DNA of 64,000 bases from Candidatus Undinarchaeota archaeon (GTDB lineage: Archaea; SpSt-1190; JASMDC01), in contig CAZFHY010000013.1 in assembly GCA_964519305.1 (NCBI GenBank), positions 32,001-96,000 of the forward strand, written 5' to 3'. Shown in pieces: positions 1 to 64,000 of this stretch. Position 1 is the first letter of the stretch, and each line of letters begins with the position of its first letter. The notes beneath the pieces were generated by a model. The model saw nothing but the letters and a program-made list of their open reading frames with translations. It did no database searches and was not told the DNA's origin. The translations under genes and the position numbers were made by a program.

Positions 1-96
1 AATGACATCCTCGATATAGGCTTCGACTATGGCGTTCCCCTGATGGAGGAGAGCGTACCAACGGTTAAATGGCTTGCCCCCCGGGTCGGGCGGTAG
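1..96 (+). CDS. possible 3' end of an upstream gene (partial)
   Basis: Frame 1 is open from the window edge (NDILDIGFDYGVPLMEESVPTVKWLAPRVGR) to TAG at 94-96. No function recognisable. Confidence 0.3.
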   Translation, partial: NDILDIGFDYGVPLMEESVPTVKWLAPRVGR

Positions 97-148
97 GCCC
101 CTGACCCTCGATTATAAAAGAGTACCGCGCTTCTGCGTGAGTGCGCCC

Positions 149-2941
149 ATGTCCGGCGAAGTATTATGGCAGCTTATCCAGGGAGCGGTCCTTCTCACGG
201 GGACGGTGCTCGTTCCCGGTACCCTCTTAGAACGAGCGCTTGTCAGGTCTCGGGAGCGGGTCGAATCGATATTCCTTGCTTTGGTTTTCGGGCCCGTGGC
301 CGTCGGTACCCTGGCAATCTGTCTGGGATTCCTGTTCGGAACAGTCGTGACCACACCACTTCTCCTAATGACCGCAGCGATCATCATCGCGGTGTCACTG
401 AAGGTGATCGCACTCGAACGTCCCGTGTCGTTCCCACGGCTGACACATGTAGATATCCAACGCGGAGTCAGCATCCTGCTCATGCTGCTCGTGGTAGCGG
501 CCGCCCACTGGTCCATCTACGACGTATCCAATCCAAGCATCCATATGAGATGCTCGGTGGGTGTCGTCCGGTTCATGCTCGGGATGTCCCCCCGTTGCCG
601 CATCACGACCCATCTTATCGCAGCCCTCCCCCCGCCCAGTGTCCTTCCGGATGACATGGTGATGACCTGTCCGGACGATCCTGCATGCCCTTTCAGGGCT
701 GAGCTGCATTTCCCCATGAAGACGCTGGTAGGAGAACTGCCTTCAGGTCAGTTCAACATCGCGTACTCCGGAGATGGCCAGGCGGGGTACCCTGTCCTCA
801 TCGCACCGTTCCTCATCTCTCTCCGGTTCATGGGATTCCATGTGTTCCTTCTGCTCACGCGGGTCCTCTGTTCGCTCGGCATCTATGTTCTGCTACGACG
901 GGTGATCGGCGGGCACGCAATCCCTCTCCTCCTTGGGGCAGTGGTCATGCTCAATCCAGTGGCCCTCTCGATGATCACCTTCAACGAGAACCTCGTCGGA
1001 CTGGCACTTGCGACGGCAGCGGCCGTGATGCTGCTTGATGACGGACCGGGTTCGGGTCGAAGGACCTTCGCTGCGGGACTAGTGCTAGGTTCGCTCCTTG
1101 GTGTGCGGCATGTCGCGGTCACCTCGGTCCCTGCTGCCGTGATATATCTCGCGATCTCCTGTAAACGGGGGCGATGCGGCCCCATGCTCATGCTCCTCCT
1201 AACCGGCGCGATCGTAACGCTTCTCCCCTATTTGTACTGGCACCGATTCGTCTTCGGGGATATGCTCGTCAACGAGCTAGCGTACCGCAATCCGCTCTAC
1301 GACTATGTCCTTCCCCTGCTCGGCCTGCCGTTCCGCTCCCGGCTCCTGTTCAACTGGCCGTTCCATGACACCGTGGTCAGACCTCTAGCACTGCCCTTCC
1401 CCACACCGGTCCTCCTGATGTTCACTTTACTGAGCATTTTCGGTGTGGCCCTCACCGCCGTTGGCGTTCTGGGTGCGCTAGTGCTGGCACGGGAGCGTCC
1501 ATATCCGTCCCTGTTCCTTGCCCTATGGTTCATCCCGACGATCGCGTTAATGGGCCTGATAACGGACTGGAGCTATGATAAGTGCACGTTCGTCTACATC
1601 GTCGTCCTTGCACCCGCTGTGTGGATAGGTGTGGGCCTGAACACTCTCGTGCAACGCATGGACGCGCGCGGGCTGGTAACAATCGTGGCCGCGACGATCA
1701 TGATCATGTCGCTTGTCCAATGGATGGGAGCGATGGACGTGCCCGCTGATGATCGATACTCTAAGAACGACGCTGACGAGGATACGCTCGCTCTCCGCAG
1801 GGATGCATGGACATCGGTCCCGCTCCTTCATGGAGGGTTCCGACCGTCGGAGGCCTTTATCGCCGAGTTCCCGTTCTGGTCAGGATCGCGGGTATTCCGC
1901 TGGCGTGACGTCCTTGACTACAACCATGACCGCTCCTCCTTCTCCCCCTGTTCAGCGTACATGGGACCTATGCCTGGATTCACATATTCCACACGTTCAT
2001 CGATGCCCTTGGTCCTGGAAGGCCGCCCTTTCATCCGCGAGTACGTCATGAACTCGGCATTCATCACGGAGATCTCGCCGCCAAGGGTCCAGAGCCTTCC
2101 ATTCAACGAGCTTCACTTTCAACGTCTCCTCACTCTCAAACTCCCTCCCCCAACCCTCGTCCTCGTGCGCGATCCTGGCAGACAGGATAGTAGCATTCTA
2201 GAGAACAGGCTCACACGGATCCTAGTAGGTTCGCCGAACACACCGGTCCTCATCCTTCCAGGAAACACTAATCCTAATCCATCGAAGAGCCCTGATATCC
2301 TTACCGATATGGCGCCGGTCAGACGGTTCGAGGGCAAGATCAAGGAAGGGACGTTCCCGCTGGCCGATGAAGTGCTCTCACGCCCCGGAGCTATCCGAGG
2401 GAGGCTCATCCCCGAGCTCATGGTGGACGCTGAGATCGTGTGGCGGTACGAGGACGATGTCCCATTACTGGTTCGCAGGTCGGTGAACGGACGTGATACG
2501 TGGTTCCTTAACGCTCTGCTCGAAGATGATTGGAATGACGACGCGTCCATCGCACTACATGAGGTCCTGATGCGGATCACGGGTTCTGCGGCCAGGATCG
2601 CCCTGGACCTGCAGGGCGACGTGCTCTCAGTCTCGCTCTCACGCCAGGTCAACTCGGCCGCTCCCGACCACGATGTCCCACTAATGACGATCATCCCGGT
2701 GGAGGAGGTGATGGGGCAAGGCCTCACGCTCAACGTACCTCTTGGCGTTGGGGAGGTCCGACTTTCCGTGGATGGCGAGCATGTCCACACTAGCAGTCTC
2801 GGTCCGGGTGATCAGGAGAGCCCGGTCTTCAAGCTCATGTCGGGTCCGGTACCCATCGGGTGGCTAGAGTTCAAGTTAGAGGACCCAGATAACACCGTTC
2901 CTGACGACGGATCGACGGCGCCCGGTCAGACAAATCCTTAA
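149..2941 (+). CDS. large polytopic membrane protein, GT-C (ArnT/PMT-like) glycosyltransferase-like, with soluble C-terminal domain
   Basis: About 12 TM segments, a GLVLGSLLGVRH motif and PYLYWH...FG. Start placed at ATG 149 by alignment with the paralogue and a TTATAAAA box near 113. Confidence 0.6.
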   Translation: MSGEVLWQLIQGAVLLTGTVLVPGTLLERALVRSRERVESIFLALVFGPVAVGTLAICLGFLFGTVVTTPLLLMTAAIIIAVSLKVIALERPVSFPRLTHVDIQRGVSILLMLLVVAAAHWSIYDVSNPSIHMRCSVGVVRFMLGMSPRCRITTHLIAALPPPSVLPDDMVMTCPDDPACPFRAELHFPMKTLVGELPSGQFNIAYSGDGQAGYPVLIAPFLISLRFMGFHVFLLLTRVLCSLGIYVLLRRVIGGHAIPLLLGAVVMLNPVALSMITFNENLVGLALATAAAVMLLDDGPGSGRRTFAAGLVLGSLLGVRHVAVTSVPAAVIYLAISCKRGRCGPMLMLLLTGAIVTLLPYLYWHRFVFGDMLVNELAYRNPLYDYVLPLLGLPFRSRLLFNWPFHDTVVRPLALPFPTPVLLMFTLLSIFGVALTAVGVLGALVLARERPYPSLFLALWFIPTIALMGLITDWSYDKCTFVYIVVLAPAVWIGVGLNTLVQRMDARGLVTIVAATIMIMSLVQWMGAMDVPADDRYSKNDADEDTLALRRDAWTSVPLLHGGFRPSEAFIAEFPFWSGSRVFRWRDVLDYNHDRSSFSPCSAYMGPMPGFTYSTRSSMPLVLEGRPFIREYVMNSAFITEISPPRVQSLPFNELHFQRLLTLKLPPPTLVLVRDPGRQDSSILENRLTRILVGSPNTPVLILPGNTNPNPSKSPDILTDMAPVRRFEGKIKEGTFPLADEVLSRPGAIRGRLIPELMVDAEIVWRYEDDVPLLVRRSVNGRDTWFLNALLEDDWNDDASIALHEVLMRITGSAARIALDLQGDVLSVSLSRQVNSAAPDHDVPLMTIIPVEEVMGQGLTLNVPLGVGEVRLSVDGEHVHTSSLGPGDQESPVFKLMSGPVPIGWLEFKLEDPDNTVPDDGSTAPGQTNP

Positions 2942-2981
2942 AAAACTCCCCGGCCCTGCACAATACAACAGGGATCACGTC

Positions 2982-5711
2982 GTGTCAGCATCGATCGCCT
3001 GGGAGGTCATCAGGGGAACTGTGCTCCTTTTTGGGACCGTCGTTCTACCCGGCGTCCTGCTAGAGCGGGTGCTGGCGCGCTCCCGGTCTCGCGCTGAGAT
3101 AGCGTTCCTCGCCCCTGTTCTTGGTATTGTCGTGGTCGGGACACTGACGACCTGTCTGGCATTCCTCCTCGGGACCGTGCTAACTGAACGACTTCTCATC
3201 ATAGGTGCCGGGTTGACGGTCCTTGCGTCCATGATGGCGCTCGGAGGACGCATTCCCTCGTGGCCCAGTCCACCCACACGGAACGAGCTGATCCAAGGCC
3301 TCTCAATCGTGGCCATGGTGGCCGTTGTGACGGCTTTCCACTGGTCGGTCTATGACGTGTCCAATCCCGCCATCAACATGCGTTGCTCCGTGATGATCGA
3401 GCGCTACCTCCTGGGTCTGCCGCCTTACTGCCGTCTTAACTCGGACATCGTAGCGGTGCTCCAACCCCCCACGAGTCTGCCCGAGGACATGGCGATGACC
3501 TGTCCGGACGATCCTACCTGTTCCTATCGCGAGGAGGTCTACTATCCCGTCAAGCTAGGTAGTTCACAGGGAAAGTTCCGGGCGGCGTTCTTCGGAGACG
3601 GCCAGTTCGGGTACCCGATAATCATGTCACCTTTCCTTATCTCGCTACGGTTCCTCGGTTTCCATCTGTTCGTTCTCATCACGCGTGCCCTCTGCGCTAT
3701 GGGTACGTACGTCCTGCTGCGCCGTGTGCTCGGAGGACATGGTGTACCCCTCCTCATCGGCGCCCTCGTCATGCTCAATCCGGTAGCGGCCTTCGCAATC
3801 ACGCACAACGAGAACCTCGCCGGGATGTTCCTCGCAACGGCCATGATGCTCCTTGTGCTGGAGGACGGACCCTTCGATGGACGTCGGTTGTTCGCAGCGG
3901 GTATGGTCCTGGGCGCGCTCTTTGGAGCACGCCATTTCATCGCGACCTCTGCTCCGGCTGTGTTCCTGTACGTGGCCCTCTCCCGCCAGCCGGTCCGCAG
4001 AGAGCGCCACCTCATGCTCCTGGCGGCCGGAACGCTCATCACACTCCTACCTTACCTGCACTGGCACCAGTACTTGTTCGGTAGCTTCATGGGTAACGAG
4101 CTGGCGTACCAGCGTGAGCCTGTGGCATACTCATTCCTCGGTACGACCGTCCGCTCCCGCCTCCTCCTGAACTGGCCCTTCTACGATACACTGGTCAGAG
4201 CCCCGAGCTTGCCCCTACCCACCCCCTTCCTCCTCGGCGTCACCTTCCTTCATGCCTTTGGGGTGGTCGGCGCAGCAGCGGGTGTTCTGGGCGTGGTTCA
4301 TCTTACACGCGAGCACCGGGACCTCTCCGTCCTCCTTGTATTGTGGTCCCTTCCCGCCGTCGCCACCATGGCGTTGGTTGCCGACTGGAACTCTCTCAAA
4401 TGCACTTATCTCTTCCTAGTATTCATCGCACCTGCGATGTGGATCGGAGCGGGGATCGACCGCCTCGTACGAGCCCGCGACAAACGGGATCTCGCGCTCG
4501 TAGTGGCTGCTGTGATAGTGCTCTTGGCCACCTCCCGATGGGCAGGTGGACTGGTCTTCCCCATCGATAGTCGCCGTCCCGGTTTCGATTACGGCCCCGA
4601 TGCGTTCGACCGGGACCGTTCCAAATGGACGGATGTGCCACTACTACACGGCGGGCTCAGCCCTTTCGTCCCTATCGCGCCCATGAGCCCAGAGGCGTCC
4701 CCGCCATTCAGGCTCTTCCGGTGGAGCGACGCCCTGAGCTTCCGCGACGACCGAATGGTCTATTCGCCGTGCACGGTCTACGTCGGAGCCCTACCTGGGA
4801 AGGTCGACACACACAGTGCTGAGCTCCCTCTGCGTTACCGGGACCGCACATTTGCGAGCGAGTTCATCATGAACGCCAACTCGGTCTGGAACGCCGACGC
4901 GCTCATGCACGTATCCCGTATCCTCTCGTTCAACGAATTCTACTTCAACCGGACCTTGGGGACGCGTCTGGATCCCAACCTGCTGCTTGTCGACGCCCTC
5001 CGGGGCCGGGAGCCTGCAATGCTGGAGGCACGCCTCGTCGAGCTCCTTGACGTCACCCCTTCGCGGGTACCCCTCCTCATCGCGCTCGGGGACACCGCCA
5101 CAGCAACGACCTTTGCGGGAGGGGGGATGGCCGCATTGTTGCCCGTCCGGTTCACATCGACCGGTCTGGAGAAGGGTAATTACCAGCCAGCGGACCATGT
5201 GCTCACCCGGCCTGAGGCGATTATTGGAAGGGCTTCGGTCGAGCCACGAGTCGATGCTGAAGTGGTATGGCGATACGAGGACGGAATCCCTCTTCTAGTT
5301 CGAGGGCAGGTGCACGGTCATGAGTCTTGGTTCCTCAATGCGCTCCTCCCCTTCGAAGAGGCGCACGAGGCATCGGCTGTTCTCCATGATTCAATGGTGC
5401 GGGCAAAGGGATCTGCAGTCCGGATATCTCTTGATGAGCGGGACGATATCGTTAGACTGGACATGACCCCAATGTCCAACTCCGCAGTCCCCGATCACAT
5501 CCTACCTACCGTCAGCCTGGTGCCGACAACCGTGGAAATGCAGACGGTGGAGGTGCTCGACCTGATGTTCCCCCCCACGATAGGGCAGGTTATCCTCTCG
5601 GTCGAAGGTGAAACGGTCCATACGGTCACGCTGAACAATCCCTCCTCCTACACGATCATGTCGGGACCAGTCCCTGTGGCTAGACTCGTTTTACGGCCAG
5701 AAAGCGTCTAG
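2982..5711 (+). CDS. tandem paralogue of the preceding GT-C-like membrane protein
   Basis: Shares WS[IV]YDVSNP.I.MRCSV, MTCPDDP.C, RSRLL.NWPF.DT.VR, WRYED..PLLVR and MSGPVP with the upstream ORF. Confidence 0.6.
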   Translation: MSASIAWEVIRGTVLLFGTVVLPGVLLERVLARSRSRAEIAFLAPVLGIVVVGTLTTCLAFLLGTVLTERLLIIGAGLTVLASMMALGGRIPSWPSPPTRNELIQGLSIVAMVAVVTAFHWSVYDVSNPAINMRCSVMIERYLLGLPPYCRLNSDIVAVLQPPTSLPEDMAMTCPDDPTCSYREEVYYPVKLGSSQGKFRAAFFGDGQFGYPIIMSPFLISLRFLGFHLFVLITRALCAMGTYVLLRRVLGGHGVPLLIGALVMLNPVAAFAITHNENLAGMFLATAMMLLVLEDGPFDGRRLFAAGMVLGALFGARHFIATSAPAVFLYVALSRQPVRRERHLMLLAAGTLITLLPYLHWHQYLFGSFMGNELAYQREPVAYSFLGTTVRSRLLLNWPFYDTLVRAPSLPLPTPFLLGVTFLHAFGVVGAAAGVLGVVHLTREHRDLSVLLVLWSLPAVATMALVADWNSLKCTYLFLVFIAPAMWIGAGIDRLVRARDKRDLALVVAAVIVLLATSRWAGGLVFPIDSRRPGFDYGPDAFDRDRSKWTDVPLLHGGLSPFVPIAPMSPEASPPFRLFRWSDALSFRDDRMVYSPCTVYVGALPGKVDTHSAELPLRYRDRTFASEFIMNANSVWNADALMHVSRILSFNEFYFNRTLGTRLDPNLLLVDALRGREPAMLEARLVELLDVTPSRVPLLIALGDTATATTFAGGGMAALLPVRFTSTGLEKGNYQPADHVLTRPEAIIGRASVEPRVDAEVVWRYEDGIPLLVRGQVHGHESWFLNALLPFEEAHEASAVLHDSMVRAKGSAVRISLDERDDIVRLDMTPMSNSAVPDHILPTVSLVPTTVEMQTVEVLDLMFPPTIGQVILSVEGETVHTVTLNNPSSYTIMSGPVPVARLVLRPESV

Positions 5712-6043
5712 GCTGCCATGAGCCCGAACTGGAGCAGCACCACGAAGAACAGCATCCAGAGGATGGAGAAGGTGAAGAGATAGAAGGAGAGGCGGGACAG
5801 CCACTCGTACTGCTTTGAGTTGCGCTCCGCTGCCAAGGCCAGCACAGTTATGTAGCTGGTGAGGCCGAAGAAAACAACCGACGCGATGAGGTATATCCCT
5901 ATCATACCGGGCAGTGCCATCCCCGACATCTTGAGGGAGTAGAGGATTCCCACGACCGCCAAGCATATCCCCGCGAACTCGGCCGAGGTGTCGCAGATTG
6001 ACTCCAGTGCATCCCTGCTGATCCCTTTCTCCATGGAGGGCAT
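5708..6043 (-). CDS. small hypothetical membrane protein (3 TM)
   Basis: Hydrophobic C-terminal part of ORF 5708..6274. Start at ATG 6043 (or 6034) avoids overlap with the upstream gene. Confidence 0.55.
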   Translation of the reverse strand: MPSMEKGISRDALESICDTSAEFAGICLAVVGILYSLKMSGMALPGMIGIYLIASVVFFGLTSYITVLALAAERNSKQYEWLSRLSFYLFTFSILWMLFFVVLLQFGLMAA

Positions 6044-6086
6044 GTGCACGTCCTGGAGCTGGGCGTAGTAGGGATTCTCGCGAATG

Positions 6087-6644
6087 CTATCCGGTAGCGT
6101 TGACCTCACCCCCCATGAGCCGAAGGAACTCCTTCCTATTGGTCTCGTTGCATCCGAAGTCCACCCACTCCACCGTGAAGTTCTCATGGTCCTCGGCCCG
6201 GCGATGAAGCACATCGAATAGGCAGCAATGCCCGAGCAGTCGCTCGGCTTCCTTGAGCCGTGCACCACCTTCACCCAGCATCTTCCGGGCGAGGGTGACG
6301 TTCTGGCTCAGCAACCGACACTCCCGGGACTGTTGTAGGATAACACAACCGCCCGGTGAACACGTCACTTCGAACGGCTCGAAAGTGTCGTTCACACCAC
6401 CGACTCTATTGATGTTGTCACGGTGCTTGCCGAGAATGTCCTCACCCTGGATCTTGAGGGCGTCCTGACCCATGAACATCATACTGGTGAACATCCCGAG
6501 CACCGCTATTGCGATGAACAGGCAGGCCGCGAGCGGAGGGATACCGGAGAGGTCGAGCTCACCGGAGATCACCCACTCAACGATGATGACCAGGCACACG
6601 AACACGAAACCGAGCACAACCGCAAGGAAGATGAAGTCCAGCAT
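6087..6644 (-). CDS. hypothetical membrane protein, 2 N-terminal TM and Cys-containing ectodomain
   Basis: Hydrophobic N-terminus, several Cys and N-x-S/T sequons. Co-oriented with neighbours. Confidence 0.6.
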   Translation of the reverse strand: MLDFIFLAVVLGFVFVCLVIIVEWVISGELDLSGIPPLAACLFIAIAVLGMFTSMMFMGQDALKIQGEDILGKHRDNINRVGGVNDTFEPFEVTCSPGGCVILQQSRECRLLSQNVTLARKMLGEGGARLKEAERLLGHCCLFDVLHRRAEDHENFTVEWVDFGCNETNRKEFLRLMGGEVNATG

Positions 6645-6668
6645 CGGGGGAGGGGAGGGTAGTTGAAC

Positions 6669-8963
6669 CTATTTAAACTCTTGGCCCTCGTGCCCGATCT
6701 CTGCTTTGACAGGGGGTCCGCCCGTTATGCGAGTGATGGAGATCCGACCATCTGACTCCGCCTCAACGACGATCTCCGATATGTCCCGGAGCATGGCCAG
6801 ACTCTCAGCAGTGCATATCTTCGCGTCCACACCGAGCACAAGAGCAGAATCGTTGCTCTCGCACAGCGACTTCACATGCGAAGCGAACTTGTAGAGCAGA
6901 GTCGTATCTTCCTTCAAGGCCGACGGTGGAAGTTCCAGAACAGTACAAACGGATCCGATCGGGAAGGACTGGAAGGCACGCCGGAGCTCCCAGGATATCG
7001 TGTTGAGCGTAGCTCCGATGAGATTACATCCCGGCCCCATTTCTTTTGATGTGTCCATGTTGGGATCGACAGATAACAGTCTGAGCCTACCCTGGACGAG
7101 TGCGTCATCGATAGGATCAAGTCGCGCCATCAAACGTTTGAGTATCGTGTGACGTGCCTGCGATACCCATATAGCATGGCGGTGGTGGCGCAGGTTCTTC
7201 GTGATGAACGTGGAGTAGAAATGCTCCTTAGCAAAACCGGGACTGTGGATCAGGAGCACCGAGAAATGGGCGGGGATATGTCCTGCGGGTTGATCTATTG
7301 CCTCGAATCCCCATGGATGGCCGGGCGCGAAGAGCGCATTCGTGAATAGGTCCGTAAGACCTGCCGCCTGGAATATCGGTCGTTCGGCAACAGGTCGGAC
7401 GTTGAGGTCGATTATATGCTTTATATCGTCCCGGCTCATTATGTTCTTGAGCTTCAAATGTATCTCGGCAAGGGTCCGCCGATAGCGAGCTACGAGCTCA
7501 GCGTAGGCTTTTTTTCTCCCCCGTGCCTTGCGCAGCTGCTCCATCGTATCGGCGACATCAACGATTGGGGGTCCTTTCTTCGTCGCAGTGACAGCCTCCT
7601 TCCCCCATATCTCCTCCAGCGTCTGTATGAGGATGCTGCGGAAACCGGCCTCCAGTGGTAGTGCTGGGAAGAGAGCGGTGAACGCGTCCTCCATACCTTG
7701 AACGGCTACACGGTCCTTGGGCATGATGAAACCGGCCACGGCCGGAGGCAGGTTATCGGTATCGTCACCGAACAGCCGGTACAGCTCCTTCCGTAGCTGC
7801 TCCTCTGAGTACTTACGATCGGTATTGGGTGGCGAGAGCGTGGTGAGCAGATTGATCATTCCATTGAAGATGAGTGAGAGGTCATCGACGTTGTCGCCGT
7901 CCTCGAGGTCGATGGTATGTGCATCGAAAGTCCTGTCCTGAGCATCGAACGATAGGTCGCGTAGTGCGGGATTCTCGGCCTTCACCTCGTTCACAAGCGC
8001 CTCCAGTTCCACGGTCCTGATGAACCTTCCAGCGAGGTCACAGATCGCTTCGACCATTGTCTCGCCGGCCCCCTCGTCCTCCTCTCGATGACGTTCCTTG
8101 GTCGGTACCGTACCGAAGGAGGCGTTCAGCATGGCGAGGGCCTGCACCTGAATACCAAGCCCTATGATGGAGCACAGGAATCCCAGGGATACAAAGATGA
8201 ACGTCTCACTGAACACGCGGATCCTGAGATGTGGCGACATCATGTACGCCTCGGCCGCGTACATGCCGACGAACATGATCATCAGCACGTAGTATACCAT
8301 TAGCTCTTGGAGGTTCTTGAACGAGGGGATACGCTTGAGGAGTTGGCTGGTTATCTTAGCACCATACGCTACAATGAGGATAAATGACACCGTGATCGCT
8401 GTAACGAACGGGCCGAGAACGGTCTCTACGTTCAATGGCGGGGCCCACATGAATGGGAGGATAGCGCTACCGAGAGTTATGATGGCGGCTGAGGCCAGAT
8501 AACGAGAGTTTGCAGGAGCGTAGAGATCGGGCTCCAGCGAGAATACCGTGCACCATGAGCGGAAGAAGGCCAAGGCCGTAACCACCATGATGAGTACGAG
8601 GAGGAGCCTTATGCCTGTGAGTGCAACGGGGACCGTGGCAAGACGTTCTTCGTAAAGTGCATTGGGAACTGCGAACTCGCTAGCGTTAATGAGCACGAGA
8701 CCAAGCACGATGAGCAGGTGACCGAGCGTCATAGCATCCCAAACGCGCGACTTGACATTGTCATTGATCTCTGCAACGGCCACAAGGAGCGCATAGAGCG
8801 CAAGGATCCAAACAACCAGGACCAGACCGACGTGCAAGGGGGAGTAGGTATCAATGGCCAGATCGGTCGCTGCCATCCCCTGGACGGGGAGAAGAACGGC
8901 CGCCAAGGCCACGAGAGCGAACAAGCTCCCCCTAATCGATCTTGGCTTCGCCACTTCGTTCAC
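6669..8963 (-). CDS. multi-TM protein with C-terminal degenerate KaiC/RAD55-like RecA-fold domain
   Basis: About 8 TM helices, then WGFEAIDQPAGHIP..SVLLIHSPGFAKE, which matches the KaiC 'TG...LD...GG.P......G.PG.GK' start with a degenerate Walker A. Confidence 0.65.
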   Translation of the reverse strand: MNEVAKPRSIRGSLFALVALAAVLLPVQGMAATDLAIDTYSPLHVGLVLVVWILALYALLVAVAEINDNVKSRVWDAMTLGHLLIVLGLVLINASEFAVPNALYEERLATVPVALTGIRLLLVLIMVVTALAFFRSWCTVFSLEPDLYAPANSRYLASAAIITLGSAILPFMWAPPLNVETVLGPFVTAITVSFILIVAYGAKITSQLLKRIPSFKNLQELMVYYVLMIMFVGMYAAEAYMMSPHLRIRVFSETFIFVSLGFLCSIIGLGIQVQALAMLNASFGTVPTKERHREEDEGAGETMVEAICDLAGRFIRTVELEALVNEVKAENPALRDLSFDAQDRTFDAHTIDLEDGDNVDDLSLIFNGMINLLTTLSPPNTDRKYSEEQLRKELYRLFGDDTDNLPPAVAGFIMPKDRVAVQGMEDAFTALFPALPLEAGFRSILIQTLEEIWGKEAVTATKKGPPIVDVADTMEQLRKARGRKKAYAELVARYRRTLAEIHLKLKNIMSRDDIKHIIDLNVRPVAERPIFQAAGLTDLFTNALFAPGHPWGFEAIDQPAGHIPAHFSVLLIHSPGFAKEHFYSTFITKNLRHHRHAIWVSQARHTILKRLMARLDPIDDALVQGRLRLLSVDPNMDTSKEMGPGCNLIGATLNTISWELRRAFQSFPIGSVCTVLELPPSALKEDTTLLYKFASHVKSLCESNDSALVLGVDAKICTAESLAMLRDISEIVVEAESDGRISITRITGGPPVKAEIGHEGQEFK

Positions 8964-11142
8964 CTGACATTGCGTTGATTATTAAGGTATCCGCTCCCTG
9001 CGCTCGGGCCACCGTTTCGCACATCCCCTCAAGGACCGTGCGAGCGACGCCTGTAAGCGTACGCTCGTTCACGACCACCATGAGGAGCGCACGATGCGCC
9101 TCACAAACGCCCTTGATGCGGTAAAGACTCTTGTATAGGTCCTCATCCTCCTCGTCCAGTGCAGCTATAGGGAGCTCTACTACCACCATCGTGGCATTGG
9201 GAGGGTGTCCCCGGAAAAGATTTGAGAGCGTCGAGGCCATGTTATTGAGCTCGGGGCTCACCGATACAATGCCCGGTCCTATCTCGCGCTTACCGCTCGT
9301 TCGGGGATCGAGCGTGCAGAAAACGAGGCGTCCCACCTCACGTAGCGCGTCCACGTCGATGCCCCCCTCGGTCCTCAGAACCCGCCGCAGCGTGCTGGCG
9401 CGGGCCTGCGAAAGCCAGATCGCGTTCCTCCAAGCCGCGAGGTTCGCACCGAGGAACCTGGATATGAAGAGCTCCTTAGCAAATCCCGTACCATGAACGA
9501 CCATGATTGAGTACTTGGCATCCATCCGACCTGCAACGTCATCAAGTCCTTCTGAACCCCAGGAATGGTCAATTGTAAAGAACGCATTAGCGAATAGATC
9601 GTTGATCCCTGCCGCCGTGTATAGCGGGGATGATGAGATAGGTCCTAGACGTTTGGTGAGCGCTTCCTGGAGTTGTTCGCGTCCAATTACTCGTTCCAGT
9701 CTGAGGCATAATCGAGCGTAGCTACCCAACCAAGCTTCCTCCACGTCTTCGATTGGCCATCGGGCCGCAAAGCCGTTGATGTCCACGATGACAGCACCAT
9801 CCTCAGTGTGCTCGACGTACTCTGAGCCCCAGACCTCTGCGAGTTCTTCGGCCACGAGAGATCCGACGAGATCTGTCCCGACAATCGAGAGGAATCCATC
9901 CAGAGCCTCATCCACACCTTTGACTACGGCCTCCTCGCGGTCCATGAGGAAGCCGGCTATCCCGGGCGGGAGACAGTCTAGTTTGTCAGTTACACCTTTC
10001 CGGACCACTCTTCTGACGCGCTCTTGCGTATACCCCGACTCCGCAAGAGGAGGGATAGCTCCATCGAGAAAGCTTACCAAGCGATGGAAGAACGAGGACA
10101 GGTCCGCGAGCGTTTTCTCGTCGCTCAGGTCCAGGTCGCCAATAACGAACTGTTGTGCCTCTGCATCGATACTGACCTCTGCAAGAGATGGATGGTCGGA
10201 CTCCATCTCGTTCAGGAGACGTTCGACGGCGCCCACATCGAGGAAGAGGGGGAGCAGGCGGGATAGCACCTCCTCTGTCGGGCCTTGGGTTGCAGTGCGA
10301 CGCATCCCTGAGACATCCTTGAGCACAACGGCAATGGTGAACAATCGTAGTGCCCTGGTCTGGAGCACGAAGCCGATGAGGAGAACGGCCGCCCCCGCAT
10401 AGGAATAGAACGCCGTGTGGGCCAGCATGCGCTGGAGCTCGACCTCCTCAAGGGACCAGACCTCGAGCATTGAGACTATCACCAGAGCAACGAGCATGAC
10501 CGCATACACGGCCATCCAAACGAGGCGTGATTGGGCCGGATTGTCTCGGATGATGAGGAGTGACGTTGTGGTTAGATAGAGGGCGAAAACGATTATCGCG
10601 ATCCCTGCGATCGATGGGAATAACAGTGTGCTAGAAGTGACCTCGATGACCGGATGCCACACGGCAGGGAGCACGGTGGCCACACCTGTCAAGGCAAGGG
10701 CCACAAGTAGGAAATGGATGGTCCCCGGTGAGAAGGGAGCGGGTCTGATCCGAAGCGCGCGGCACCACTCCACAAGAATGAAGAACCCGGAGAGGGCCAT
10801 AGTGAAGAGGAGCACGGCCTTACCGCCGACAAGGTTCGCCCTTGCCGCGAATAATTCAACGGGTAATGAGAGATAGCTGGCAAGGAGGAGAGCCATACCC
10901 AGAACGGACACCACCTGACCTATTGCCAGATAGTCCCATGCCCTGGTCCTGAGCCGCATCTTCAGCTCACGAGCGTAGACGAGTACAAGGAAGAATATGA
11001 GGGTCCATACACCGTTGATGAGAACCGTGGCAGCAAGGGGCAGGTCATGGATTGCGAGCTGTTCCGCACTAAGAGCAGGGATCAAGAGTAGAAAAAGGAC
11101 GATGGGCAGGCCTAGAATGACTCTTGTTAAGACTGCCGCCAT
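8932..11142 (-). CDS. paralogous multi-TM protein with degenerate KaiC/RAD55-like domain
   Basis: Same architecture: WGSEGLDDVAGRM..SIMVVHGTGFAKE, plus AIW[LV]SQAR and [LV]ELP shared with the neighbour. Confidence 0.65.
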   Translation of the reverse strand: MAAVLTRVILGLPIVLFLLLIPALSAEQLAIHDLPLAATVLINGVWTLIFFLVLVYARELKMRLRTRAWDYLAIGQVVSVLGMALLLASYLSLPVELFAARANLVGGKAVLLFTMALSGFFILVEWCRALRIRPAPFSPGTIHFLLVALALTGVATVLPAVWHPVIEVTSSTLLFPSIAGIAIIVFALYLTTTSLLIIRDNPAQSRLVWMAVYAVMLVALVIVSMLEVWSLEEVELQRMLAHTAFYSYAGAAVLLIGFVLQTRALRLFTIAVVLKDVSGMRRTATQGPTEEVLSRLLPLFLDVGAVERLLNEMESDHPSLAEVSIDAEAQQFVIGDLDLSDEKTLADLSSFFHRLVSFLDGAIPPLAESGYTQERVRRVVRKGVTDKLDCLPPGIAGFLMDREEAVVKGVDEALDGFLSIVGTDLVGSLVAEELAEVWGSEYVEHTEDGAVIVDINGFAARWPIEDVEEAWLGSYARLCLRLERVIGREQLQEALTKRLGPISSSPLYTAAGINDLFANAFFTIDHSWGSEGLDDVAGRMDAKYSIMVVHGTGFAKELFISRFLGANLAAWRNAIWLSQARASTLRRVLRTEGGIDVDALREVGRLVFCTLDPRTSGKREIGPGIVSVSPELNNMASTLSNLFRGHPPNATMVVVELPIAALDEEDEDLYKSLYRIKGVCEAHRALLMVVVNERTLTGVARTVLEGMCETVARAQGADTLIINAMSGERSGEAKID

Positions 11143-11198
11143 CGCTGCCTAGCACTCTGACAATGCTTTAAATGCCTATGGTGGTGCCCGCGGAAGGC

Positions 11199-12203
11199 CT
11201 AATCCCTGCCGCCAGTAGCTTTGAAGAAACTCCCGAACGCATCATTGGACGCTGTGTTATAGACTGGTGCTGCGGAGAAGGCACCTCGACGCATGGTACC
11301 AAAGCCCCGGTCCACCGAGGTGGGCTTGCGCATCTGGAGCGTGGACATACGCTGAGATGACGCGAAGTTGCCGGCGATCCTCCCGGGATCGAGCATCTTG
11401 ATCTTGGCATTCTTGATCATGCCACTGTTGGCATTGAAGCTCTTGAGGGCTTTTGAGAATTTCCCGGGTTTCCCGCCCTCACCGGACGTCCAGAACTTCT
11501 TACGTTCCTCGGGCGTCACCGACATCACATAGAAGAGGATATCGAGGATCGCGTCCATAGCAACGAGTACGAACGTACCGGTGAGCATGAAGATCGTGAA
11601 GGTCATGGGATCGGTGGTGGCATTGAATATGGTCGTCTCGACCCAGCGGATGAGACCATTGAGCACGCCGCCACGGGCACCGACGAGAGCCATTGCCGTA
11701 GCAATATAGGTACATGTGCGATCAGAGAGCACCGATGAATAGACTAGGAGCGCCATGCACATGTGGAAGAGGATGTAGATGGGTACTATGATCGATATGA
11801 TGAACTCGAGAGAGAACCCTGCCCGGAGCTCTGCCTCGAGAAAGGCCGAGATAAAGTCGAGGAAGATTACTATTCCTCCTTTCAACTGCTCTGTTGCGTA
11901 CTGGAGCGGTTGCCCAACGCTCGCCTGGATATCCAGGTGCAGAGCGTGCTTTGCGAACATGAAGATGATAAAGAGCACCAGCACCATGAAGTAGTAGGAA
12001 CCGAACCACTTCTCACCGGCCGCCTCCAGTATCAGGAAGAGGAGGAATCCAACGCCCACGATTATCCACAGGTAGGCCTCATTGGGAACTATGAGCATAT
12101 AGTAGAGCATAGCAAAGAGAGTGACTACCGGATAATTAGCGAAAAGAACAAAGGCTATGAGCGTCCAAGACAGCAGCATGAACTTGGGCGTGAACTCCAG
12201 CAT
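11199..12203 (-). CDS. hypothetical polytopic membrane protein with basic, low-complexity C-terminal tail
   Basis: About 6-7 hydrophobic segments. TATA-like AT-rich spacer upstream (12204-12245). Confidence 0.65.
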   Translation of the reverse strand: MLEFTPKFMLLSWTLIAFVLFANYPVVTLFAMLYYMLIVPNEAYLWIIVGVGFLLFLILEAAGEKWFGSYYFMVLVLFIIFMFAKHALHLDIQASVGQPLQYATEQLKGGIVIFLDFISAFLEAELRAGFSLEFIISIIVPIYILFHMCMALLVYSSVLSDRTCTYIATAMALVGARGGVLNGLIRWVETTIFNATTDPMTFTIFMLTGTFVLVAMDAILDILFYVMSVTPEERKKFWTSGEGGKPGKFSKALKSFNANSGMIKNAKIKMLDPGRIAGNFASSQRMSTLQMRKPTSVDRGFGTMRRGAFSAAPVYNTASNDAFGSFFKATGGRD

Positions 12204-12306
12204 TTCAAAAACTATATATTTGAGTTGTCCTATTTATAGTTTCTGATTGTCAGTACCTAATGGGGACAATACCTTGTATCTCTTAGAGAGGTGTCTACGG
12301 TGGAAG

Positions 12307-13719
12307 GTGGTTGCAGCGATTGCACTCCTCCTCGTAATGTCACCTCTTGCCCTTGCCATAGACTTCGAAGTCGTCGGCTGTGGGAACCAGATTTGTGATT
12401 TAGGTGAGAGCCCCGATCTCTGCTGTGAGGATTGCAAGTGTCCCGACGGGCAAGCCTGCACTCCGCTCGGCTGTGTTGGGATCGTTGAGATGGACTCGCT
12501 CGGGGTCGACAGATTGCTCACCAATGTATCCTACTCGGAGGGCACAGAACGGGCCATCGCTCAGGCACGTGGTTTCGCCGGTAACTTCGCCCTTGCCTTC
12601 TCCTGTGGTGAGTGCGTCATCCAGGTCCTCATCCCCAGCAAGGAGTTGAACGTGGCGTGCGACGAGTGCGCTGCGGGCATGGACTCATTCACTATGGGTT
12701 TCTTCTGGGTATTCGACGTGGAACGGGAGGAGTTCATTGCCTACTGTGGGGACTCCAACTGGCAGTGGGGCGAGTTCATCGTACCCAAGGAGATCGTGAT
12801 GTTCGGCTTCTTCCTCATGCTGATCGCCGTCATCTTCCACTTCCTTGGTGTCCACGGCCAGATCAAGGAGATAGAATCGCTGGAGTACGAGGGCACTCTG
12901 GAGAAGATACGAGGTCAGAGCCGTACATGGTTCGCCATCATGAAGCCTGTGTACGAGAAGGTCGCGAAGCTGAAGCGCGAGGGTGAGGGCAGCGACAGGT
13001 ACCTCATCCAGTTCAAGCTCACCGTAGCGGCCCTAGGATTCCTTTCATTTGTGCTGGCCGGGGCCGTAGCGTTCTTCCTCGCCTCCTATGCCCTTGGCGA
13101 GGGCATGGAGTGCGCCCACTTCGGGTTCAAGCTCGCGCTCGGATTCACGTGGGCCTATTTCCTCGTCATGTCCTTCTCCGAGGCCGTGACGTCCTTCGGT
13201 GTAGAGGAACTATCGGACGGGGACCTGGACAGCTATGTGTCAGGGATGAGCGACTCGGACAAGAATACCCTGTCCAAAGTCACATCCTCGGAAGAGGAAC
13301 GTGCTAATCCAGAGCAAGCTAAGGATTCTTCAGAGCAAAGGGGCGTATTGAAGGATCGCCTCAAGAAATCCATGGGCTGGACGAACATGAAGGGTTCGGG
13401 TAGCAAGAAGGAAATAGGATACTTCTACCTGGAGGACTTCATCGGACTCCCCAACTTCATAGCCAAACTGGTCATCGATCCATTCCGGCACCCCATCGGG
13501 CGGACCATCATCGTGCTGATGCTCTTCGATATATTCGACCCGATCCGCTGGGAGTGGACATACCTGCTCCAGCTCAACGGCATCGTGTTCGGCGCCTACC
13601 TCCTCCTATGTCTTGAGTGGGAGTTCAAGGGTATGCTCGTCACCGGCGCCGCCTATATCGCGGACCTGTTCTTCGGCGCATTCATGAAGATCGGTGGAAG
13701 GCTTTCCGGGCGCTCCTAG
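12307..13719 (+). CDS. hypothetical membrane protein with signal peptide and Cys-rich extracellular module
   Basis: Signal-like VVAAIALLLVMSPLALA, then CGNQICDLGESPDLCCEDCKCPDGQAC and several TMs. Start uncertain (GTG 12307 or TTG 12247). Confidence 0.6.
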   Translation: MVAAIALLLVMSPLALAIDFEVVGCGNQICDLGESPDLCCEDCKCPDGQACTPLGCVGIVEMDSLGVDRLLTNVSYSEGTERAIAQARGFAGNFALAFSCGECVIQVLIPSKELNVACDECAAGMDSFTMGFFWVFDVEREEFIAYCGDSNWQWGEFIVPKEIVMFGFFLMLIAVIFHFLGVHGQIKEIESLEYEGTLEKIRGQSRTWFAIMKPVYEKVAKLKREGEGSDRYLIQFKLTVAALGFLSFVLAGAVAFFLASYALGEGMECAHFGFKLALGFTWAYFLVMSFSEAVTSFGVEELSDGDLDSYVSGMSDSDKNTLSKVTSSEEERANPEQAKDSSEQRGVLKDRLKKSMGWTNMKGSGSKKEIGYFYLEDFIGLPNFIAKLVIDPFRHPIGRTIIVLMLFDIFDPIRWEWTYLLQLNGIVFGAYLLLCLEWEFKGMLVTGAAYIADLFFGAFMKIGGRLSGRS

Positions 13720-13731
13720 GGCGACCGGTAC

Positions 13732-14520
13732 TCACCACTCGTTGAGCGCTCCGACAGCAACTCCTACAGGACCCTCGTCGGGGAACGTGAACCGCGTCCC
13801 GAAGAGGCGCCCGACACGGTCCAGCACGGAGCGCAGTACGGGATTGGCCGCAGGTTTACCGAGCACGACTATGTCGTCCGGGCTGCCAGCGCGATGGGCC
13901 GCCTGGGACGCTACTGTGCCGACGACCTCGCCCACAAGTGTATGGATGGCAGCGGCCAGGTCCTCCGGTGTACGTGAGTCAAGCTTCCCCAGGTTCGCCG
14001 CGGTGATATCGGGGGTGAGGATACCCACACCCTCGTACCCCAGGTCACCTACAGTAAGGTCGACGCGTGTCGCGTCCCCGTTCTCAGCGAGCGCTTGGAG
14101 CGCGTCAGGATCCCCTTGATCGAGGATGAGGCGCCCGAGACCGACGAGGGTGGCCCCGCCGACGCCAGTACCACCAAGGTGGTTGTACACATCGTCATGG
14201 GCATGCACAAGGGCAGTTCCCGTGCCCATGCTCACGGCCAGGCAAGTGCTCTTCTCAGCAAGGCGCTGGGCCCCGCGCCCTATCGCGGTCATCTCATCGA
14301 CACCCGTCAGGGTTAGCTCCTCGTAGGACACACGGGCTGCCCGCGCCCCGGTGACGAAGAGGCGGCGCGGGATTCCGAACCGTTCACGCACTTCGTCCAG
14401 TACCCCAGTAGAGGCCTCTGGAGCATCGCTCCCTTGTAGCGTCCGTGAGACCAGGATGCGTCTACCTTCGGCGAGGAGCACGTCCGTGCAGCTCCCCCCT
14501 GCGTCTATCGCAGCATCCAT
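13732..14520 (-). CDS. coaW: type II pantothenate kinase (Fumble/CoaW family)
   Basis: IDAGGS, VSMGTGT, LGGTGVGGATLVGL, GD..RVDLTVGD and AANLGK motifs of type II PanK. Confidence 0.8.
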   Translation of the reverse strand: MDAAIDAGGSCTDVLLAEGRRILVSRTLQGSDAPEASTGVLDEVRERFGIPRRLFVTGARAARVSYEELTLTGVDEMTAIGRGAQRLAEKSTCLAVSMGTGTALVHAHDDVYNHLGGTGVGGATLVGLGRLILDQGDPDALQALAENGDATRVDLTVGDLGYEGVGILTPDITAANLGKLDSRTPEDLAAAIHTLVGEVVGTVASQAAHRAGSPDDIVVLGKPAANPVLRSVLDRVGRLFGTRFTFPDEGPVGVAVGALNEW

Positions 14521-14627
14521 ACCACCCCCGAGGGGTCACACAAAGTATATATACAATGCATCCCACATATTCCGGTCCGGGGGTAGCGGGACGGACGTTG
14601 AAGGTGAGACCCTCTATTGGGAGAAAC

Positions 14628-15409
14628 ATGGGCTTGAGCTCGAGACTTACAACGATATAGTCGGGCGTCTCGAGGACCTCGAGAGCACATATGCCGACCA
14701 GATGAACGTCTACACATTCGGCACTTCCGCGAACGGCAAGGACCTTTACGGCGTTGATATCTACGCTGGCACCGGCAATCCCAAGGAGACAGTCTTCATC
14801 ACTGCGGGCCACCATGGGACCGAGGGTGGTGGGGTCGAGGCCGCCATGGAGTTCATCGAGAGCTACCTGGAGAGCGATACGCTCTTCGCCAAGCAGCTCA
14901 AGGAGCGTGTGCGTTTCACCATCGTCCCTTGCGTGAACGTCGACCAGTACGCCCTTGACCCTGTGGATAGGAAGTACAACAACTTCAACGACAGGGACCT
15001 CAACTCGCAGTACAACCGCCGGCGCGCCATCGAACCGGAGAGTAAAGCGGTAAAGGAGCTCTACCTCTCCATCGAGGAGCCGATCAACCTGGCTTTCGAC
15101 CTGCACGAGACCGACGGGGAGTGGGTCAAGGGATTCTCGATATTCGAGAACAAGCCCTACCGTCGCCGCATACTCAACCATGCTGCCCACGCAGCAGATA
15201 AGGTCTCAAAGCAGTACCCCCTCCACAGTAATGGCGTCATCCACGACGTCAATCCGTCCTGCTTCGACGGATTCGCCTGTGGTGAGGGCGCCTATGCTTA
15301 CACGTTCGAAGCGCCCTTGAGCAAGAAGTTCGCTCTCGAGGACCGCGTTGAGATGCAGCTCATCGCACTGGACGATATCATCGCCCAGTACTACAAGGCG
15401 CGCGTATAG
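14628..15409 (+). CDS. M14 family zinc carboxypeptidase (5' end anomalous)
   Basis: AGHHGTE (HxxE), DLN, FDLHE and YTFE motifs. The ATG at 14628 is out of frame with the body; the first in-frame ATG is 14702. Confidence 0.75.
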
Positions 15410-15421
15410 TACCTCGTCCGT

Positions 15422-15898
15422 CTACTTGAAGGACTCTTCTGCCCTGATGTCCCTACCACCCTCGGTCTCCAGTACCGTGTGGTCGATGGCGGACGTGGTC
15501 AACATGTGCACGAGGACCTTGCGGAAGCCCGGGCCTGCGCACTCCATGAGGAAGATGCGCCGGTCGTGACCGATGAGGAGCTGCCCCCCCGCCACAGGTA
15601 TGCTGCAGGTTACGCCTGTCAGTGCTGCGGCGAAGGCCGGTCGGCTCGCTTCCGTCTCTAGCTTGCGGATCTCGGTTGCAGTGGAACCCACTGCCCCAAG
15701 TAGCCCGCCCACGCCCCGGATGAGGTCGGGTTCGTTCTCAAGGATCAGGATACCGCAGGATGAGGAAGATGATACGAGGGTCAGGACACCATGCTCGATC
15801 TCACGCTCGCGGATCACCTTGCCTATTTGAGGGGTGATATCCACCATCCCCCGCTCGAAGGAGGTCTCGATCTCGATCGCAGTGCTCTCCACCCGCAT
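15422..15898 (-). CDS. YjbQ/UPF0047-family protein, degenerate
   Basis: VDITPQI...I..G, ENEP.L, IPV..G.L.IG...IFL.E..GP..RKV.V pattern. The conserved His residues are absent. Confidence 0.7.
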   Translation of the reverse strand: MRVESTAIEIETSFERGMVDITPQIGKVIREREIEHGVLTLVSSSSSCGILILENEPDLIRGVGGLLGAVGSTATEIRKLETEASRPAFAAALTGVTCSIPVAGGQLLIGHDRRIFLMECAGPGFRKVLVHMLTTSAIDHTVLETEGGRDIRAEESFK

Positions 15899-15952
15899 GG
15901 ACCATGCACGACGGTCAAATGTTTTATGTTTGTCCTCCTCTCTGAGGATGCC

Positions 15953-16558
15953 ATGGGCACGTTCATACCAGCGCTCAAGAGGTACGAGACTGAAATAGAG
16001 CGTGTAGGCCCGACCATCACCATCAGTGGCCCGGCGGCAAGTGGCAAGTCCTCGGCGGCCAAGGGCGTGGCCAAGCTCCTGGGTATGAAGCATGTTTCCA
16101 TGGGCGTGGTGTTCCGGGAGATGGCCACTGAGCAGGGATTGGCGTTGGACGAGTTCCTGGCGAAGTCCACCGCCGACTTCCACGAGCGGGCCGATGCGCG
16201 CCAGCTCGAGTACGCCATGCGAGGCGGTGTGGTCATCGAGGGCCGGCTCGGCGCCTGGGTCGCCGGCGATCATGCCCAGATGCGCTTCTGGTTAACAGCT
16301 CCTTTGAGAGAGCGCGGACGTCGTGCCGCGGGTCGCGAGGGTCTCTCCCTTGACGACGCCGTCCGCTCCGTGCGCAAACGCGATGCCATCGATGTGGGCA
16401 ACTACAAGAGGATCTACGGGTTCGACTTCACATCGCTAGAGCCCTACAATTACGTTGTCTCCAACCACCTCTACGACCTTAATGGGACGGTCGACATCCT
16501 CGCCTACCTCGTCCGCAAGGCCAAGGACCGCCTGCCCGCCTCCGACACATTGAAATAG
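15953..16558 (+). CDS. cmk: cytidylate kinase (archaeal type)
   Basis: ITISGPAASGKSS Walker A, G.VFREMA, VVIEGRL, WLTAP and YKRIYGFD. Confidence 0.9.
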   Translation: MGTFIPALKRYETEIERVGPTITISGPAASGKSSAAKGVAKLLGMKHVSMGVVFREMATEQGLALDEFLAKSTADFHERADARQLEYAMRGGVVIEGRLGAWVAGDHAQMRFWLTAPLRERGRRAAGREGLSLDDAVRSVRKRDAIDVGNYKRIYGFDFTSLEPYNYVVSNHLYDLNGTVDILAYLVRKAKDRLPASDTLK

Positions 16559-16579
16559 GTTGCGCTCCCCCAGAAATCC

Positions 16580-16872
16580 GGACGGGAGGGGAAGGACGGC
16601 TCTCGGGGTACTCCTGAGGAAGGTCCTCCCACGTCAGGCAGTCCAGCCTTCGGGTCGGGGCGAGAGTCCTGCGTCCGGTAGCAGAAACGTAACGTTCCCG
16701 CCGCCATCCAACGCATGATCCCTCACGGGTGACGGGTGGAGGGGACGGTGAAACGGCCCGGGCGTGGATAGGTGCAAGCTCCCTGGTAGCGGGGTAGCCT
16801 GATCCCGTTGGGAATAAGCGCTCAGCTGAATGCCGTCTAGAACAGAAGGAGGCCTACTCTCCCCACCCGTCC
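16580..16872 (+). ncRNA. rnpB: RNase P RNA (archaeal)
   Basis: GAGGAAGGTCCTCCCAC (16616), GCAGAAAC, TGAAACGGC, GTGCAAG, TGAATGCC and AACAGAAGGAGGCCTACT (16841). P1 GGACGGG/CCCGTCC, P2 GGACGGC/GCCGTCT and P4 all pair. Confidence 0.93.
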
Positions 16873-16902
16873 ACCCTCCTTCACGGAATAGAGGGTGGAC
16901 GG
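16867..16902. terminator. 12-bp perfect stem hairpin between convergent rnpB and glyS
   Basis: CCGTCCACCCTC (16867-16878) and GAGGGTGGACGG (16891-16902) are exact reverse complements. Terminator role is inferred. Confidence 0.5.
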
Positions 16903-16913
16903 ATGGTGAATAT

Positions 16914-18674
16914 CTATTCCTCGCAGGCCACACACAATCCGCAGGGACTGCAACCGGCTTCCACATCACCCTCGCCAGAGAGGAGGACTCCAAGAACGAG
17001 CGGGAGATCGTCCACAGGGACGCGCTCCTGCTTTTTCGAGTCTCGCTCGCGGAGGGTGACGGTCCCGTCGTCCAGGGTCTGAGCGTCCACGGTGATCCCG
17101 AAGGGCACACCAATCTCATCGCACCGGGCGTACCGCCGGCCGATGGACCCTCCGTCATCGTAGACCACATCGAGCCCCGAGTCACGGAGCGCTTCCTCTA
17201 TGGCCTTCGCAAGCTCAGGAAGACCGTCCCGGTTCACAAGGGGGAACACACCGCAGGAGATGGGTGCTAAATGAGGAGCAAGGGCCAGATATGTGCGGTC
17301 CTCCTCCTCCTTCAGAGCATGTTCCAGAACGCACCAGAGTATACGACCCACTCCATAGGACGGCTCGACCACATGAGGGACTATATGCTCGCCAGCGACC
17401 TTCTCCTCGACCTCGCGCACCTCGATGAAGGGGATCATGTCCACCATCTCGCCACCGATCTTGGCCTCGAGCGAGTTCCCGGCGTCCTTCGCCGTCACAA
17501 GGTCGGCGTTGCGTTCCTTGATGAACTCGAGCGCATCCTTGGCGGCCGATTTGAACTGCTTGCCCAGAGCACCCTTATCAGGGACTGCCTTGCGCACCCT
17601 CTCGATCTTCGGTTCGTCATAGGGGAGGAACACGGTAAGGTCCTTTCCGCTCACACGGGTGTGACTGGAAAGGTCGTAGTCCGTTCGGTAGGCATGCCCG
17701 GCTATCTCCACCCACCCGTAGGAGGTCTCGATCTCCACGTCCCATGTGTCCCGGGAGTAGTGGGCCTTCTCATCAGGGAGCTGCTGGCGGAACCGTACAG
17801 CCTCCCATGGGAGGCCGAGGGCCAGGAGGAAGAACTTGCAGATGGTGAGGTAGTAGCCTAGGTAGGGATTGTCGATGATGCCCTTGTCGACCGCCTCGCC
17901 GGCGGGCATCTCCACGATGACACCGTCCTGCTTGAGCTGCTCTTCCCTGGTGAAGAGGCGCAGGGTCTCGTCCCGGACGGTGTCGAACCGTGGATGGGTG
18001 CCGATATTCCGTCCGTCGAGGAACACCTCGGCCTCCATCTGGGTGAACTCACGTACACGGAGCAACCCCTGACGCGGGGATATCTCGTTCCGGTAGGCCT
18101 TGCCGATCTGGATGATGCTGAAAGGGAGCCGGGGACGCATGGTGCGCATGATGCGGTTGAATGCGACGAACATACCCTGTGCAGTCTCAGGACGGGCGTA
18201 TGCCGTGGCGCCGCCCGCTGAGGTGGAACCGATCGATGTGCGGAACATGAGGTTGAAGTAACGGATGGGGCCCAGCCCTCCGCCGCACTCGGGGCACACG
18301 ATGCCCTCGTCTGTGATGAGCGCGTCCATCTCCTCGGTCGGTATGCCTTCCACGTTGCGTCCAACTGCCTCTTCGATGACGTGGTCCGCACGGAAGGACT
18401 TCTTGCAGGACGCACAGTCCGTTAGAGGATCATGGAACTTCGCCACATGACCGGAGGCCACGAAAACGACCTCGGGCATGATTGTGGGCGTGTCGATCTC
18501 GTACCCGCCCTCCTGGACAACGAAGAGCTCGCGCCACAGGTCCTTGATCCCGCGCTCGAGGGACACACCTAGGGGACCAAGGTCGTAGAACCCGCCCACG
18601 CCCCCGTAGATCTCGCAAGAGCGCCAGAGGTAGCCCCTGCGTACACAAATGTCCATGATCTTGTCAGCATCCAT
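16914..18674 (-). CDS. glyS: glycine--tRNA ligase (alpha2, archaeal/eukaryotic type)
   Basis: EIYGG..GFYD.GPLG, RPETAQG, YRNEISPRQGLLRVREFTQME, EPSYG and GSIGRRYAR. Start at ATG 18674. Confidence 0.95.
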   Translation of the reverse strand: MDADKIMDICVRRGYLWRSCEIYGGVGGFYDLGPLGVSLERGIKDLWRELFVVQEGGYEIDTPTIMPEVVFVASGHVAKFHDPLTDCASCKKSFRADHVIEEAVGRNVEGIPTEEMDALITDEGIVCPECGGGLGPIRYFNLMFRTSIGSTSAGGATAYARPETAQGMFVAFNRIMRTMRPRLPFSIIQIGKAYRNEISPRQGLLRVREFTQMEAEVFLDGRNIGTHPRFDTVRDETLRLFTREEQLKQDGVIVEMPAGEAVDKGIIDNPYLGYYLTICKFFLLALGLPWEAVRFRQQLPDEKAHYSRDTWDVEIETSYGWVEIAGHAYRTDYDLSSHTRVSGKDLTVFLPYDEPKIERVRKAVPDKGALGKQFKSAAKDALEFIKERNADLVTAKDAGNSLEAKIGGEMVDMIPFIEVREVEEKVAGEHIVPHVVEPSYGVGRILWCVLEHALKEEEDRTYLALAPHLAPISCGVFPLVNRDGLPELAKAIEEALRDSGLDVVYDDGGSIGRRYARCDEIGVPFGITVDAQTLDDGTVTLRERDSKKQERVPVDDLPLVLGVLLSGEGDVEAGCSPCGLCVACEE

Positions 18675-18731
18675 GTTCGGCACCGTTAGAATCAGGTTCT
18701 TGGATAAGGTTTTTAAAATACTCGACAGGGC

Positions 18732-21524
18732 ATGGGGGATATGGCGCGCAAGGCGAAGGGGAAGCGAAAGGGCATAGCCGATAAGGAGGTGCCAAAAACG
18801 AAGAACGCGGCCCCGAAAGCCAAGCCCCTCAGGAAATCCCATTCCCGCACCGTGCGCGAGGAGGGCGGTATCGCTGAGCTAACTGCCGTTGTGAAGAGAA
18901 CTGGCCTCTACCAACCCGCGCTCCTTCGTTATGCCTGGATCCCCCTGCTGATGGTCATCGTGTTCACAGGCCTCTGGCTCAGGATGTCACCAGTGAACTA
19001 CCGTCTGACCGCTTACGATCCGTTCTTCATGGTCCGGATGTCACGGGACGTGGCGGATACGGGCGCCATGCCCCCCATAGACACACGTGCTTACTTCCCC
19101 CTCGGCCGTGATACGGGCACTACTCGCATCCTTACACCACTTGTCATCGCAAAGCTCCACGGCGTGCTCTCCTATCTCAATCCTTCGTACACCGTTGAGA
19201 CGAGCGCCAAGATGTATCCTGCCGTCTTGGGCGGGCTCACTCTTCTGGCCTTCTTCTTCTTCGCCGCCGAACTGTTCTCGACGGAGACGGCCTTGCTTGC
19301 CACCTTCCTCCTCGGTACGGTCCAGGGTTTCCTATACCGTACGTCTGCGAACTTCTCGGACAAGGAGGGCGTTGCCATCCTCCTAATGGCTTTATGCCTC
19401 TGGTTCTTTGCCAAGGCGCTCAATGCCAAGGAAAGGAGACTGTGGTTGGCGTACTCGGGCCTCTCGGGCCTCACACTTGGTCTTATGGGTTATGCGTGGG
19501 GAGGGTACCGCCTCAACTACCTCTCGATCTCATGCTTCTTCCTGTTCCAGACACTACGTATGCGTATCTCGCGTCGTCACCTGGAGATGTTCGGTGTGTT
19601 CATCATCGCAACTTCGGCCCTTATCATCGGTTCCTATTCCACATACATCCTCAAGGACTCGCCTGGGCTCTTCGCCTATGGCACCTTCGTGTTCGCCCTC
19701 GTCTCCGTCTATATCAAGGAGCGTAAGGTGTTCACGACCCCCTGGCTCCAGCTCTTCTCAGCAGCGGTGATCACCTTCAGCATCGGGATGGTGGGCCTCT
19801 TCATCATCTCCAACGGGAATCCCACTGGCCTAATCAAGCCCACGATCAACACAATCATGGGCGTGAAGATGCAGGAGGGCGACGTCCACCGATGGTCGGT
19901 AGGCGAGCAGCAGCGACCTGTCTGGGCCTGGCCGTTCACGTCCGGGTGGAAGACTTCCGAGGGGAGCACCTGGTGGGGCCACCAGAAGTTCCTGTTCCCG
20001 CTCTTCTTAATCGGGCTCATCGTGGCCCTCGCCGAGGGGCATATGCTGGATAACGAGCATGCGGTGTTCGCCGGGGCGTTCATGCTCATGTCCTTCTTCG
20101 TGAGCTTCCTCATGGTGCGTCTCCACTTCCCGCTCTGCGTGCCCGCTGCGCTCCTTAGCGCCTACGTGCTGCGACGTGCCTGGGGACCCACTGTACCTCA
20201 GAATGAGGACGAGGAGGGTTTCATGTTCAGTCACTATGTCTCGCTCGCCTTCATCGTGTTCGTCATCCCACTCACCATCCTTGCGACCCTGCACACAGGA
20301 GGCGCTAACGCCACTGTATCCCCGGAACTGTCCGAGTCGGCCTACGTGCTCCACGGCTGGGCGACAAGGAACATGAGCGATTATGTGTCGAACCTCGGTT
20401 CCACCGAGTCGTTGGCAGACACACTTACCAGTGTGTTCGTGCTTTCCTGGCTCGTTTTCTACCTGGCGCTTCTGGTGTCCTACGTCAGGAGCGTCGAGCT
20501 CCGTAACTTCGCCAAGAAGCTCATCATCGCCTTCTTCATGTTCTGCCTCTGTAGCTACACGCTCATCGACGGGTACGCGTTCGCTTCTGGCCTGAACTCA
20601 TCAATGGACCCTGACTGGCTTGACAGCCTTCTCTGGCTCAAGCATCATTCGCCCGACGATGCGATCGTCATGACCTGGTGGGACTACGGTTACTGGATCC
20701 AGTACGTGGCCAACCGCACAACAGTGACGGACGGGGAGAACCGCATCTCCAACTGGAACGTGGACATGGGCCAGTTCTTCCAGAAGACCAACGCTGACGA
20801 CTTCTTCTCCTTCCGCAAGTGCGCTCCTGACGCATACCCCTTCTGCAATTTCGTGCACGCCAACACCGGTGCTGGCGAGGTGTTCATGGACTATCACACC
20901 CTCGATCCGGACACCGGGAAGCGACGACCCGCCTACATAATCATCGACAACACGCTCATCGGCAAGTTCTACTGGGTCACCAAGATCGGTGATAACTGCA
21001 TCGCTACAAAGTGCGGGACCCAGTTCCAGTACTTCCCCATAGCCAAGACGTCCGAGAACCCGGAGGACCAGCGCCTCGGAGCTGGCGTCTACATGAACTA
21101 TATCTACAAGCGGCTGCCCAATGGTGATGTTTCGCAGAAGGTCGCCCAGATCAACCTCATGTTCGACACACAGCACGGGGGATACATCCCCATCATCCTT
21201 GTAGGGGGCATCACGCCCGAAGGACAGTTCCGTATCGAGGAGGAAGCCATCATCGGCAAGTACATGGTGGCCGGCAGTCCGACCATATTCGAGACCCAAG
21301 GGATCAAAGAGGACGCCAACGTATTCCCCGGCATGGTCATTATCGCACGAAGCTCCGATCCACGACGGGGTGCCCTGTACTATGTAGAGGAGAAGACCGT
21401 GGACATGCTCTTCACAAACCTCTACTTCAGGGACGGGGTCGGCGTAGACTGGGTGGAGAAGGTGCACGACTCCAAACCCTACGGGACCGTGAAGGTATTT
21501 AAGATAAAATACCCAGAAGCCTAG
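18732..21524 (+). CDS. aglB: oligosaccharyltransferase AglB (STT3)
   Basis: AYDP, FSDKE, SVGE, TWWDYGYWI and DxxK-like motifs; 13+ TM. Start may be 18741. Confidence 0.93.
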   Translation: MGDMARKAKGKRKGIADKEVPKTKNAAPKAKPLRKSHSRTVREEGGIAELTAVVKRTGLYQPALLRYAWIPLLMVIVFTGLWLRMSPVNYRLTAYDPFFMVRMSRDVADTGAMPPIDTRAYFPLGRDTGTTRILTPLVIAKLHGVLSYLNPSYTVETSAKMYPAVLGGLTLLAFFFFAAELFSTETALLATFLLGTVQGFLYRTSANFSDKEGVAILLMALCLWFFAKALNAKERRLWLAYSGLSGLTLGLMGYAWGGYRLNYLSISCFFLFQTLRMRISRRHLEMFGVFIIATSALIIGSYSTYILKDSPGLFAYGTFVFALVSVYIKERKVFTTPWLQLFSAAVITFSIGMVGLFIISNGNPTGLIKPTINTIMGVKMQEGDVHRWSVGEQQRPVWAWPFTSGWKTSEGSTWWGHQKFLFPLFLIGLIVALAEGHMLDNEHAVFAGAFMLMSFFVSFLMVRLHFPLCVPAALLSAYVLRRAWGPTVPQNEDEEGFMFSHYVSLAFIVFVIPLTILATLHTGGANATVSPELSESAYVLHGWATRNMSDYVSNLGSTESLADTLTSVFVLSWLVFYLALLVSYVRSVELRNFAKKLIIAFFMFCLCSYTLIDGYAFASGLNSSMDPDWLDSLLWLKHHSPDDAIVMTWWDYGYWIQYVANRTTVTDGENRISNWNVDMGQFFQKTNADDFFSFRKCAPDAYPFCNFVHANTGAGEVFMDYHTLDPDTGKRRPAYIIIDNTLIGKFYWVTKIGDNCIATKCGTQFQYFPIAKTSENPEDQRLGAGVYMNYIYKRLPNGDVSQKVAQINLMFDTQHGGYIPIILVGGITPEGQFRIEEEAIIGKYMVAGSPTIFETQGIKEDANVFPGMVIIARSSDPRRGALYYVEEKTVDMLFTNLYFRDGVGVDWVEKVHDSKPYGTVKVFKIKYPEA

Positions 21525-21528
21525 TCCC

Positions 21529-22479
21529 ATGGAGCTTGCGGTCTGCCTGGCGGTCTCCTTCGTAGTCACATACCTAGCCGTCCACTTCTACATCCCGCGG
21601 GCCATTAAAGCGGGCATCACCGGTAAGGACATGAACAAGCGCGACAAGCCGGAGGTCGCCGAGATGGGCGGGCTCGCCGTAGTGGCCGGGTTCCTGGTGG
21701 CCTACCTCCTTGTCATTTACAATGCTCCGGCCGAGACACTTCCCGACCACCTCGCGAGCCTGGCCACCATCCTCGTGGTCACCATCGTAGGGATGGTGGA
21801 CGACCTATTCGACATGCGTCAGAGCGTGAAGGCCGTGCTCCCCGTGCTGGCCTCGCTCCCCTTGGCGGCGATCAAGGCCGGTACGCATATCATGTACTTC
21901 CCCATTTATGGTGCGGTATATCTCGGGGACGCCTATCCATTGCTACTGGTCCCCCTGGGGATCACAGGTGCCGCCAACGCATTCAACATGCTCGGAGGCA
22001 TTAACGGGCTGGAGGCAGGGATGGGCATCATCTCGTGTGTCACTGTGCTCGTGTGCGCGGTCATCGCGGAGCGGACCGCGTCTGCCCTGCTCATGGCGTG
22101 CATGGTGGGTGCTCTTTGCGCCTTCTACTTATTCAACCGTTACCCGTCCAAGGTGTTCCCCGGTGATGTGGGCACACTGACCATCGGCGCCGCCATCGCA
22201 GCAGCGGTGATCATCGGGAACATGGAGCGTGTTGGACTGTTCGTGGTTACGCTCTACTTCGCCGAGCTCGTGCTCAAAGCAAGGACCGGGTTCAAGGCCC
22301 AGTGCTTCGGCACACCCACACGCGATGGTCTCGAGCCGCCGGAGGACATCGGCTCCCTCACCCATATCGTGATGCGCCACACTACCGACGAACCTCGAGT
22401 GGCCTATACCCTGTTCGTCATCCAGGCTCTGCTCTGCTCTCTTGTGGTCATGAACGTGTACCTGACCTACGGAGTGTAG
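21529..22479 (+). CDS. aglH: UDP-GlcNAc:dolichol-phosphate GlcNAc-1-P transferase (AglH/GPT, MraY family)
   Basis: GKDMNK, EMGG, GMVDD, NAFNM..G.NGLE and FNRYPSKVFPGDVG. Confidence 0.88.
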   Translation: MELAVCLAVSFVVTYLAVHFYIPRAIKAGITGKDMNKRDKPEVAEMGGLAVVAGFLVAYLLVIYNAPAETLPDHLASLATILVVTIVGMVDDLFDMRQSVKAVLPVLASLPLAAIKAGTHIMYFPIYGAVYLGDAYPLLLVPLGITGAANAFNMLGGINGLEAGMGIISCVTVLVCAVIAERTASALLMACMVGALCAFYLFNRYPSKVFPGDVGTLTIGAAIAAAVIIGNMERVGLFVVTLYFAELVLKARTGFKAQCFGTPTRDGLEPPEDIGSLTHIVMRHTTDEPRVAYTLFVIQALLCSLVVMNVYLTYGV

Positions 22480-22482
22480 GCA

Positions 22483-23862
22483 ATGCGCGTTCTCATCCTC
22501 AATCCACCCGGGCCCGGCGGTGTGCGCTACAGTCGCGACGGTCGGTGCCAGAGCGATGAAGGGGCATGGCTAGATACGTTCCCCCCTACCATGCTGGCCA
22601 GCGTGGCCGGTGCCCTCCGTACCGAGCATCAGGTGGTAGTCACCGACTGCATCGGCGAAAGACTGGGCATGGACGCTCTCCTGGAGCGGGTGGAGGCGCT
22701 TGATCCTGACGCTGTTGTGTGCAATACCGCAACACCCACGATCGCTGCCGACATGGCAGCCCTTGCCGTGGTGAAGGAGAGCTGTGATGCCATGACGCTC
22801 GCTTATGGCGAGCACGTAACGGCCCGTGCCACAGAGCTCCTCAAGGATCATCCCTCCTTGGACGTTGCCGTGCTGGGCGAAGCGGAGACACCTGTGCTCC
22901 GGGCATTGCGAGGGGAAGAACGTATCCCCGGTACAGCTGTGCGCGGATGGACGGGAGAACCTTGGATCGAACCCGAACTGGACATACTGCCATTCCCCGC
23001 CTACGACCTGCTGCCCACATACCGCTTCCCCCTTACCGGTGAGCCCTGGCTCTTCGTTCGTGACGGCCGTGGATGTCCCTACAACTGCTCGTTCTGTGTG
23101 ATGCCTCGCTTGGGCGGGCGACGGGCACGGTTCCATTCTTCTGAATACATGCTCGACCAGTTGACCTGGATCGTGGAGCGACTGGGGATCCACCTGTGGA
23201 TGCTCTGGAACGAACTTGCCACACTTGACAGAGCACGCATGGAACGACTGTGCGACCTGCTCGTGGGGTCCGGGCTGGCAGAACGGGCCCGCTGGTTCTG
23301 CACGACCCGCGCCGACCGGTTCGATCAGGCCCTCGCACAAAGGATGCATTCCGCAGGATGCCGTATGATATCCTTCGGTGTTGAGTCAGGGAGCCAGCAC
23401 GTTCTGGACCGGTGCGGTAAGGGTATCACCGTAGAGCAGGTGCATCAGGCCGTGGCCGCCGCCAGGGAAGCTGGTATGCACACCATCGGTCACTGCATCA
23501 TCGGGCTACCGGGCGAGGACGAGGAGTCCGCCCGGGCCACCGTCGACCTCGCTATCGAGAGCGGGCTCGATTTCGCTCAGTTCTATACCGCAACACCCTT
23601 CCCGGGAAGCGCTTTCCACGAGGAGGCCGTGCGAGAGGGGTGGTTCGCTGACGACGACTGGGGCGCGGTCGAGCAGGGGACTGCCGCCGTATCCTACCCG
23701 CACCTTCCCGCTGAACGCATTGCTGAGCTCCGACGCGAAGCGTACCGCGCGTTCTACCTCAGGCCTCGGGCAGCTGTATCGGTGGCGACCATGACGTCGC
23801 CCCGTGCGCTCCTCGACCTACCGCGCATGACGCTCGGATTCCTTGGGTGGATGGGCCGGTGA
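22483..23862 (+). CDS. B12-binding domain radical SAM protein
   Basis: N-terminal cobalamin-binding-like domain, RGCPYNCSFC, FGVESGS, IIGLPGE and TPFPGS. Confidence 0.88.
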   Translation: MRVLILNPPGPGGVRYSRDGRCQSDEGAWLDTFPPTMLASVAGALRTEHQVVVTDCIGERLGMDALLERVEALDPDAVVCNTATPTIAADMAALAVVKESCDAMTLAYGEHVTARATELLKDHPSLDVAVLGEAETPVLRALRGEERIPGTAVRGWTGEPWIEPELDILPFPAYDLLPTYRFPLTGEPWLFVRDGRGCPYNCSFCVMPRLGGRRARFHSSEYMLDQLTWIVERLGIHLWMLWNELATLDRARMERLCDLLVGSGLAERARWFCTTRADRFDQALAQRMHSAGCRMISFGVESGSQHVLDRCGKGITVEQVHQAVAAAREAGMHTIGHCIIGLPGEDEESARATVDLAIESGLDFAQFYTATPFPGSAFHEEAVREGWFADDDWGAVEQGTAAVSYPHLPAERIAELRREAYRAFYLRPRAAVSVATMTSPRALLDLPRMTLGFLGWMGR

Positions 23863-26069
23863 GAGCGCAGACCCTGCTCCTCATATTAGTGGTCACGTTC
23901 CATACCGCCCTTCTCTGGCCGGTCATCGGCCGGGGTCCGCCCATCGGAATGGACAACTCATATCATATAGGGAAACTCGCATGCCTTTCCGATAACACGG
24001 CAGAAGGTGGACCTGTGTTCGGGTGGTGTCCGGAGTACAGCGGTGGATTCCCACTGTTCCGGTACTACCAGCACGTCCCCTATATTGTCACGCTCGCGAT
24101 GATGCGGGTGCTCCCCCTGAACGTCACCGATGTGTTCAACATCACCCTCGTCCTCTTCTTCGTTGCGCCGGCCCTGGCCATCTTCCTTCTGGCACGTGCA
24201 CTGGGCGCCCCCCCGGGGTTCGCGGCGGCATTGTTCTTGTTCTATCCGACCTGTTGGGGTCACGACCACTGTGCCTACTTCAATCTGGGCGTGTGGACAC
24301 AGCCCTTTGGCCTCTTCTTCGCAGCGCTCGCCTTGTGGTCACTGGCGACGCGCCGTCAGAGACTTGCTACGCTCCTCCTCGCTATGACGATGGCATCGCA
24401 TCTCGTCCTTGCCTACATGCTCGTCCCCGTGATCATCCTCTTCCCTCTTCTTCTTCACACCGACCGTACACTCTCCCGGCGTCTGGCGCAGGGGGTGATG
24501 GTGCTCGTGCTGGCCGCGGCCCTTAGCTCGTACTGGCTGGTGCCCACCCTCACCACTATCTCTGCCCGTGGTTCCAATCCCTGGGTGCAGAACACCATCC
24601 AGAAGCGCTCTCTTGGCCTGGATGCGATCGACCTACTACTGGACGGTCGACTATTGGATGGTGTCACCAATGGCTCGAGCGAAAGGTACACTGTATCGAA
24701 GCTGGGCCGTCCACCGGTCATCACGGCGCTCGGGATGGTCGGCCTCGCGCTCTCGCTGGCCCGCGATCGCCGCTGCATCCTTCTCGTGCTCTCGTTCGCA
24801 TGCTCGATGGTGCTCTTCATAGGCGCTGAAGTGGTCACCCCGCTCAGTTACCTGCCCTTCGAAGCATCACTGTACTACATCCGCGCCCTCGCTCTCGTCG
24901 AGGTGTTCTTCGCCATCCTGGCAGCACGGGGATTGGGATGGCTCACCGGGGAACGGACGGCAGGGCTAGTCCTCGCCCTTGTCCTCCTATGGCCATCCGT
25001 GACACAGAGCGATATGTGGGCGCGGAGCGGTACTTTCCTATCGGATGTTATCGCCCGAGTCCTAGGTATAGTGCTGGAGAGCACAGCTCGTACAGTGCTC
25101 CTTGTCATGGGGGCCATTGTTGCGCTCGCATCCTCCCGGCGACCTCGCGGACGGCGCATTGCTGCCATAGCGCTAGTAGTGGTGCTCCTTCTCCCGCTCG
25201 GACTGGAGCGCGCTGGCTCCGCCGACGGACATGCACGCTCCATCCGCGACCACTCGCACATCGCGCGTCGTGTGTACGGCGCCGCTGACATCCTCACCGG
25301 GCTCCCCGGTCTAGGCAGGGTGCACACTGGCGGTAGCCTGGGATTGGGCAGCCACTGGGACATCGGTATCCTCGCGCTACGAGGTGGGAAGGATGCCACT
25401 TCGGTATACGGTGCCGGTCTTGATCACACGGCGCTCAACCACCATATCATCGGCCCGCGGCTCCAGGTCACGCCTAGTGATCTGGTGATGGCAGGTGTAC
25501 GGTACGTGGTGTCGGCCAAGCCCCTATCCCAAGGCTGGTTGATCGAACATCCCCACGACTATGACGGCTTCTATCTGTACGAGGCACTGGGTTCGTCCTA
25601 CGCCACGATCGTGAACCGCGCACCGTTGTTCCAGGGCACTTGGAACGAGTGGAAAGAGTTCGCGGACACGTGGGACCGCCGTATCACAGCATTGTACTAC
25701 ATGGATGGGCCAATATCGGATGTGGGGCCTACTTTCGGACCGGGCGAGCCCGTCCCCGACGTCGGCCAGCGGACTACACCCGTTTTCGAATGTCAACACA
25801 CCCGAACAGATCATACGTGCACCGTGCGGTCGGACGATCCGGGAGTCCTCGTGTTGAGAGTAGCTTACTTCCCCGACTGGCATGCCACCTATGACGGGAA
25901 AGAAACCCCCTTGTTCGTCGCAGCACCGTTCTTCATGGCGGTCGATTTCGAGCCCGGTACACACGAGATAACGTTCACCTGGCGTCAGTCGTACATGGTC
26001 ACCCTATCATGTCTGCTCTCACTGATCGTGTTCCTAGGAATTGTGTACGGGTCTGTCCGGCGCCGGTGA
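23859..26069 (+). CDS. GT-C-like membrane protein (PTPS-related/YfhO-like)
   Basis: GMDNSYH, W...YSGGFPLFRYY and YWLVP; C-terminal YFPDWHA..DG...GTHEITF. GTG start overlaps the upstream TGA. Confidence 0.7.
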   Translation: MRAQTLLLILVVTFHTALLWPVIGRGPPIGMDNSYHIGKLACLSDNTAEGGPVFGWCPEYSGGFPLFRYYQHVPYIVTLAMMRVLPLNVTDVFNITLVLFFVAPALAIFLLARALGAPPGFAAALFLFYPTCWGHDHCAYFNLGVWTQPFGLFFAALALWSLATRRQRLATLLLAMTMASHLVLAYMLVPVIILFPLLLHTDRTLSRRLAQGVMVLVLAAALSSYWLVPTLTTISARGSNPWVQNTIQKRSLGLDAIDLLLDGRLLDGVTNGSSERYTVSKLGRPPVITALGMVGLALSLARDRRCILLVLSFACSMVLFIGAEVVTPLSYLPFEASLYYIRALALVEVFFAILAARGLGWLTGERTAGLVLALVLLWPSVTQSDMWARSGTFLSDVIARVLGIVLESTARTVLLVMGAIVALASSRRPRGRRIAAIALVVVLLLPLGLERAGSADGHARSIRDHSHIARRVYGAADILTGLPGLGRVHTGGSLGLGSHWDIGILALRGGKDATSVYGAGLDHTALNHHIIGPRLQVTPSDLVMAGVRYVVSAKPLSQGWLIEHPHDYDGFYLYEALGSSYATIVNRAPLFQGTWNEWKEFADTWDRRITALYYMDGPISDVGPTFGPGEPVPDVGQRTTPVFECQHTRTDHTCTVRSDDPGVLVLRVAYFPDWHATYDGKETPLFVAAPFFMAVDFEPGTHEITFTWRQSYMVTLSCLLSLIVFLGIVYGSVRRR

Positions 26070-26104
26070 AACACATTTAATACTGTCCAAGGAGATATTG
26101 GACC

Positions 26105-28318
26105 ATGGCCCGGGCTGGTACGAGGTTCGCGGTGGTCGCGCTCCTTCTTCTCGTACTGGTCACGGCCGAGGACATCTCACTCACCGTTCGCCTGGTCACT
26201 AACAATCCGCTCGAGATCGGTTCTAGTGCCACTGTATCGCTTAGCATCCAGAACAGTGGCGAGTATGACACTGAGGTAGTGGTGGCCCTTGACGCTCCGC
26301 GCCTCGAGTCCTCTTCAATGAGCGGGCCCGAGCAGAATCTGGGGTATCTGGGCCCTGGGGCGAAAGGTCAGACTGACTGGCGTGTATCTGCCCTGGGCCC
26401 GGGCAATTACACCATCTGCGTGAACGTCACCGGATCAGCCAGCATCGAGATGGACTATCCGACCCTGCCCGTATGCCTGGACGTTAAAGCGATCACCAAG
26501 GTGGAAAGCAAGACAGATGCGATCAATAGCACAGTGCTCACGGCCAAGGGTGTCCCCAAGAAGGGCGGATTGGCCGAGGTCCGCCCACCACTGAACCTCA
26601 CCTTGGCAAAGGGCGCCATTACACGAGAGAACGGTAATATCCAGTTCAAGCTCTCCGTGGAGAACACGGGTACAAGGGGCGGGGTGGTGACCGTGAACGT
26701 AGAGGGGAAGGGCGCCATCGACGTGGACCCTGCCTCATTCAACCTCCCCCCTGATGCTTCAAGGAGCGTCAACATTCTGGTCCAGGGCACCGACCTCCTG
26801 GACATCACCGTGACTGTGAAGGACGACCTAGATCGGTTGTTGGTATCTGAAAGAGTGCTCGACCGCCCTGAAGAGACCACCAACTGGGCGCGAGCAGTCG
26901 TACCGCTCCTGTTGATCATCCCCATAATCCTCGTCATCATCATTAAGGGGCGGGCCATGGAACGGCTCCTTCCCTCGCTGTACGTCCAGCGCTTCGAGAG
27001 CGTCATCGATGTCCGGGAGCGCGAATCCGAGCTCATGGGCAAGCGCATCACCCTTGAGGGCAAGGTCATCCTGGACGAGAACTTCGAGTTCTTCCATACT
27101 GTTTACGTCTACGATGCTTCGGGCGACTACCTGGCCGCCACGACCGACATCCAGTTGGAAGAGGGCATCTACACCGTGACCGGTCGCCTCGGCCGTGCCG
27201 AACACACCCAAGGATACGTCCAGGAGGGCGAGCTCCTGCTCCAGGTGGAGTCCGCCCGCGGCGAGTGGCAGTCCGGTGCGTCGCTGTTCGCTATGCGCAA
27301 CCATATCCGTGCCGTGGCGGTGCTGGCCGTGCTCTACCTGCTCGTGTCCCGGCGCATCCGCGACATCACCTACATAGCTCCCTGGGGCAACCTCCAGTAC
27401 TTGGCTATCGCACCTTTCTCCCTGCCGCTCCTGCCCATCCTTTTCGCGCTCGTGCCACTGCTGTTGGCCCTGGTAATGGGCCCTGTGTTCTGTGGCTGGG
27501 TATGCCCCGTCGGCTTCTTCCACGAGGTCATCGGCACAAGGCTCTCAAAACCACGTAAGGCGCTCGCACGCCTCAACGACCGCAACATCAAGTATCTGGG
27601 ACTGCTCGTCGTAATCGTCGTCACACTCGGCTTCCGAACTCCGGCCCTGTGCAAGGTGTGCCCCTTCGGCGATGTACTGGCGCGGATCGAACTGGACACA
27701 GGTATCTCCGCTGACGCCTTTGCAGGGGGAGCGGTCGCTTGGCGTCTGGGCATCCTGGGGGCGCTGATCATCGCCATGATCCTCATCCAACCCATCTACT
27801 GGTGCAAGAACCTCTGCCCATACGGTGCGCTCCTATCGGTGATGGGCATCACAAAGTGGACCGAGGTCCATGTCCAGCGGCAGGCCTGTGTCGACTGTGG
27901 TCTGTGCGAGAACGTGTGCCCCTACGAGCTGGGCATCCTCACCGACACCCACATGAACGAGTGCACTTCCTGCGGCAAGTGCGTGTCCGTCTGCTTCAAG
28001 AACGCCCTGACGCTCAATTTCAATCCTGGTCTCATCCGACAGAACCTTGTGCCCGCGGTACTGGGTCTACTGGTCGTGGCCATCATCCTGATGTTCCCCT
28101 TCGTCAGCGAGCGGCTCCCTGTCAACATCGACTACACGAAGTGCATCAAATGCGGTGCATGCTGGGAGCAGCACCCCAAGTTCTTCGCTGAGGACGATCG
28201 TACAGGGTTCCCGGTCATCAGCGAGGCTTCGGCAGTGAAGGTCGCTGGGCTCACGCCAGAGGAGGCGGACCGCATAATAGCGGTCTGTCCCGTGGACGCA
28301 ATCTCCGTTGAGGATTGA
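26105..28318 (+). CDS. membrane polyferredoxin (NapH/Fer4_5-like) with N-terminal extracellular Ig-like domains
   Basis: FCGWVCPVG, CKVCP and WCKNLCPYG; two CxxCxxCxxxC motifs; C-terminal ferredoxin (CIKCGAC...CPVDAI); signal peptide. Confidence 0.75.
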   Translation: MARAGTRFAVVALLLLVLVTAEDISLTVRLVTNNPLEIGSSATVSLSIQNSGEYDTEVVVALDAPRLESSSMSGPEQNLGYLGPGAKGQTDWRVSALGPGNYTICVNVTGSASIEMDYPTLPVCLDVKAITKVESKTDAINSTVLTAKGVPKKGGLAEVRPPLNLTLAKGAITRENGNIQFKLSVENTGTRGGVVTVNVEGKGAIDVDPASFNLPPDASRSVNILVQGTDLLDITVTVKDDLDRLLVSERVLDRPEETTNWARAVVPLLLIIPIILVIIIKGRAMERLLPSLYVQRFESVIDVRERESELMGKRITLEGKVILDENFEFFHTVYVYDASGDYLAATTDIQLEEGIYTVTGRLGRAEHTQGYVQEGELLLQVESARGEWQSGASLFAMRNHIRAVAVLAVLYLLVSRRIRDITYIAPWGNLQYLAIAPFSLPLLPILFALVPLLLALVMGPVFCGWVCPVGFFHEVIGTRLSKPRKALARLNDRNIKYLGLLVVIVVTLGFRTPALCKVCPFGDVLARIELDTGISADAFAGGAVAWRLGILGALIIAMILIQPIYWCKNLCPYGALLSVMGITKWTEVHVQRQACVDCGLCENVCPYELGILTDTHMNECTSCGKCVSVCFKNALTLNFNPGLIRQNLVPAVLGLLVVAIILMFPFVSERLPVNIDYTKCIKCGACWEQHPKFFAEDDRTGFPVISEASAVKVAGLTPEEADRIIAVCPVDAISVED

Positions 28319-28326
28319 AGCGATCC

Positions 28327-28760
28327 CTACTCGATCACAGGATTCGCATCCTCGTCGAACGGGTTCGTCCGCATGGCGAGCGAGAACAGGTACGGGTGAT
28401 CGTCCTTGAGGTGCTTCATGTACGCCAGCCATTGACGGACGAGCAGGCCGTAGGCGCGTTGCAGGTCCTTGGCCAGATGCTCGCGGTCAGTGTCAGGGAG
28501 CACGTCGAGGTACGGACGGACGGATAGTTCTTCGGTCAGGTGGAACACGGCCTGCAGGAGCTCGGTGAACGACTCGTGCTCCAGAAGGTTGGGATTGGCC
28601 AGCAGGCGCACCAGGAACTTACGCTTCTCTATGAGGAACCGTCGAAGGTCCTCGAGCTCCACACGGTCGGTCTCGATATCGTAGCCATGGTCGTCCAGCC
28701 CTTTCCTGACACGGTCGAAGTGCTCGTCGTCCCATTCACTGTTGACGAGGAGGCGCTGTC
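28327..28760 (-). pseudogene. 5'-truncated conserved hypothetical gene (NPNLLEHESFT family)
   Basis: The frame continues upstream of GTG 28662 as QRLLVNSEWDDEHFDRVRK.. to about 28760, then reaches TAG at 28786-28788 with no start codon. It lies next to the low-GC segment. Confidence 0.6.
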
Positions 28761-28799
28761 CGGGAAAATGGCCATATTGTGTATCCTAAAGGGTGCCGA

Positions 28800-30830
28800 C
28801 GGTGGGTTGTAGTACTTGATCTCACGATCAAGGAGAGAGCTCTATCAGGCGAGATGGGCGAAAAAAGATGAGTTCAAGGATAAAAAATCAATGTAAAATG
28901 TTCAATTTTTTAGCAGATTAGCTATTATAACCTCCTTTTACAATATCCACCATATACCTCATAACTTACGCTTTCTCCACGATGATAGAATGATATTTCG
29001 TAACTCCTCCCTGTTTTGTGCATTTAACCATTTTTTATCAAAATCTTCTTTTTCAACACTCGCAATTATCCACATAAGTGAGTGATACCAGAACCTCTCC
29101 TCGTCAGGTGTATGAACGATAATAAATGCTCCATGGATTGGTGTAGATTTGTATGAAAAAGTAATACCTTCCCTATCCCTAACTAATATAACTTCAAATT
29201 TGCTATGTCCCTGAATAGTGAGGGGAAGACATACCACACGGGAATGGATTATTGCCTGCGGCTTTTGCTCTCGTTCTATTAAAAGCTTGAATAACTCCTC
29301 TCGGCTTGTCTTTAATCGTTCTGCCAATGAATTTGTAACTATTTTAGTGAACTCGTCTGGCGAGAGAGAGGTTTTGAGATCAATAACGGGGCATTTTTTT
29401 ATTAAACGCTCAAACCGCTCCTCACAAATATTGTCTCTTTCTATTAGGATCTCCCTTAGCTCTTCCTCTATTAGGTAACTCGTTGAAGTGATCCCAGTAA
29501 CCCTTTCGACCACATGTAAGAGCGCATATTCTCGTTCTATCTTACCGCTTGCATAGACCCAATACCAGCCCAATCCACAAACGATTAATATACCAACCAA
29601 GAGAAGCGGAACAACGCCCATTTGAAAAATAAGAAATCCGTATCCAATAATTCCTGCTATCTGAACCCATGGATAAAAAGGAGATTGAAAACTTGGCTGA
29701 TAATTTTCGATTTTACTTTCTCGCATAACAATGACCGAGAGAGTTACCATCAGAAACAAGAGGATCTTCATGGTTGAGGCCGTCTTGACGAGACTTTCTA
29801 TGTCCAAGAACAAAATAACGCAGATCATGAAAGCAGAGGTGAAAAGTATAGAAAAAACCGGAGTTCCGCGTTCAGACACACTTCCAAAAAAACTCGGTAA
29901 GAGTTCGTCTTTACCCATTGCCATTGGGATCCTAGAAGCAGATAATATCCCCGCATTAGCTGTCGTTATAAGTGCTATAAGTGCAGCTACAGCCATCATT
30001 ATACTTCCACCCCACCCCATGAAAGTGCTGGCACCGAGAGAAATTGGTGTGAGAGAACCTTGCAGTTGAGTAGAATCCACCACGCCTACTGTTACAGAAA
30101 TTACGAGAATGTAAAGGAGAGATATGAAAACCCAAGCAAAAAACATTCCACGAGGAATATTTCGTCTCGGATTTTTCACCTCCTCTGCAACACTAGCAAT
30201 TTTTGTTAGACCCCCAAAGGAAACAAAAACAAGACCCACCGTTGCGAAAAAAGAACCAAAATCCCTGGGTGCAAGAGGGGCAAATCTGGAAAATTGGATC
30301 GAGAAAGAACCCACGACAGTATACAAAACAAGCAGACAGAGGAGGGCTCCAACCAAGGCTATCTGAGTCTTTCCTGCATGTTTAACACCAACGAGATTAA
30401 TAATGGTAAGAATTACACAAAATGCAACGGCAATAAGTTTCATTTGCATCTCTGTAAAACCCGGATTAAGCAATAAAGCAAACACACCGATTCCTATCAA
30501 GGCAAAAGCACTTTTTAGGGCCAAAGAAAACCACGCTGCAAATCCACCAATTGTTCCCATCCTAGGCCCCATACATCGATCTATGAAAAAATAAGTTCCA
30601 CCTGCTTTTGGCATGGCTGTGGCGAGTTCGATCTTCGAAAGCATGGCAGGAATAACAAAAATACTGGCAAGGAAATACGCAAGAATTACAGAAGGACCTG
30701 TTTTTGCATATGCCAATCCAGGCAAAATAAATAATCCTGAACTGATCATTGCTCCTGACGCTATGCAAAAAAGGTTGAGAAGCCCAAGTTCTTTTTTTAA
30801 CTTATAAGACATTGTTCTACTGCTCCATTA
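28800..30830. mobile_element. low-GC horizontally acquired segment (no mobility gene)
   Basis: Abrupt shift from about 60% GC to roughly 35-40% GC (estimated by eye), with A/T-ending codons. Confidence 0.6.
28959..30812 (-). CDS. APC-family amino acid permease with C-terminal PTS EIIA-like domain
   Basis: GAMISSGLFILPG, ELATAMPKAGG.Y, AEEVKNP and about 12 TM; C-terminal LIERE...ILVRDREGI segment. Confidence 0.85.
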   Translation of the reverse strand: MSYKLKKELGLLNLFCIASGAMISSGLFILPGLAYAKTGPSVILAYFLASIFVIPAMLSKIELATAMPKAGGTYFFIDRCMGPRMGTIGGFAAWFSLALKSAFALIGIGVFALLLNPGFTEMQMKLIAVAFCVILTIINLVGVKHAGKTQIALVGALLCLLVLYTVVGSFSIQFSRFAPLAPRDFGSFFATVGLVFVSFGGLTKIASVAEEVKNPRRNIPRGMFFAWVFISLLYILVISVTVGVVDSTQLQGSLTPISLGASTFMGWGGSIMMAVAALIALITTANAGILSASRIPMAMGKDELLPSFFGSVSERGTPVFSILFTSAFMICVILFLDIESLVKTASTMKILLFLMVTLSVIVMRESKIENYQPSFQSPFYPWVQIAGIIGYGFLIFQMGVVPLLLVGILIVCGLGWYWVYASGKIEREYALLHVVERVTGITSTSYLIEEELREILIERDNICEERFERLIKKCPVIDLKTSLSPDEFTKIVTNSLAERLKTSREELFKLLIEREQKPQAIIHSRVVCLPLTIQGHSKFEVILVRDREGITFSYKSTPIHGAFIIVHTPDEERFWYHSLMWIIASVEKEDFDKKWLNAQNREELRNIILSSWRKRKL

Positions 30831-30884
30831 CAGGCGGCCGAGAAAAGGCTATATATTTCTTTGCCTCCTGCGCCCCCAAGGGGT

Positions 30885-32201
30885 ATGCGCGTGGTCAGCG
30901 AGGAGAGCCTGCTCATTAAGAACGGCACCATCGTCACCATGGGAGAGCAGAACCGGGTCCTGAATGGCTCGGTGCTCATGAAGGGCGGCCGGATCGCCGA
31001 GGTCGGGAACACGAGAAGCTCTGCCGACACGGTCATCGATGCTGCGGGGAAGCTGGTCATCCCGGGAATCCCCTGCGGTCATTCCCATATGTACGGAGTG
31101 TTCTCGCGGGGCATGGCGCTCAAGTCAGAGCCCGCGACGGACTTCAAGGAGATCTTGGAGCGTTTGTGGTGGATGCTCGACAAGGGGCTCACGCTCAAGG
31201 ACGTACGGCTCTCGGCCGAGGTGTGCCTGTGTGAGGCCATCCGCTGTGGGACCACTTCTTTCGCCGAGCACCATGCGTCGCCCAACGCGGTCACAGGTAG
31301 CCTGCAGACGATCGCCGACGCAACAGAGCGGGCCGGATTGCGTGGATTGCTGTGCTACGAGACCTCGGACCGCGACGGCGAGGACATCGCACGACAGGGC
31401 ATAGAGGAGAACCGCGCCTTCGCTGCCAGCTATCGTGACCATCCTCGGATCCGTGGCAACTTCGGGCTCCATGCATCGCTCACGCTCTCTGACGAGACCC
31501 TGGCGCGGTGCGTCGAGGCCGAAGGCCCGCTGGGTTGCGGGTTCCACGTCCACGTGGCCGAAGGCCAGTGCGATGTGGACGATGCAAAGGAAAAGTACGG
31601 TATGGGCGTTGTGGAACGGCTCCATGACCGGGGCATCTCCGGTCCGCGCTCGATCTTTGTCCATTGCGTCCACGCCTCTGATGCGGAGAAGGACCTGTTG
31701 GCCAGTTCCAAGACCCATGTGGCCCACAATCCCGAGTCGAACATGAACAACGCCGTAGGCGTTGCCGACGTTCAGGGGATGCTGGACCGGGGCGTCAACG
31801 TCGGCCTGGGGACCGATGGTTTCACGTTCAATATGTTCCGGGAAGCGAAGAGCGCCTACGTCGTGCACAAGCTCGCCACACGGGACCCGCGATCCATGGG
31901 CGCGGACACGGTGATGGACCTGATGTTCCGTCGCAATTCCGCGATACTGGACATGCCCGTGGGAGAGCTGGCTCCTGGCAAGTGCGCCGATGCGGTCATC
32001 CTCGATTACGATCCGCCCACACTGCTCAACGGCGGTAACTTCCCCTGGCACTTCATGTTCGGTCTGGAGGATTACCAAGTTCGCACCGTCATCGCTGACG
32101 GGAAGATAGTGATGGAGGACCGGGTCATCAAGACACTGGACGAGTCGCGCATCATGGCTGAGGCGCGCGAGGCATCGGCGGCCTTGTGGGACCGCCTCTG
32201 A
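30885..32201 (+). CDS. ssnA: SsnA-like metal-dependent aminohydrolase
   Basis: CGHSHMY, LERLWW.LD, HHASP, CYETSDRDG, GLHAS.TLSD, HVAEG and HNPESNMNNAVG. Confidence 0.8.
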   Translation: MRVVSEESLLIKNGTIVTMGEQNRVLNGSVLMKGGRIAEVGNTRSSADTVIDAAGKLVIPGIPCGHSHMYGVFSRGMALKSEPATDFKEILERLWWMLDKGLTLKDVRLSAEVCLCEAIRCGTTSFAEHHASPNAVTGSLQTIADATERAGLRGLLCYETSDRDGEDIARQGIEENRAFAASYRDHPRIRGNFGLHASLTLSDETLARCVEAEGPLGCGFHVHVAEGQCDVDDAKEKYGMGVVERLHDRGISGPRSIFVHCVHASDAEKDLLASSKTHVAHNPESNMNNAVGVADVQGMLDRGVNVGLGTDGFTFNMFREAKSAYVVHKLATRDPRSMGADTVMDLMFRRNSAILDMPVGELAPGKCADAVILDYDPPTLLNGGNFPWHFMFGLEDYQVRTVIADGKIVMEDRVIKTLDESRIMAEAREASAALWDRL

Positions 32202-32244
32202 TACGACATACTCATCGATCATAAGAAATGGAGGAGAGAAGGAC

Positions 32245-33342
32245 ATGGCTGATATCTCGATGGACATACTCGGTATGAAGATGAAGAACCCGGTGATGCC
32301 CGCTGCGGGTCCGCCCTGCCTTGACGGTGACGCCATGGTGGCGGTCGCCGAGGGAGGTGCTGGTGCCATCGTGGCCAAGACCGTGAGCAGGCAGCCTGCG
32401 AAGGTGCCCCGACCCTGCATGTACCGGATCCGGAACAGTATGCTCAACACCGAGCTCTGGTCCGACCTGCCGGTCGAGCAGTGGATCAAGACCGAGTACA
32501 AGAAGGCACTGGCCACCGGGCTCCCCCTCATCGCAAGCCTCGGGTACAACGCCGAGGACATCGGTGAACTGGCGCCCAAGCTGGAGAAGGCCGGCGTCCA
32601 CGCGCTCGAACTCTCCACACATTACCTAGGCACCGATCCCAAGCCCATGGTCGATGCTATCAAGGCGGCCAAGGAGGGAACGTCCATCCCTGTACTGCCA
32701 AAGCTCTCCCCCAACATCCTCGATATCATGGAGTTCGCCCGTGCCGCGGTGAAGGCCGGTGCCGACGGTATCGTCGCCATCAACTCGCTGGGTCCGTGCC
32801 TGACGATCGACCTTGATACGGGTATGCCCGTCCTGGGCGGCGACAGCGGGTACGGCTGGGTGTCAGGCGACGCCATCAAACCAGTGGCCTTGCGGTGCGT
32901 ATACGACATCGCCCGGGCAGTGGACGTCCCCGTCATCGGGGTGGGCGGCATCCGCACCGGACGCGATGCGGCCGAGTTCATCATGGCCGGCGCCGCAGGC
33001 GTCGGAGTGTGCACGGCCGCCATCCTCGAGGGACCATCTGTCTTCGGCCGGATCGCCCGCGAGCTCGAGGTGTTCATGGCCGCCCATGATTACAGGACAA
33101 TCGAAGACATGCGCGGCGTGGCCATCCGAAACGCCAAGGGACGCAAGGGCAAGAGCACGCCCTCCTTCCCCAAGGTCGATGCTGACCTTTGCACGGGATG
33201 CGGTTCCTGCGTCAAGCATTGTATCTACGACGCACTCACGCTCAAGGATGATGTTGCACAGGTGGACAGGGAAAAGTGCTATGGCTGCGGGCTATGCACC
33301 TCCTACTGCGCTGTGAGGGCGATCAAGATCAAGTACTGGTGA
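32245..33342 (+). CDS. dihydropyrimidine/dihydroorotate dehydrogenase-like flavoprotein with C-terminal 2[4Fe-4S] (PreA-like)
   Basis: KNPVMPAAGP, KTV, PKLSPN, AINS, SG..IKP and IGVGGI; two CxxCxxCxxxC motifs. Confidence 0.82.
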   Translation: MADISMDILGMKMKNPVMPAAGPPCLDGDAMVAVAEGGAGAIVAKTVSRQPAKVPRPCMYRIRNSMLNTELWSDLPVEQWIKTEYKKALATGLPLIASLGYNAEDIGELAPKLEKAGVHALELSTHYLGTDPKPMVDAIKAAKEGTSIPVLPKLSPNILDIMEFARAAVKAGADGIVAINSLGPCLTIDLDTGMPVLGGDSGYGWVSGDAIKPVALRCVYDIARAVDVPVIGVGGIRTGRDAAEFIMAGAAGVGVCTAAILEGPSVFGRIARELEVFMAAHDYRTIEDMRGVAIRNAKGRKGKSTPSFPKVDADLCTGCGSCVKHCIYDALTLKDDVAQVDREKCYGCGLCTSYCAVRAIKIKYW

Positions 33343-33347
33343 TTATC

Positions 33348-34592
33348 ATGGCTGACCTCGTTGTACGCAACGCCCTTCTCAGGGGCGCGGACAAGACAGT
33401 GGACATCGTCATAGAGCAAGGTCGCATCGCCGCCCTGGAGCCCAAGTTCGGGGGCAAGGCATCGACCGAGGTAGACGCGGAGGGCGGGCTGGTTCTCCCG
33501 AGTTTCACTGATCCCCATATCCACCTGGACAAGGTGCTCATCTCCGAGGTCGTACGGGACAACGTGTCCGGTAACCTGGAGGAGGCCATCGCGATCATCT
33601 GGGAGAAGAAGAAGCGCTACACTCTCGACGACATCTTGGAGCGGGCCAGCAGGACCGTCCAATGGGCGGTCTTGAACGGGACCACCCGTCTCTGCAGTCA
33701 TGTGGACGTGGACACCATCGGCGGTCTCATGCCCCTGAAGGGTGTGCTCGCGGCCCGTGAGAAGTGCAAGGACATAGCCGATATCCGGATCGTGGCGTTC
33801 CCCCAGGAGGGGATCGTCCAGGACGAGGGGTGCGAGGAGCTTATGTGGAAGGCCATGGAGATGGGCGCGGACATCGTCGGAGGGATGCCCTTCAACGAGA
33901 TGACGTCCGACGATTCCAAGAAGCACCTGGACATCTGCTTCGAGATCGCCAAGGAGCATGATGCTCCCCTGGACATGCACGTTGACGAGACGGACAATCC
34001 GAACGCCCGGACCCTGGAGGAGTACGCTACGCGAGCCATCAGGAACGGGTTCGTCGGTCGTGTGACGGCCGGCCATACCTGTGCTCTGTCCTCGTACGAT
34101 GACCACCACGCCGCCAAGGTCATAGGACTTGTGAAGCGAGCGGAAATGAACATGATAACCAATCCTGCCACGAACCTCATGCTGCAAGGTAGACTGGACA
34201 CAGGCAACATCCGCCGCGGGCTCACCCGTGTCAAGGAACTGCTGGCAGCTGGTGTGAACGTGGCCTACGGCCAGGACTGCGTCAAGGACACATTCTATCC
34301 GACCTTCGGTCAGTGCGATCTCCTAGAAGTGGGGCTCCTGTGCGCCCATGCGGTCCAACTGTCCATGCCGAAAGAGATCGAAACGCTCATGGACATGCCC
34401 ACGGTGAACGCGTCACGGATGTTCGAGGTGGCGGACTACGGAATCGCTGCCGGTAACACGGCCGATATCGTGGTGCTCGCCGAGAAGACCCCGCAAGAAG
34501 CATTCCGCACACACATGCCCCGACCTGCGGTCATCAAAGGTGGTCGCATCATTGCCCGATCATCGATCAATCGGGAGCTGGTACGCGGCTGA
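33348..34592 (+). CDS. codA: cytosine/creatinine deaminase-like amidohydrolase
   Basis: DPHIHLDK, VAFPQEG, MHVDETD, TAGH, RRGLTRVKEL and GQD. Confidence 0.8.
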   Translation: MADLVVRNALLRGADKTVDIVIEQGRIAALEPKFGGKASTEVDAEGGLVLPSFTDPHIHLDKVLISEVVRDNVSGNLEEAIAIIWEKKKRYTLDDILERASRTVQWAVLNGTTRLCSHVDVDTIGGLMPLKGVLAAREKCKDIADIRIVAFPQEGIVQDEGCEELMWKAMEMGADIVGGMPFNEMTSDDSKKHLDICFEIAKEHDAPLDMHVDETDNPNARTLEEYATRAIRNGFVGRVTAGHTCALSSYDDHHAAKVIGLVKRAEMNMITNPATNLMLQGRLDTGNIRRGLTRVKELLAAGVNVAYGQDCVKDTFYPTFGQCDLLEVGLLCAHAVQLSMPKEIETLMDMPTVNASRMFEVADYGIAAGNTADIVVLAEKTPQEAFRTHMPRPAVIKGGRIIARSSINRELVRG

Positions 34593-34597
34593 GGACC

Positions 34598-34939
34598 ATG
34601 GGTGCCGAGGACGAGCGCCTGTCGCAGGCCCAGGGAGTAATCCGCGCGTACATGCAACGAGCTCAGGTCACGATCGACAGTCTGAAGAAGGAGAACACCT
34701 CGCTCAAGCAGGAGGTGCGTCGGCTGAAGACCGACATCGACAGGATGGTCTCCGAACTGAAGAGGGACCTAACGGGCGAGCTGAGCGAGCTGCGGGGCGT
34801 GGAGCAGAACGTGGGCGGGTTCATGTCGAACTACAACCAGCAGCTGGACATGCTACGACGAGAACTGGCCGAACTGGAAGGGCGCATCGGTGCCCTCGAA
34901 CAGTTCCGCCACGACCAGGAGAATAAAGGAATCTTCTAA
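34598..34939 (+). CDS. hypothetical coiled-coil protein
   Basis: Heptad-rich sequence, operonic spacing, host-like codon usage. Confidence 0.65.
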   Translation: MGAEDERLSQAQGVIRAYMQRAQVTIDSLKKENTSLKQEVRRLKTDIDRMVSELKRDLTGELSELRGVEQNVGGFMSNYNQQLDMLRRELAELEGRIGALEQFRHDQENKGIF

Positions 34940-34945
34940 CGGACG

Positions 34946-35377
34946 GTGACGATGATGGAGTGTACTGCATGCGATATGATGGTGACCGATGTGATCACCC
35001 TTGATGAGGTTATGCTGCTGGATGAGGCCATTTCCAAGATGACCCACCACCGGGTGCACGCCGCTCCCGTTGTCCATGAGGGCAGTGTAGTCGGGATTCT
35101 CTCCGAACGCGACATCATCGCTCTGCTCGACGGGGCGCCCTACGCGCGTTTCTTCAAGTCCCACCACACCCTGCGCGAAGAGGCGGAACGTGTGGGTTCC
35201 ATGGAGGTCAAAGACGCCATGGATCCGGACTTCGAGTGGCTGGAACCGGACGATACCGTATATGACGCGGCTCGGCTGCTCCACGAGACCGGTCAGCGCA
35301 TCCTGCCCGTCATCCGCAACGGGCAGCTAGAAGGCATCATCACCCGCTCCACTATCCTGGAGCACTTGGTAAGCTAG
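34946..35377 (+). CDS. CBS-pair protein
   Basis: APVV...VVGILSERD and LPVI...LEGIITR. Confidence 0.85.
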   Translation: MTMMECTACDMMVTDVITLDEVMLLDEAISKMTHHRVHAAPVVHEGSVVGILSERDIIALLDGAPYARFFKSHHTLREEAERVGSMEVKDAMDPDFEWLEPDDTVYDAARLLHETGQRILPVIRNGQLEGIITRSTILEHLVS

Positions 35378-35383
35378 GAGGTC

Positions 35384-35854
35384 ATGACCATGTTCCAGAC
35401 AACCGTCGAGAGCGTAATGGAGGAACGGTTCCCTGCCGTGTCCCCGAACGAGACCATCGAGGATGCGGTCCATACCCTACACGAGACAGGGATCGGCGAG
35501 ATGCCCGTGGAGGAGGACAACATAATCCGCGGGATGTTGCGTGAAAAGGACCTGTTGCGCTTGGGGGAGCTGGACCTCAATCCATCGGACCCGTTCTTCC
35601 TCTTCACGGTGCTGTTATCCACCCCTGCGGACGAGATCCAGCGCCACGTAGAGATCCTCAATAAAGGACATGTGCGTGATGTCATGCGAAAGACGTTCGA
35701 CCGTCTCGCGCCCGACGACGTTGTGAAGAAAGCGATCCATCTCCTGGCTACCGGCGACGAGGTACTTCCCGTCGTTGATGACGATGATCATCTGCTCGGC
35801 ATAGTCACGCGGGACTCCGTGCTCCGGCACGTGGTCCGACATGAACCCGTGTGA
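35384..35854 (+). CDS. CBS-pair protein
   Basis: MPV.....GMLREKD and LPVVDDD..LLGIVTR; GGAGG RBS upstream. Confidence 0.85.
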   Translation: MTMFQTTVESVMEERFPAVSPNETIEDAVHTLHETGIGEMPVEEDNIIRGMLREKDLLRLGELDLNPSDPFFLFTVLLSTPADEIQRHVEILNKGHVRDVMRKTFDRLAPDDVVKKAIHLLATGDEVLPVVDDDDHLLGIVTRDSVLRHVVRHEPV

Positions 35855-35855
35855 G

Positions 35856-36377
35856 CTAGCGCTCCGCCTCCAGTCGTTCGCCGCCCGTGCAGTAGGAAGA
35901 TCCCCCAAGATGCTGGAGCAGGCTCAACCTGTCCAAACCTGGATCGGCGTGCATGGCGACTACCTCGGCCACGAAGATCGTGTGGTCTCCCGCAGGGTGG
36001 GCCGCCGTCACTCTACACTCCACAGCAGCAGGACAGCTATCCAGAATGAGTGTGTCGACCTCATCACCCGTTCGTCCGGTGAGCCCGAGACTTGCGAGCT
36101 TGTCACCTGAGCGACCGCTTGTACAACCTGCTGTGTGGACCTCCGTCAGGAGGTCCTTTCCGGGCACGTTGAGGATGAACTCACCCTCACGCTCGACGAG
36201 CGAATGGGTGTGACGCTCAGGAGCGATGCTCACCGCTAGGAGCGGAGGTCGTACTGACACAGGCATAACCCATGCTGCGGGCATGGTGTCATGACGTTCA
36301 TTCTCCCGGTCCCGGGCGGTGACGAGCACCACGGGAGGTGCCGGAAGCAGGGTGCGATAAGCGGTGACGGAGGGCAT
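35856..36377 (-). CDS. flavin reductase (flavoredoxin) family protein
   Basis: PVVLVT, MPAAW..PVS..PP, SGR..DK and GDHTIFVAEV. Confidence 0.85.
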   Translation of the reverse strand: MPSVTAYRTLLPAPPVVLVTARDRENERHDTMPAAWVMPVSVRPPLLAVSIAPERHTHSLVEREGEFILNVPGKDLLTEVHTAGCTSGRSGDKLASLGLTGRTGDEVDTLILDSCPAAVECRVTAAHPAGDHTIFVAEVVAMHADPGLDRLSLLQHLGGSSYCTGGERLEAER

Positions 36378-36424
36378 GGCCCTTCAGGTCTTCAAGAGAG
36401 ATAAAAAGATATCCTCTGTCCCCC

Positions 36425-36931
36425 TCACTTCCCATCGTACACGATCTCTGAACCGAGGCAGCGCTTGTACTCCTTGAGGATTATGTAGGTGTGCTCGTTG
36501 TTGATCCCCTCAATCTTGAATATCTCGTTGCTCAGGAAGGAGTTCAGGTCCTCCTGGTCCTTGAATATCCCGTGTACCATGAGGTTGAAATTACCTGACA
36601 CCGAGTACATGAGGGTCACCTGGGGAAGCACTTTGAGTCTGTTGGTGACAGCCTCCACCATGCTGGGGGATATGTTCAGACCGAAGATGACCGTGATGTT
36701 CTTCCCAAACTTCTTCGGATCGATGGCAGTGATGAAGCCAGTGATATATCCTTCCTCTCTGAGTCGTTTCACACGTGTACCCACAGTGACCGAGGATATT
36801 CCGATCTCCTGTCCGATCTTGCGGAACGACTTTCGAGCATCATTGTAGAGATGGGTGAGAATCCTCTTGTCGATCGAGTCGATACCGATCGACGGGTCCA
36901 TTCTTGCTTGGACACGCTTTTTGGTTTGCAT
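36425..36931 (-). CDS. Lrp/AsnC-family transcriptional regulator
   Basis: IDKRIL..L..DAR....IG..IGIS..TV..RVKRL...G.I HTH followed by a RAM domain. Divergent from the hdr operon. Start may be 36901. Confidence 0.88.
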   Translation of the reverse strand: MQTKKRVQARMDPSIGIDSIDKRILTHLYNDARKSFRKIGQEIGISSVTVGTRVKRLREEGYITGFITAIDPKKFGKNITVIFGLNISPSMVEAVTNRLKVLPQVTLMYSVSGNFNLMVHGIFKDQEDLNSFLSNEIFKIEGINNEHTYIILKEYKRCLGSEIVYDGK

Positions 36932-37125
36932 TGGAATGATGAACCATCCGTTCGCTTAAAACACTTCGCATTTTCAGCCTTTCATCTTTCCAAATAAAAA
37001 CGCGATTTGAATACCTCTGAAGGCTACTAATTCTCCCTCGAAAAAAAATCGAAAAACCACCCATAAATAGTAAAAAACCTGTTTTTCAATTGTTAGTAGA
37101 ATTCTGTTGTTGATTTAGGATTTCT

Positions 37126-37147
37126 AAGAAAATTGGCCAAATTTCTT
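37126..37147. promoter_or_regulatory. 22-bp near-perfect palindrome in the AT-rich lrp/hdrA divergent promoter
   Basis: AAGAAAATTGGCCAAATTTCTT, with one mismatched pair. Confidence 0.45.
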
Positions 37148-37242
37148 TGTAGTTATGCGGTGTTTTCCCCTCATTAACAAACCTTAAAAGTCTGCTCTCG
37201 TTGGGCGAACACATCATGCCGGAAAGGCAGGGGTCTGATTCC

Positions 37243-39198
37243 ATGAAGATTGGCGTCTATATTTGTGACTGTGGAATAAATATCGGGGCAACGGTGGACG
37301 TACCCGCCGTTGTTGAGTTCGCAAAGACGTTGCCCAACGTCATTGTCGCTCGGGAGAACAAGTACACGTGCTCGGATCCGGGTCAGGAGACGATCAGGAA
37401 GGATATCAAGGAGCTCGGTGTGGACCGAATTGTGGTAGCTGCGTGCTCCCCTCGGATGCACGAGCCGACCTACCGGAACGTGCTGAAGGATTGCGGTCTG
37501 AGCCCCCATCTCCTTGAGATGGCCAACATCCGGGAGCAGTGTTCCTGGGTGCACAAGGACAGGGCTGTCGGGACACCGAAGGCGAAGCAAATCGTCGCCG
37601 GTTCGGTCGCGCGAGCTGCGCTCCTTGAACCGCTCGAGTACCTAGAGGTCCCAACCATCCCCTCCGTGCTCGTGATCGGGGGCGGTATAGCGGGAATCCA
37701 GGCGGCACTCGATAGCGCTGACAAGGGATTCAAGACCTACCTTGTCGAGAAGGATCCCAGCATCGGCGGAAAGATGGCCCAGCTGGACAAGACATTCCCC
37801 ACCATGGACTGTTCCGCGTGCATCCTCACCCCGAAGATGGTGGACGTGGCTAGGCATCCCAACATCGAACTAATCACCTACGCGGAGATCGAAGAGGTCT
37901 CCGGTTTCATCGGTAACTTCAAGGTGAAGGTCAAGAAGAAGACCCGGTTCGTCGACATAGAGAAGTGCAACGGTTGCGGTGAGTGCGCCGCAAACTGCCG
38001 TATGAAAGACCGCATCCCTAACGAGTTCGACGCCAACCTCGGCAAGCGGAGCGCGATCTACGTACCGTTCCCACAGGCAGTCCCGTTGAGGATGACGATC
38101 GATCCGGAGAAGTGCCTCATGCTCACTCTCGGCAAGTGCGGGAAGGGCCCCCTGTGCCAGGAGGCTTGCGACCGTGGTGCGATCGACTTCGAGCAGAAAG
38201 AGGAGATCGTGGAGCTGGACATCGGCTCCATCATCGTTGCCACCGGTTTCGACCTATTCGATGCGAAGAGGAAGCCCAACTACGGCTATGGGACGTCCCC
38301 GCGCGTCATCACCGGCCTTGAGTTCGAGCGCATAGTCTCGGCCTCCGGCCCTTCCGGCGGTCACATCGAGATCGACGGCAAGGAACCGAAGAACGTGGCG
38401 TTCATCCAGTGCGTAGGTTCACGTGACAAGGAGACGAACGAGTACTGTTCGCGAGTCTGTTGCATGTACACGGCCAAACACGCCCACATGGTCCGGGACA
38501 AGCTCCCTGACTCCAACGTCATCGTGTACAATACAGATGTCCGCGCTTTCGGGAAGGGTTTCGAGGAGTTCTATAACAGGGTCAAGGACGAAGGCGTCGA
38601 GTACCGGCGACGGGAGCTCGATCAGAGCATCGAGGTCACCCCTGAGGGGGATTCCGTGATCGTGAAGGCCGAGGGACACCCCGACTTCGCCGCCGATCTG
38701 GTCGTGCTGGCCACGGCCATCGAGCCGAGGCTGGACTCGAAGGAGCTGAAGAACCAGCTGAAGATCTCATGCAGCCCGGACACGTTCCTCTTAGAGGCGC
38801 ACCCGAAGCTGCGCCCCATCGACACGTTCACAGATGGCATATTCCTAGCCGGGTGCTGCCAGGGGCCCAAGGACATCCCTGACGCTGTTGCCCAGGCGAG
38901 CGGTGCCGCCGTGCGTGCCTGTATCCCCCTCGCTCAGGGGAAGGTCAGCGTGGAGCCTATCTTCGCTGCTATCGACGATGACTCATGCTCGGGATGCCGG
39001 GTATGTGAGAGCCTGTGCCCCTATGGCGCCCTGGAGTTCGATGCCGAGGAGAAGACCATGAAGATCCAGCAGGTACTCTGCAAGGGATGCGGGACCTGTG
39101 GTGCGGCCTGTCCCTCGGGTTCGATTACCATGAGCCATTTCAGTGACAGCCAGCTGATCGCGCAGCTTGTGGCCATCATCAAGAGCGGAGGTGCTTAA
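37243..39198 (+). CDS. hdrA: heterodisulfide reductase subunit A (intact)
   Basis: [36 protein letters not shown], inserted ferredoxin, [21 protein letters not shown] and a C-terminal ferredoxin. Confidence 0.95.
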
Positions 39199-39200
39199 TC

Positions 39201-40544
39201 ATGAGGATTGGTGTATACGTTTGCGAGTGCGGTATCAACATCGCCGCCACCGTCGATGTGGAGAAGGTGGCGAAGGCCGCAGAGAGCCTGCCCGGCGTGA
39301 AGATCTCACGGTACTACAAGTACATGTGCTCGGACCCGGGCCAGGACATGATCAAGAAGGACATCAAGGAGCTCAAGCTCGACCGCGTCGTCGTGGCGTC
39401 CTGCTCTCCCTTGATGCACGAACCTACCTTCCGAACTGCCTGTGAAGAGGCGGGCCTCAACAAGTACTGCTTCGAGATGGCCAACATCAGGGAGCAGTGC
39501 TCATGGGTGCACAAGGACAAGGAGAAGGGGACCGAGAAGGCCCTCGCCATCGTCCGAGCGTCCGTAGCTAAGGCCGCTCTCCTCCAGGCCATGGACGAGA
39601 AGCAGGTCCCTGTGACGAAGAAGGCGATGGTGATCGGCGGCGGTATCGCCGGTATCCAGACCGCGCTGGACATCGCCGACATGGGCTTCCCCGTGACCCT
39701 GGTGGAGCGCGAGCCCAGCGTAGGTGGGCACATGGCCCAGCTGGACAAGACATTCCCCACCCTGGACTGCTCTGCATGCATCCTGACCCCCAAGATGGTC
39801 GACGTGGGAAGGCATCCCAACATCGAGCTCCTGACCTTCGCCGAGGTCGAGGAGATCGACGGCTTCGTAGGTAACTTCAACGTCAAGGTCAGGAAGAAGG
39901 CTAAGTCCATCGACACGGAGAAATGCACGAGCTGCGGTGAGTGCATGATCAACTGCTTGGTCCGGTACCTCCCCCAACCCCAAGAGGTCCCGAGCATCCG
40001 TGACTCCATCGATGAGGACACCCTCAAGAAATACGATGCAGTCATCAGCAAGCACGAGGGCGGCGCCCTCATTCCGGTCCTACAGGACATCAACGCGACG
40101 TTCAACTACCTGCCTGCGGACGCCCTTGCCTGCGTTGCAGAGAAGCTGGAGCTCCCGCTGAGCCAGGTGTTCCACGTGGCGACCTTCTACACGGCCTTCA
40201 GCTTGGAGCCGCGCGGTGAGCACCTCATCAAGGTCTGCCTCGGCACTGCCTGTCACGTGCGGGGTGGCCATGGGGTCCTGGACGAGATCGTGCGACAGCT
40301 CGGTATCCAGCCCGGTGAGACCACCGAGGACAAGAAGTTCACACTGGAAACGGTCAACTGTCTCGGTTGCTGTGCCCTCGGCCCAGTGGTCGTTATCGAT
40401 GACCAGTACTACCCGACGTCCCCCAGGAAGGTGGGCGCACTGCTCAATGAGTACCGGACCACGGGAGGGGCCGGGATCAAGCCGGTCGCCCCCCCTGAGC
40501 AAACACTTGAGGAGCTGACGGAAACGGGAGGTGGACGAATATGA
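39201..40544 (+). CDS. fusion: HdrA N-terminal half + NuoE/HydC [2Fe-2S] domain
   Basis: About aa 1-252 are collinear with HdrA up to [11 protein letters not shown]. Then follow LIPVLQ...[19 protein letters not shown] and CLGCC. Confidence 0.9.
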
Positions 40545-42394
40545 CGAAGCTCGCTAACGTCAAGGATCTAGAGGCGCTTAGTAAAGAGGTCGCTGCCACA
40601 AAGGACCCGAAGAAGCGCAGCATCATCGTATCAGGCGGTACCTGCGGTCGCGCCTTCGGTGGGGACGAACTGGTCGCCTCCGTAAAGAAGGAGCTCGAAG
40701 CACAGGGCCTTAAGGACAAGATCGACCTCAGGGTCACCGGTTGCCTTGGTTTCTGTGAGAGAGAGCCCATCATGCTGATCCTCCCTGAGAGGATATTCTA
40801 CCCCCAGCCTGCCCCGAAGGACGTGGCCGAGATCATCACCGAGACCGTGGTCAACGGGAAGGTGATCGACCGGCTCCTGTTCACCGATCCCGCCACTGGC
40901 GAGAAGGTCGTGCAGGCACCGGAGGTACCCTTCTACAAGAAGCAGGAAAAGAACGTCTTCGGCAGGAACGATAAGATCGATCCCACGAGCATCACCGACT
41001 ACATCGGTATCGGAGGGTACGGCTCCCTGGCCAAGGCCCTCTCGTCCATGAAACCCGAACAGGTCATCGGCACTATCAAGAAGTCGGGCCTGCGCGGGAG
41101 GGGTGGTGCTGGTTTCCCCACAGGGAAGAAGTGGGAGTTCTGTCGGAACGCACCCGGTGATTACAAGTACATCATCTGCAACGCCGACGAGGGAGATCCC
41201 GGTGCCTTCATGGACCGGAGCATCCTGGAAGGTAATCCGAACAGTGTCCTTGAGGGGATGCTCATCGGAGCGTTCGCCATCGGTGCCAACAAGGGCATCA
41301 TCTATGTGCGGGACGAGTACCCGCTGGCCGTCGAGCGACTCGAGAACGCTATCAAGCAGGCGAAGGAGCTCGGGCTCATGGGCAAGAACATCCTCGGCTC
41401 CGGGTTCGATTTCGAGATCGAGATCCACCGCGGTGCCGGTGCCTTCGTTTGCGGCGAGGAGACATCTCTCATCGCCTCCCTTGAGAACCGTGCGGGCGAG
41501 CCGCGCCAGCGGCCCCCCTTCCCCGTTACCAAGGGTCTGTGGGGCAAGCCCACCAACATCAACAACGTGAAGACCTGGGCCAATGTCCCCCTTATCATAG
41601 ACAAGGGTGCCGACTGGTTCGCCGGTATCGGTACAGAGGGGAGCAAAGGAACCATGATCTTCTCCCTGGTAGGCAAGGTCAACAACACGGGATTGGTCGA
41701 GGTCCCCATGGGGATCACTCTCCGGGAGATGGTCTACGACCTCGGTGGCGGTATCAAGGACGGTAAGGCGTTCAAGGCCGTACAGATCGGCGGGCCTTCA
41801 GGTGGCTGTATCCCAGCGGACCTGCTCGACCTACCGATCGACTACGAGCGCCTCACAGAGGCCGGCGCCATGATGGGCTCCGGCGGTATGATCGTCATGG
41901 ACGAGACCACCTGTATGGTGGACGTGGCCAAGTACTTCCTCAACTTCCTCAAGGGGGAGTCGTGCGGTAAGTGCACGCCGTGCAGGGAGGGGGTCATGCA
42001 GATGCACAAGATCATCAGTGACATCTGCGACGGCAATGGGAGCATGGAGGACCTCAAGCTCCTCGAAGAGCTCGCTGCCTTCATCAAGGACGCGTCGCTC
42101 TGTGCTCTAGGGAGGACCGCGCCGAATCCGGTCCTGACCACGACCCGGTTCTTCATGGATGAGTACAAGGCCCACATCGAGAACAAGAAGTGCCCCGCGG
42201 GCGTGTGCAAGGCGCTGATCAGCTACAATATCAATGCCGAAGCGTGCACGGGTTGTACCCTGTGCGCGACACAGTGCCCACAAGAGGCCATCACTGGCGA
42301 TAAGAAAGCAGCGCATACCATCGATTCGAAGAAGTGCATCAAGTGCGGCATCTGCAAGGATGTGTGCAACTTCGGTGCGGTGAGGGTCGACTAG
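40541..42394 (+). CDS. nuoF: NuoF/HydB-like FMN NADH-binding subunit
   Basis: [43 protein letters not shown] and [12 protein letters not shown]; C-terminal 2[4Fe-4S]. Confidence 0.93.
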
Positions 42395-42397
42395 GAG

Positions 42398-44173
42398 GTG
42401 ATGATGATGGTAACATTCACTATTGACGGAGAAAAGGTCGAAGCTGACGAAGGTATGACGGTGCTAGAGTTCGCCCAGAAGCAGGGTATCGAGATTCCGA
42501 CCCTGTGCTACCACAAGGCGCTCGAGCCCTACGGTGGTTGCCGGTTGTGCCTCGTGGAGGTCACCGATAACGGACGGACGAGCCTCATGGCCTCGTGCAG
42601 CTACCTGATCAAGGACGGTATCGAGATCAAGACCGCATCCGACCGGGTCATCACGACCCGCAAGATGGTCATGGAGCTGTTGCTGGCGCGCTGTCCGAAC
42701 TCGGACGATGTCAAGGCCCTGGCCAAGGAGATGGGCGTCGACGGGACGCGGTTCGCTATCAACGAGAACAAGGACGAGAAGTGCGTCCTGTGCGGCCTGT
42801 GCGTGCGCATCTGCAAGGACGTGATGGGGCTCGGCGTGACGGGCTTCGTGAACCGCGGATACAAGCGTGATAAGACCACACCTTTCGGCGAGCTATCCAA
42901 GCTCTGCATGACCTGCGGCGCGTGCACCTTCGTGTGCCCGACGGACGCCTTCGGATTGGACGAGATCACATCGACCGCGCCCAAGCCGATCAAGTTCGAG
43001 TTCGAGGAGGGGCTGGTCAACCGACCTGCGGTGTACATCCCCTTCCCCCAGGCCGTCCCCAAGATCCCCGTGATCGACAAGGAGCGCTGTGCGTACTACA
43101 CCACCGGGCAGTGCAAGGCCTGCGAGAAGTTCTGCGAGCAGGATGCGATCGTGTACGACCAGGAGGACGAGGTCGTCGACCGGGACGTGGGCGCCATCGT
43201 GGTGGCCACCGGGTTTGACATGTTCGATCCCGCGAAGACGCCCCAGTACGGCTACGGGACGTCCGCCCGCATCATCACTGGCCTGGAGTTCGAGCGTTAC
43301 ACCAACGCCTCGGGCCCCACCGGCGGTAAGATCAAGATCGATGGTAAGGAACCGAAGAAGGTCGCCTTCATCTCGTGCGTCGGCTCGCGCGACAGAGAAG
43401 GCCATGAGTACTGTTCCAGGATCTGCTGCATGTACACGGCAAAACATGCGCACATGGTCAGGGACAAGCTCCCCGGCTCCGAGGTCACGGTGTACTTCAC
43501 CGATATGCGCGCCTTTGGAAAGGGCTTTGAGGAGTTCTATAACAGGGTCAAGGAAGAGGGCGTCGAGTACCGACGACGGGAGCTCGAGGAAGACATCCAG
43601 ATCATCCCGAAGGGCAACGGCGTCGTTGTCAAGTCTGCCGGTCACCCGGACCTCGATGTGGACCTTGTTGTGCTCGCGACGGCAGTGGAACCTCGAGGGG
43701 ACACGGGTGCCGTCCGAAGCCTCCTGAAGGTATCCTCCAGCATGGACGGATTCCTCCTGGAAGCCCACCCCAAGCTGCGACCCATCGACACCCACACTGA
43801 CGGCATATTCCTGGCCGGTTGCTGCCAGGCACCAAGGGACGTCCCCGACACCGTGGCCCAGGCGAGCGGTGCGGCCTCGAGGGTCACATCGCTGCTGTCG
43901 AGGGAGAACCTCTCCATCGACGCCATCGTGTCGTTCGTCAATGAGAAGCAGTGCCGCGGATGCGGATTCTGCGTCGAGGTGTGCCCTTACGGGGCCATCG
44001 AGCTCGTGACCAAGGACCTGGCCGGGCGCGAGGTCATGATCGCCTCGGTGAACGAGGCGCTGTGCAAGGGCTGTGGCTCATGCGCGGCCGCCTGTCTGTC
44101 CGGTGCGATGCAACAGAAGGGCTTCACGGACGAGCAGCTGCTTGATGCTCTTGACGGACTGGTGGGGGGGTGA
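42398..44173 (+). CDS. fusion: NuoG/HydA-like N-terminal Fe-S domain + HdrA C-terminal half
   Basis: IPTLC..GGCRLC..SC, CVLCGLC and CMTCGAC, then YIPFPQAVP, ATG, LEFER, CSRICCMY, HPKLRP, GIFLAGC and a terminal ferredoxin. Start among 42398-42407. Confidence 0.9.
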   Translation: MMMMVTFTIDGEKVEADEGMTVLEFAQKQGIEIPTLCYHKALEPYGGCRLCLVEVTDNGRTSLMASCSYLIKDGIEIKTASDRVITTRKMVMELLLARCPNSDDVKALAKEMGVDGTRFAINENKDEKCVLCGLCVRICKDVMGLGVTGFVNRGYKRDKTTPFGELSKLCMTCGACTFVCPTDAFGLDEITSTAPKPIKFEFEEGLVNRPAVYIPFPQAVPKIPVIDKERCAYYTTGQCKACEKFCEQDAIVYDQEDEVVDRDVGAIVVATGFDMFDPAKTPQYGYGTSARIITGLEFERYTNASGPTGGKIKIDGKEPKKVAFISCVGSRDREGHEYCSRICCMYTAKHAHMVRDKLPGSEVTVYFTDMRAFGKGFEEFYNRVKEEGVEYRRRELEEDIQIIPKGNGVVVKSAGHPDLDVDLVVLATAVEPRGDTGAVRSLLKVSSSMDGFLLEAHPKLRPIDTHTDGIFLAGCCQAPRDVPDTVAQASGAASRVTSLLSRENLSIDAIVSFVNEKQCRGCGFCVEVCPYGAIELVTKDLAGREVMIASVNEALCKGCGSCAAACLSGAMQQKGFTDEQLLDALDGLVGG

Positions 44174-44178
44174 GGACC

Positions 44179-44604
44179 ATGGCAGATGATACTTTCGAAC
44201 CGAACATCGTAGCGTTCCTGTGCAACTGGTGCTCGTATACGGGTGCCGACCTAGCGGGGACCAGCAGGATCCAGTACCCGCCCAACGTGAAGGTCGTGCG
44301 GGTCATGTGCAGCGGCCGGGTGAATCCCATGCTCGTCGTCCACGCTCTTCAGCAGGGTGCGGACGGTGTGCTCATATCAGGATGTCACCCCGGCGACTGC
44401 CACTACACACAGGGCAACTACTTCGCCCGCAGGAGGATGAAGCTCATGACGAGCCTTCTGGAGTACGTGGGCATCGATCCCAAGCGGGTTCAGATGTCCT
44501 GGGTCTCCGCTTCCGAGGGGCAGAAGTTCGCTGACGTGATCACAAAGGTCACCGAGGACGTGCGGACGCTCGGACCGAACACCGAGTTCCCGAGGGAGGT
44601 GTGA
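44179..44604 (+). CDS. mvhD: MvhD/FlxD [2Fe-2S] subunit
   Basis: CNWCSY.GAD.AG, MCSGR and GCHPGDCHY. Confidence 0.92.
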   Translation: MADDTFEPNIVAFLCNWCSYTGADLAGTSRIQYPPNVKVVRVMCSGRVNPMLVVHALQQGADGVLISGCHPGDCHYTQGNYFARRRMKLMTSLLEYVGIDPKRVQMSWVSASEGQKFADVITKVTEDVRTLGPNTEFPREV

Positions 44605-44606
44605 AG

Positions 44607-45551
44607 ATGGACGAGGAAAAGATGCGTTCGACCGCCCGCGATCTACTGAGCAAGGGAGAGGTCAAGTACGTTATCGGATACGAACAGGCCGGCTTTGGAC
44701 AAAAGGTGCGGCCCTGCATCATCACGAAACCCGAGGAGACCGACAAGCTAGTGCTCTCGCCCATGTGCAAGAACAACCTCGCTGTCTATCTCACGCTCGA
44801 GCCGCCCGAAGAGAAGGGTAAGATCGCCGTTATCGCTAAGGGTTGCGATGCCCGCGCACTGGTCCAGCTCATCCAGGAGCGGGGCTTCGAGCGAGATAAC
44901 CTGGTCATACTGGGCGTTCCCTGCCCGGGCATGATCGATCCGGACAAGCTCTATGAAGAGGTCCTCGAGGAGGACATCGTCGGGATCTCCGAGTCAAGCG
45001 ACACGTTCATCATAAGTACGAAGGGCGGCGAGCGCACCTTCAAGAAGGCGGACGTGATCTTCGATGAGTGCGGTCACTGTGCTCATCCCACTCCGCTCAT
45101 CGCCGATAAAATGCTCGGCGAGGTCATCGAAAGTGGTGCCTTGGAGCTGACCGATCCTACAAAGGACATGTCGCCTGGAGAGCGATGGGCCTACTGGTCG
45201 GAAAAGTTCGAGACGTGCATCCGGTGCTATGCCTGCAGGCAGGCATGCCCGCTCTGCTTCTGTGAGGAGTGCGCCGCCGACTCGCTCCGACCCAACTGGG
45301 TCCGACGGTCAGTGAACCGCTCAGAGAATGCGGCATGGCATTTCATGCGCGCCTTCCATCATGCAGGGCGGTGCTCGGAGTGTGGCGAGTGCGAGCGTGT
45401 GTGTCCTGTTGGGCTCCCTCTCATGGTCCTCAACAAGATGCTCGCTCAAGAGGCCAAGGATGTCTTCGACTACACGGCCGGTACTGACGCTGATGGAAAG
45501 CCGCTCTTGACATCATTCGAGACCGATGACAAGGAGGACTTTATCCTGTAG
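44607..45551 (+). CDS. FlxC-like 4Fe-4S protein
   Basis: KGCD.RA, CIRCYACRQACPLCFC and H.AGRC..CGECERVCP. Confidence 0.8.
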   Translation: MDEEKMRSTARDLLSKGEVKYVIGYEQAGFGQKVRPCIITKPEETDKLVLSPMCKNNLAVYLTLEPPEEKGKIAVIAKGCDARALVQLIQERGFERDNLVILGVPCPGMIDPDKLYEEVLEEDIVGISESSDTFIISTKGGERTFKKADVIFDECGHCAHPTPLIADKMLGEVIESGALELTDPTKDMSPGERWAYWSEKFETCIRCYACRQACPLCFCEECAADSLRPNWVRRSVNRSENAAWHFMRAFHHAGRCSECGECERVCPVGLPLMVLNKMLAQEAKDVFDYTAGTDADGKPLLTSFETDDKEDFIL

Positions 45552-45560
45552 GTGATCATC

Positions 45561-46559
45561 ATGGACGCGATACTCAATAAGGACAATCTCGACGAGCTCA
45601 TCACCAAGCTGGGGTACGAGGTGCTCGCACCCGTCAAGAAGGACAAGACCGTGTCCTTCGAGACGGTCAAGAAAGCCTCGGACATCGCCTGGGGGTCCGC
45701 GAACACCGCGGTGCCCCCCAAGCGACTGTTCTTCCCTCAGACCGAAGAGCTTTTCACCTACGATGGCGATGAGATCACCGACCGGGCGCCCAAGCCGGAG
45801 AAGCGGCTCGTGCTCGGTATCCGGCCCTGCGACGCCCGCAGCTTCGCCATCCTGGACCCGCTCTTCACCAAGGACTTCAACGATCCCTACTACAAGAACA
45901 GGAGGGACAACACGGTGCTCGTGGGCCTTGCATGCACGGCCCCCGGAAGGAACTGTTTCTGCACTTCGCTAGGAGCGGGACCATTCGACACCAAGGGTCT
46001 TGACCTGCTCCTGGTGGACCTCGGGGACAAGTTCCTCGTTCGCTCCGCTTCCGAGAAGGGTGAGAAGTTCCTTGCAGAGAACAAGAGCCTCTTCGGTGAG
46101 GCCGGCAACGATGCCGCGGCCGCCGATGAGCTCAAGGCGAAGGCCGAAGGTATGATGCACCGCACGATCGATGTCTCCACGCTTCCCACGAAGCTGAAGA
46201 CGCTGTTCGACGACCCGATCTGGGACGACCTTGCACAGACATGTGTTGGTTGTTATGCGTGCACCTACCTCTGCCCCACCTGCCACTGCTTCGATATCCA
46301 GGACGAGGTCCGGGGCAAGAAGGGACGACGTATCCGTATCTGGGACAGCTGTGTCAATCCCGAGTACACCCTTCACGCCTCAGGGTACAACCCCCGACCC
46401 GGACGGACGAACCGGATGAGGAACCGGATCCTGCACAAGTACCAGTACTACCCGGAGAACTTCGACGTTATCGCATGTGTGGGTTGTGGACGATGTATCG
46501 ACCACTGCCCGGTGAGCAATGACCTAGTTGAGTTCCTGGGAAAGATAGGAGGGAAGTGA
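45561..46559 (+). CDS. FlxB/AsrA-like 4Fe-4S protein
   Basis: K..FFPQ.E, RPCD, CFC, CVGCYAC..LCPTCHC, WDSC and CVGCGRC...CP. Confidence 0.85.
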   Translation: MDAILNKDNLDELITKLGYEVLAPVKKDKTVSFETVKKASDIAWGSANTAVPPKRLFFPQTEELFTYDGDEITDRAPKPEKRLVLGIRPCDARSFAILDPLFTKDFNDPYYKNRRDNTVLVGLACTAPGRNCFCTSLGAGPFDTKGLDLLLVDLGDKFLVRSASEKGEKFLAENKSLFGEAGNDAAAADELKAKAEGMMHRTIDVSTLPTKLKTLFDDPIWDDLAQTCVGCYACTYLCPTCHCFDIQDEVRGKKGRRIRIWDSCVNPEYTLHASGYNPRPGRTNRMRNRILHKYQYYPENFDVIACVGCGRCIDHCPVSNDLVEFLGKIGGK

Positions 46560-46560
46560 A

Positions 46561-47397
46561 ATGGAGAATCCCTACGTACCCATCTCCTCCACAATCGTGA
46601 ACCTGAAGGAGGAGGTCAAGGGCGAGCGCGCCATTACGACATTCAGGACAGAGTTCAAGGACAAGAAGCTTGCAGAAAGCTTCGACTTCATACCTGGCCA
46701 GTGCGCCATGGTCACCCTTCTGGGGAAAGGGGAGTGCTTCTTTGCCATCTCCTCCTCACCCACAAAGAAGGGGTACCTGGAGTTCAGCGTCATGAAGCTG
46801 GGCAAGGTGACCGACGCCCTCCACGAACTGGAGATCGACGATGTCCTTGGCGTCCGCGGGCCCTACGGGAACGGCTTCCCTGTTGACGAGTGGAAGGGCA
46901 AGAACATCCTCTGCATCGGGGGAGGTATCGGCCAGGCGCCACTGAGGTCGCTCATCCAGTATGTGATGGACAACCGGAAGGATTTCGGGAAGCTGGACGT
47001 GATCTACGGAGCACGTTCTACTGCCGACCTGTGCTACATGGACGAGTTCGAGGAGATGGAGGCACGCGATGATGTCGACGTCCATCTCTCCATCGACAAG
47101 GCCGAGGATGGCTGGAAGCGGTTCGTCGGGTTCGTCCCCGACAACCTCAAGCGCCTCGCGCCCTCGCCGAAGGACACAATCGCCATCACCTGCGGGCCAC
47201 CGATTATGATCAAGTTCGTGATCCAGGCCTTGGAAGGGCTCGGGTTCACCCCCGACCAGATATTCACGACCCTTGAGATGCGCATGAAGTGCGGTATCGG
47301 CAAGTGCGGCCGGTGCAACATCGGCAGCCTCTATGTATGCAAGGACGGTCCCGTGTTCTCATGGGAGGTCCTCAAGGACGTCAAGGGGGAGATGTGA
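46561..47397 (+). CDS. FlxA/AsrB-like FAD/NAD(P)-binding [2Fe-2S] subunit
   Basis: PGQ, RGPYGNGF, GGGIG.APL, CGPP.M and MKCGIGKCGRC...VC.DGPVF. Confidence 0.88.
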   Translation: MENPYVPISSTIVNLKEEVKGERAITTFRTEFKDKKLAESFDFIPGQCAMVTLLGKGECFFAISSSPTKKGYLEFSVMKLGKVTDALHELEIDDVLGVRGPYGNGFPVDEWKGKNILCIGGGIGQAPLRSLIQYVMDNRKDFGKLDVIYGARSTADLCYMDEFEEMEARDDVDVHLSIDKAEDGWKRFVGFVPDNLKRLAPSPKDTIAITCGPPIMIKFVIQALEGLGFTPDQIFTTLEMRMKCGIGKCGRCNIGSLYVCKDGPVFSWEVLKDVKGEM

Positions 47398-47402
47398 TCA
47401 CA

Positions 47403-47825
47403 ATGGCTAACGATTCATTCGAACCGGAGATCGTCGGGATCCTGTGCAACTGGTGCACCTACGCGGGGGCTGACCTCGCCGGGACCAGCAGGTTGGAGTA
47501 CCCGCCGAACATCAAGTCCATCCGTGTGATGTGCACCGGCAGGGTCGATCCCATGTTCGTGGTCAAGTCGCTGAAGGAGGGCGCCGACGGCGTGTTCATC
47601 AGCGGGTGCCACCTGGGCGACTGTCATTACCAGTCGGGCAACTACAAGTCGGTGAGGAGGATCGTTCTCCTCACTAGGATGCTGGAAGAAATGGGCATCA
47701 GTGCCGACCGCGTTGCCTTCGAGCACATCTCGGCGTCTGAGGGACAGAAGTTCGCCGACAGGGTTACCGAGTTCACCAACAGGCTCAAGGAGCTTGGTCC
47801 CAATCCCCTTAAGGAGGTCGAGTAA
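47403..47825 (+). CDS. mvhD: MvhD hydrogenase delta subunit
   Basis: CNWCTYAGAD, MCTGR and GCHLGDCHY. Confidence 0.92.
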   Translation: MANDSFEPEIVGILCNWCTYAGADLAGTSRLEYPPNIKSIRVMCTGRVDPMFVVKSLKEGADGVFISGCHLGDCHYQSGNYKSVRRIVLLTRMLEEMGISADRVAFEHISASEGQKFADRVTEFTNRLKELGPNPLKEVE

Positions 47826-47826
47826 G

Positions 47827-48840
47827 ATGGCCGAGAAGCTTAAAGTTGCATTTCACTGGCTCGCGTCCTGCGGTGGCTGCGAGGTCGCCGTGGTGGACCT
47901 GGACGAGAAGATCCTGGACGTTATCAAGGTCCTGGACATCCTGTTCTGGCCCGTGGCCCTGGACGGTAAGTACGAGGACATCAAGGCGATGCCCGACAAG
48001 TACCTGGACATCGCCATCATCAACGGCGCCGTCCGCACTACCGAGCAGGAAGAGCACGCCAAGCTCTTCCGCGCCAAGGCCAAGGTAGTCGTGTCCTTTG
48101 GTTCCTGTGCGTGTTTCGGCGGCGTACCCGCCCTGGCCAACCTGACCACAAAGGAGAAGATCCTGCAGACCGCGTACGAGACCACCGTGTCCACTGACAA
48201 CCCCAAGAAAACACGCCCCCAGCTGGAGACGAAGATGAACGGCCGTACGCTGGAGCTGCCGGACCTGTACGAGTCGGTGAAGGCACTGCACCAGGTCATC
48301 GACGTGGACTACTTCCTGCCCGGCTGCCCGCCCATGGTGCCTCTCATCGAGAAGCTCGTGGCCGTGGCCGCTAACTTCGCCGAGACCGGCGAGCTCCCGC
48401 CCAAGGGAGCGGTAATCGCTGGCGAGAAGACCCTGTGCGACGAGTGTCCGCTGGAGCGTAAGGAGAAGATGGTCGCCGGTATCGAGCGCCCTCATACCTT
48501 CGCGCCGCCCGATCCCGAGCGGTGCCTGCTGGAGCAGGGTCTCATCTGTATGGGGCCCGCCACACGCGACGGTTGTGACAGCCAGTGCATCAAGGCGAAC
48601 ATGCCCTGCCGGGGCTGCATGGGCCCCCCGCCGAAGGTGGATGACCAGGGCCTTAAGATGCTCTCCGCGCTTGCGTCCATCATGGGTGTCGAGAACGAGA
48701 CTGAGATGTCCCGCCAGGACCTCGAGGAGTTCATGAAGACGGTGCCCGATCCTTGGGGTACATTCTACCGCTTCGGTATGTCCACAGCGACGCTCAACAA
48801 GTCACTTGAGGGCGAGAAGCGAGAAACGGAGGAGAAATAA
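47827..48840 (+). CDS. mvhG: [NiFe] hydrogenase small subunit (group 3c)
   Basis: ASCGGC, GSCA..GG, PGCPP, CDEC and C.GP.T..GC...C...PCRGC. Confidence 0.92.
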   Translation: MAEKLKVAFHWLASCGGCEVAVVDLDEKILDVIKVLDILFWPVALDGKYEDIKAMPDKYLDIAIINGAVRTTEQEEHAKLFRAKAKVVVSFGSCACFGGVPALANLTTKEKILQTAYETTVSTDNPKKTRPQLETKMNGRTLELPDLYESVKALHQVIDVDYFLPGCPPMVPLIEKLVAVAANFAETGELPPKGAVIAGEKTLCDECPLERKEKMVAGIERPHTFAPPDPERCLLEQGLICMGPATRDGCDSQCIKANMPCRGCMGPPPKVDDQGLKMLSALASIMGVENETEMSRQDLEEFMKTVPDPWGTFYRFGMSTATLNKSLEGEKRETEEK

Positions 48841-50334
48841 ATGGCAGACGACCTTTCAGAGAAGGCGAAGAAGGAGCGCCGGTTGACAATAGACCCGATT
48901 ACGCGCCTTGAGGGGCACGGCAAGATCGAAATCTTCCTTGACGATAAAGGCGATGTCGAGAACGCGGTCCTACAGGTGCCCGAGCTCAGGGGTTTCGAGC
49001 AGTTCGCTGTTGGACGTCCCGGTGAGGAGATGCCCCGCATCACGCCACGTATCTGTGGCGTGTGCCCCATCGCGCACCACTTCGCCTCCACAAAGGCGCT
49101 GGACGCATGCTACAACGTGAAGCCCACTTCGGCTGCATTGAAGCTGCGAGAGCTTATGTACTCCGGGGCCTACCTCTACGACCACACCCTGCACTTCTAT
49201 TTCCTTGGGGGGCCCGACTTCGTCGTCGGCCCCACTGCCCCGAAGATGGAGCGCAACATCCTAGGTGTCATCGGCAAGGTCGGCCTGGACATAGCCGGCG
49301 AGGTCATCAAGCACCGTGCCTACGGCCAGAAGATACAGGCCATGCTCGGTGGTAAGGCCACTCACCCCGTGTGTGGTCTACCTGGCGGCGTGTCCAAGGG
49401 CCTGAACGAGGAAGAGGTCGAAGAGATTAAGCAGATGGCCGATTCCTCCGTTGAGTTCGCCAAGTTCAGCCTACAGATCTTCAACGACGTCGTGCTGAAG
49501 AACAAAACCTATGTGGACATCATCCTGGGGGACACCTACACGTTCCCGACCTACTACATGGGTCTGGTGGACGAGAACAACAAGGTGAACTTCTACGACG
49601 GAAAGGTCCGCGTGGTCGATCCCGAGGGCAAGGAGTACGTCAAGTTCGAGGAAAAGGACTATCTCGACCATGTGGCCGAGCACGTCGAGCCGTGGTCGTA
49701 CTGCAAGATGCCCTTCCTCAAGAACATAGGCTGGAAGGGGCTCACTACAGGCAAGGACTCGGGCATCTACCGCGTAGCGCCGCTGGCGCGGCTCAACGCC
49801 GCTGACGGCATGGCCACACCGCTGGCTCAGGAGGCCTACGACCAGATGTACGAGATCCTTGGTGGCAAGCCGGTGCACTCCACTCTGGCATTCCACTGGG
49901 CACGGCTCATCGAGCTGCTGTACGCCTGTGAACGACTCCAGGAGCTGGCGAACGATCCGGAAATCCTCTCGGACGACATCCGTGCCGAACCGGGAGAGCC
50001 CGGAGAGGGCGTCGGTGTGATCGAAGCCTGTCGCGGTACGCTGTTCCACCATTACAAGCTGGACGATAAGGGCATGATCGAGAAGGCCAACCTCATCGTG
50101 GCCACGGTGAATAACTATGCCGCGATCAACGTCACCGTCAAGCAGGCCGCGTCCTCGCTCATCCACAACTTCCAGGTGGACGAGGGCATCCTGAACATGG
50201 TGGAGATGGCCTTCCGTGCGTACGATCCGTGCTTCGGGTGCGCCACCCACACCCTCCCGGGGCAGATGCCCATGGAGGTCAACCTCCGCACGCGCGGAGG
50301 GGACGTGTTCAAGCGGTTCAGTCGGGGGATCTAA
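48841..50334 (+). CDS. mvhA: [NiFe] hydrogenase large subunit (group 3c)
   Basis: TRLEGH, RICGVC and RAYDPCFGCATH with a cleavable C-terminal extension. Confidence 0.95.
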   Translation: MADDLSEKAKKERRLTIDPITRLEGHGKIEIFLDDKGDVENAVLQVPELRGFEQFAVGRPGEEMPRITPRICGVCPIAHHFASTKALDACYNVKPTSAALKLRELMYSGAYLYDHTLHFYFLGGPDFVVGPTAPKMERNILGVIGKVGLDIAGEVIKHRAYGQKIQAMLGGKATHPVCGLPGGVSKGLNEEEVEEIKQMADSSVEFAKFSLQIFNDVVLKNKTYVDIILGDTYTFPTYYMGLVDENNKVNFYDGKVRVVDPEGKEYVKFEEKDYLDHVAEHVEPWSYCKMPFLKNIGWKGLTTGKDSGIYRVAPLARLNAADGMATPLAQEAYDQMYEILGGKPVHSTLAFHWARLIELLYACERLQELANDPEILSDDIRAEPGEPGEGVGVIEACRGTLFHHYKLDDKGMIEKANLIVATVNNYAAINVTVKQAASSLIHNFQVDEGILNMVEMAFRAYDPCFGCATHTLPGQMPMEVNLRTRGGDVFKRFSRGI

Positions 50335-50360
50335 TCCCCCGGCCACCGCCGGCCGCACGC

Positions 50361-50921
50361 ATGCCTCGACGTACGCTCCTGCTGGGACTGGGCAATCCCC
50401 TTCTCAGTGATGACGCTGTCGGGCTGGTTCTGGCCCGAAAGGTGTACAGGGCGCTCGCAGCCCATCACGGGCTAGGTCCTGCAGGTCTTGAGCATGAACC
50501 ACCACTCGGGGAGCTGGACCTGCCGGCGCCCGAGCTGACGCTCCCCAACGGGGATGTGGTGGGGCTCGCCGAGGCCGCTATATCAGGTATCGCAGTGCTC
50601 GATGTCGCTTGCGGCTGGGACCTGCTGGTGCTGATGGATTCCATCAAGACCGTTGGCGGAAAACCAGGTATGGTGATGCGACTTGGGCTCGAAGCCTTTC
50701 AGGATACTGTGCGCACGGCATCACCGCACGACCTGAACTTAGCCTCGGCTCTCGAGTTCGGTGCCAAACAGGGATTCGACGTCCCCGATGAGTTCGTGAT
50801 CTACGCCATCGAAGCGGTGGACGTGCTCACCTTCAACGAAGGATTGTCACCCCAGGTCGAGAACGCCCTGGATGGGGCGGTGGACCAGATACTGCGCGAG
50901 CAGTTCAACGTGGACGGCTGA
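50361..50921 (+). CDS. hydrogenase maturation endopeptidase
   Basis: LGLGNPLLSDDAVG, DS...G..PG and SPH. Confidence 0.9.
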   Translation: MPRRTLLLGLGNPLLSDDAVGLVLARKVYRALAAHHGLGPAGLEHEPPLGELDLPAPELTLPNGDVVGLAEAAISGIAVLDVACGWDLLVLMDSIKTVGGKPGMVMRLGLEAFQDTVRTASPHDLNLASALEFGAKQGFDVPDEFVIYAIEAVDVLTFNEGLSPQVENALDGAVDQILREQFNVDG

Positions 50922-50930
50922 GCGCGGCGT

Positions 50931-51527
50931 TCAGGTATACCTGAACACTATCTCAGCCCCTGCCATGGCCTCGGCGTACTCGCGTTGGGCCTTGGCAGCG
51001 TCCGAGTGGTCGAGTAGCGTCTCCAGACCAGAGCAGATACCAAAGCATCCCAGAGGCTCCAGACTGTGTGCTGTGAGCGCGACCGCCAGCTCCGCAACAC
51101 CCAGAGCGGGCAGTGTCAGGTGGGCAGCGATCCCAGCACCGATGAGCCCGACACCCATGGCGATGCGCTTGTAGCCCTCGGCCTTGCCGCCCTCCACATG
51201 CTCCGCTGCTTGCTCGGCCATCTCACTGAAGTAGCCGCGGATTGAGCCCTCAAACTCCTCCTCCATTTCCTTCGAGTATGCGGTGGTGGGCATGTCGAGC
51301 TCGATCCTGAGGTTCGAGTAGTCAGTTGGTTCCGTATGACGGAAGAGGTCACCGATCCTGGAGAACAGACCCTTATGCTCGTTGTGTCCGTATATCTCAT
51401 GGAACTGGCCTTCGAGGTAGTCCGTGAACTCCGAGCTGAGTGCATCGCCCTCGCCGTACCGTGAGCAGATGTCACCGTAGGACTCCAGGTTGATAGTGAT
51501 GGTCGCGTCTTCCATTATTTGCACCAC
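50931..51527 (-). CDS. hypothetical membrane protein (2 TM)
   Basis: Host-like codon usage and a hydrophobic hairpin near the C-terminus. Start GTG 51527 or ATG 51515. Confidence 0.65.
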   Translation of the reverse strand: MVQIMEDATITINLESYGDICSRYGEGDALSSEFTDYLEGQFHEIYGHNEHKGLFSRIGDLFRHTEPTDYSNLRIELDMPTTAYSKEMEEEFEGSIRGYFSEMAEQAAEHVEGGKAEGYKRIAMGVGLIGAGIAAHLTLPALGVAELAVALTAHSLEPLGCFGICSGLETLLDHSDAAKAQREYAEAMAGAEIVFRYT

Positions 51528-51561
51528 TTAACGGGTTAATTTTGGCGACTTAACCCGTTAA
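51528..51561. promoter_or_regulatory. inverted repeat TTAACGGGTTAA-N10-TTAACCCGTTAA
   Basis: Perfect 12-bp arms at 51528-51539 and 51550-51561. The same motif occurs at 62235-62246 and a variant at 61231-61242. Confidence 0.6.
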
Positions 51562-51570
51562 TAAACCTTC

Positions 51571-52503
51571 TCATTGTATCGACGGAACACTCTTCCTGAA
51601 CGGCGGCTCGTCAATCCCCCGTGGCCCGTGGTACAGTTCGCTCAGCTCCAACATTGTCAAGAGCCGCACCCACATCGTCGTGATCTCCCGTGTAATCGGG
51701 TGCTCGGGTACATGCTCCACCACGGCCTTCTCAGCTACCATGGCCTCGGTGACAACGTTGTCGTAGGGGAGCTCACCCACGACCATGACATCGTTCTCTT
51801 TGGCCCATTCCTTGAGCTCACATGTTATGTCCGGATTAAGGTCGCTCTTGTTGATGCACAGGGCGGGAGTGATGCTGAAGTGCCGGGCGACCCCCACCAC
51901 CCGCTGGACGTCGTGTAGCCCTGAGCGTGTGGGCTCGGCCACCGCGAGCACGAGGTCGGTGTTGGCGATGGCAGCGATGACTGCGCACCCGATGCCCGGC
52001 GGGCCGTCGATGATGGCCAGCGCCTTGTCGCTTGCCTCCGCCAACGCCCTGGTCTTGGCGCGCACCCGGGACACGAGCTTCCCACCGGCCTCTTCTCCAA
52101 TGTTGAGCCTAGCATGGACCATCGCGCTATGTCGTGTGTCGGAGACATACACCTCGCCAGTGTCCGCGTCCTCCATGGCGATGGCGCCATCCGGGCACAC
52201 GACCACGCATACGCCGCACCCCTCGCACGCGTACGGATCGATGACCAACTCGCGGATGGCGTTGAAGCGGCATGCCTCCTCACAGATTCCACATCTCGTG
52301 CACTTCTTGGTATCCATCACGGCCTTCCTCGAGCCGGAGAAGTCCTCCTTCTCCCGAACGGTGGGGCTAAGGATGAGGTGGAGGTCGGCCGCGTCCACGT
52401 CGCAGTCAGCCAGTAAGGCGCTCCGGGCAAGGGCCGCAAAGGAGGCCGTGACGCTCGTCTTGCCCGTGCCGCCCTTCCCGCTGACGACCGCGAGCTGCTT
52501 CAT
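51571..52503 (-). CDS. MinD-superfamily P-loop ATPase with inserted ferredoxin (COG1149)
   Basis: SGKGGTGKT, DCDVDA, two CxxCxxCxxxC motifs, DGPPGIGC and EPT.SG.HD. Confidence 0.9.
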   Translation of the reverse strand: MKQLAVVSGKGGTGKTSVTASFAALARSALLADCDVDAADLHLILSPTVREKEDFSGSRKAVMDTKKCTRCGICEEACRFNAIRELVIDPYACEGCGVCVVVCPDGAIAMEDADTGEVYVSDTRHSAMVHARLNIGEEAGGKLVSRVRAKTRALAEASDKALAIIDGPPGIGCAVIAAIANTDLVLAVAEPTRSGLHDVQRVVGVARHFSITPALCINKSDLNPDITCELKEWAKENDVMVVGELPYDNVVTEAMVAEKAVVEHVPEHPITREITTMWVRLLTMLELSELYHGPRGIDEPPFRKSVPSIQ

Positions 52504-53201
52504 GCCCTCGCCTCCACGAACACGTCCTCCACGGCAGCCCCCCAGTCGCGTCTTCCTCCGCCCTGGCTCACCGATGCAAGCAAGGTGCCTCTGTCGACAA
52601 CATGCACCCCAGCGATGGCATCCGCCCCATACTCGAAGAGCACGGGGGAGAGGGGAGTTGTGGGGCCGATGACCAGTGTGTAGCCTCCCGACCACGTGAG
52701 CACGTCCTCCAGGGTATGGTTCACCACAGCGGTCCCGCTCAAGACCACAAGGTCGCAGTCAGGCAGCATGTCCTCCTCAGCGCTCATGGGTAGTTGGCCC
52801 CCCGCAGGCATCGCCTCGAACACCAGGGGCCATACACCATGGGCGTTGAGCCTTCGCACGAGCGGCTTGAAGTCGCCCACGATACCGATGCGCTTGGCGT
52901 TGTCGGCCAGCTCTACGATATGGTCGAACACGTTCAACCGACGTCCCGTCATAGGAGGCAGGCATGCGTTTAGGCTGGCAGCGCCGATGGCCGCCTCCAC
53001 TAGGTTGTCCGAGCGGACCAGGGGAATCAGGTCCCTGCCCACCAGTCTCCCCACGGCCGTAGGGGTGTTCCGGTGACCGGGGAATGTGTGGGCCAGCCCC
53101 GTGCGTCCGTTCACCGTCACGGCGGTATACTTGATCCCAACACAGATATCATGTGCGACCCCGCCATTGGCAGTTGCTATCACATCGTCGATGAGCGTCA
53201 C
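52500..53201 (-). CDS. DUF364 family Rossmann-like protein
   Basis: AIG.A..NA, IVG.F.P, LSGT.VVN.T and IGPTTPL...LF..G. Confidence 0.8.
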   Translation of the reverse strand: MTLIDDVIATANGGVAHDICVGIKYTAVTVNGRTGLAHTFPGHRNTPTAVGRLVGRDLIPLVRSDNLVEAAIGAASLNACLPPMTGRRLNVFDHIVELADNAKRIGIVGDFKPLVRRLNAHGVWPLVFEAMPAGGQLPMSAEEDMLPDCDLVVLSGTAVVNHTLEDVLTWSGGYTLVIGPTTPLSPVLFEYGADAIAGVHVVDRGTLLASVSQGGGRRDWGAAVEDVFVEARA

Positions 53202-54040
53202 TGTCGATCACCGATCCTCTCGAACATCCGCGTAAAACCGCGTCGCATGGCGGGGAGCCGGGAGGTGAAGGGTACACCCTCGGAATACAGACGGGCAATC
53301 CGCCGGTCGTTGGGGATGCGCAGGTCCACGGGTATACCCTCACCCTTGCAGTACCATTCCACGTACTCGTCACCCACGCCGTCGCGGTTGATGACCACCG
53401 AGAAGGGGATCTCGAGAAGGCGGACCACGTCCACGGCAATCCGCAGGTCGTGGAGACCGAAAGGTGTGGGCTCGGTGACCAAGATGCAGTAATCCACACC
53501 CTTGAGCGACTCGATAACAGGACAGGCCGTCCCCGGCGGGCAATCCAGGATTATCAATCCCTCGTCGCCCGCGGTCGCCTTCACCTGAGCGATGAGGGGG
53601 GATGCCATGGGCTCACTGATGTTCAGCTTCCCGTGGACGAAGGTAATGCTTCGGAACTCGCCCCTCTCCACTACACCGATCTCCCGGGGCACCTCGGTGA
53701 TGGCATCCTCGGGACACACAAGGGCACACCCGCCACACCCGTGGCAGAGTTGGGGGAATACGAGCACCTGTTTAGAGAACGTGGCCATGGCGTTGTAGGC
53801 GCAGAAGCGGGAGCATGCACCGCAGTGGGTGCACTTCTCCTCGTCGACCTCGGGTATAAGGATGGTTGCTGGCCGAGATTCATTGATAGTGGGGCGGAGG
53901 AATATGTGCGCGTTGGGTGCCTCCACGTCACAGTCGGTTAACACCACGTCGTCACGTTCCACTGCCAGTGTGAGTGCCAGGTTCACCGCCACAGTGGTCT
54001 TTCCTGTGCCGCCCTTGCCACTGGCAACGGCAACCCTCAT
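53198..54040 (-). CDS. MinD-superfamily P-loop ATPase with inserted ferredoxin (COG1149)
   Basis: ASGKGGTGKTT, DCDVE.PN, CTHCGAC, CHGCGGC, DCPPGT.C and EPTPFGLHD. Confidence 0.9.
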   Translation of the reverse strand: MRVAVASGKGGTGKTTVAVNLALTLAVERDDVVLTDCDVEAPNAHIFLRPTINESRPATILIPEVDEEKCTHCGACSRFCAYNAMATFSKQVLVFPQLCHGCGGCALVCPEDAITEVPREIGVVERGEFRSITFVHGKLNISEPMASPLIAQVKATAGDEGLIILDCPPGTACPVIESLKGVDYCILVTEPTPFGLHDLRIAVDVVRLLEIPFSVVINRDGVGDEYVEWYCKGEGIPVDLRIPNDRRIARLYSEGVPFTSRLPAMRRGFTRMFERIGDRQ

Positions 54041-54145
54041 ACACAATCACCCTGAGTGAGCACGATGGAGCCCGGCCCCATGTACATGTCGAACGGCCCT
54101 ACCCCTGACAGGCCTGTCCTTCTGAGGCTCGGGATGCTCGCAGCA

Positions 54146-54553
54146 TCATGTACATGGCCCATCGTGGTGGTGCTCGCCCCCGTGGTCGCACTCTTCCTTC
54201 TCCAGTCCGTAGCCCTTACCACCGCCGTGCGTGCAGGCGCTCTCACCACCCTTCAGTGTCCCGTCCACAATGGCCCGGATGACATCCTTCACCGGTCCTT
54301 GTACACCCAGCACGTAGCTAATGCCTACCTGGTCGAAGAGCATAGTGGCCCGTGGCCCCATACCGCCGGCTACTATGCACTCAGCACCGATCTCGTGAAG
54401 GAACCGGGGGATGAGGCCCGGCTGGTGCCCCGGGTTCGGGATCTTCTCCCGCTCAACGACCTCCCCATCTTCAATTGTAAGAATCGTGAAGATGGGGCAC
54501 CTGCCGAAGTGGGCGGATACGTTTTCACCGTCGGTCGATATCGCGTACTTCAT
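54146..54553 (-). CDS. NifB/NifX-family protein with His-rich tail
   Basis: VSAHFGRC and GGMGPRA; C-terminal CTH...CDHGGEHHH. Confidence 0.85.
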   Translation of the reverse strand: MKYAISTDGENVSAHFGRCPIFTILTIEDGEVVEREKIPNPGHQPGLIPRFLHEIGAECIVAGGMGPRATMLFDQVGISYVLGVQGPVKDVIRAIVDGTLKGGESACTHGGGKGYGLEKEECDHGGEHHHDGPCT

Positions 54554-54573
54554 GGTTCACACCTCGTGCTCGT

Positions 54574-54948
54574 TCAGAGCCTCCCCCCGCGCATCCCCAG
54601 CGGGCCCAGCGATGGTTCTTTCGGCTCCTCTAACTCACCCTTCTTGAAGCGCTCCAAGGCCTCAGCGGCCCTGCTCGAGGCGCCGATGTACATGTGGATA
54701 TTGGCTGCAGTGAGAGCGTTGAAAGCGTTGGGACCAACATGTCCCGTGATGACAGCTTCCACACCAATGTCAGCCATCCGCTGGGCGGACGCGATGCCCG
54801 CGCCGCGGGCGGCATCGTTCGAGTCGTTTGCGACGGCCTCTGCCGCCCCCGTCTCGCTGTCGACGATGAGGAAGTAGGCGCACCTCCCGAAACGGGGGTC
54901 CACGCCGTCCTCTAGTGTCTTTCCATATGAGGTTATGCAGATTTTCAT
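54574..54948 (-). CDS. NifB/NifX-family (orange-protein-like) protein
   Basis: DPRFGRC.YF, GAGI..AQ and ITGHVGPNAF. Confidence 0.85.
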   Translation of the reverse strand: MKICITSYGKTLEDGVDPRFGRCAYFLIVDSETGAAEAVANDSNDAARGAGIASAQRMADIGVEAVITGHVGPNAFNALTAANIHMYIGASSRAAEALERFKKGELEEPKEPSLGPLGMRGGRL

Positions 54949-55015
54949 GCTCGTCAAGCCTCTCCCGAACAACCTTACCATGAGAAAGAGTGATAAATGC
55001 ATGCTGTGATATATC

Positions 55016-55651
55016 TCAAACAATCACTTCTGTCTCACAGTGACGGTCGCCGCGGGGCATGCTCTTCTTGATCTGAAGTGTAACGGGCCGTTTAAGGAGG
55101 GATTCAAGGACACCTGTCTTGAGCCCGTTGCACACCTGGCAGAGGGAAGGACGCGTGGCTGCGTACTTATAGAGCGGACAGCGGTAGATCCGAAAGGTCG
55201 TGGGTTGACCCTCATCAGCTACATCGATCTCGAACACCTCGTCCTCCGTGGACATCTCATAGCAGATCTGCTGGATGACGTCCGATAGTACCTCCCTTTC
55301 ATTGGTATGGTGAGAGAAATAGGGCGCCATTTCCCTCCCTACCTGACGGGCGAGATTTGCGCACAACGCATCGGCTTCCGACTCGGAGACCTGGTGGGTC
55401 ATGGCCTCGTAATCGAGGAATCCCTTCACCATCTCCATGCAGACGTCGAACCAGAAACCCTTCCTTGTCTTAGAGTAGTTCCAGAGGTTGACCCTTCCCA
55501 CTCGCAGGCGTTCGGTTGCACCCTCGGATTCCAAGGCCGCTAGCGCGTTCTGGGCAGTGTTCCATGACACATCGAGCTCACGAGCTATGTCGTGAGTGGT
55601 CTTGGGACCGCCTGAGCGAAGTTCGTGGATTATTCGTTCGGTGAGTGTCAT
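55016..55651 (-). CDS. winged-HTH + V4R-like domain transcriptional regulator
   Basis: N-terminal HTH (THDIARELDVSWNT...L..LE); C-terminal CP......C....G...G...KSM.RGD..C. Confidence 0.75.
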   Translation of the reverse strand: MTLTERIIHELRSGGPKTTHDIARELDVSWNTAQNALAALESEGATERLRVGRVNLWNYSKTRKGFWFDVCMEMVKGFLDYEAMTHQVSESEADALCANLARQVGREMAPYFSHHTNEREVLSDVIQQICYEMSTEDEVFEIDVADEGQPTTFRIYRCPLYKYAATRPSLCQVCNGLKTGVLESLLKRPVTLQIKKSMPRGDRHCETEVIV

Positions 55652-55658
55652 GGTAGTT

Positions 55659-55686
55659 ATGATATATCATGAGAAATATTAATATT
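55659..55686. promoter_or_regulatory. adjacent palindromes ATGATATATCAT and AATATTAATATT in the divergent regulator/mrp promoter
   Basis: Perfect 12-bp palindromes at 55659-55670 and 55675-55686. Confidence 0.4.
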
Positions 55687-55796
55687 CTTTTCCACGACCC
55701 CCCGCTTGTGAGAAGAAGGAGTGCGTGCGTCCACCGGCGAGGTCCATTATCAATAGTGAGCACACTAGGGATGATCCGGACAAAGAATCATGATGC

Positions 55797-56642
55797 ATGG
55801 AGGAGGGCTTGACAATGGGACACAAGGAAGATATGCAGGAGCAGGACAAGAAGATCAAACTAACACTTGACCGCATCAAGCATAAGATAGCCATCATGAG
55901 CGGCAAGGGCGGTGTAGGTAAGACTTCGGTCACCGTGAACCTGGCCGCGGCATTCACTGCCAAGGGATTGCGCGTGGGCGTTCTAGATGCGGATATCCAT
56001 GGACCAAATGTACCAAAGATGCTGGGCATGGAGGGGAAAAGGGCAACGATTGGCCCCCCGGGCATCTTCCCAGTGGAGATGGAAGGAGGCATCCCCGTCA
56101 TGTCCATAGCATTCCTCCTCAGCGAGGATGACGCCCCCGTCATCTGGCGGGGCCCTGTCAAGATGGGTGCCCTGCGACAGTTCGTCTCTGACGTGGCATG
56201 GGGTGACCTGGACATCCTCTTGGTTGACCTCCCACCGGGAACCGGTGATGAGCCGCTGACCGTGATGCAGACCATACCATTGGACGGAGTGGTTATCGTC
56301 TCGACTCCTCAGGACGTGGCACTTCTGGACTCGCGCAAGACCATCAACATGGCTAATCATGTGAATATACCCGTGCTAGGACTCGTGGAGAACATGGCTG
56401 GATTCGTGTGCCCTGAGTGCGGTACTGAGAGTCATATCTTCGGAGCTGGTGGCGTTGCCAGAGCCGCGAGGGATTATGGTGTGGACCACCTCGGCACCAT
56501 CCCCCTCTCGCTCGACATGCGCACATCGGGGGATGCAGGGAATCCCCTCGTCACGAAGAATCCGGAGGCTCTCGCATCACAGCATGTCATTAGGATAGCC
56601 GAGGCAATTCAGAAGAAGCTGAAGTTGGATGGATTCACATGA
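55797..56642 (+). CDS. Mrp/NBP35 (ApbC) Fe-S carrier ATPase
   Basis: SGKGGVGK, DADIHGP, WRGP, DLPPGTGD and ENM...CPEC. Start may be 55815. Confidence 0.92.
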   Translation: MEEGLTMGHKEDMQEQDKKIKLTLDRIKHKIAIMSGKGGVGKTSVTVNLAAAFTAKGLRVGVLDADIHGPNVPKMLGMEGKRATIGPPGIFPVEMEGGIPVMSIAFLLSEDDAPVIWRGPVKMGALRQFVSDVAWGDLDILLVDLPPGTGDEPLTVMQTIPLDGVVIVSTPQDVALLDSRKTINMANHVNIPVLGLVENMAGFVCPECGTESHIFGAGGVARAARDYGVDHLGTIPLSLDMRTSGDAGNPLVTKNPEALASQHVIRIAEAIQKKLKLDGFT

Positions 56643-56685
56643 TAATATCGCTCAAGTAACGCGCATTCCAAACCGGAGGGATTTT

Positions 56686-57102
56686 ATGGCCGAAATAGAA
56701 CCCGCTAGCGGTGTGGAGGAACTACTGAGGAAGGCTGGTTACTCACAGAGAGCAATCCGGTATTATATAGAAAAGGTCAACGTTGGAGTGCTGCCCGAGC
56801 CGTGCGTTCGACATGCTTACACGGGTCCCTGCGGTGACACCGTTGAAGTGTTTCTCCACATTGACAAAGGCACCATAAAGGCCGCTCGGTTCGAGGCTAT
56901 TGGAGGGGTGGGGGCGTTCATTTCAAGTTCCGCCCTTATCGATCTCATCATCAACGGAACTGTGGATAATGCTGAGCGGATAACCACCGATGACGTCATC
57001 GACCATCTTGGTGCGATCCCCAAGGCTAAGACCCACTGCGCATTGCTCGCGGTGACCACTCTGAAGAGGGCTCTCAAGATATATCGTGAGGAGATTGTCT
57101 GA
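56686..57102 (+). CDS. NifU/IscU-like scaffold protein
   Basis: GPCGD and K.HCA.LA motifs; GGAGGG RBS upstream of ATG 56686. Confidence 0.8.
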   Translation: MAEIEPASGVEELLRKAGYSQRAIRYYIEKVNVGVLPEPCVRHAYTGPCGDTVEVFLHIDKGTIKAARFEAIGGVGAFISSSALIDLIINGTVDNAERITTDDVIDHLGAIPKAKTHCALLAVTTLKRALKIYREEIV

Positions 57103-57125
57103 CAGGGCCGACGTACCGTTGAGAC

Positions 57126-57428
57126 CTACTCTTCTGCCACCACTCGTATGGCGCGGCCGTACACCAACGCCTCGGCAACCTTGCGCCGCGCTTCCCGGAG
57201 GGTGCGCCAGATAGTACCACGAGAGACGCCCATTCGGTTTCCGGCCATCTCTTGAGAGAGGTCCTCCAGGTCCACGAGACGCAGAGCCTCGATCTCCTTG
57301 GGGGTGAGCTCTACATCCCCAGAGCCCCCCTCCTTGTCCGGGGTGAACTTGCGACATGCTGGCCACACTTCGATGGTCACGTCCTTGGGGCAGCGGCCCC
57401 TCCGATGCTCCCGTCGTCCCCAGCGCAT
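57126..57428 (-). CDS. DUF134 (UPF0251) DNA-binding protein
   Basis: EIEALRLVD...LSQE.A...MGVSR.T..R.L..AR.KVA.AL..G. Confidence 0.88.
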   Translation of the reverse strand: MRWGRREHRRGRCPKDVTIEVWPACRKFTPDKEGGSGDVELTPKEIEALRLVDLEDLSQEMAGNRMGVSRGTIWRTLREARRKVAEALVYGRAIRVVAEE

Positions 57429-57518
57429 GTGTTCCCTCGATCGCCCTCGAAATAAAAATGTTAGCCCTCGACGCGAATCGGGACCTAATCGTCCGGGGGG
57501 ATTGGCCTCTGACGGGAT

Positions 57519-57875
57519 CTATCCCTCCTTCTGCTCGTGCGTCTGATTCTCGCGCAGCTCCTCCAGCGCAATCCTCTCCGATCGCAGCGCCTCGATCTCC
57601 ACGTCGATGGCTGCCATCTCGGCATCGATGTCCTCTTCGGTCCGTGGAAGGGCCATTGCTAAGTCCCTCTCAGGCGGAGCGGACGACATTCTTCCGTGGC
57701 AGGAGCCTCGTCCGTGTCTTTGTCCTCTTCCATATCCACTACCACGTCCACGACCGCATAATCCTCGTCGGAGCCCGCTCCTTAGAAGCGACACGGTCTC
57801 GGAATTGCATGGCCCAAGGCCACGTCCTGTCAGGGAACCGCGGCCCCCGGGCCCTGTTCCATCTCTTGCTGGCAT
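57519..57875 (-). CDS. DUF5320-like Gly/Arg-rich protein
   Basis: MP..DGTGP.G.G..TGRG.G.C N-terminus and a C-terminal coiled coil. Confidence 0.75.
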   Translation of the reverse strand: MPARDGTGPGGRGSLTGRGLGPCNSETVSLLRSGLRRGLCGRGRGSGYGRGQRHGRGSCHGRMSSAPPERDLAMALPRTEEDIDAEMAAIDVEIEALRSERIALEELRENQTHEQKEG

Positions 57876-58011
57876 TGTAGTTACACCTCATTTCGTGTTT
57901 ATGCACGTTGTTATTTATGTGATATTGCTCGAAATATAAATACTTTTCGTGCTATGACACATATTGGACGGAACATCTCAATAAGCAGCCCGGCCTATAT
58001 GATGTAATGAC

Positions 58012-59610
58012 CTAAGCCAGGTAGAGGATGACGAGCCCCATGCATGTGATGACCGTGGAGCTCGCCAGCGAGATGCGGCGGGCCCACACAGGCGTGCTGC
58101 TCCCAAGGACCCGTTGCATCACCGAGGTGAAGGCAACTGCAGCGACACCGATACCAATAAGCGTGGTCGATACCCCGAGACTGAAGGCAAGGAGCACGGT
58201 GATGCCTTCGGCGAACCTGCCCCGGGAGACCGCGACGATAAGGAGGGCCAGCGCCGCGGGGCAGGGCACGATCCCCCCCGCCATGCCCAGCGAGATGAGC
58301 TCCCTGAAGTTCCTGCGCGAGCCCTTGTCGGACGGCAGGTGGTCATGCTCATGTTCGTGGTCATGGTCGTCGTCGTGCGCGTGCTCCCCGTGCTCGTGCC
58401 CATGGTGATGATGGTGCGTCTCGCCCCGCCAGGCGCGGCGGAACATCCAAAGCCCGACGATGGTAACCAGTGTACCTGAAAGCAGGCTGAGGGCATGTGA
58501 GATCACCTCGGGGAGGAAGTACTCGGACGCAGAGAGGGCGAGCACGGCCAGGGTGAGGACGCCGACCGTATGGGTGACGGTGGCCGTGAGCCCGAGGACC
58601 ACGGCATCGGTCAGGCGTGCCCCGGTCCCGACGAGGTAGGTCACGACGAGGGTCTTCCCGTGGCCGGGCTCCAGGCCGTGCAGCGCTCCCGTTAGGAACG
58701 CGCCACCGAGCAGGAAGGCGAACCAGACGAACGAGCGTTCCTCCTCGCGCTGCCCCACCCCTGTTCCCCTAGCGATCATGGGCACCCGGACCGATGCACC
58801 CCGGGTGAGAGGCACGGTGAGGTTCAGGACGGCCCGGGATGGGCGGGACAGGTCCTCGCTGATCCTCACGGGGACCCTGACGGCCGTCGCGGTCGTGGCG
58901 TTCGCCTGAGCCGGGGCTATAAGGAGGGAGAAGTCGCCGTGGGATAGCTGTGCCCCCTCCTCCCCCCGTTCGAGGATGAAACCATCGGACAAGGAGCTTC
59001 CACCAATGACGTCGACCGTTACAAGGAGGGTGGCGTCAGGCCCTTCCCAGGGATCCATGACTATATCAAATCCTACGTCCCGCATACCGCCGTAGTTAAG
59101 CTCGACTGGCGGGTCCGCCGGTGGTGTCAGCGTCTCGGTGTGGTCGGTGTCCACCATGGAGACATCGGCCCGGAGGGTGGTGAGGAGGAGCGGTGCAACC
59201 TGGGAGTTGTTGGTGAACATCACAAGCGGGAACCGGACCCCGGCCATACGTCCCCCTGATGGGATGTAGGAGAAGGAAGGGACGTCCCACTGGGCCGTTG
59301 CGGGACGGAGCGCGGCCAGAACGGTCTCGCCCGGGTCCGCTGAGCCGTCACTATTCGTATCGGCCCATGCAGTGACCCGCAGGAGCTGGACCTGGTGTCT
59401 GACCAGGCTCCCGTTGGCGTTAACAGCGTGGAACTCCAAGAACGGTCCTACGGGATGGAACCGTCCGAGCGTCGAGTTGGACTGTACGGTGACGTCACGA
59501 CCATGGTATGATGCGACCGCACCGCCCCCCTCCGAGCTCAGCAGGCGGATGGGAGGGTGGCAGACGCTCAGGATTAGGATGAGTAGGAAGGTCAGGACGA
59601 GTCGTCTCAT
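58012..59610 (-). CDS. RcnA/NiCoT-like Ni/Co transporter with large N-terminal ectodomain
   Basis: GALHGLEPGHGK, T.THT.GV, a His-rich loop and GG.VPCP.A; preceded by a signal peptide and a ~270-aa domain. Confidence 0.8.
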   Translation of the reverse strand: MRRLVLTFLLILILSVCHPPIRLLSSEGGGAVASYHGRDVTVQSNSTLGRFHPVGPFLEFHAVNANGSLVRHQVQLLRVTAWADTNSDGSADPGETVLAALRPATAQWDVPSFSYIPSGGRMAGVRFPLVMFTNNSQVAPLLLTTLRADVSMVDTDHTETLTPPADPPVELNYGGMRDVGFDIVMDPWEGPDATLLVTVDVIGGSSLSDGFILERGEEGAQLSHGDFSLLIAPAQANATTATAVRVPVRISEDLSRPSRAVLNLTVPLTRGASVRVPMIARGTGVGQREEERSFVWFAFLLGGAFLTGALHGLEPGHGKTLVVTYLVGTGARLTDAVVLGLTATVTHTVGVLTLAVLALSASEYFLPEVISHALSLLSGTLVTIVGLWMFRRAWRGETHHHHHGHEHGEHAHDDDHDHEHEHDHLPSDKGSRRNFRELISLGMAGGIVPCPAALALLIVAVSRGRFAEGITVLLAFSLGVSTTLIGIGVAAVAFTSVMQRVLGSSTPVWARRISLASSTVITCMGLVILYLA

Positions 59611-60428
59611 GATGAACTGCCCCCGCCACGCCGGAATTGGTCCCGGACCTCCCGGGCGGCCCCCGGGGAGAGCACGACTGGAGGATGCTGAATCCCGAGC
59701 ATGGAGAGGACCCTGACAGATGAGGGCGGCTCCAGACCGTTCCTCTCAAGCAGCTCGACGTCGGCCAGAACCTCGTCCACCGGCCCGTCAGCGACGATGC
59801 GACCGTCCGCGAGCACTACCACACGGTCACAGAGCTCCGCCACCATGTCAATGTCGTGGCTGGCGATTATCTTGGTAAGTCGCATCCCGCGCAGGAGCTC
59901 GATGATCTCGCGCCGCGCTCGTGGATCGACGTTGCTAGTAGGCTCGTCGAGGACGAGGAGGCTCGGCTCCATGGAGAGCACCGTGGCGAGGGCGATGCGC
60001 TTTCTCTCGCCGAGGCTCAGATGGAACGGAGAACGACCCCCGTACCCCGCCATCCCCACCTTCTCGAGGGCAGCATCGACACGCTTCGGGATATCGTCAG
60101 GCGGTACGCCCAGGTTCAACGGTCCGAACGCGACGTCATCGAACACGGTGGGGGAGAACAGCTGGTCGTCCGGGTCCTGGAACACCAGACCCACCCGGCG
60201 GCGCACCTCAGGGAGGTTCTCCCGGAGGACGGGCAGGCCGTCGATGTGGACGCGGTCCGAAGTTTCCAGAACGCCGTTGAGGTGGAGCAGGAGGGTGGAC
60301 TTCCCCGCCCCGTTGGGTCCTAGCAGCGCCACCGACTCCCCCTCCTCGATGCAAAGGTCCACGTTACGCAGGGCGCGGGTGCCGTCGGGGTAGGTATAGC
60401 TCAAACCCGTCACATCCACGGCCTTCAC
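59607..60428 (-). CDS. cbiO: ECF Co/Ni transporter ATPase
   Basis: GPNGAGKST, VFQDPDDQLF, LS.GE and LDEP. Confidence 0.9.
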   Translation of the reverse strand: MKAVDVTGLSYTYPDGTRALRNVDLCIEEGESVALLGPNGAGKSTLLLHLNGVLETSDRVHIDGLPVLRENLPEVRRRVGLVFQDPDDQLFSPTVFDDVAFGPLNLGVPPDDIPKRVDAALEKVGMAGYGGRSPFHLSLGERKRIALATVLSMEPSLLVLDEPTSNVDPRARREIIELLRGMRLTKIIASHDIDMVAELCDRVVVLADGRIVADGPVDEVLADVELLERNGLEPPSSVRVLSMLGIQHPPVVLSPGAAREVRDQFRRGGGSSS

Positions 60429-61192
60429 GGTGTCACCCCCACGACGCAAGCAAGGACGAGCACCATCACCAAGGAGGCCGCCACGTCCCTCGACGCCAGT
60501 TCCTGTCGTTCGAGCATGGGCAGCTCGCCAGCGTAGCCGCGTGCTGCCATGGCGAGGTACACCCGCTCCCCGCGTTCGTACGAGCGGATGAAGAGGCTCC
60601 CCAAGAGTCCACCGGCGGTCCGTGCGTGCCACATGAACCCTTCATTCCCGATGGAGCGGGACGTCCGGGCCCGGACAAGGCGCATGAGCTCGTCCTGTAT
60701 GATGAAGAGGTAGCGGTACATGAAGGCGAGTACTTGGGCCATGATCCGTGGCACGCCCAGTGAACGGGCTCCGCCAAGTAGTGAGGGGAAGGGAGTAGTG
60801 GACACCATCAATAGCATGGTGATGGCCGAGAGCCAGGACTTCACGAGCACGTTCCATACGACGAGGAGGCCCGCTCGCGGGACCTCGAAGCCGGCCCCGA
60901 GTGGGACGTAGCCATCAGTCCCGGGCTCCAGGAACGGGGCCCCGAGGGCGACGGCGAGCACGAAGGGGAGCACCACTAGGGAGCGGCGGAGGACGAAGCC
61001 GGCGGGCACACCGGAGACGGTGAGCGTGACGGCCAAGAGCATACCCACCCCCGCGAACCGTGCTGTGTTTGTAGGAGGGGTGAGCACCACCAGAAGGATG
61101 GTGAGCACGGCCAACACGATCTTGGGGCACGGGTGCAGTCGCTGGACCGGGCCACTGAGGTGGGCGTACTGGTCCAAGAAGTCATGCTCCAT
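60425..61192 (-). CDS. cbiQ: ECF Co/Ni transporter T component
   Basis: MYRYLF, AR..R and LFIRSYERGERVY.AM.ARG. Confidence 0.9.
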   Translation of the reverse strand: MEHDFLDQYAHLSGPVQRLHPCPKIVLAVLTILLVVLTPPTNTARFAGVGMLLAVTLTVSGVPAGFVLRRSLVVLPFVLAVALGAPFLEPGTDGYVPLGAGFEVPRAGLLVVWNVLVKSWLSAITMLLMVSTTPFPSLLGGARSLGVPRIMAQVLAFMYRYLFIIQDELMRLVRARTSRSIGNEGFMWHARTAGGLLGSLFIRSYERGERVYLAMAARGYAGELPMLERQELASRDVAASLVMVLVLACVVGVTP

Positions 61193-61256
61193 CGCACGAT
61201 TGCTCCCACGGGCAAGCTTGAAAAAGGTTCTTACCGGGTTAAGTGGTGGCCTCTGG

Positions 61257-61583
61257 TTACTCCTCGTCCTTCTCGGTCCCTTGATCCTTCCCCTCGTCCG
61301 ACTCCTCTTCCGCTCCCTTGAGCTGTCCACCGAGGAGGATGCCCAGGCCGAACATGACCAAGGTGCCGATGATACCGGCGACGGGCCCCTTAATCGCATC
61401 ATCGAGGCCCGGTACCTCGTAGTCGGGCATGGGGGCAGTAAAGACGTCATGGCCCTCCCCCTTCTCAATGAATCCTTTGTCCTCGGCCACTCGTTCAAGA
61501 CCATCCGGGTCCGGCGAAGCGTAGGGCGAGAGGAGTGCTGCCATGATAAGAGCGATGATGAGTGCGGTGTACTTCCATTCCAT
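61257..61583 (-). CDS. PDGLE-domain (NikN-like) ECF accessory protein
   Basis: ASPDPDGLE and APMPDY motifs; two TMs. Confidence 0.88.
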   Translation of the reverse strand: MEWKYTALIIALIMAALLSPYASPDPDGLERVAEDKGFIEKGEGHDVFTAPMPDYEVPGLDDAIKGPVAGIIGTLVMFGLGILLGGQLKGAEEESDEGKDQGTEKDEE

Positions 61584-61596
61584 GACTATATCCCTC

Positions 61597-62232
61597 CTAG
61601 ACCTTCTCCAGTTCCAGCAGGTCAGGCCGCGTTCTCATGACGAATCCGACCACCCCCACCGTGATCGCTGCCTCTACCACACCGATGATGGCATGGACAC
61701 CCACCATGGCGGGCAGGACGATACCGAGCGGGGAGGTGCCGGAGAGGGCCAGCTCAACGGAAGTGGCAGCCGATGCGATGACAACCGCAAACCAGGCCGC
61801 CACCGCCGAGCCCACGAGGAGCCCGTTCTTACCACCGACAACACCCTCCACGGCCCGGAAGATATAGTAGCCGAGGATGGTGCCGATGAGGCCCATGTTC
61901 ACTATGTTCGCGCCCATAGCGAGCAGCCCACCGTCCTGGAACAGCACGGTTTGTACCGCGAACACAGAGGCCATGATGATGGTAGCGGTCCAGGGGCCCA
62001 AGAACACCGCGGCGAGCACGCCACCGAGCATGTGGCCCGAGGTGCCTGCCGCAATGGGGACGTTGAGCATCTGGCCGGCGAAGATGAACGCCGAGAGCAC
62101 CCCCATCAGGGGAACGGCCCGCTCACCGAGCCGCTTGTTGGTCTGCTGAACGGCATAGCCCACCACGCCGATGGTGACCAGCCATAGTATCCCCCATATT
62201 GGGGTCGAGAGGAATCCGTCGGGAATGTGCAT
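61597..62232 (-). CDS. cbiM: ECF Co/Ni substrate-binding component CbiM/NikM
   Basis: N-terminal MHIPDG, GTSGH, DGG...GAN and H..IG..E. Confidence 0.92.
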   Translation of the reverse strand: MHIPDGFLSTPIWGILWLVTIGVVGYAVQQTNKRLGERAVPLMGVLSAFIFAGQMLNVPIAAGTSGHMLGGVLAAVFLGPWTATIIMASVFAVQTVLFQDGGLLAMGANIVNMGLIGTILGYYIFRAVEGVVGGKNGLLVGSAVAAWFAVVIASAATSVELALSGTSPLGIVLPAMVGVHAIIGVVEAAITVGVVGFVMRTRPDLLELEKV

Positions 62233-62253
62233 ACTTAACGGGTTAAACAAGAA

Positions 62254-62280
62254 GTATTAATAATTTTCAATAAGTAACAC
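62254..62280. promoter_or_regulatory. putative NikR operator
   Basis: GTATTA-N15-TAACAC between divergent cbiM and nikR. It matches the widely spaced dyad typical of NikR sites. Confidence 0.65.
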
Positions 62281-62285
62281 CTAAC

Positions 62286-62720
62286 ATGCAGAAAAATAAC
62301 ACGGATGTTACGGATGCTGACGAGAGGATAACACGCATCGGCGTGAGCCTTCCTTCCTCCCTGCTCGAGGGTTTCGACGGCATGATCCGGGACGAGGGCT
62401 ACACCACCCGTTCCGAGGCCATCCGTGACGCCATCCGTGACGCAATGGCGCGATGGCGCGGGATGGACGGCGCGGGGCAGTACGGCTCAGCAGTGATCAC
62501 GTTCGTGTACGACCATCACGTCCCACGTGTGGCGACCGACATCCTCGACGCACAGCACGAGTACCACGACATCATCGTCACCACGGTCCACCACCATCTA
62601 TCACATGAGGAGTGCATGGAGGTGATCCTCGCCAAGGGTCCCTTTTATCAGGTCCGTTCCCTGGCCGATCGCATCCGCTCCCGGCGTGGAGTGACGCTGG
62701 TGCGGGTGATGCTCTTCTGA
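62286..62720 (+). CDS. nikR: nickel-responsive regulator NikR
   Basis: RIGVSLP..LL..FD, RSEAIRDAIR, YDHH, QH and HHH...CME. Confidence 0.92.
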   Translation: MQKNNTDVTDADERITRIGVSLPSSLLEGFDGMIRDEGYTTRSEAIRDAIRDAMARWRGMDGAGQYGSAVITFVYDHHVPRVATDILDAQHEYHDIIVTTVHHHLSHEECMEVILAKGPFYQVRSLADRIRSRRGVTLVRVMLF

Positions 62721-63466
62721 ACCGCGGCCTACACCGGCTCGTGCTATCAGAAATCTTAAAAAACAGACAGACATCAAGGCATCCGATGCTCCAGTATAGG
62801 GGTAGGACGGAGTCTGTTCCAAGGACAGCCGGGAGGACGACATATCGGAAATGCTCCCTGCTCCTACTTATCGCCTTGGCGGTAGGTGTCACCGGTTGCA
62901 CCCGGGCCCCAGAGCAGAATGTGCAGATGGTAGAGTTCCTGAGTGGCCACTATCCCAAGGGCAGCTCCGGAGAGGGCATCTCGACGCGATGGATGGCGGC
63001 CAACTCCACATCGGTGCTAATGAACGTCCAGGTCAAGAGAGGATCGATCTGCGAGGTCTTCGTGAACGGCACGTTCAGCGTCTCGGGCCAGGACATACGG
63101 GTGAATCTCATCAACGGCAGGGCCCACGAGTGTATGCCCTGCCCACATAGGATGAAGGCGCAACGGATGCATAACGTCACGCTCGGAACGGTGGTCCAGG
63201 ACACGCTGATGAGGCTGCCCGATCCAGGAGTGAATCCCGGTATGGACGTGCGCGTCGACGTTACCATTGATGGCAACGCAACCTTCACGACGACGCTACC
63301 CGTCCGGGCACAGTGAGCAAACCGGACGCGCGGATCTTGGAGACTACGGACACCTCGCCATGCACACCCCGCTTCCCTCGCAGGCCAGAGGATTGCCGAC
63401 GAGCCCTCGGGCCTGACAGAGGATCGCAAGACCCGACCGAACCGCGGCCTACACGGGCTCGTGCTA
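62719..63466 (+). repeat. 28-bp direct repeat pair, 720 bp apart
   Basis: GAACCGCGGCCTACAC[C/G]GGCTCGTGCTA at 62719-62746 and 63439-63466, with one mismatch. Confidence 0.85.
62786..63316 (+). CDS. hypothetical lipoprotein
   Basis: LLLLIALAVGVTGC lipobox and a beta-rich body with NxS/T sequons. Start uncertain. Confidence 0.6.
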   Translation: MLQYRGRTESVPRTAGRTTYRKCSLLLLIALAVGVTGCTRAPEQNVQMVEFLSGHYPKGSSGEGISTRWMAANSTSVLMNVQVKRGSICEVFVNGTFSVSGQDIRVNLINGRAHECMPCPHRMKAQRMHNVTLGTVVQDTLMRLPDPGVNPGMDVRVDVTIDGNATFTTTLPVRAQ

Positions 63467-63699
63467 CTCATGGTGTCGGAGCACCGAGTCGCGGGTGAAC
63501 ATGTTCGGGGGGCGGAAGGCCTATCCCAGTGGGCCACCCGGGACCAGCAATATCTAACTGATCCTGCATTATGTCGCATGTCATCGGTCGAACGACAAGT
63601 AGAGGTATCAAAGTCTACCCTTTCGAATGACATACCGCATTATGATGCATCATCCTGCCGAGGCATAACGCTTTAACGTTCGAAGCCCTATCCGGTGGC

Positions 63700-64000
63700 A
63701 TGTGCGGTCGCGCCCTTGCCCTTGTCCTCATCCTCATACTCCTTCCCGCGTCGTCCTGGCTGCAGGTCGCCACGCTGGGACTCGGCCCCGTCAACGCCGC
63801 CGCCGCCGACGGGAGGCTTTTCGTGGCCCACGCCGACGGCAGGGTGCGGGCGTGGGAGCCCGACGGCACCCTCGCGGGCGAACTGCGCGGGCACACGGGC
63901 GGTGTCATGGACGTAGCGGCCGCCGGCAGCGTGGTGCTCACCGCCTCCAAGGACGGCACCGTCGGCGTGTGGGACTCAACAAGCCTCGCGCTCGTCCGCA
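63700..64000 (+). CDS. secreted WD40-repeat protein (partial, runs off window)
   Basis: Own translation: MCGRALALVLILILLPASSW...LRGHTGGVMDV...LTASKDGTVGVWD, a signal peptide plus a canonical GH...WD repeat. Confidence 0.8.
   Translation, partial: MCGRALALVLILILLPASSWLQVATLGLGPVNAAAADGRLFVAHADGRVRAWEPDGTLAGELRGHTGGVMDVAAAGSVVLTASKDGTVGVWDSTSLALVR

Follow-up and report, generated by a model that had tools for sequence, protein, structure and literature searches.

A predicted Bfu-type core inside a split HdrA in a twelve-gene archaeal operon with Flx and Mvh modules

To our knowledge, HdrA-based electron bifurcation is understood almost solely for systems in which HdrBC and a disulfide form the high-potential sink. 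The FlxABCD-HdrABC system, reportedly described by Ramos et al. in 2015, is said to consist of FlxA (FAD/NAD(P), [2Fe-2S]), the Fe-S proteins FlxB and FlxC, and an MvhD-like FlxD, adjoining hdrA. The available text of PMC6687939 and PMC7015854 cites this system. In the Bfu family, according to the available text of Schut et al. (2022, PMC9304861), a conserved BfuBC core is fed by varied modules through BfuA; the main text, as far as available, mentions no Hdr-linked Bfu type other than Bam-Bfu. Bam-Bfu is the class II benzoyl-CoA reductase BamBCDEFGHI, which joins HydBC-type and HdrA-type modules in one complex. As described in the available text of two sources, BamGHI is the HydBC/Bfu NADH and ferredoxin module, BamF an MvhD-like adaptor and BamE an HdrA-type flavoprotein, and the complex has two serially arranged energy-coupling sites (preprint 10.64898/2026.04.10.717634; PMC9304861). 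In the available part of the preprint, electrons from the Bfu module reach the HdrA-like subunit at its C-terminal ferredoxin domain, via BamI and BamF, and one FAD domain of BamE is judged non-bifurcating (preprint 10.64898/2026.04.10.717634). In HdrA paralogs of ANME-1 the ferredoxin domain carries an NfnB-like insertion, and complementary losses between the HdrAs of ANME archaea suggested obligate heterodimers (available text of Chadwick et al. 2022, PMC9012536).

The locus described here lies in a 64,000-nucleotide stretch of a Candidatus Undinarchaeota genome (the window). Twelve co-directional ORFs on the + strand, at 37243-50921, form a single tight operon by ORF calling and Pfam/NCBIfam profiles (Table 1), in the order HdrA, HdrA'(N)::NuoE, NuoF, HoxU::HdrA'(C), MvhD, FlxC, FlxB, FlxA, MvhD, MvhG, MvhA and protease. 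The original prediction had named a twelve-gene Hdr-Nuo-Flx-Mvh operon, and ORFs and profile matches agree exactly with its content and order. Its nearly gap-free layout also holds: at the most plausible start codons, the eleven junctions from g1 to g12 measure 2, -4, 3, -4, -4, 0, 1, 5, 1, 0 and 26 bases, the largest spacing preceding g12. GC content is even through the operon (0.59-0.61) and is 0.53 in 36001-38000, versus about 0.60 in the surroundings. The intergenic region upstream of g1 presumably holds the operon promoter. For g1, the ATG at 37243 agrees with alignment starts, while the longest ORF opens at TTG 37201.

Table 1. Predicted features of the operon and its upstream flank (positions in the window)
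Feature	Position	Strand	Basis or remark
AsnC/Lrp-type regulator gene	36425..36931	-	Divergent from operon; Pfam AsnC_trans_reg and HTH_AsnC-type
A+T-rich intergenic region, 311 bases	36932-37242		Between regulator gene and g1; sequence read 36932-37260
g1, canonical full-length HdrA	37243..39198	+	NCBIfam HdrA2 model positions 1-642, 841 bits
g2, HdrA' N-terminal third (residues ~1-255) fused to NuoE/HydC(BfuC)-like [2Fe-2S] domain	39201..40544	+	PDB matches, Pfam
g3, BfuB/HydB-type NAD(H)- and FMN-binding subunit (NuoF-like)	40541..42394	+	PDB chain matches
g4, BfuA/HoxU-like N-terminus (residues 1-186) fused to remainder of HdrA'	42398..44173	+	PDB and NCBIfam
g5, MvhD/FlxD (FlpD)-type [2Fe-2S] adaptor of Flx module	44170..44604	+	Pfam FlpD 194 bits
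g6, FlxC-like iron-sulfur protein	44601..45551	+	Pfam Fer4_8/Fer4_17, FrhB_FdhB_C (26 bits)
g7, FlxB-like, AsrA / sulfhydrogenase-beta family	45552..46559	+	Pfam Fer4_22; NCBIfam ShyB 220 and AsrA 156 bits, both below cut-off
g8, FlxA-like FAD/NAD(P)-binding [2Fe-2S] protein, AsrB/HydG/PyrK family	46561..47397	+	Pfam NAD_binding_1, FAD_binding_6, DHODB_Fe-S_bind
g9, second MvhD, of hydrogenase	47403..47825	+	Pfam FlpD 176 bits
g10, MvhG/VhuG-type small subunit, group 3c [NiFe] hydrogenase	47827..48840	+	NCBIfam VhuG 212 bits (below equivalog cut-off); Pfam Oxidored_q6
g11, MvhA/VhuA-type large subunit	48841..50334	+	NCBIfam VhuA 443 bits (below equivalog cut-off)
g12, hydrogenase maturation endopeptidase	50361..50921	+	TIGR00072 79 bits, above cut-off; Pfam HycI

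Profile matches point to a complete group 3c [NiFe] hydrogenase set (MvhA, MvhG, MvhD and protease) and a complete Flx-type NAD(P)H module (FlxA, FlxB, FlxC and FlxD). The large subunit bears both NiFe-binding motifs (RICGVC and DPCFGCATH), and its C-terminal extension would be the substrate for removal by the protease. The two MvhDs score 134 and 139 bits with the VhuD model, which, like the VhuA and VhuG scores, are below the NCBI equivalog cut-offs. They are 63% identical to each other, and GGAGAT precedes the ATG of g9 at 47403. In the FlxC-like g6, a dicluster motif of the HdrC type is accompanied by a weak FrhB_C-like stretch.

[quoted passage not shown] The second is divided. Residues 2-254 of g2 align to 5-258 of HdrA 5odc_A (353 bits) and stop past the first Cys motif of the inserted ferredoxin domain; residues 274-422 then match HydC 8a6t_C (151 bits), with Pfam 2Fe-2S_thioredx at 285-418. 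The N-terminus of g4 carries [2Fe-2S] and [4Fe-4S] motifs and matches a NuoG-like (BfuA-like) chain (residues 5-184, 9mqx_A, 141 bits), after which HdrA restarts with YIPFPQAVP and C-x7-C-x2-C-x3-C and continues over residues 202-586 (8rvu_a 272-650, 388 bits). NCBIfam places HoxU at 1-185 of g4, followed by HdrA2 model positions 247-638. Between them, g3 aligns at full length to NiFe-HydB 7t2r_B (residues 28-614 to 8-594, 811 bits), with Cys motifs at both ends. Its NuoF-like FMN/NAD(H) core is flanked by a thioredoxin-like [2Fe-2S] domain on the N-terminal side and a 2x[4Fe-4S] ferredoxin domain on the C-terminal side. FeFe HydB, NfnB of NfnABC and StnB also match. Whole-length matches, including both extra cluster domains, are confined to such bifurcating HydB/NfnB/StnB-type chains; complex I NuoF chains align no further than residues ~140-550.

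The part originally called nuoEFG is thus predicted to be a Bfu-type (HydC/HydB/N-terminal HydA-like) bifurcating core. Spread over three genes, this predicted core interrupts the second HdrA within its inserted ferredoxin domain. The earlier naming was right that NuoE-, NuoF- and NuoG-like parts are present, but they are of Bfu type, and NuoG is represented by its N-terminal part alone. Neither the bifurcating Bfu nature of the NuoEF part nor its place in the inserted ferredoxin domain of HdrA' had been noted in the original prediction. The original prediction proposed an asymmetric HdrA/HdrA' dimer, each HdrA docking one MvhD. Since both g1 and HdrA' retain the N-terminal domain and the DCSAC cysteines, they lack complementary losses of the ANME kind; in the alignment all other cluster motifs are kept as well. 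One of these motifs, CVGSRD...YCSR(V/I)CCMY, is present in g1 and g4; in methanogens its cluster passes electrons to HdrC.

Class II benzoyl-CoA reductase is the nearest characterised analogue of the operon, differently wired. The likeness lies in the combination of a Bfu module, an MvhD-like adaptor and an HdrA-type flavoprotein. The tungsten-pterin BamB/BamC and HdrBC-like BamD are absent from the operon, and Pfam and NCBIfam give no aldehyde-oxidoreductase or CCG domain in its 12 products. The operon further differs in the covalent fusion of BfuC and BfuA into the inserted ferredoxin domain of the split HdrA, and in its attached hydrogenase and Flx module. The wiring proposed for it, from Bfu to the inserted ferredoxin domain, is without solved precedent. 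Set against the Bfu family (BfuABC), the BfuB hallmark domains and the BfuC-like and BfuA-like domains are all in the operon, but BfuA and BfuC are each fused to half an HdrA rather than being free subunits. The MvhAGD-HdrABC of methanogens shares MvhA, MvhG, MvhD and a canonical HdrA; the operon has no HdrB or HdrC, no McrA was found in its host, and the Bfu-interrupted HdrA and the Flx module are additional. As in FlxABCD-HdrABC, flxD-flxC-flxB-flxA lie behind hdrA. In the ANME-1 paralogs and in a Hadarchaeota locus (L016), a further module, NAD(P)H-linked and potentially bifurcating, likewise sits within the inserted ferredoxin domain of an HdrA next to another HdrA; there the insert is of NfnB/GltD type, whereas here it is Bfu (FMN, NuoEF-type) and the coding sequence is divided among three reading frames.

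A sister species of the same genus (G001) has the full hdrCBA-flxDCBA form: hdrC, hdrB, a 1027-residue tandem hdrA, then flxD, flxC, flxB and flxA. Its Flx proteins are 84% (FlxD, to g5), 68% (FlxC), 75% (FlxB) and 86% (FlxA, to g8) identical to those of the window. The sister cluster adjoins an ortholog (89%) of the window's flavin reductase gene, and the left flank of the operon is 91% identical to the sister across 4.8 kb. By tblastn the host genome has no tandem HdrA, and with the queries used the same-genus relative has no orthologs of g1-g4 or MvhA. These comparisons indicate that hdrC-hdrB-hdrA(tandem) was replaced here by HdrA plus HdrA'/Bfu, and that mvhDGA-protease was added. The nearest cluster is the Hadarchaeota locus L016, which has HdrA, an HdrA with the NfnB/GltD-like insert at the same place as the HdrA' split, and, in common with the operon, MvhD-FlxCBA and MvhDGA. 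Its genome (~1.3 Mb, completeness figure not given) had 0 CCG matches in a search that was positive in 12 of 14 control genomes.

Among 80 related loci, 67 conserve the order hdrA-mvhD-flxC-flxB-flxA. Contig ends cut 6 of the 67 Flx-bearing loci, leaving 61 informative, and 60 of these have HdrB/C-like matches beside hdrA. The sole informative locus without them, though upstream sequence is present, is the Hadarchaeota locus, so it alone resembles the operon in this respect. The absence of HdrB/C here thus appears as an exception among Flx loci and not the rule. The idea that bacterial hdrA-flxDCBA commonly stands without hdrBC was ruled out: tblastn with the host HdrB and HdrC finds both just upstream in most loci. 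A metagenome scan for the fusion gave 4 loci. The full g2-g3-g4 set follows directly behind hdrC-hdrB in a Zixibacteria locus (L017), as do partial g2- and g4-like matches in a metagenomic locus (L107); in L045 a contig end cuts the upstream side. Since hdrC-hdrB precede the split HdrA'/Bfu in the first two, the unit is not by itself an HdrBC substitute. The split HdrA' in bacterial loci was found without a canonical HdrA neighbour.

As originally claimed, the window holds no CCG-domain HdrB or HdrC: a whole-genome profile search for the CCG (HdrB/D; PF02754) domain gave 0 matches on its contig (C13). The absence does not extend to the rest of the genome, where 6 matches fall at three loci. 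Contig C21 carries a canonical hdrC-hdrB-hdrA::mvhD set (HdrB 339 bits against an equivalog cut-off of 345; HdrC 161 against 160). The C4 protein is TfrB/LdhH-like, with NapG/NapH-like neighbours, and the C31 protein is HdrD/GlpC-like, with GlpA-like neighbours. No McrA (MCR_alpha) match was found in the host genome (42-contig assembly, estimated 99.83% complete with 4.29% contamination), in a search positive in 2 control methanogens; Fwd, Mch and CdhC are present. The host is predicted to be a non-methanogenic archaeon with the Wood-Ljungdahl pathway. Because it has Fwd, Mch and CdhC and no McrA was found, it would need low-potential ferredoxin, and CoM-S-S-CoB is unlikely.

The operon may well encode a soluble, HdrBC-free and disulfide-independent redox system for the reversible coupling of H2, NAD(P)H and ferredoxin, in which HdrA-type and Bfu-type bifurcation are stacked. 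Electrons of H2 or NAD(P)H would pass from each module through its MvhD-type adaptor to an HdrA flavin, a route modelled on Mvh-Hdr and on the proposal for Flx-Hdr. The HdrA' arm that normally reduces free ferredoxin would be hard-wired into the BfuA cluster chain, and hence into the FMN/NAD(H)/ferredoxin site of BfuBC, so that NAD(P)+ would take the place of the heterodisulfide as higher-potential partner. The net reaction would be of the type 2 H2 + Fd(ox) + NAD(P)+ <-> Fd(red) + NAD(P)H, with NADPH/NADH/Fd exchange also possible, and its direction, H2 uptake or H2 release, would follow need. The twelve products might assemble as one supercomplex or as two sub-complexes with HdrA dimers in common. 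A fuller version seems improbable: that all twelve products form one supercomplex on an HdrA/HdrA' heterodimer, with HdrA-type FAD and Bfu-type FMN/cluster sites in series and the Bfu core wired to the low-potential arm of HdrA', trading electrons among H2, NADH, NADPH and ferredoxin without thiol/disulfide, and that this hydrogenase-transhydrogenase hybrid took over the HdrBC role when the lineage acquired the hydrogenase.

The original suggestion of work without a disulfide acceptor gains comparative backing from the replacement in the sister comparison, from the Hadarchaeota cluster and from the near-constant company of hdrB/C and hdrA in other Flx loci; it is weakened by the CCG proteins elsewhere in the genome. 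The HdrAs of the operon could instead pass high-potential electrons to HdrBC in trans (C21 hdrCB, or the C4 or C31 CCG protein), the operon merely adding H2, NAD(P)H and NADH/Fd inputs to a disulfide reductase. The HdrC-facing Cys motif kept in both HdrAs counts against an HdrBC-free system, and the near-equivalog hdrB and hdrC on C21 make docking in trans possible; hdrC-hdrB ahead of the split HdrA'/Bfu in L017 and L107, and ahead of hdrA in 60 of 61 informative Flx loci, point the same way. We nevertheless regard this arrangement as unlikely. On C21, hdrCB is already paired with an adjacent hdrA::mvhD, the C4 and C31 proteins sit among NapG/NapH-like and GlpA-like genes, and the sister indicates that hdrCB was once at this locus and is now gone. 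No CCG domain turned up in the Hadarchaeota genome that has the nearest cluster, and with no McrA found no CoM-S-S-CoB is expected.

It is also doubtful that the operon has a single bifurcation site, with HdrA' (perhaps HdrA too) a plain wire or scaffold, comparable to the non-bifurcating second FAD domain in BamE. It would then be a Type-2 Bfu enzyme, coupling at the BfuBC FMN/cluster site with H2 (MvhAGD) or NAD(P)H (Flx) as third substrate. The modular feeding of BfuBC through BfuA (available text of PMC9304861), the judgement on BamE (available text of preprint 10.64898/2026.04.10.717634) and the presence of every BfuB hallmark domain in g3 fit this; however, g4 (388 bits) and g2 (353 bits) align to bifurcating methanogen HdrA over all domains with cluster motifs intact. 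A chimera of pieces from different organisms, formed in assembly or binning of the metagenome-assembled genome, is highly improbable. The 42 contigs, the estimated contamination and the missing g1-g4 and MvhA orthologs in the relative would suit it, but the left flank and the flx genes (68-86%) are close to the sister's and GC is even throughout. All sampled words of a 9.9-kb operon stretch also occur in eight public runs from two studies, possibly the source samples. Among 15 public runs listed, no RNA run holds the sequence.

With a hydrogenase, an NAD(P)H module and two kinds of bifurcating flavoprotein, and apparently lacking the disulfide-reducing subunits on which such systems usually depend, the operon is a good candidate for a new mode of keeping hydrogen, NAD(P)H and ferredoxin in balance, and it bears on the role of HdrA in the many non-methanogens without a disulfide substrate. 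Together with the sister and Hadarchaeota comparisons, it offers a testable natural case in which a hydrogenase and an NAD(H)/ferredoxin Bfu core have taken the place of HdrBC. Were its two bifurcation sites truly serial, the operon would join class II benzoyl-CoA reductase as only the second system of this sort, and would be the first with a link to H2.

The main texts searched give no account of an HdrA split by NuoEF/Bfu, which the review of Appel et al. (2021, BBA) may cover; it is unmentioned in the available text of PMC5736913, PMC7325909, PMC9723677, PMC7886697, PMC11237513, PMC12054007 and preprint 10.1101/2024.09.26.615249. No junction-spanning match occurred among 60 relatives, or at E <= 1e-50 in a sample of 400 other archaeal species genomes, five candidates or fewer being scored in most of those listed. 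In metagenomes, HdrA(N)::NuoE and HoxU::HdrA(C) have well over a hundred relatives. These are unnamed or carry generic names such as '2Fe-2S binding protein' and 'NAD(P)H-dependent oxidoreductase subunit E'. They include Asgard, Thermoplasmatota and Theionarchaea sequences, groups whose annotation and redox models would improve once the enzyme is worked out.

Domain searches identified twelve consecutive ORFs, g1 to g12, and the domains of all twelve are as listed in the original prediction (see table). Start codons were taken as the most plausible (ATG at 37243, 47403, 47827 and 50361), and with these the 11 junctions measure 2, -4, 3, -4, -4, 0, 1, 5, 1, 0 and 26 bases. Such tight packing speaks for a single transcription unit. 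The operon is flanked by a divergent AsnC/Lrp-type gene on its upstream side and by convergent genes on its downstream side. The operon is real and unusually rich.

Operon genes, nearby features and two other loci. Positions are those of the window unless a contig is named (G000, host genome; G001, same-genus sister species).
Feature	Position	Strand	Content
Operon	37243-50921	+	g1 to g12
g1		+	full HdrA; 785 bits against the solved methanogen HdrA 8rvu, aligned over residues 10-660
g2		+	HdrA residues about 1-255, then NuoE-like domain (domain matches)
g3		+	NuoF-like (domain matches)
g4		+	HoxU/NuoG-N-like residues 1-186, then the remaining two thirds of HdrA
g5		+	MvhD (FlpD) protein
g6	44601-45551	+	FlxC-like
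g7		+	FlxB-like
g8		+	FlxA-like
g9		+	MvhD (FlpD) protein
g10		+	MvhG
g11		+	MvhA, with RICGVC and DPCFGCATH motifs
g12		+	maturation protease
Candidate Fe-S helper	51571-52695	-	
Candidate Fe-S helper	53198-54046	-	
Candidate Fe-S helper	55797-56642	+	
Candidate Fe-S helper	56629-57102	+	
Low-GC segment	28001-30000		GC 0.47
Permease gene	28959-30812	-	amino-acid permease
Second [NiFe] hydrogenase	G000 C13:101207-105035		about 5-9 kb past the window end
L014	G000 C5:108000-126000		HdrA::MvhD fusion
L115	G001 C62:74000-93999		hdrC-hdrB-tandem hdrA-flxDCBA

The FlxC-like protein g6 also has an HdrC-type dicluster motif (Fer4_8/Fer4_17) and a weak FrhB_FdhB_C match (26 bits, residues 74-175). Genes close to the operon's downstream end encode two CbiA/MinD-type P-loop proteins with 2x[4Fe-4S] motifs, an Mrp/NUBPL-type iron-transfer ATPase and a NifU-like protein, possibly Fe-S maturation helpers for the cluster-rich operon.

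The original prediction described a split hdrA/nuoEFG. The split stands, and the insert is better described as a Bfu-type core, a HydC/HydB/N-terminal HydA-like bifurcating module as understood in the available text of Schut et al. 2022 (PMC9304861). Across its full length (residues 28-614), g3 aligns with B subunits of bifurcating enzymes: NiFe-HydB (7t2r, 811 bits), FeFe-HydB, NfnB of NfnABC and StnB. The [2Fe-2S] domain at the N-terminus and the two-cluster ferredoxin domain at the C-terminus are both part of the alignment; NuoF chains of Complex I reach only g3 residues about 140-550. In g2, the NuoE portion matches HydC, and the g4 N-terminus matches the 247-residue NuoG-like chain of 9mqx. 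By homology, the three parts together are a Bfu-type core.

The cut site was located in an alignment of g1, g2, g4 and two Hadarchaeota HdrAs. g2 retains the first cysteine motif of the inserted ferredoxin domain (11 residues) and a degenerate YLPQPQEVP before NuoE begins. In g4, the HoxU-like clusters are followed by YIPFPQAVP, C-x7-C-x2-C-x3-C and then the remainder of HdrA. Given these end and resumption points, the Bfu core lies within the inserted ferredoxin domain of HdrA', the second HdrA, split over g2 and g4. In methanogen HdrA this domain passes low-potential electrons to ferredoxin, according to the accessible text of PMC9012536 and the preprint 10.64898/2026.04.10.717634. The nearest described domain architecture in the available text of PMC9012536 is that of ANME-1 HdrAs with an NfnB-like insertion. 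Among the abstracts and main-text passages searched, we found no description of an HdrA interrupted by a Bfu core.

Both fusion proteins have numerous metagenomic relatives. Two protein searches spanning the junctions (g4 residues 1-300 and g2 residues 150-447) each returned at least 120 proteins. Among the matches listed, those to g4 are 51-58% identical over 99-100% of the query region and those to g2 are 56-66% identical over 85-95%; names are generic wherever the source gives them. The hosts given among these matches include Promethearchaeota, Heimdallarchaeaceae, Theionarchaea, Methanofastidiosia, Thermoplasmata and Methanomassiliicoccales, as well as Anaerolineae, Cloacimonadota, KSB1 and others. 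Yet a sample of 400 other archaeal species genomes yielded no match across the junction at E <= 1e-50, with at most five candidates scored in most of the genomes listed, and 60 relatives yielded none either. Many g2 relatives (P0123, P0127, P0130 and others) are just about 290-310 residues long; some may be short-contig fragments, and others an HdrA(N)::NuoE form without the N-terminal cluster domain.

A quick maximum-likelihood tree was built from the C-terminal parts of HdrAs (53 rows). In it, g4 is one of eight archaeal fusion proteins that make up a clade with full support, and this clade lies close to g1 and the two Hadarchaeota HdrAs. These two, one of which has an NfnB-like insert, are each other's closest relatives. 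Bacterial fusion proteins nest within a bacterial Flx-associated HdrA clade, and the HdrA halves of Bfu-fused proteins form at least three separate clades. Monophyly of the 15 fusion rows is rejected (p-AU 1.8e-5), for a group defined by architecture after the tree was seen and leaving out the row from metagenome locus L107, whose ORF carries a further fusion. The possibilities are repeated origin of the fusion or a swap of HdrA halves with local paralogs. NAD(P)H modules seem to have been inserted at the same HdrA site on repeated occasions.

When species genomes were scanned with g4, 595 relatives were found, and the best 80 were retained. MvhD, FlxC and FlxB follow an hdrA in 67 of these 80 loci. 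The view that Flx loci lacking HdrBC are common is wrong: HdrB/HdrC-like matches are present in 60 of the 67, mostly directly upstream, and the Hadarchaeota locus L016 is the only one with upstream sequence yet without them. Five of the other six end at a contig edge within hdrA and one within nuoF. L016 is also the closest relative of the window's cluster among the 80 (44-65% identity). Its order is protease, MvhA and MvhG on the opposite strand, then HdrA, a 1115-residue HdrA, MvhD, FlxC, FlxB and FlxA. The long HdrA has an NfnB/GltD-like insert (Fer4_20 and Pyr_redox_2) at the same site as the window's Bfu core. The L016 genome (G061, about 1.3 Mb, completeness figure not given) has no match to CCG, the PF02754 domain of HdrB/HdrD; the same search was positive in 12 of 14 control genomes. 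Three further loci have the split HdrA'/Bfu unit. In Zixibacteria L017 the complete unit (g2-, g3- and g4-like) lies between hdrC-hdrB and mvhD...mvhG-mvhA; L107 shares this order, and its g2- and g4-like matches are partial; and in Planctomycetaceae L045 it precedes flxDCBA, the upstream side ending at a contig edge.

Together with the identity and position of the insert, the most informative new fact is a module swap relative to the sister species G001, the sole same-genus genome (98% complete). The left flanks of the two are 91% identical as far as about 35.85 kb. Beside a flavin reductase ortholog (89%), G001 has hdrC, hdrB, a 1027-residue tandem hdrA and then flxDCBA (locus L115), with identities to the window of 84% for flxD, 68% for flxC, 75% for flxB and 86% for flxA. 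g1 and g4 have no ortholog in G001, where the best HdrA match is 46% identical and BfuB has only a 53% identical paralog; the MvhA query used found no match there. The host genome has no tandem HdrA. Thus, the Flx module is common by descent and its Hdr partner differs: hdrCB and tandem hdrA in G001, hdrA and hdrA'/Bfu here, with mvhDGA-protease appended. Because hdrCBA-flxDCBA is the usual arrangement elsewhere, we infer that the replacement took place in the window's lineage; the change would have run from hdrCB and tandem hdrA to hdrA and hdrA'/Bfu. From the shared flank to the AsnC-type regulator, the two species differ by a rearrangement that spans tens of kb.

The host is an archaeon by its SSU rRNA (1508 bits), with a genome of 3.63 Mb (99.83% complete, estimated contamination 4.29%) in which McrA has no match. 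On contig C5, an HdrA::MvhD surrounded by formylmethanofuran dehydrogenase genes occurs together with Mch and CdhC, indicating a Wood-Ljungdahl pathway without methanogenesis. At this locus (L014), the fusion of about 895 residues lies between two formylmethanofuran dehydrogenase-like sets (molybdopterin, amidohydrolase and GXGXG subunits); Mch comes next, and CdhC is found about 7 kb upstream of fwd, an arrangement that resembles an Hdr-Fwd coupling unit in an McrA-less genome. Four HdrAs are encoded in the genome: g1, the g2/g4 pair, and single copies on C5 and C21. There is also a single NuoF-type gene, along with two [NiFe] hydrogenases, the second of which comprises FlxB-like beta, FlxA-like gamma, small and large subunits, 27-37% identical to g7, g8, g10 and g11, and looks like a group 3b sulfhydrogenase-type enzyme.

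A whole-genome search found six CCG matches at three loci, none on the window's contig C13. With the ORF content, this confirms the original prediction that HdrB and HdrC are missing from the window. The same is not true of the genome, since C21 carries hdrC (161 bits, cut-off 160) and hdrB (339 bits, cut-off 345) with hdrA::mvhD. The other CCG proteins are TfrB/LdhH-like, beside NapG/NapH-like proteins (C4), and HdrD/GlpC-like, beside GlpA-like genes (C31).

Cofactor motifs are all present in the hydrogenase, Flx module, canonical HdrA, second HdrA and Bfu core. The core is covalently joined into the inserted ferredoxin domain of HdrA', and no HdrBC is encoded at the locus. Each MvhD-type adaptor would tie its module to an HdrA flavin, and the low-potential arm of HdrA' would deliver electrons to the BfuA cluster chain and BfuBC or receive them from there. 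The higher-potential partner would be NAD(P)+ in place of heterodisulfide, which would allow coupling in both directions, for example 2 H2 + Fd(ox) + NAD(P)+ <-> Fd(red) + NAD(P)H. Such coupling would fit an archaeon without CoM-S-S-CoB whose Fwd and CODH/ACS depend on reduced ferredoxin. As a whole, this HdrBC-free working is credible but tentative, a little short of evenly balanced. The products may form one supercomplex or two sub-complexes. The HdrA/HdrA' heterodimer of the original prediction is possible but not specifically favoured: both proteins retain the N-terminal domain and DCSAC cysteines in the alignment, and split HdrA' also occurs in bacteria without a canonical HdrA neighbour.

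The nearest characterised system, class II benzoyl-CoA reductase, has HydBC-type confurcating and HdrA-type bifurcating modules acting in series, as described in the accessible text of the preprint 10.64898/2026.04.10.717634. There, however, the Bfu module enters via the C-terminal ferredoxin domain rather than the inserted one, and an HdrBC-like outlet (BamD) is kept. The window's complex might use an outlet in trans, either HdrBC from C21 or another CCG protein; the genes exist in the genome and all lie off C13, and we consider this unlikely. It is also doubtful that bifurcation occurs at the Bfu site alone with HdrA' as a wire. That the operon is an assembly chimera is highly improbable, because the left flank and flx genes are orthologous to those of the sister species and GC is even across the operon. 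The original prediction that HdrA could work without HdrBC gains comparative support, short of proof, from the sister module swap and from L016 in a genome without CCG matches. In the low-GC segment around the amino-acid permease gene, GC falls to 0.47, compared with about 0.60 elsewhere.
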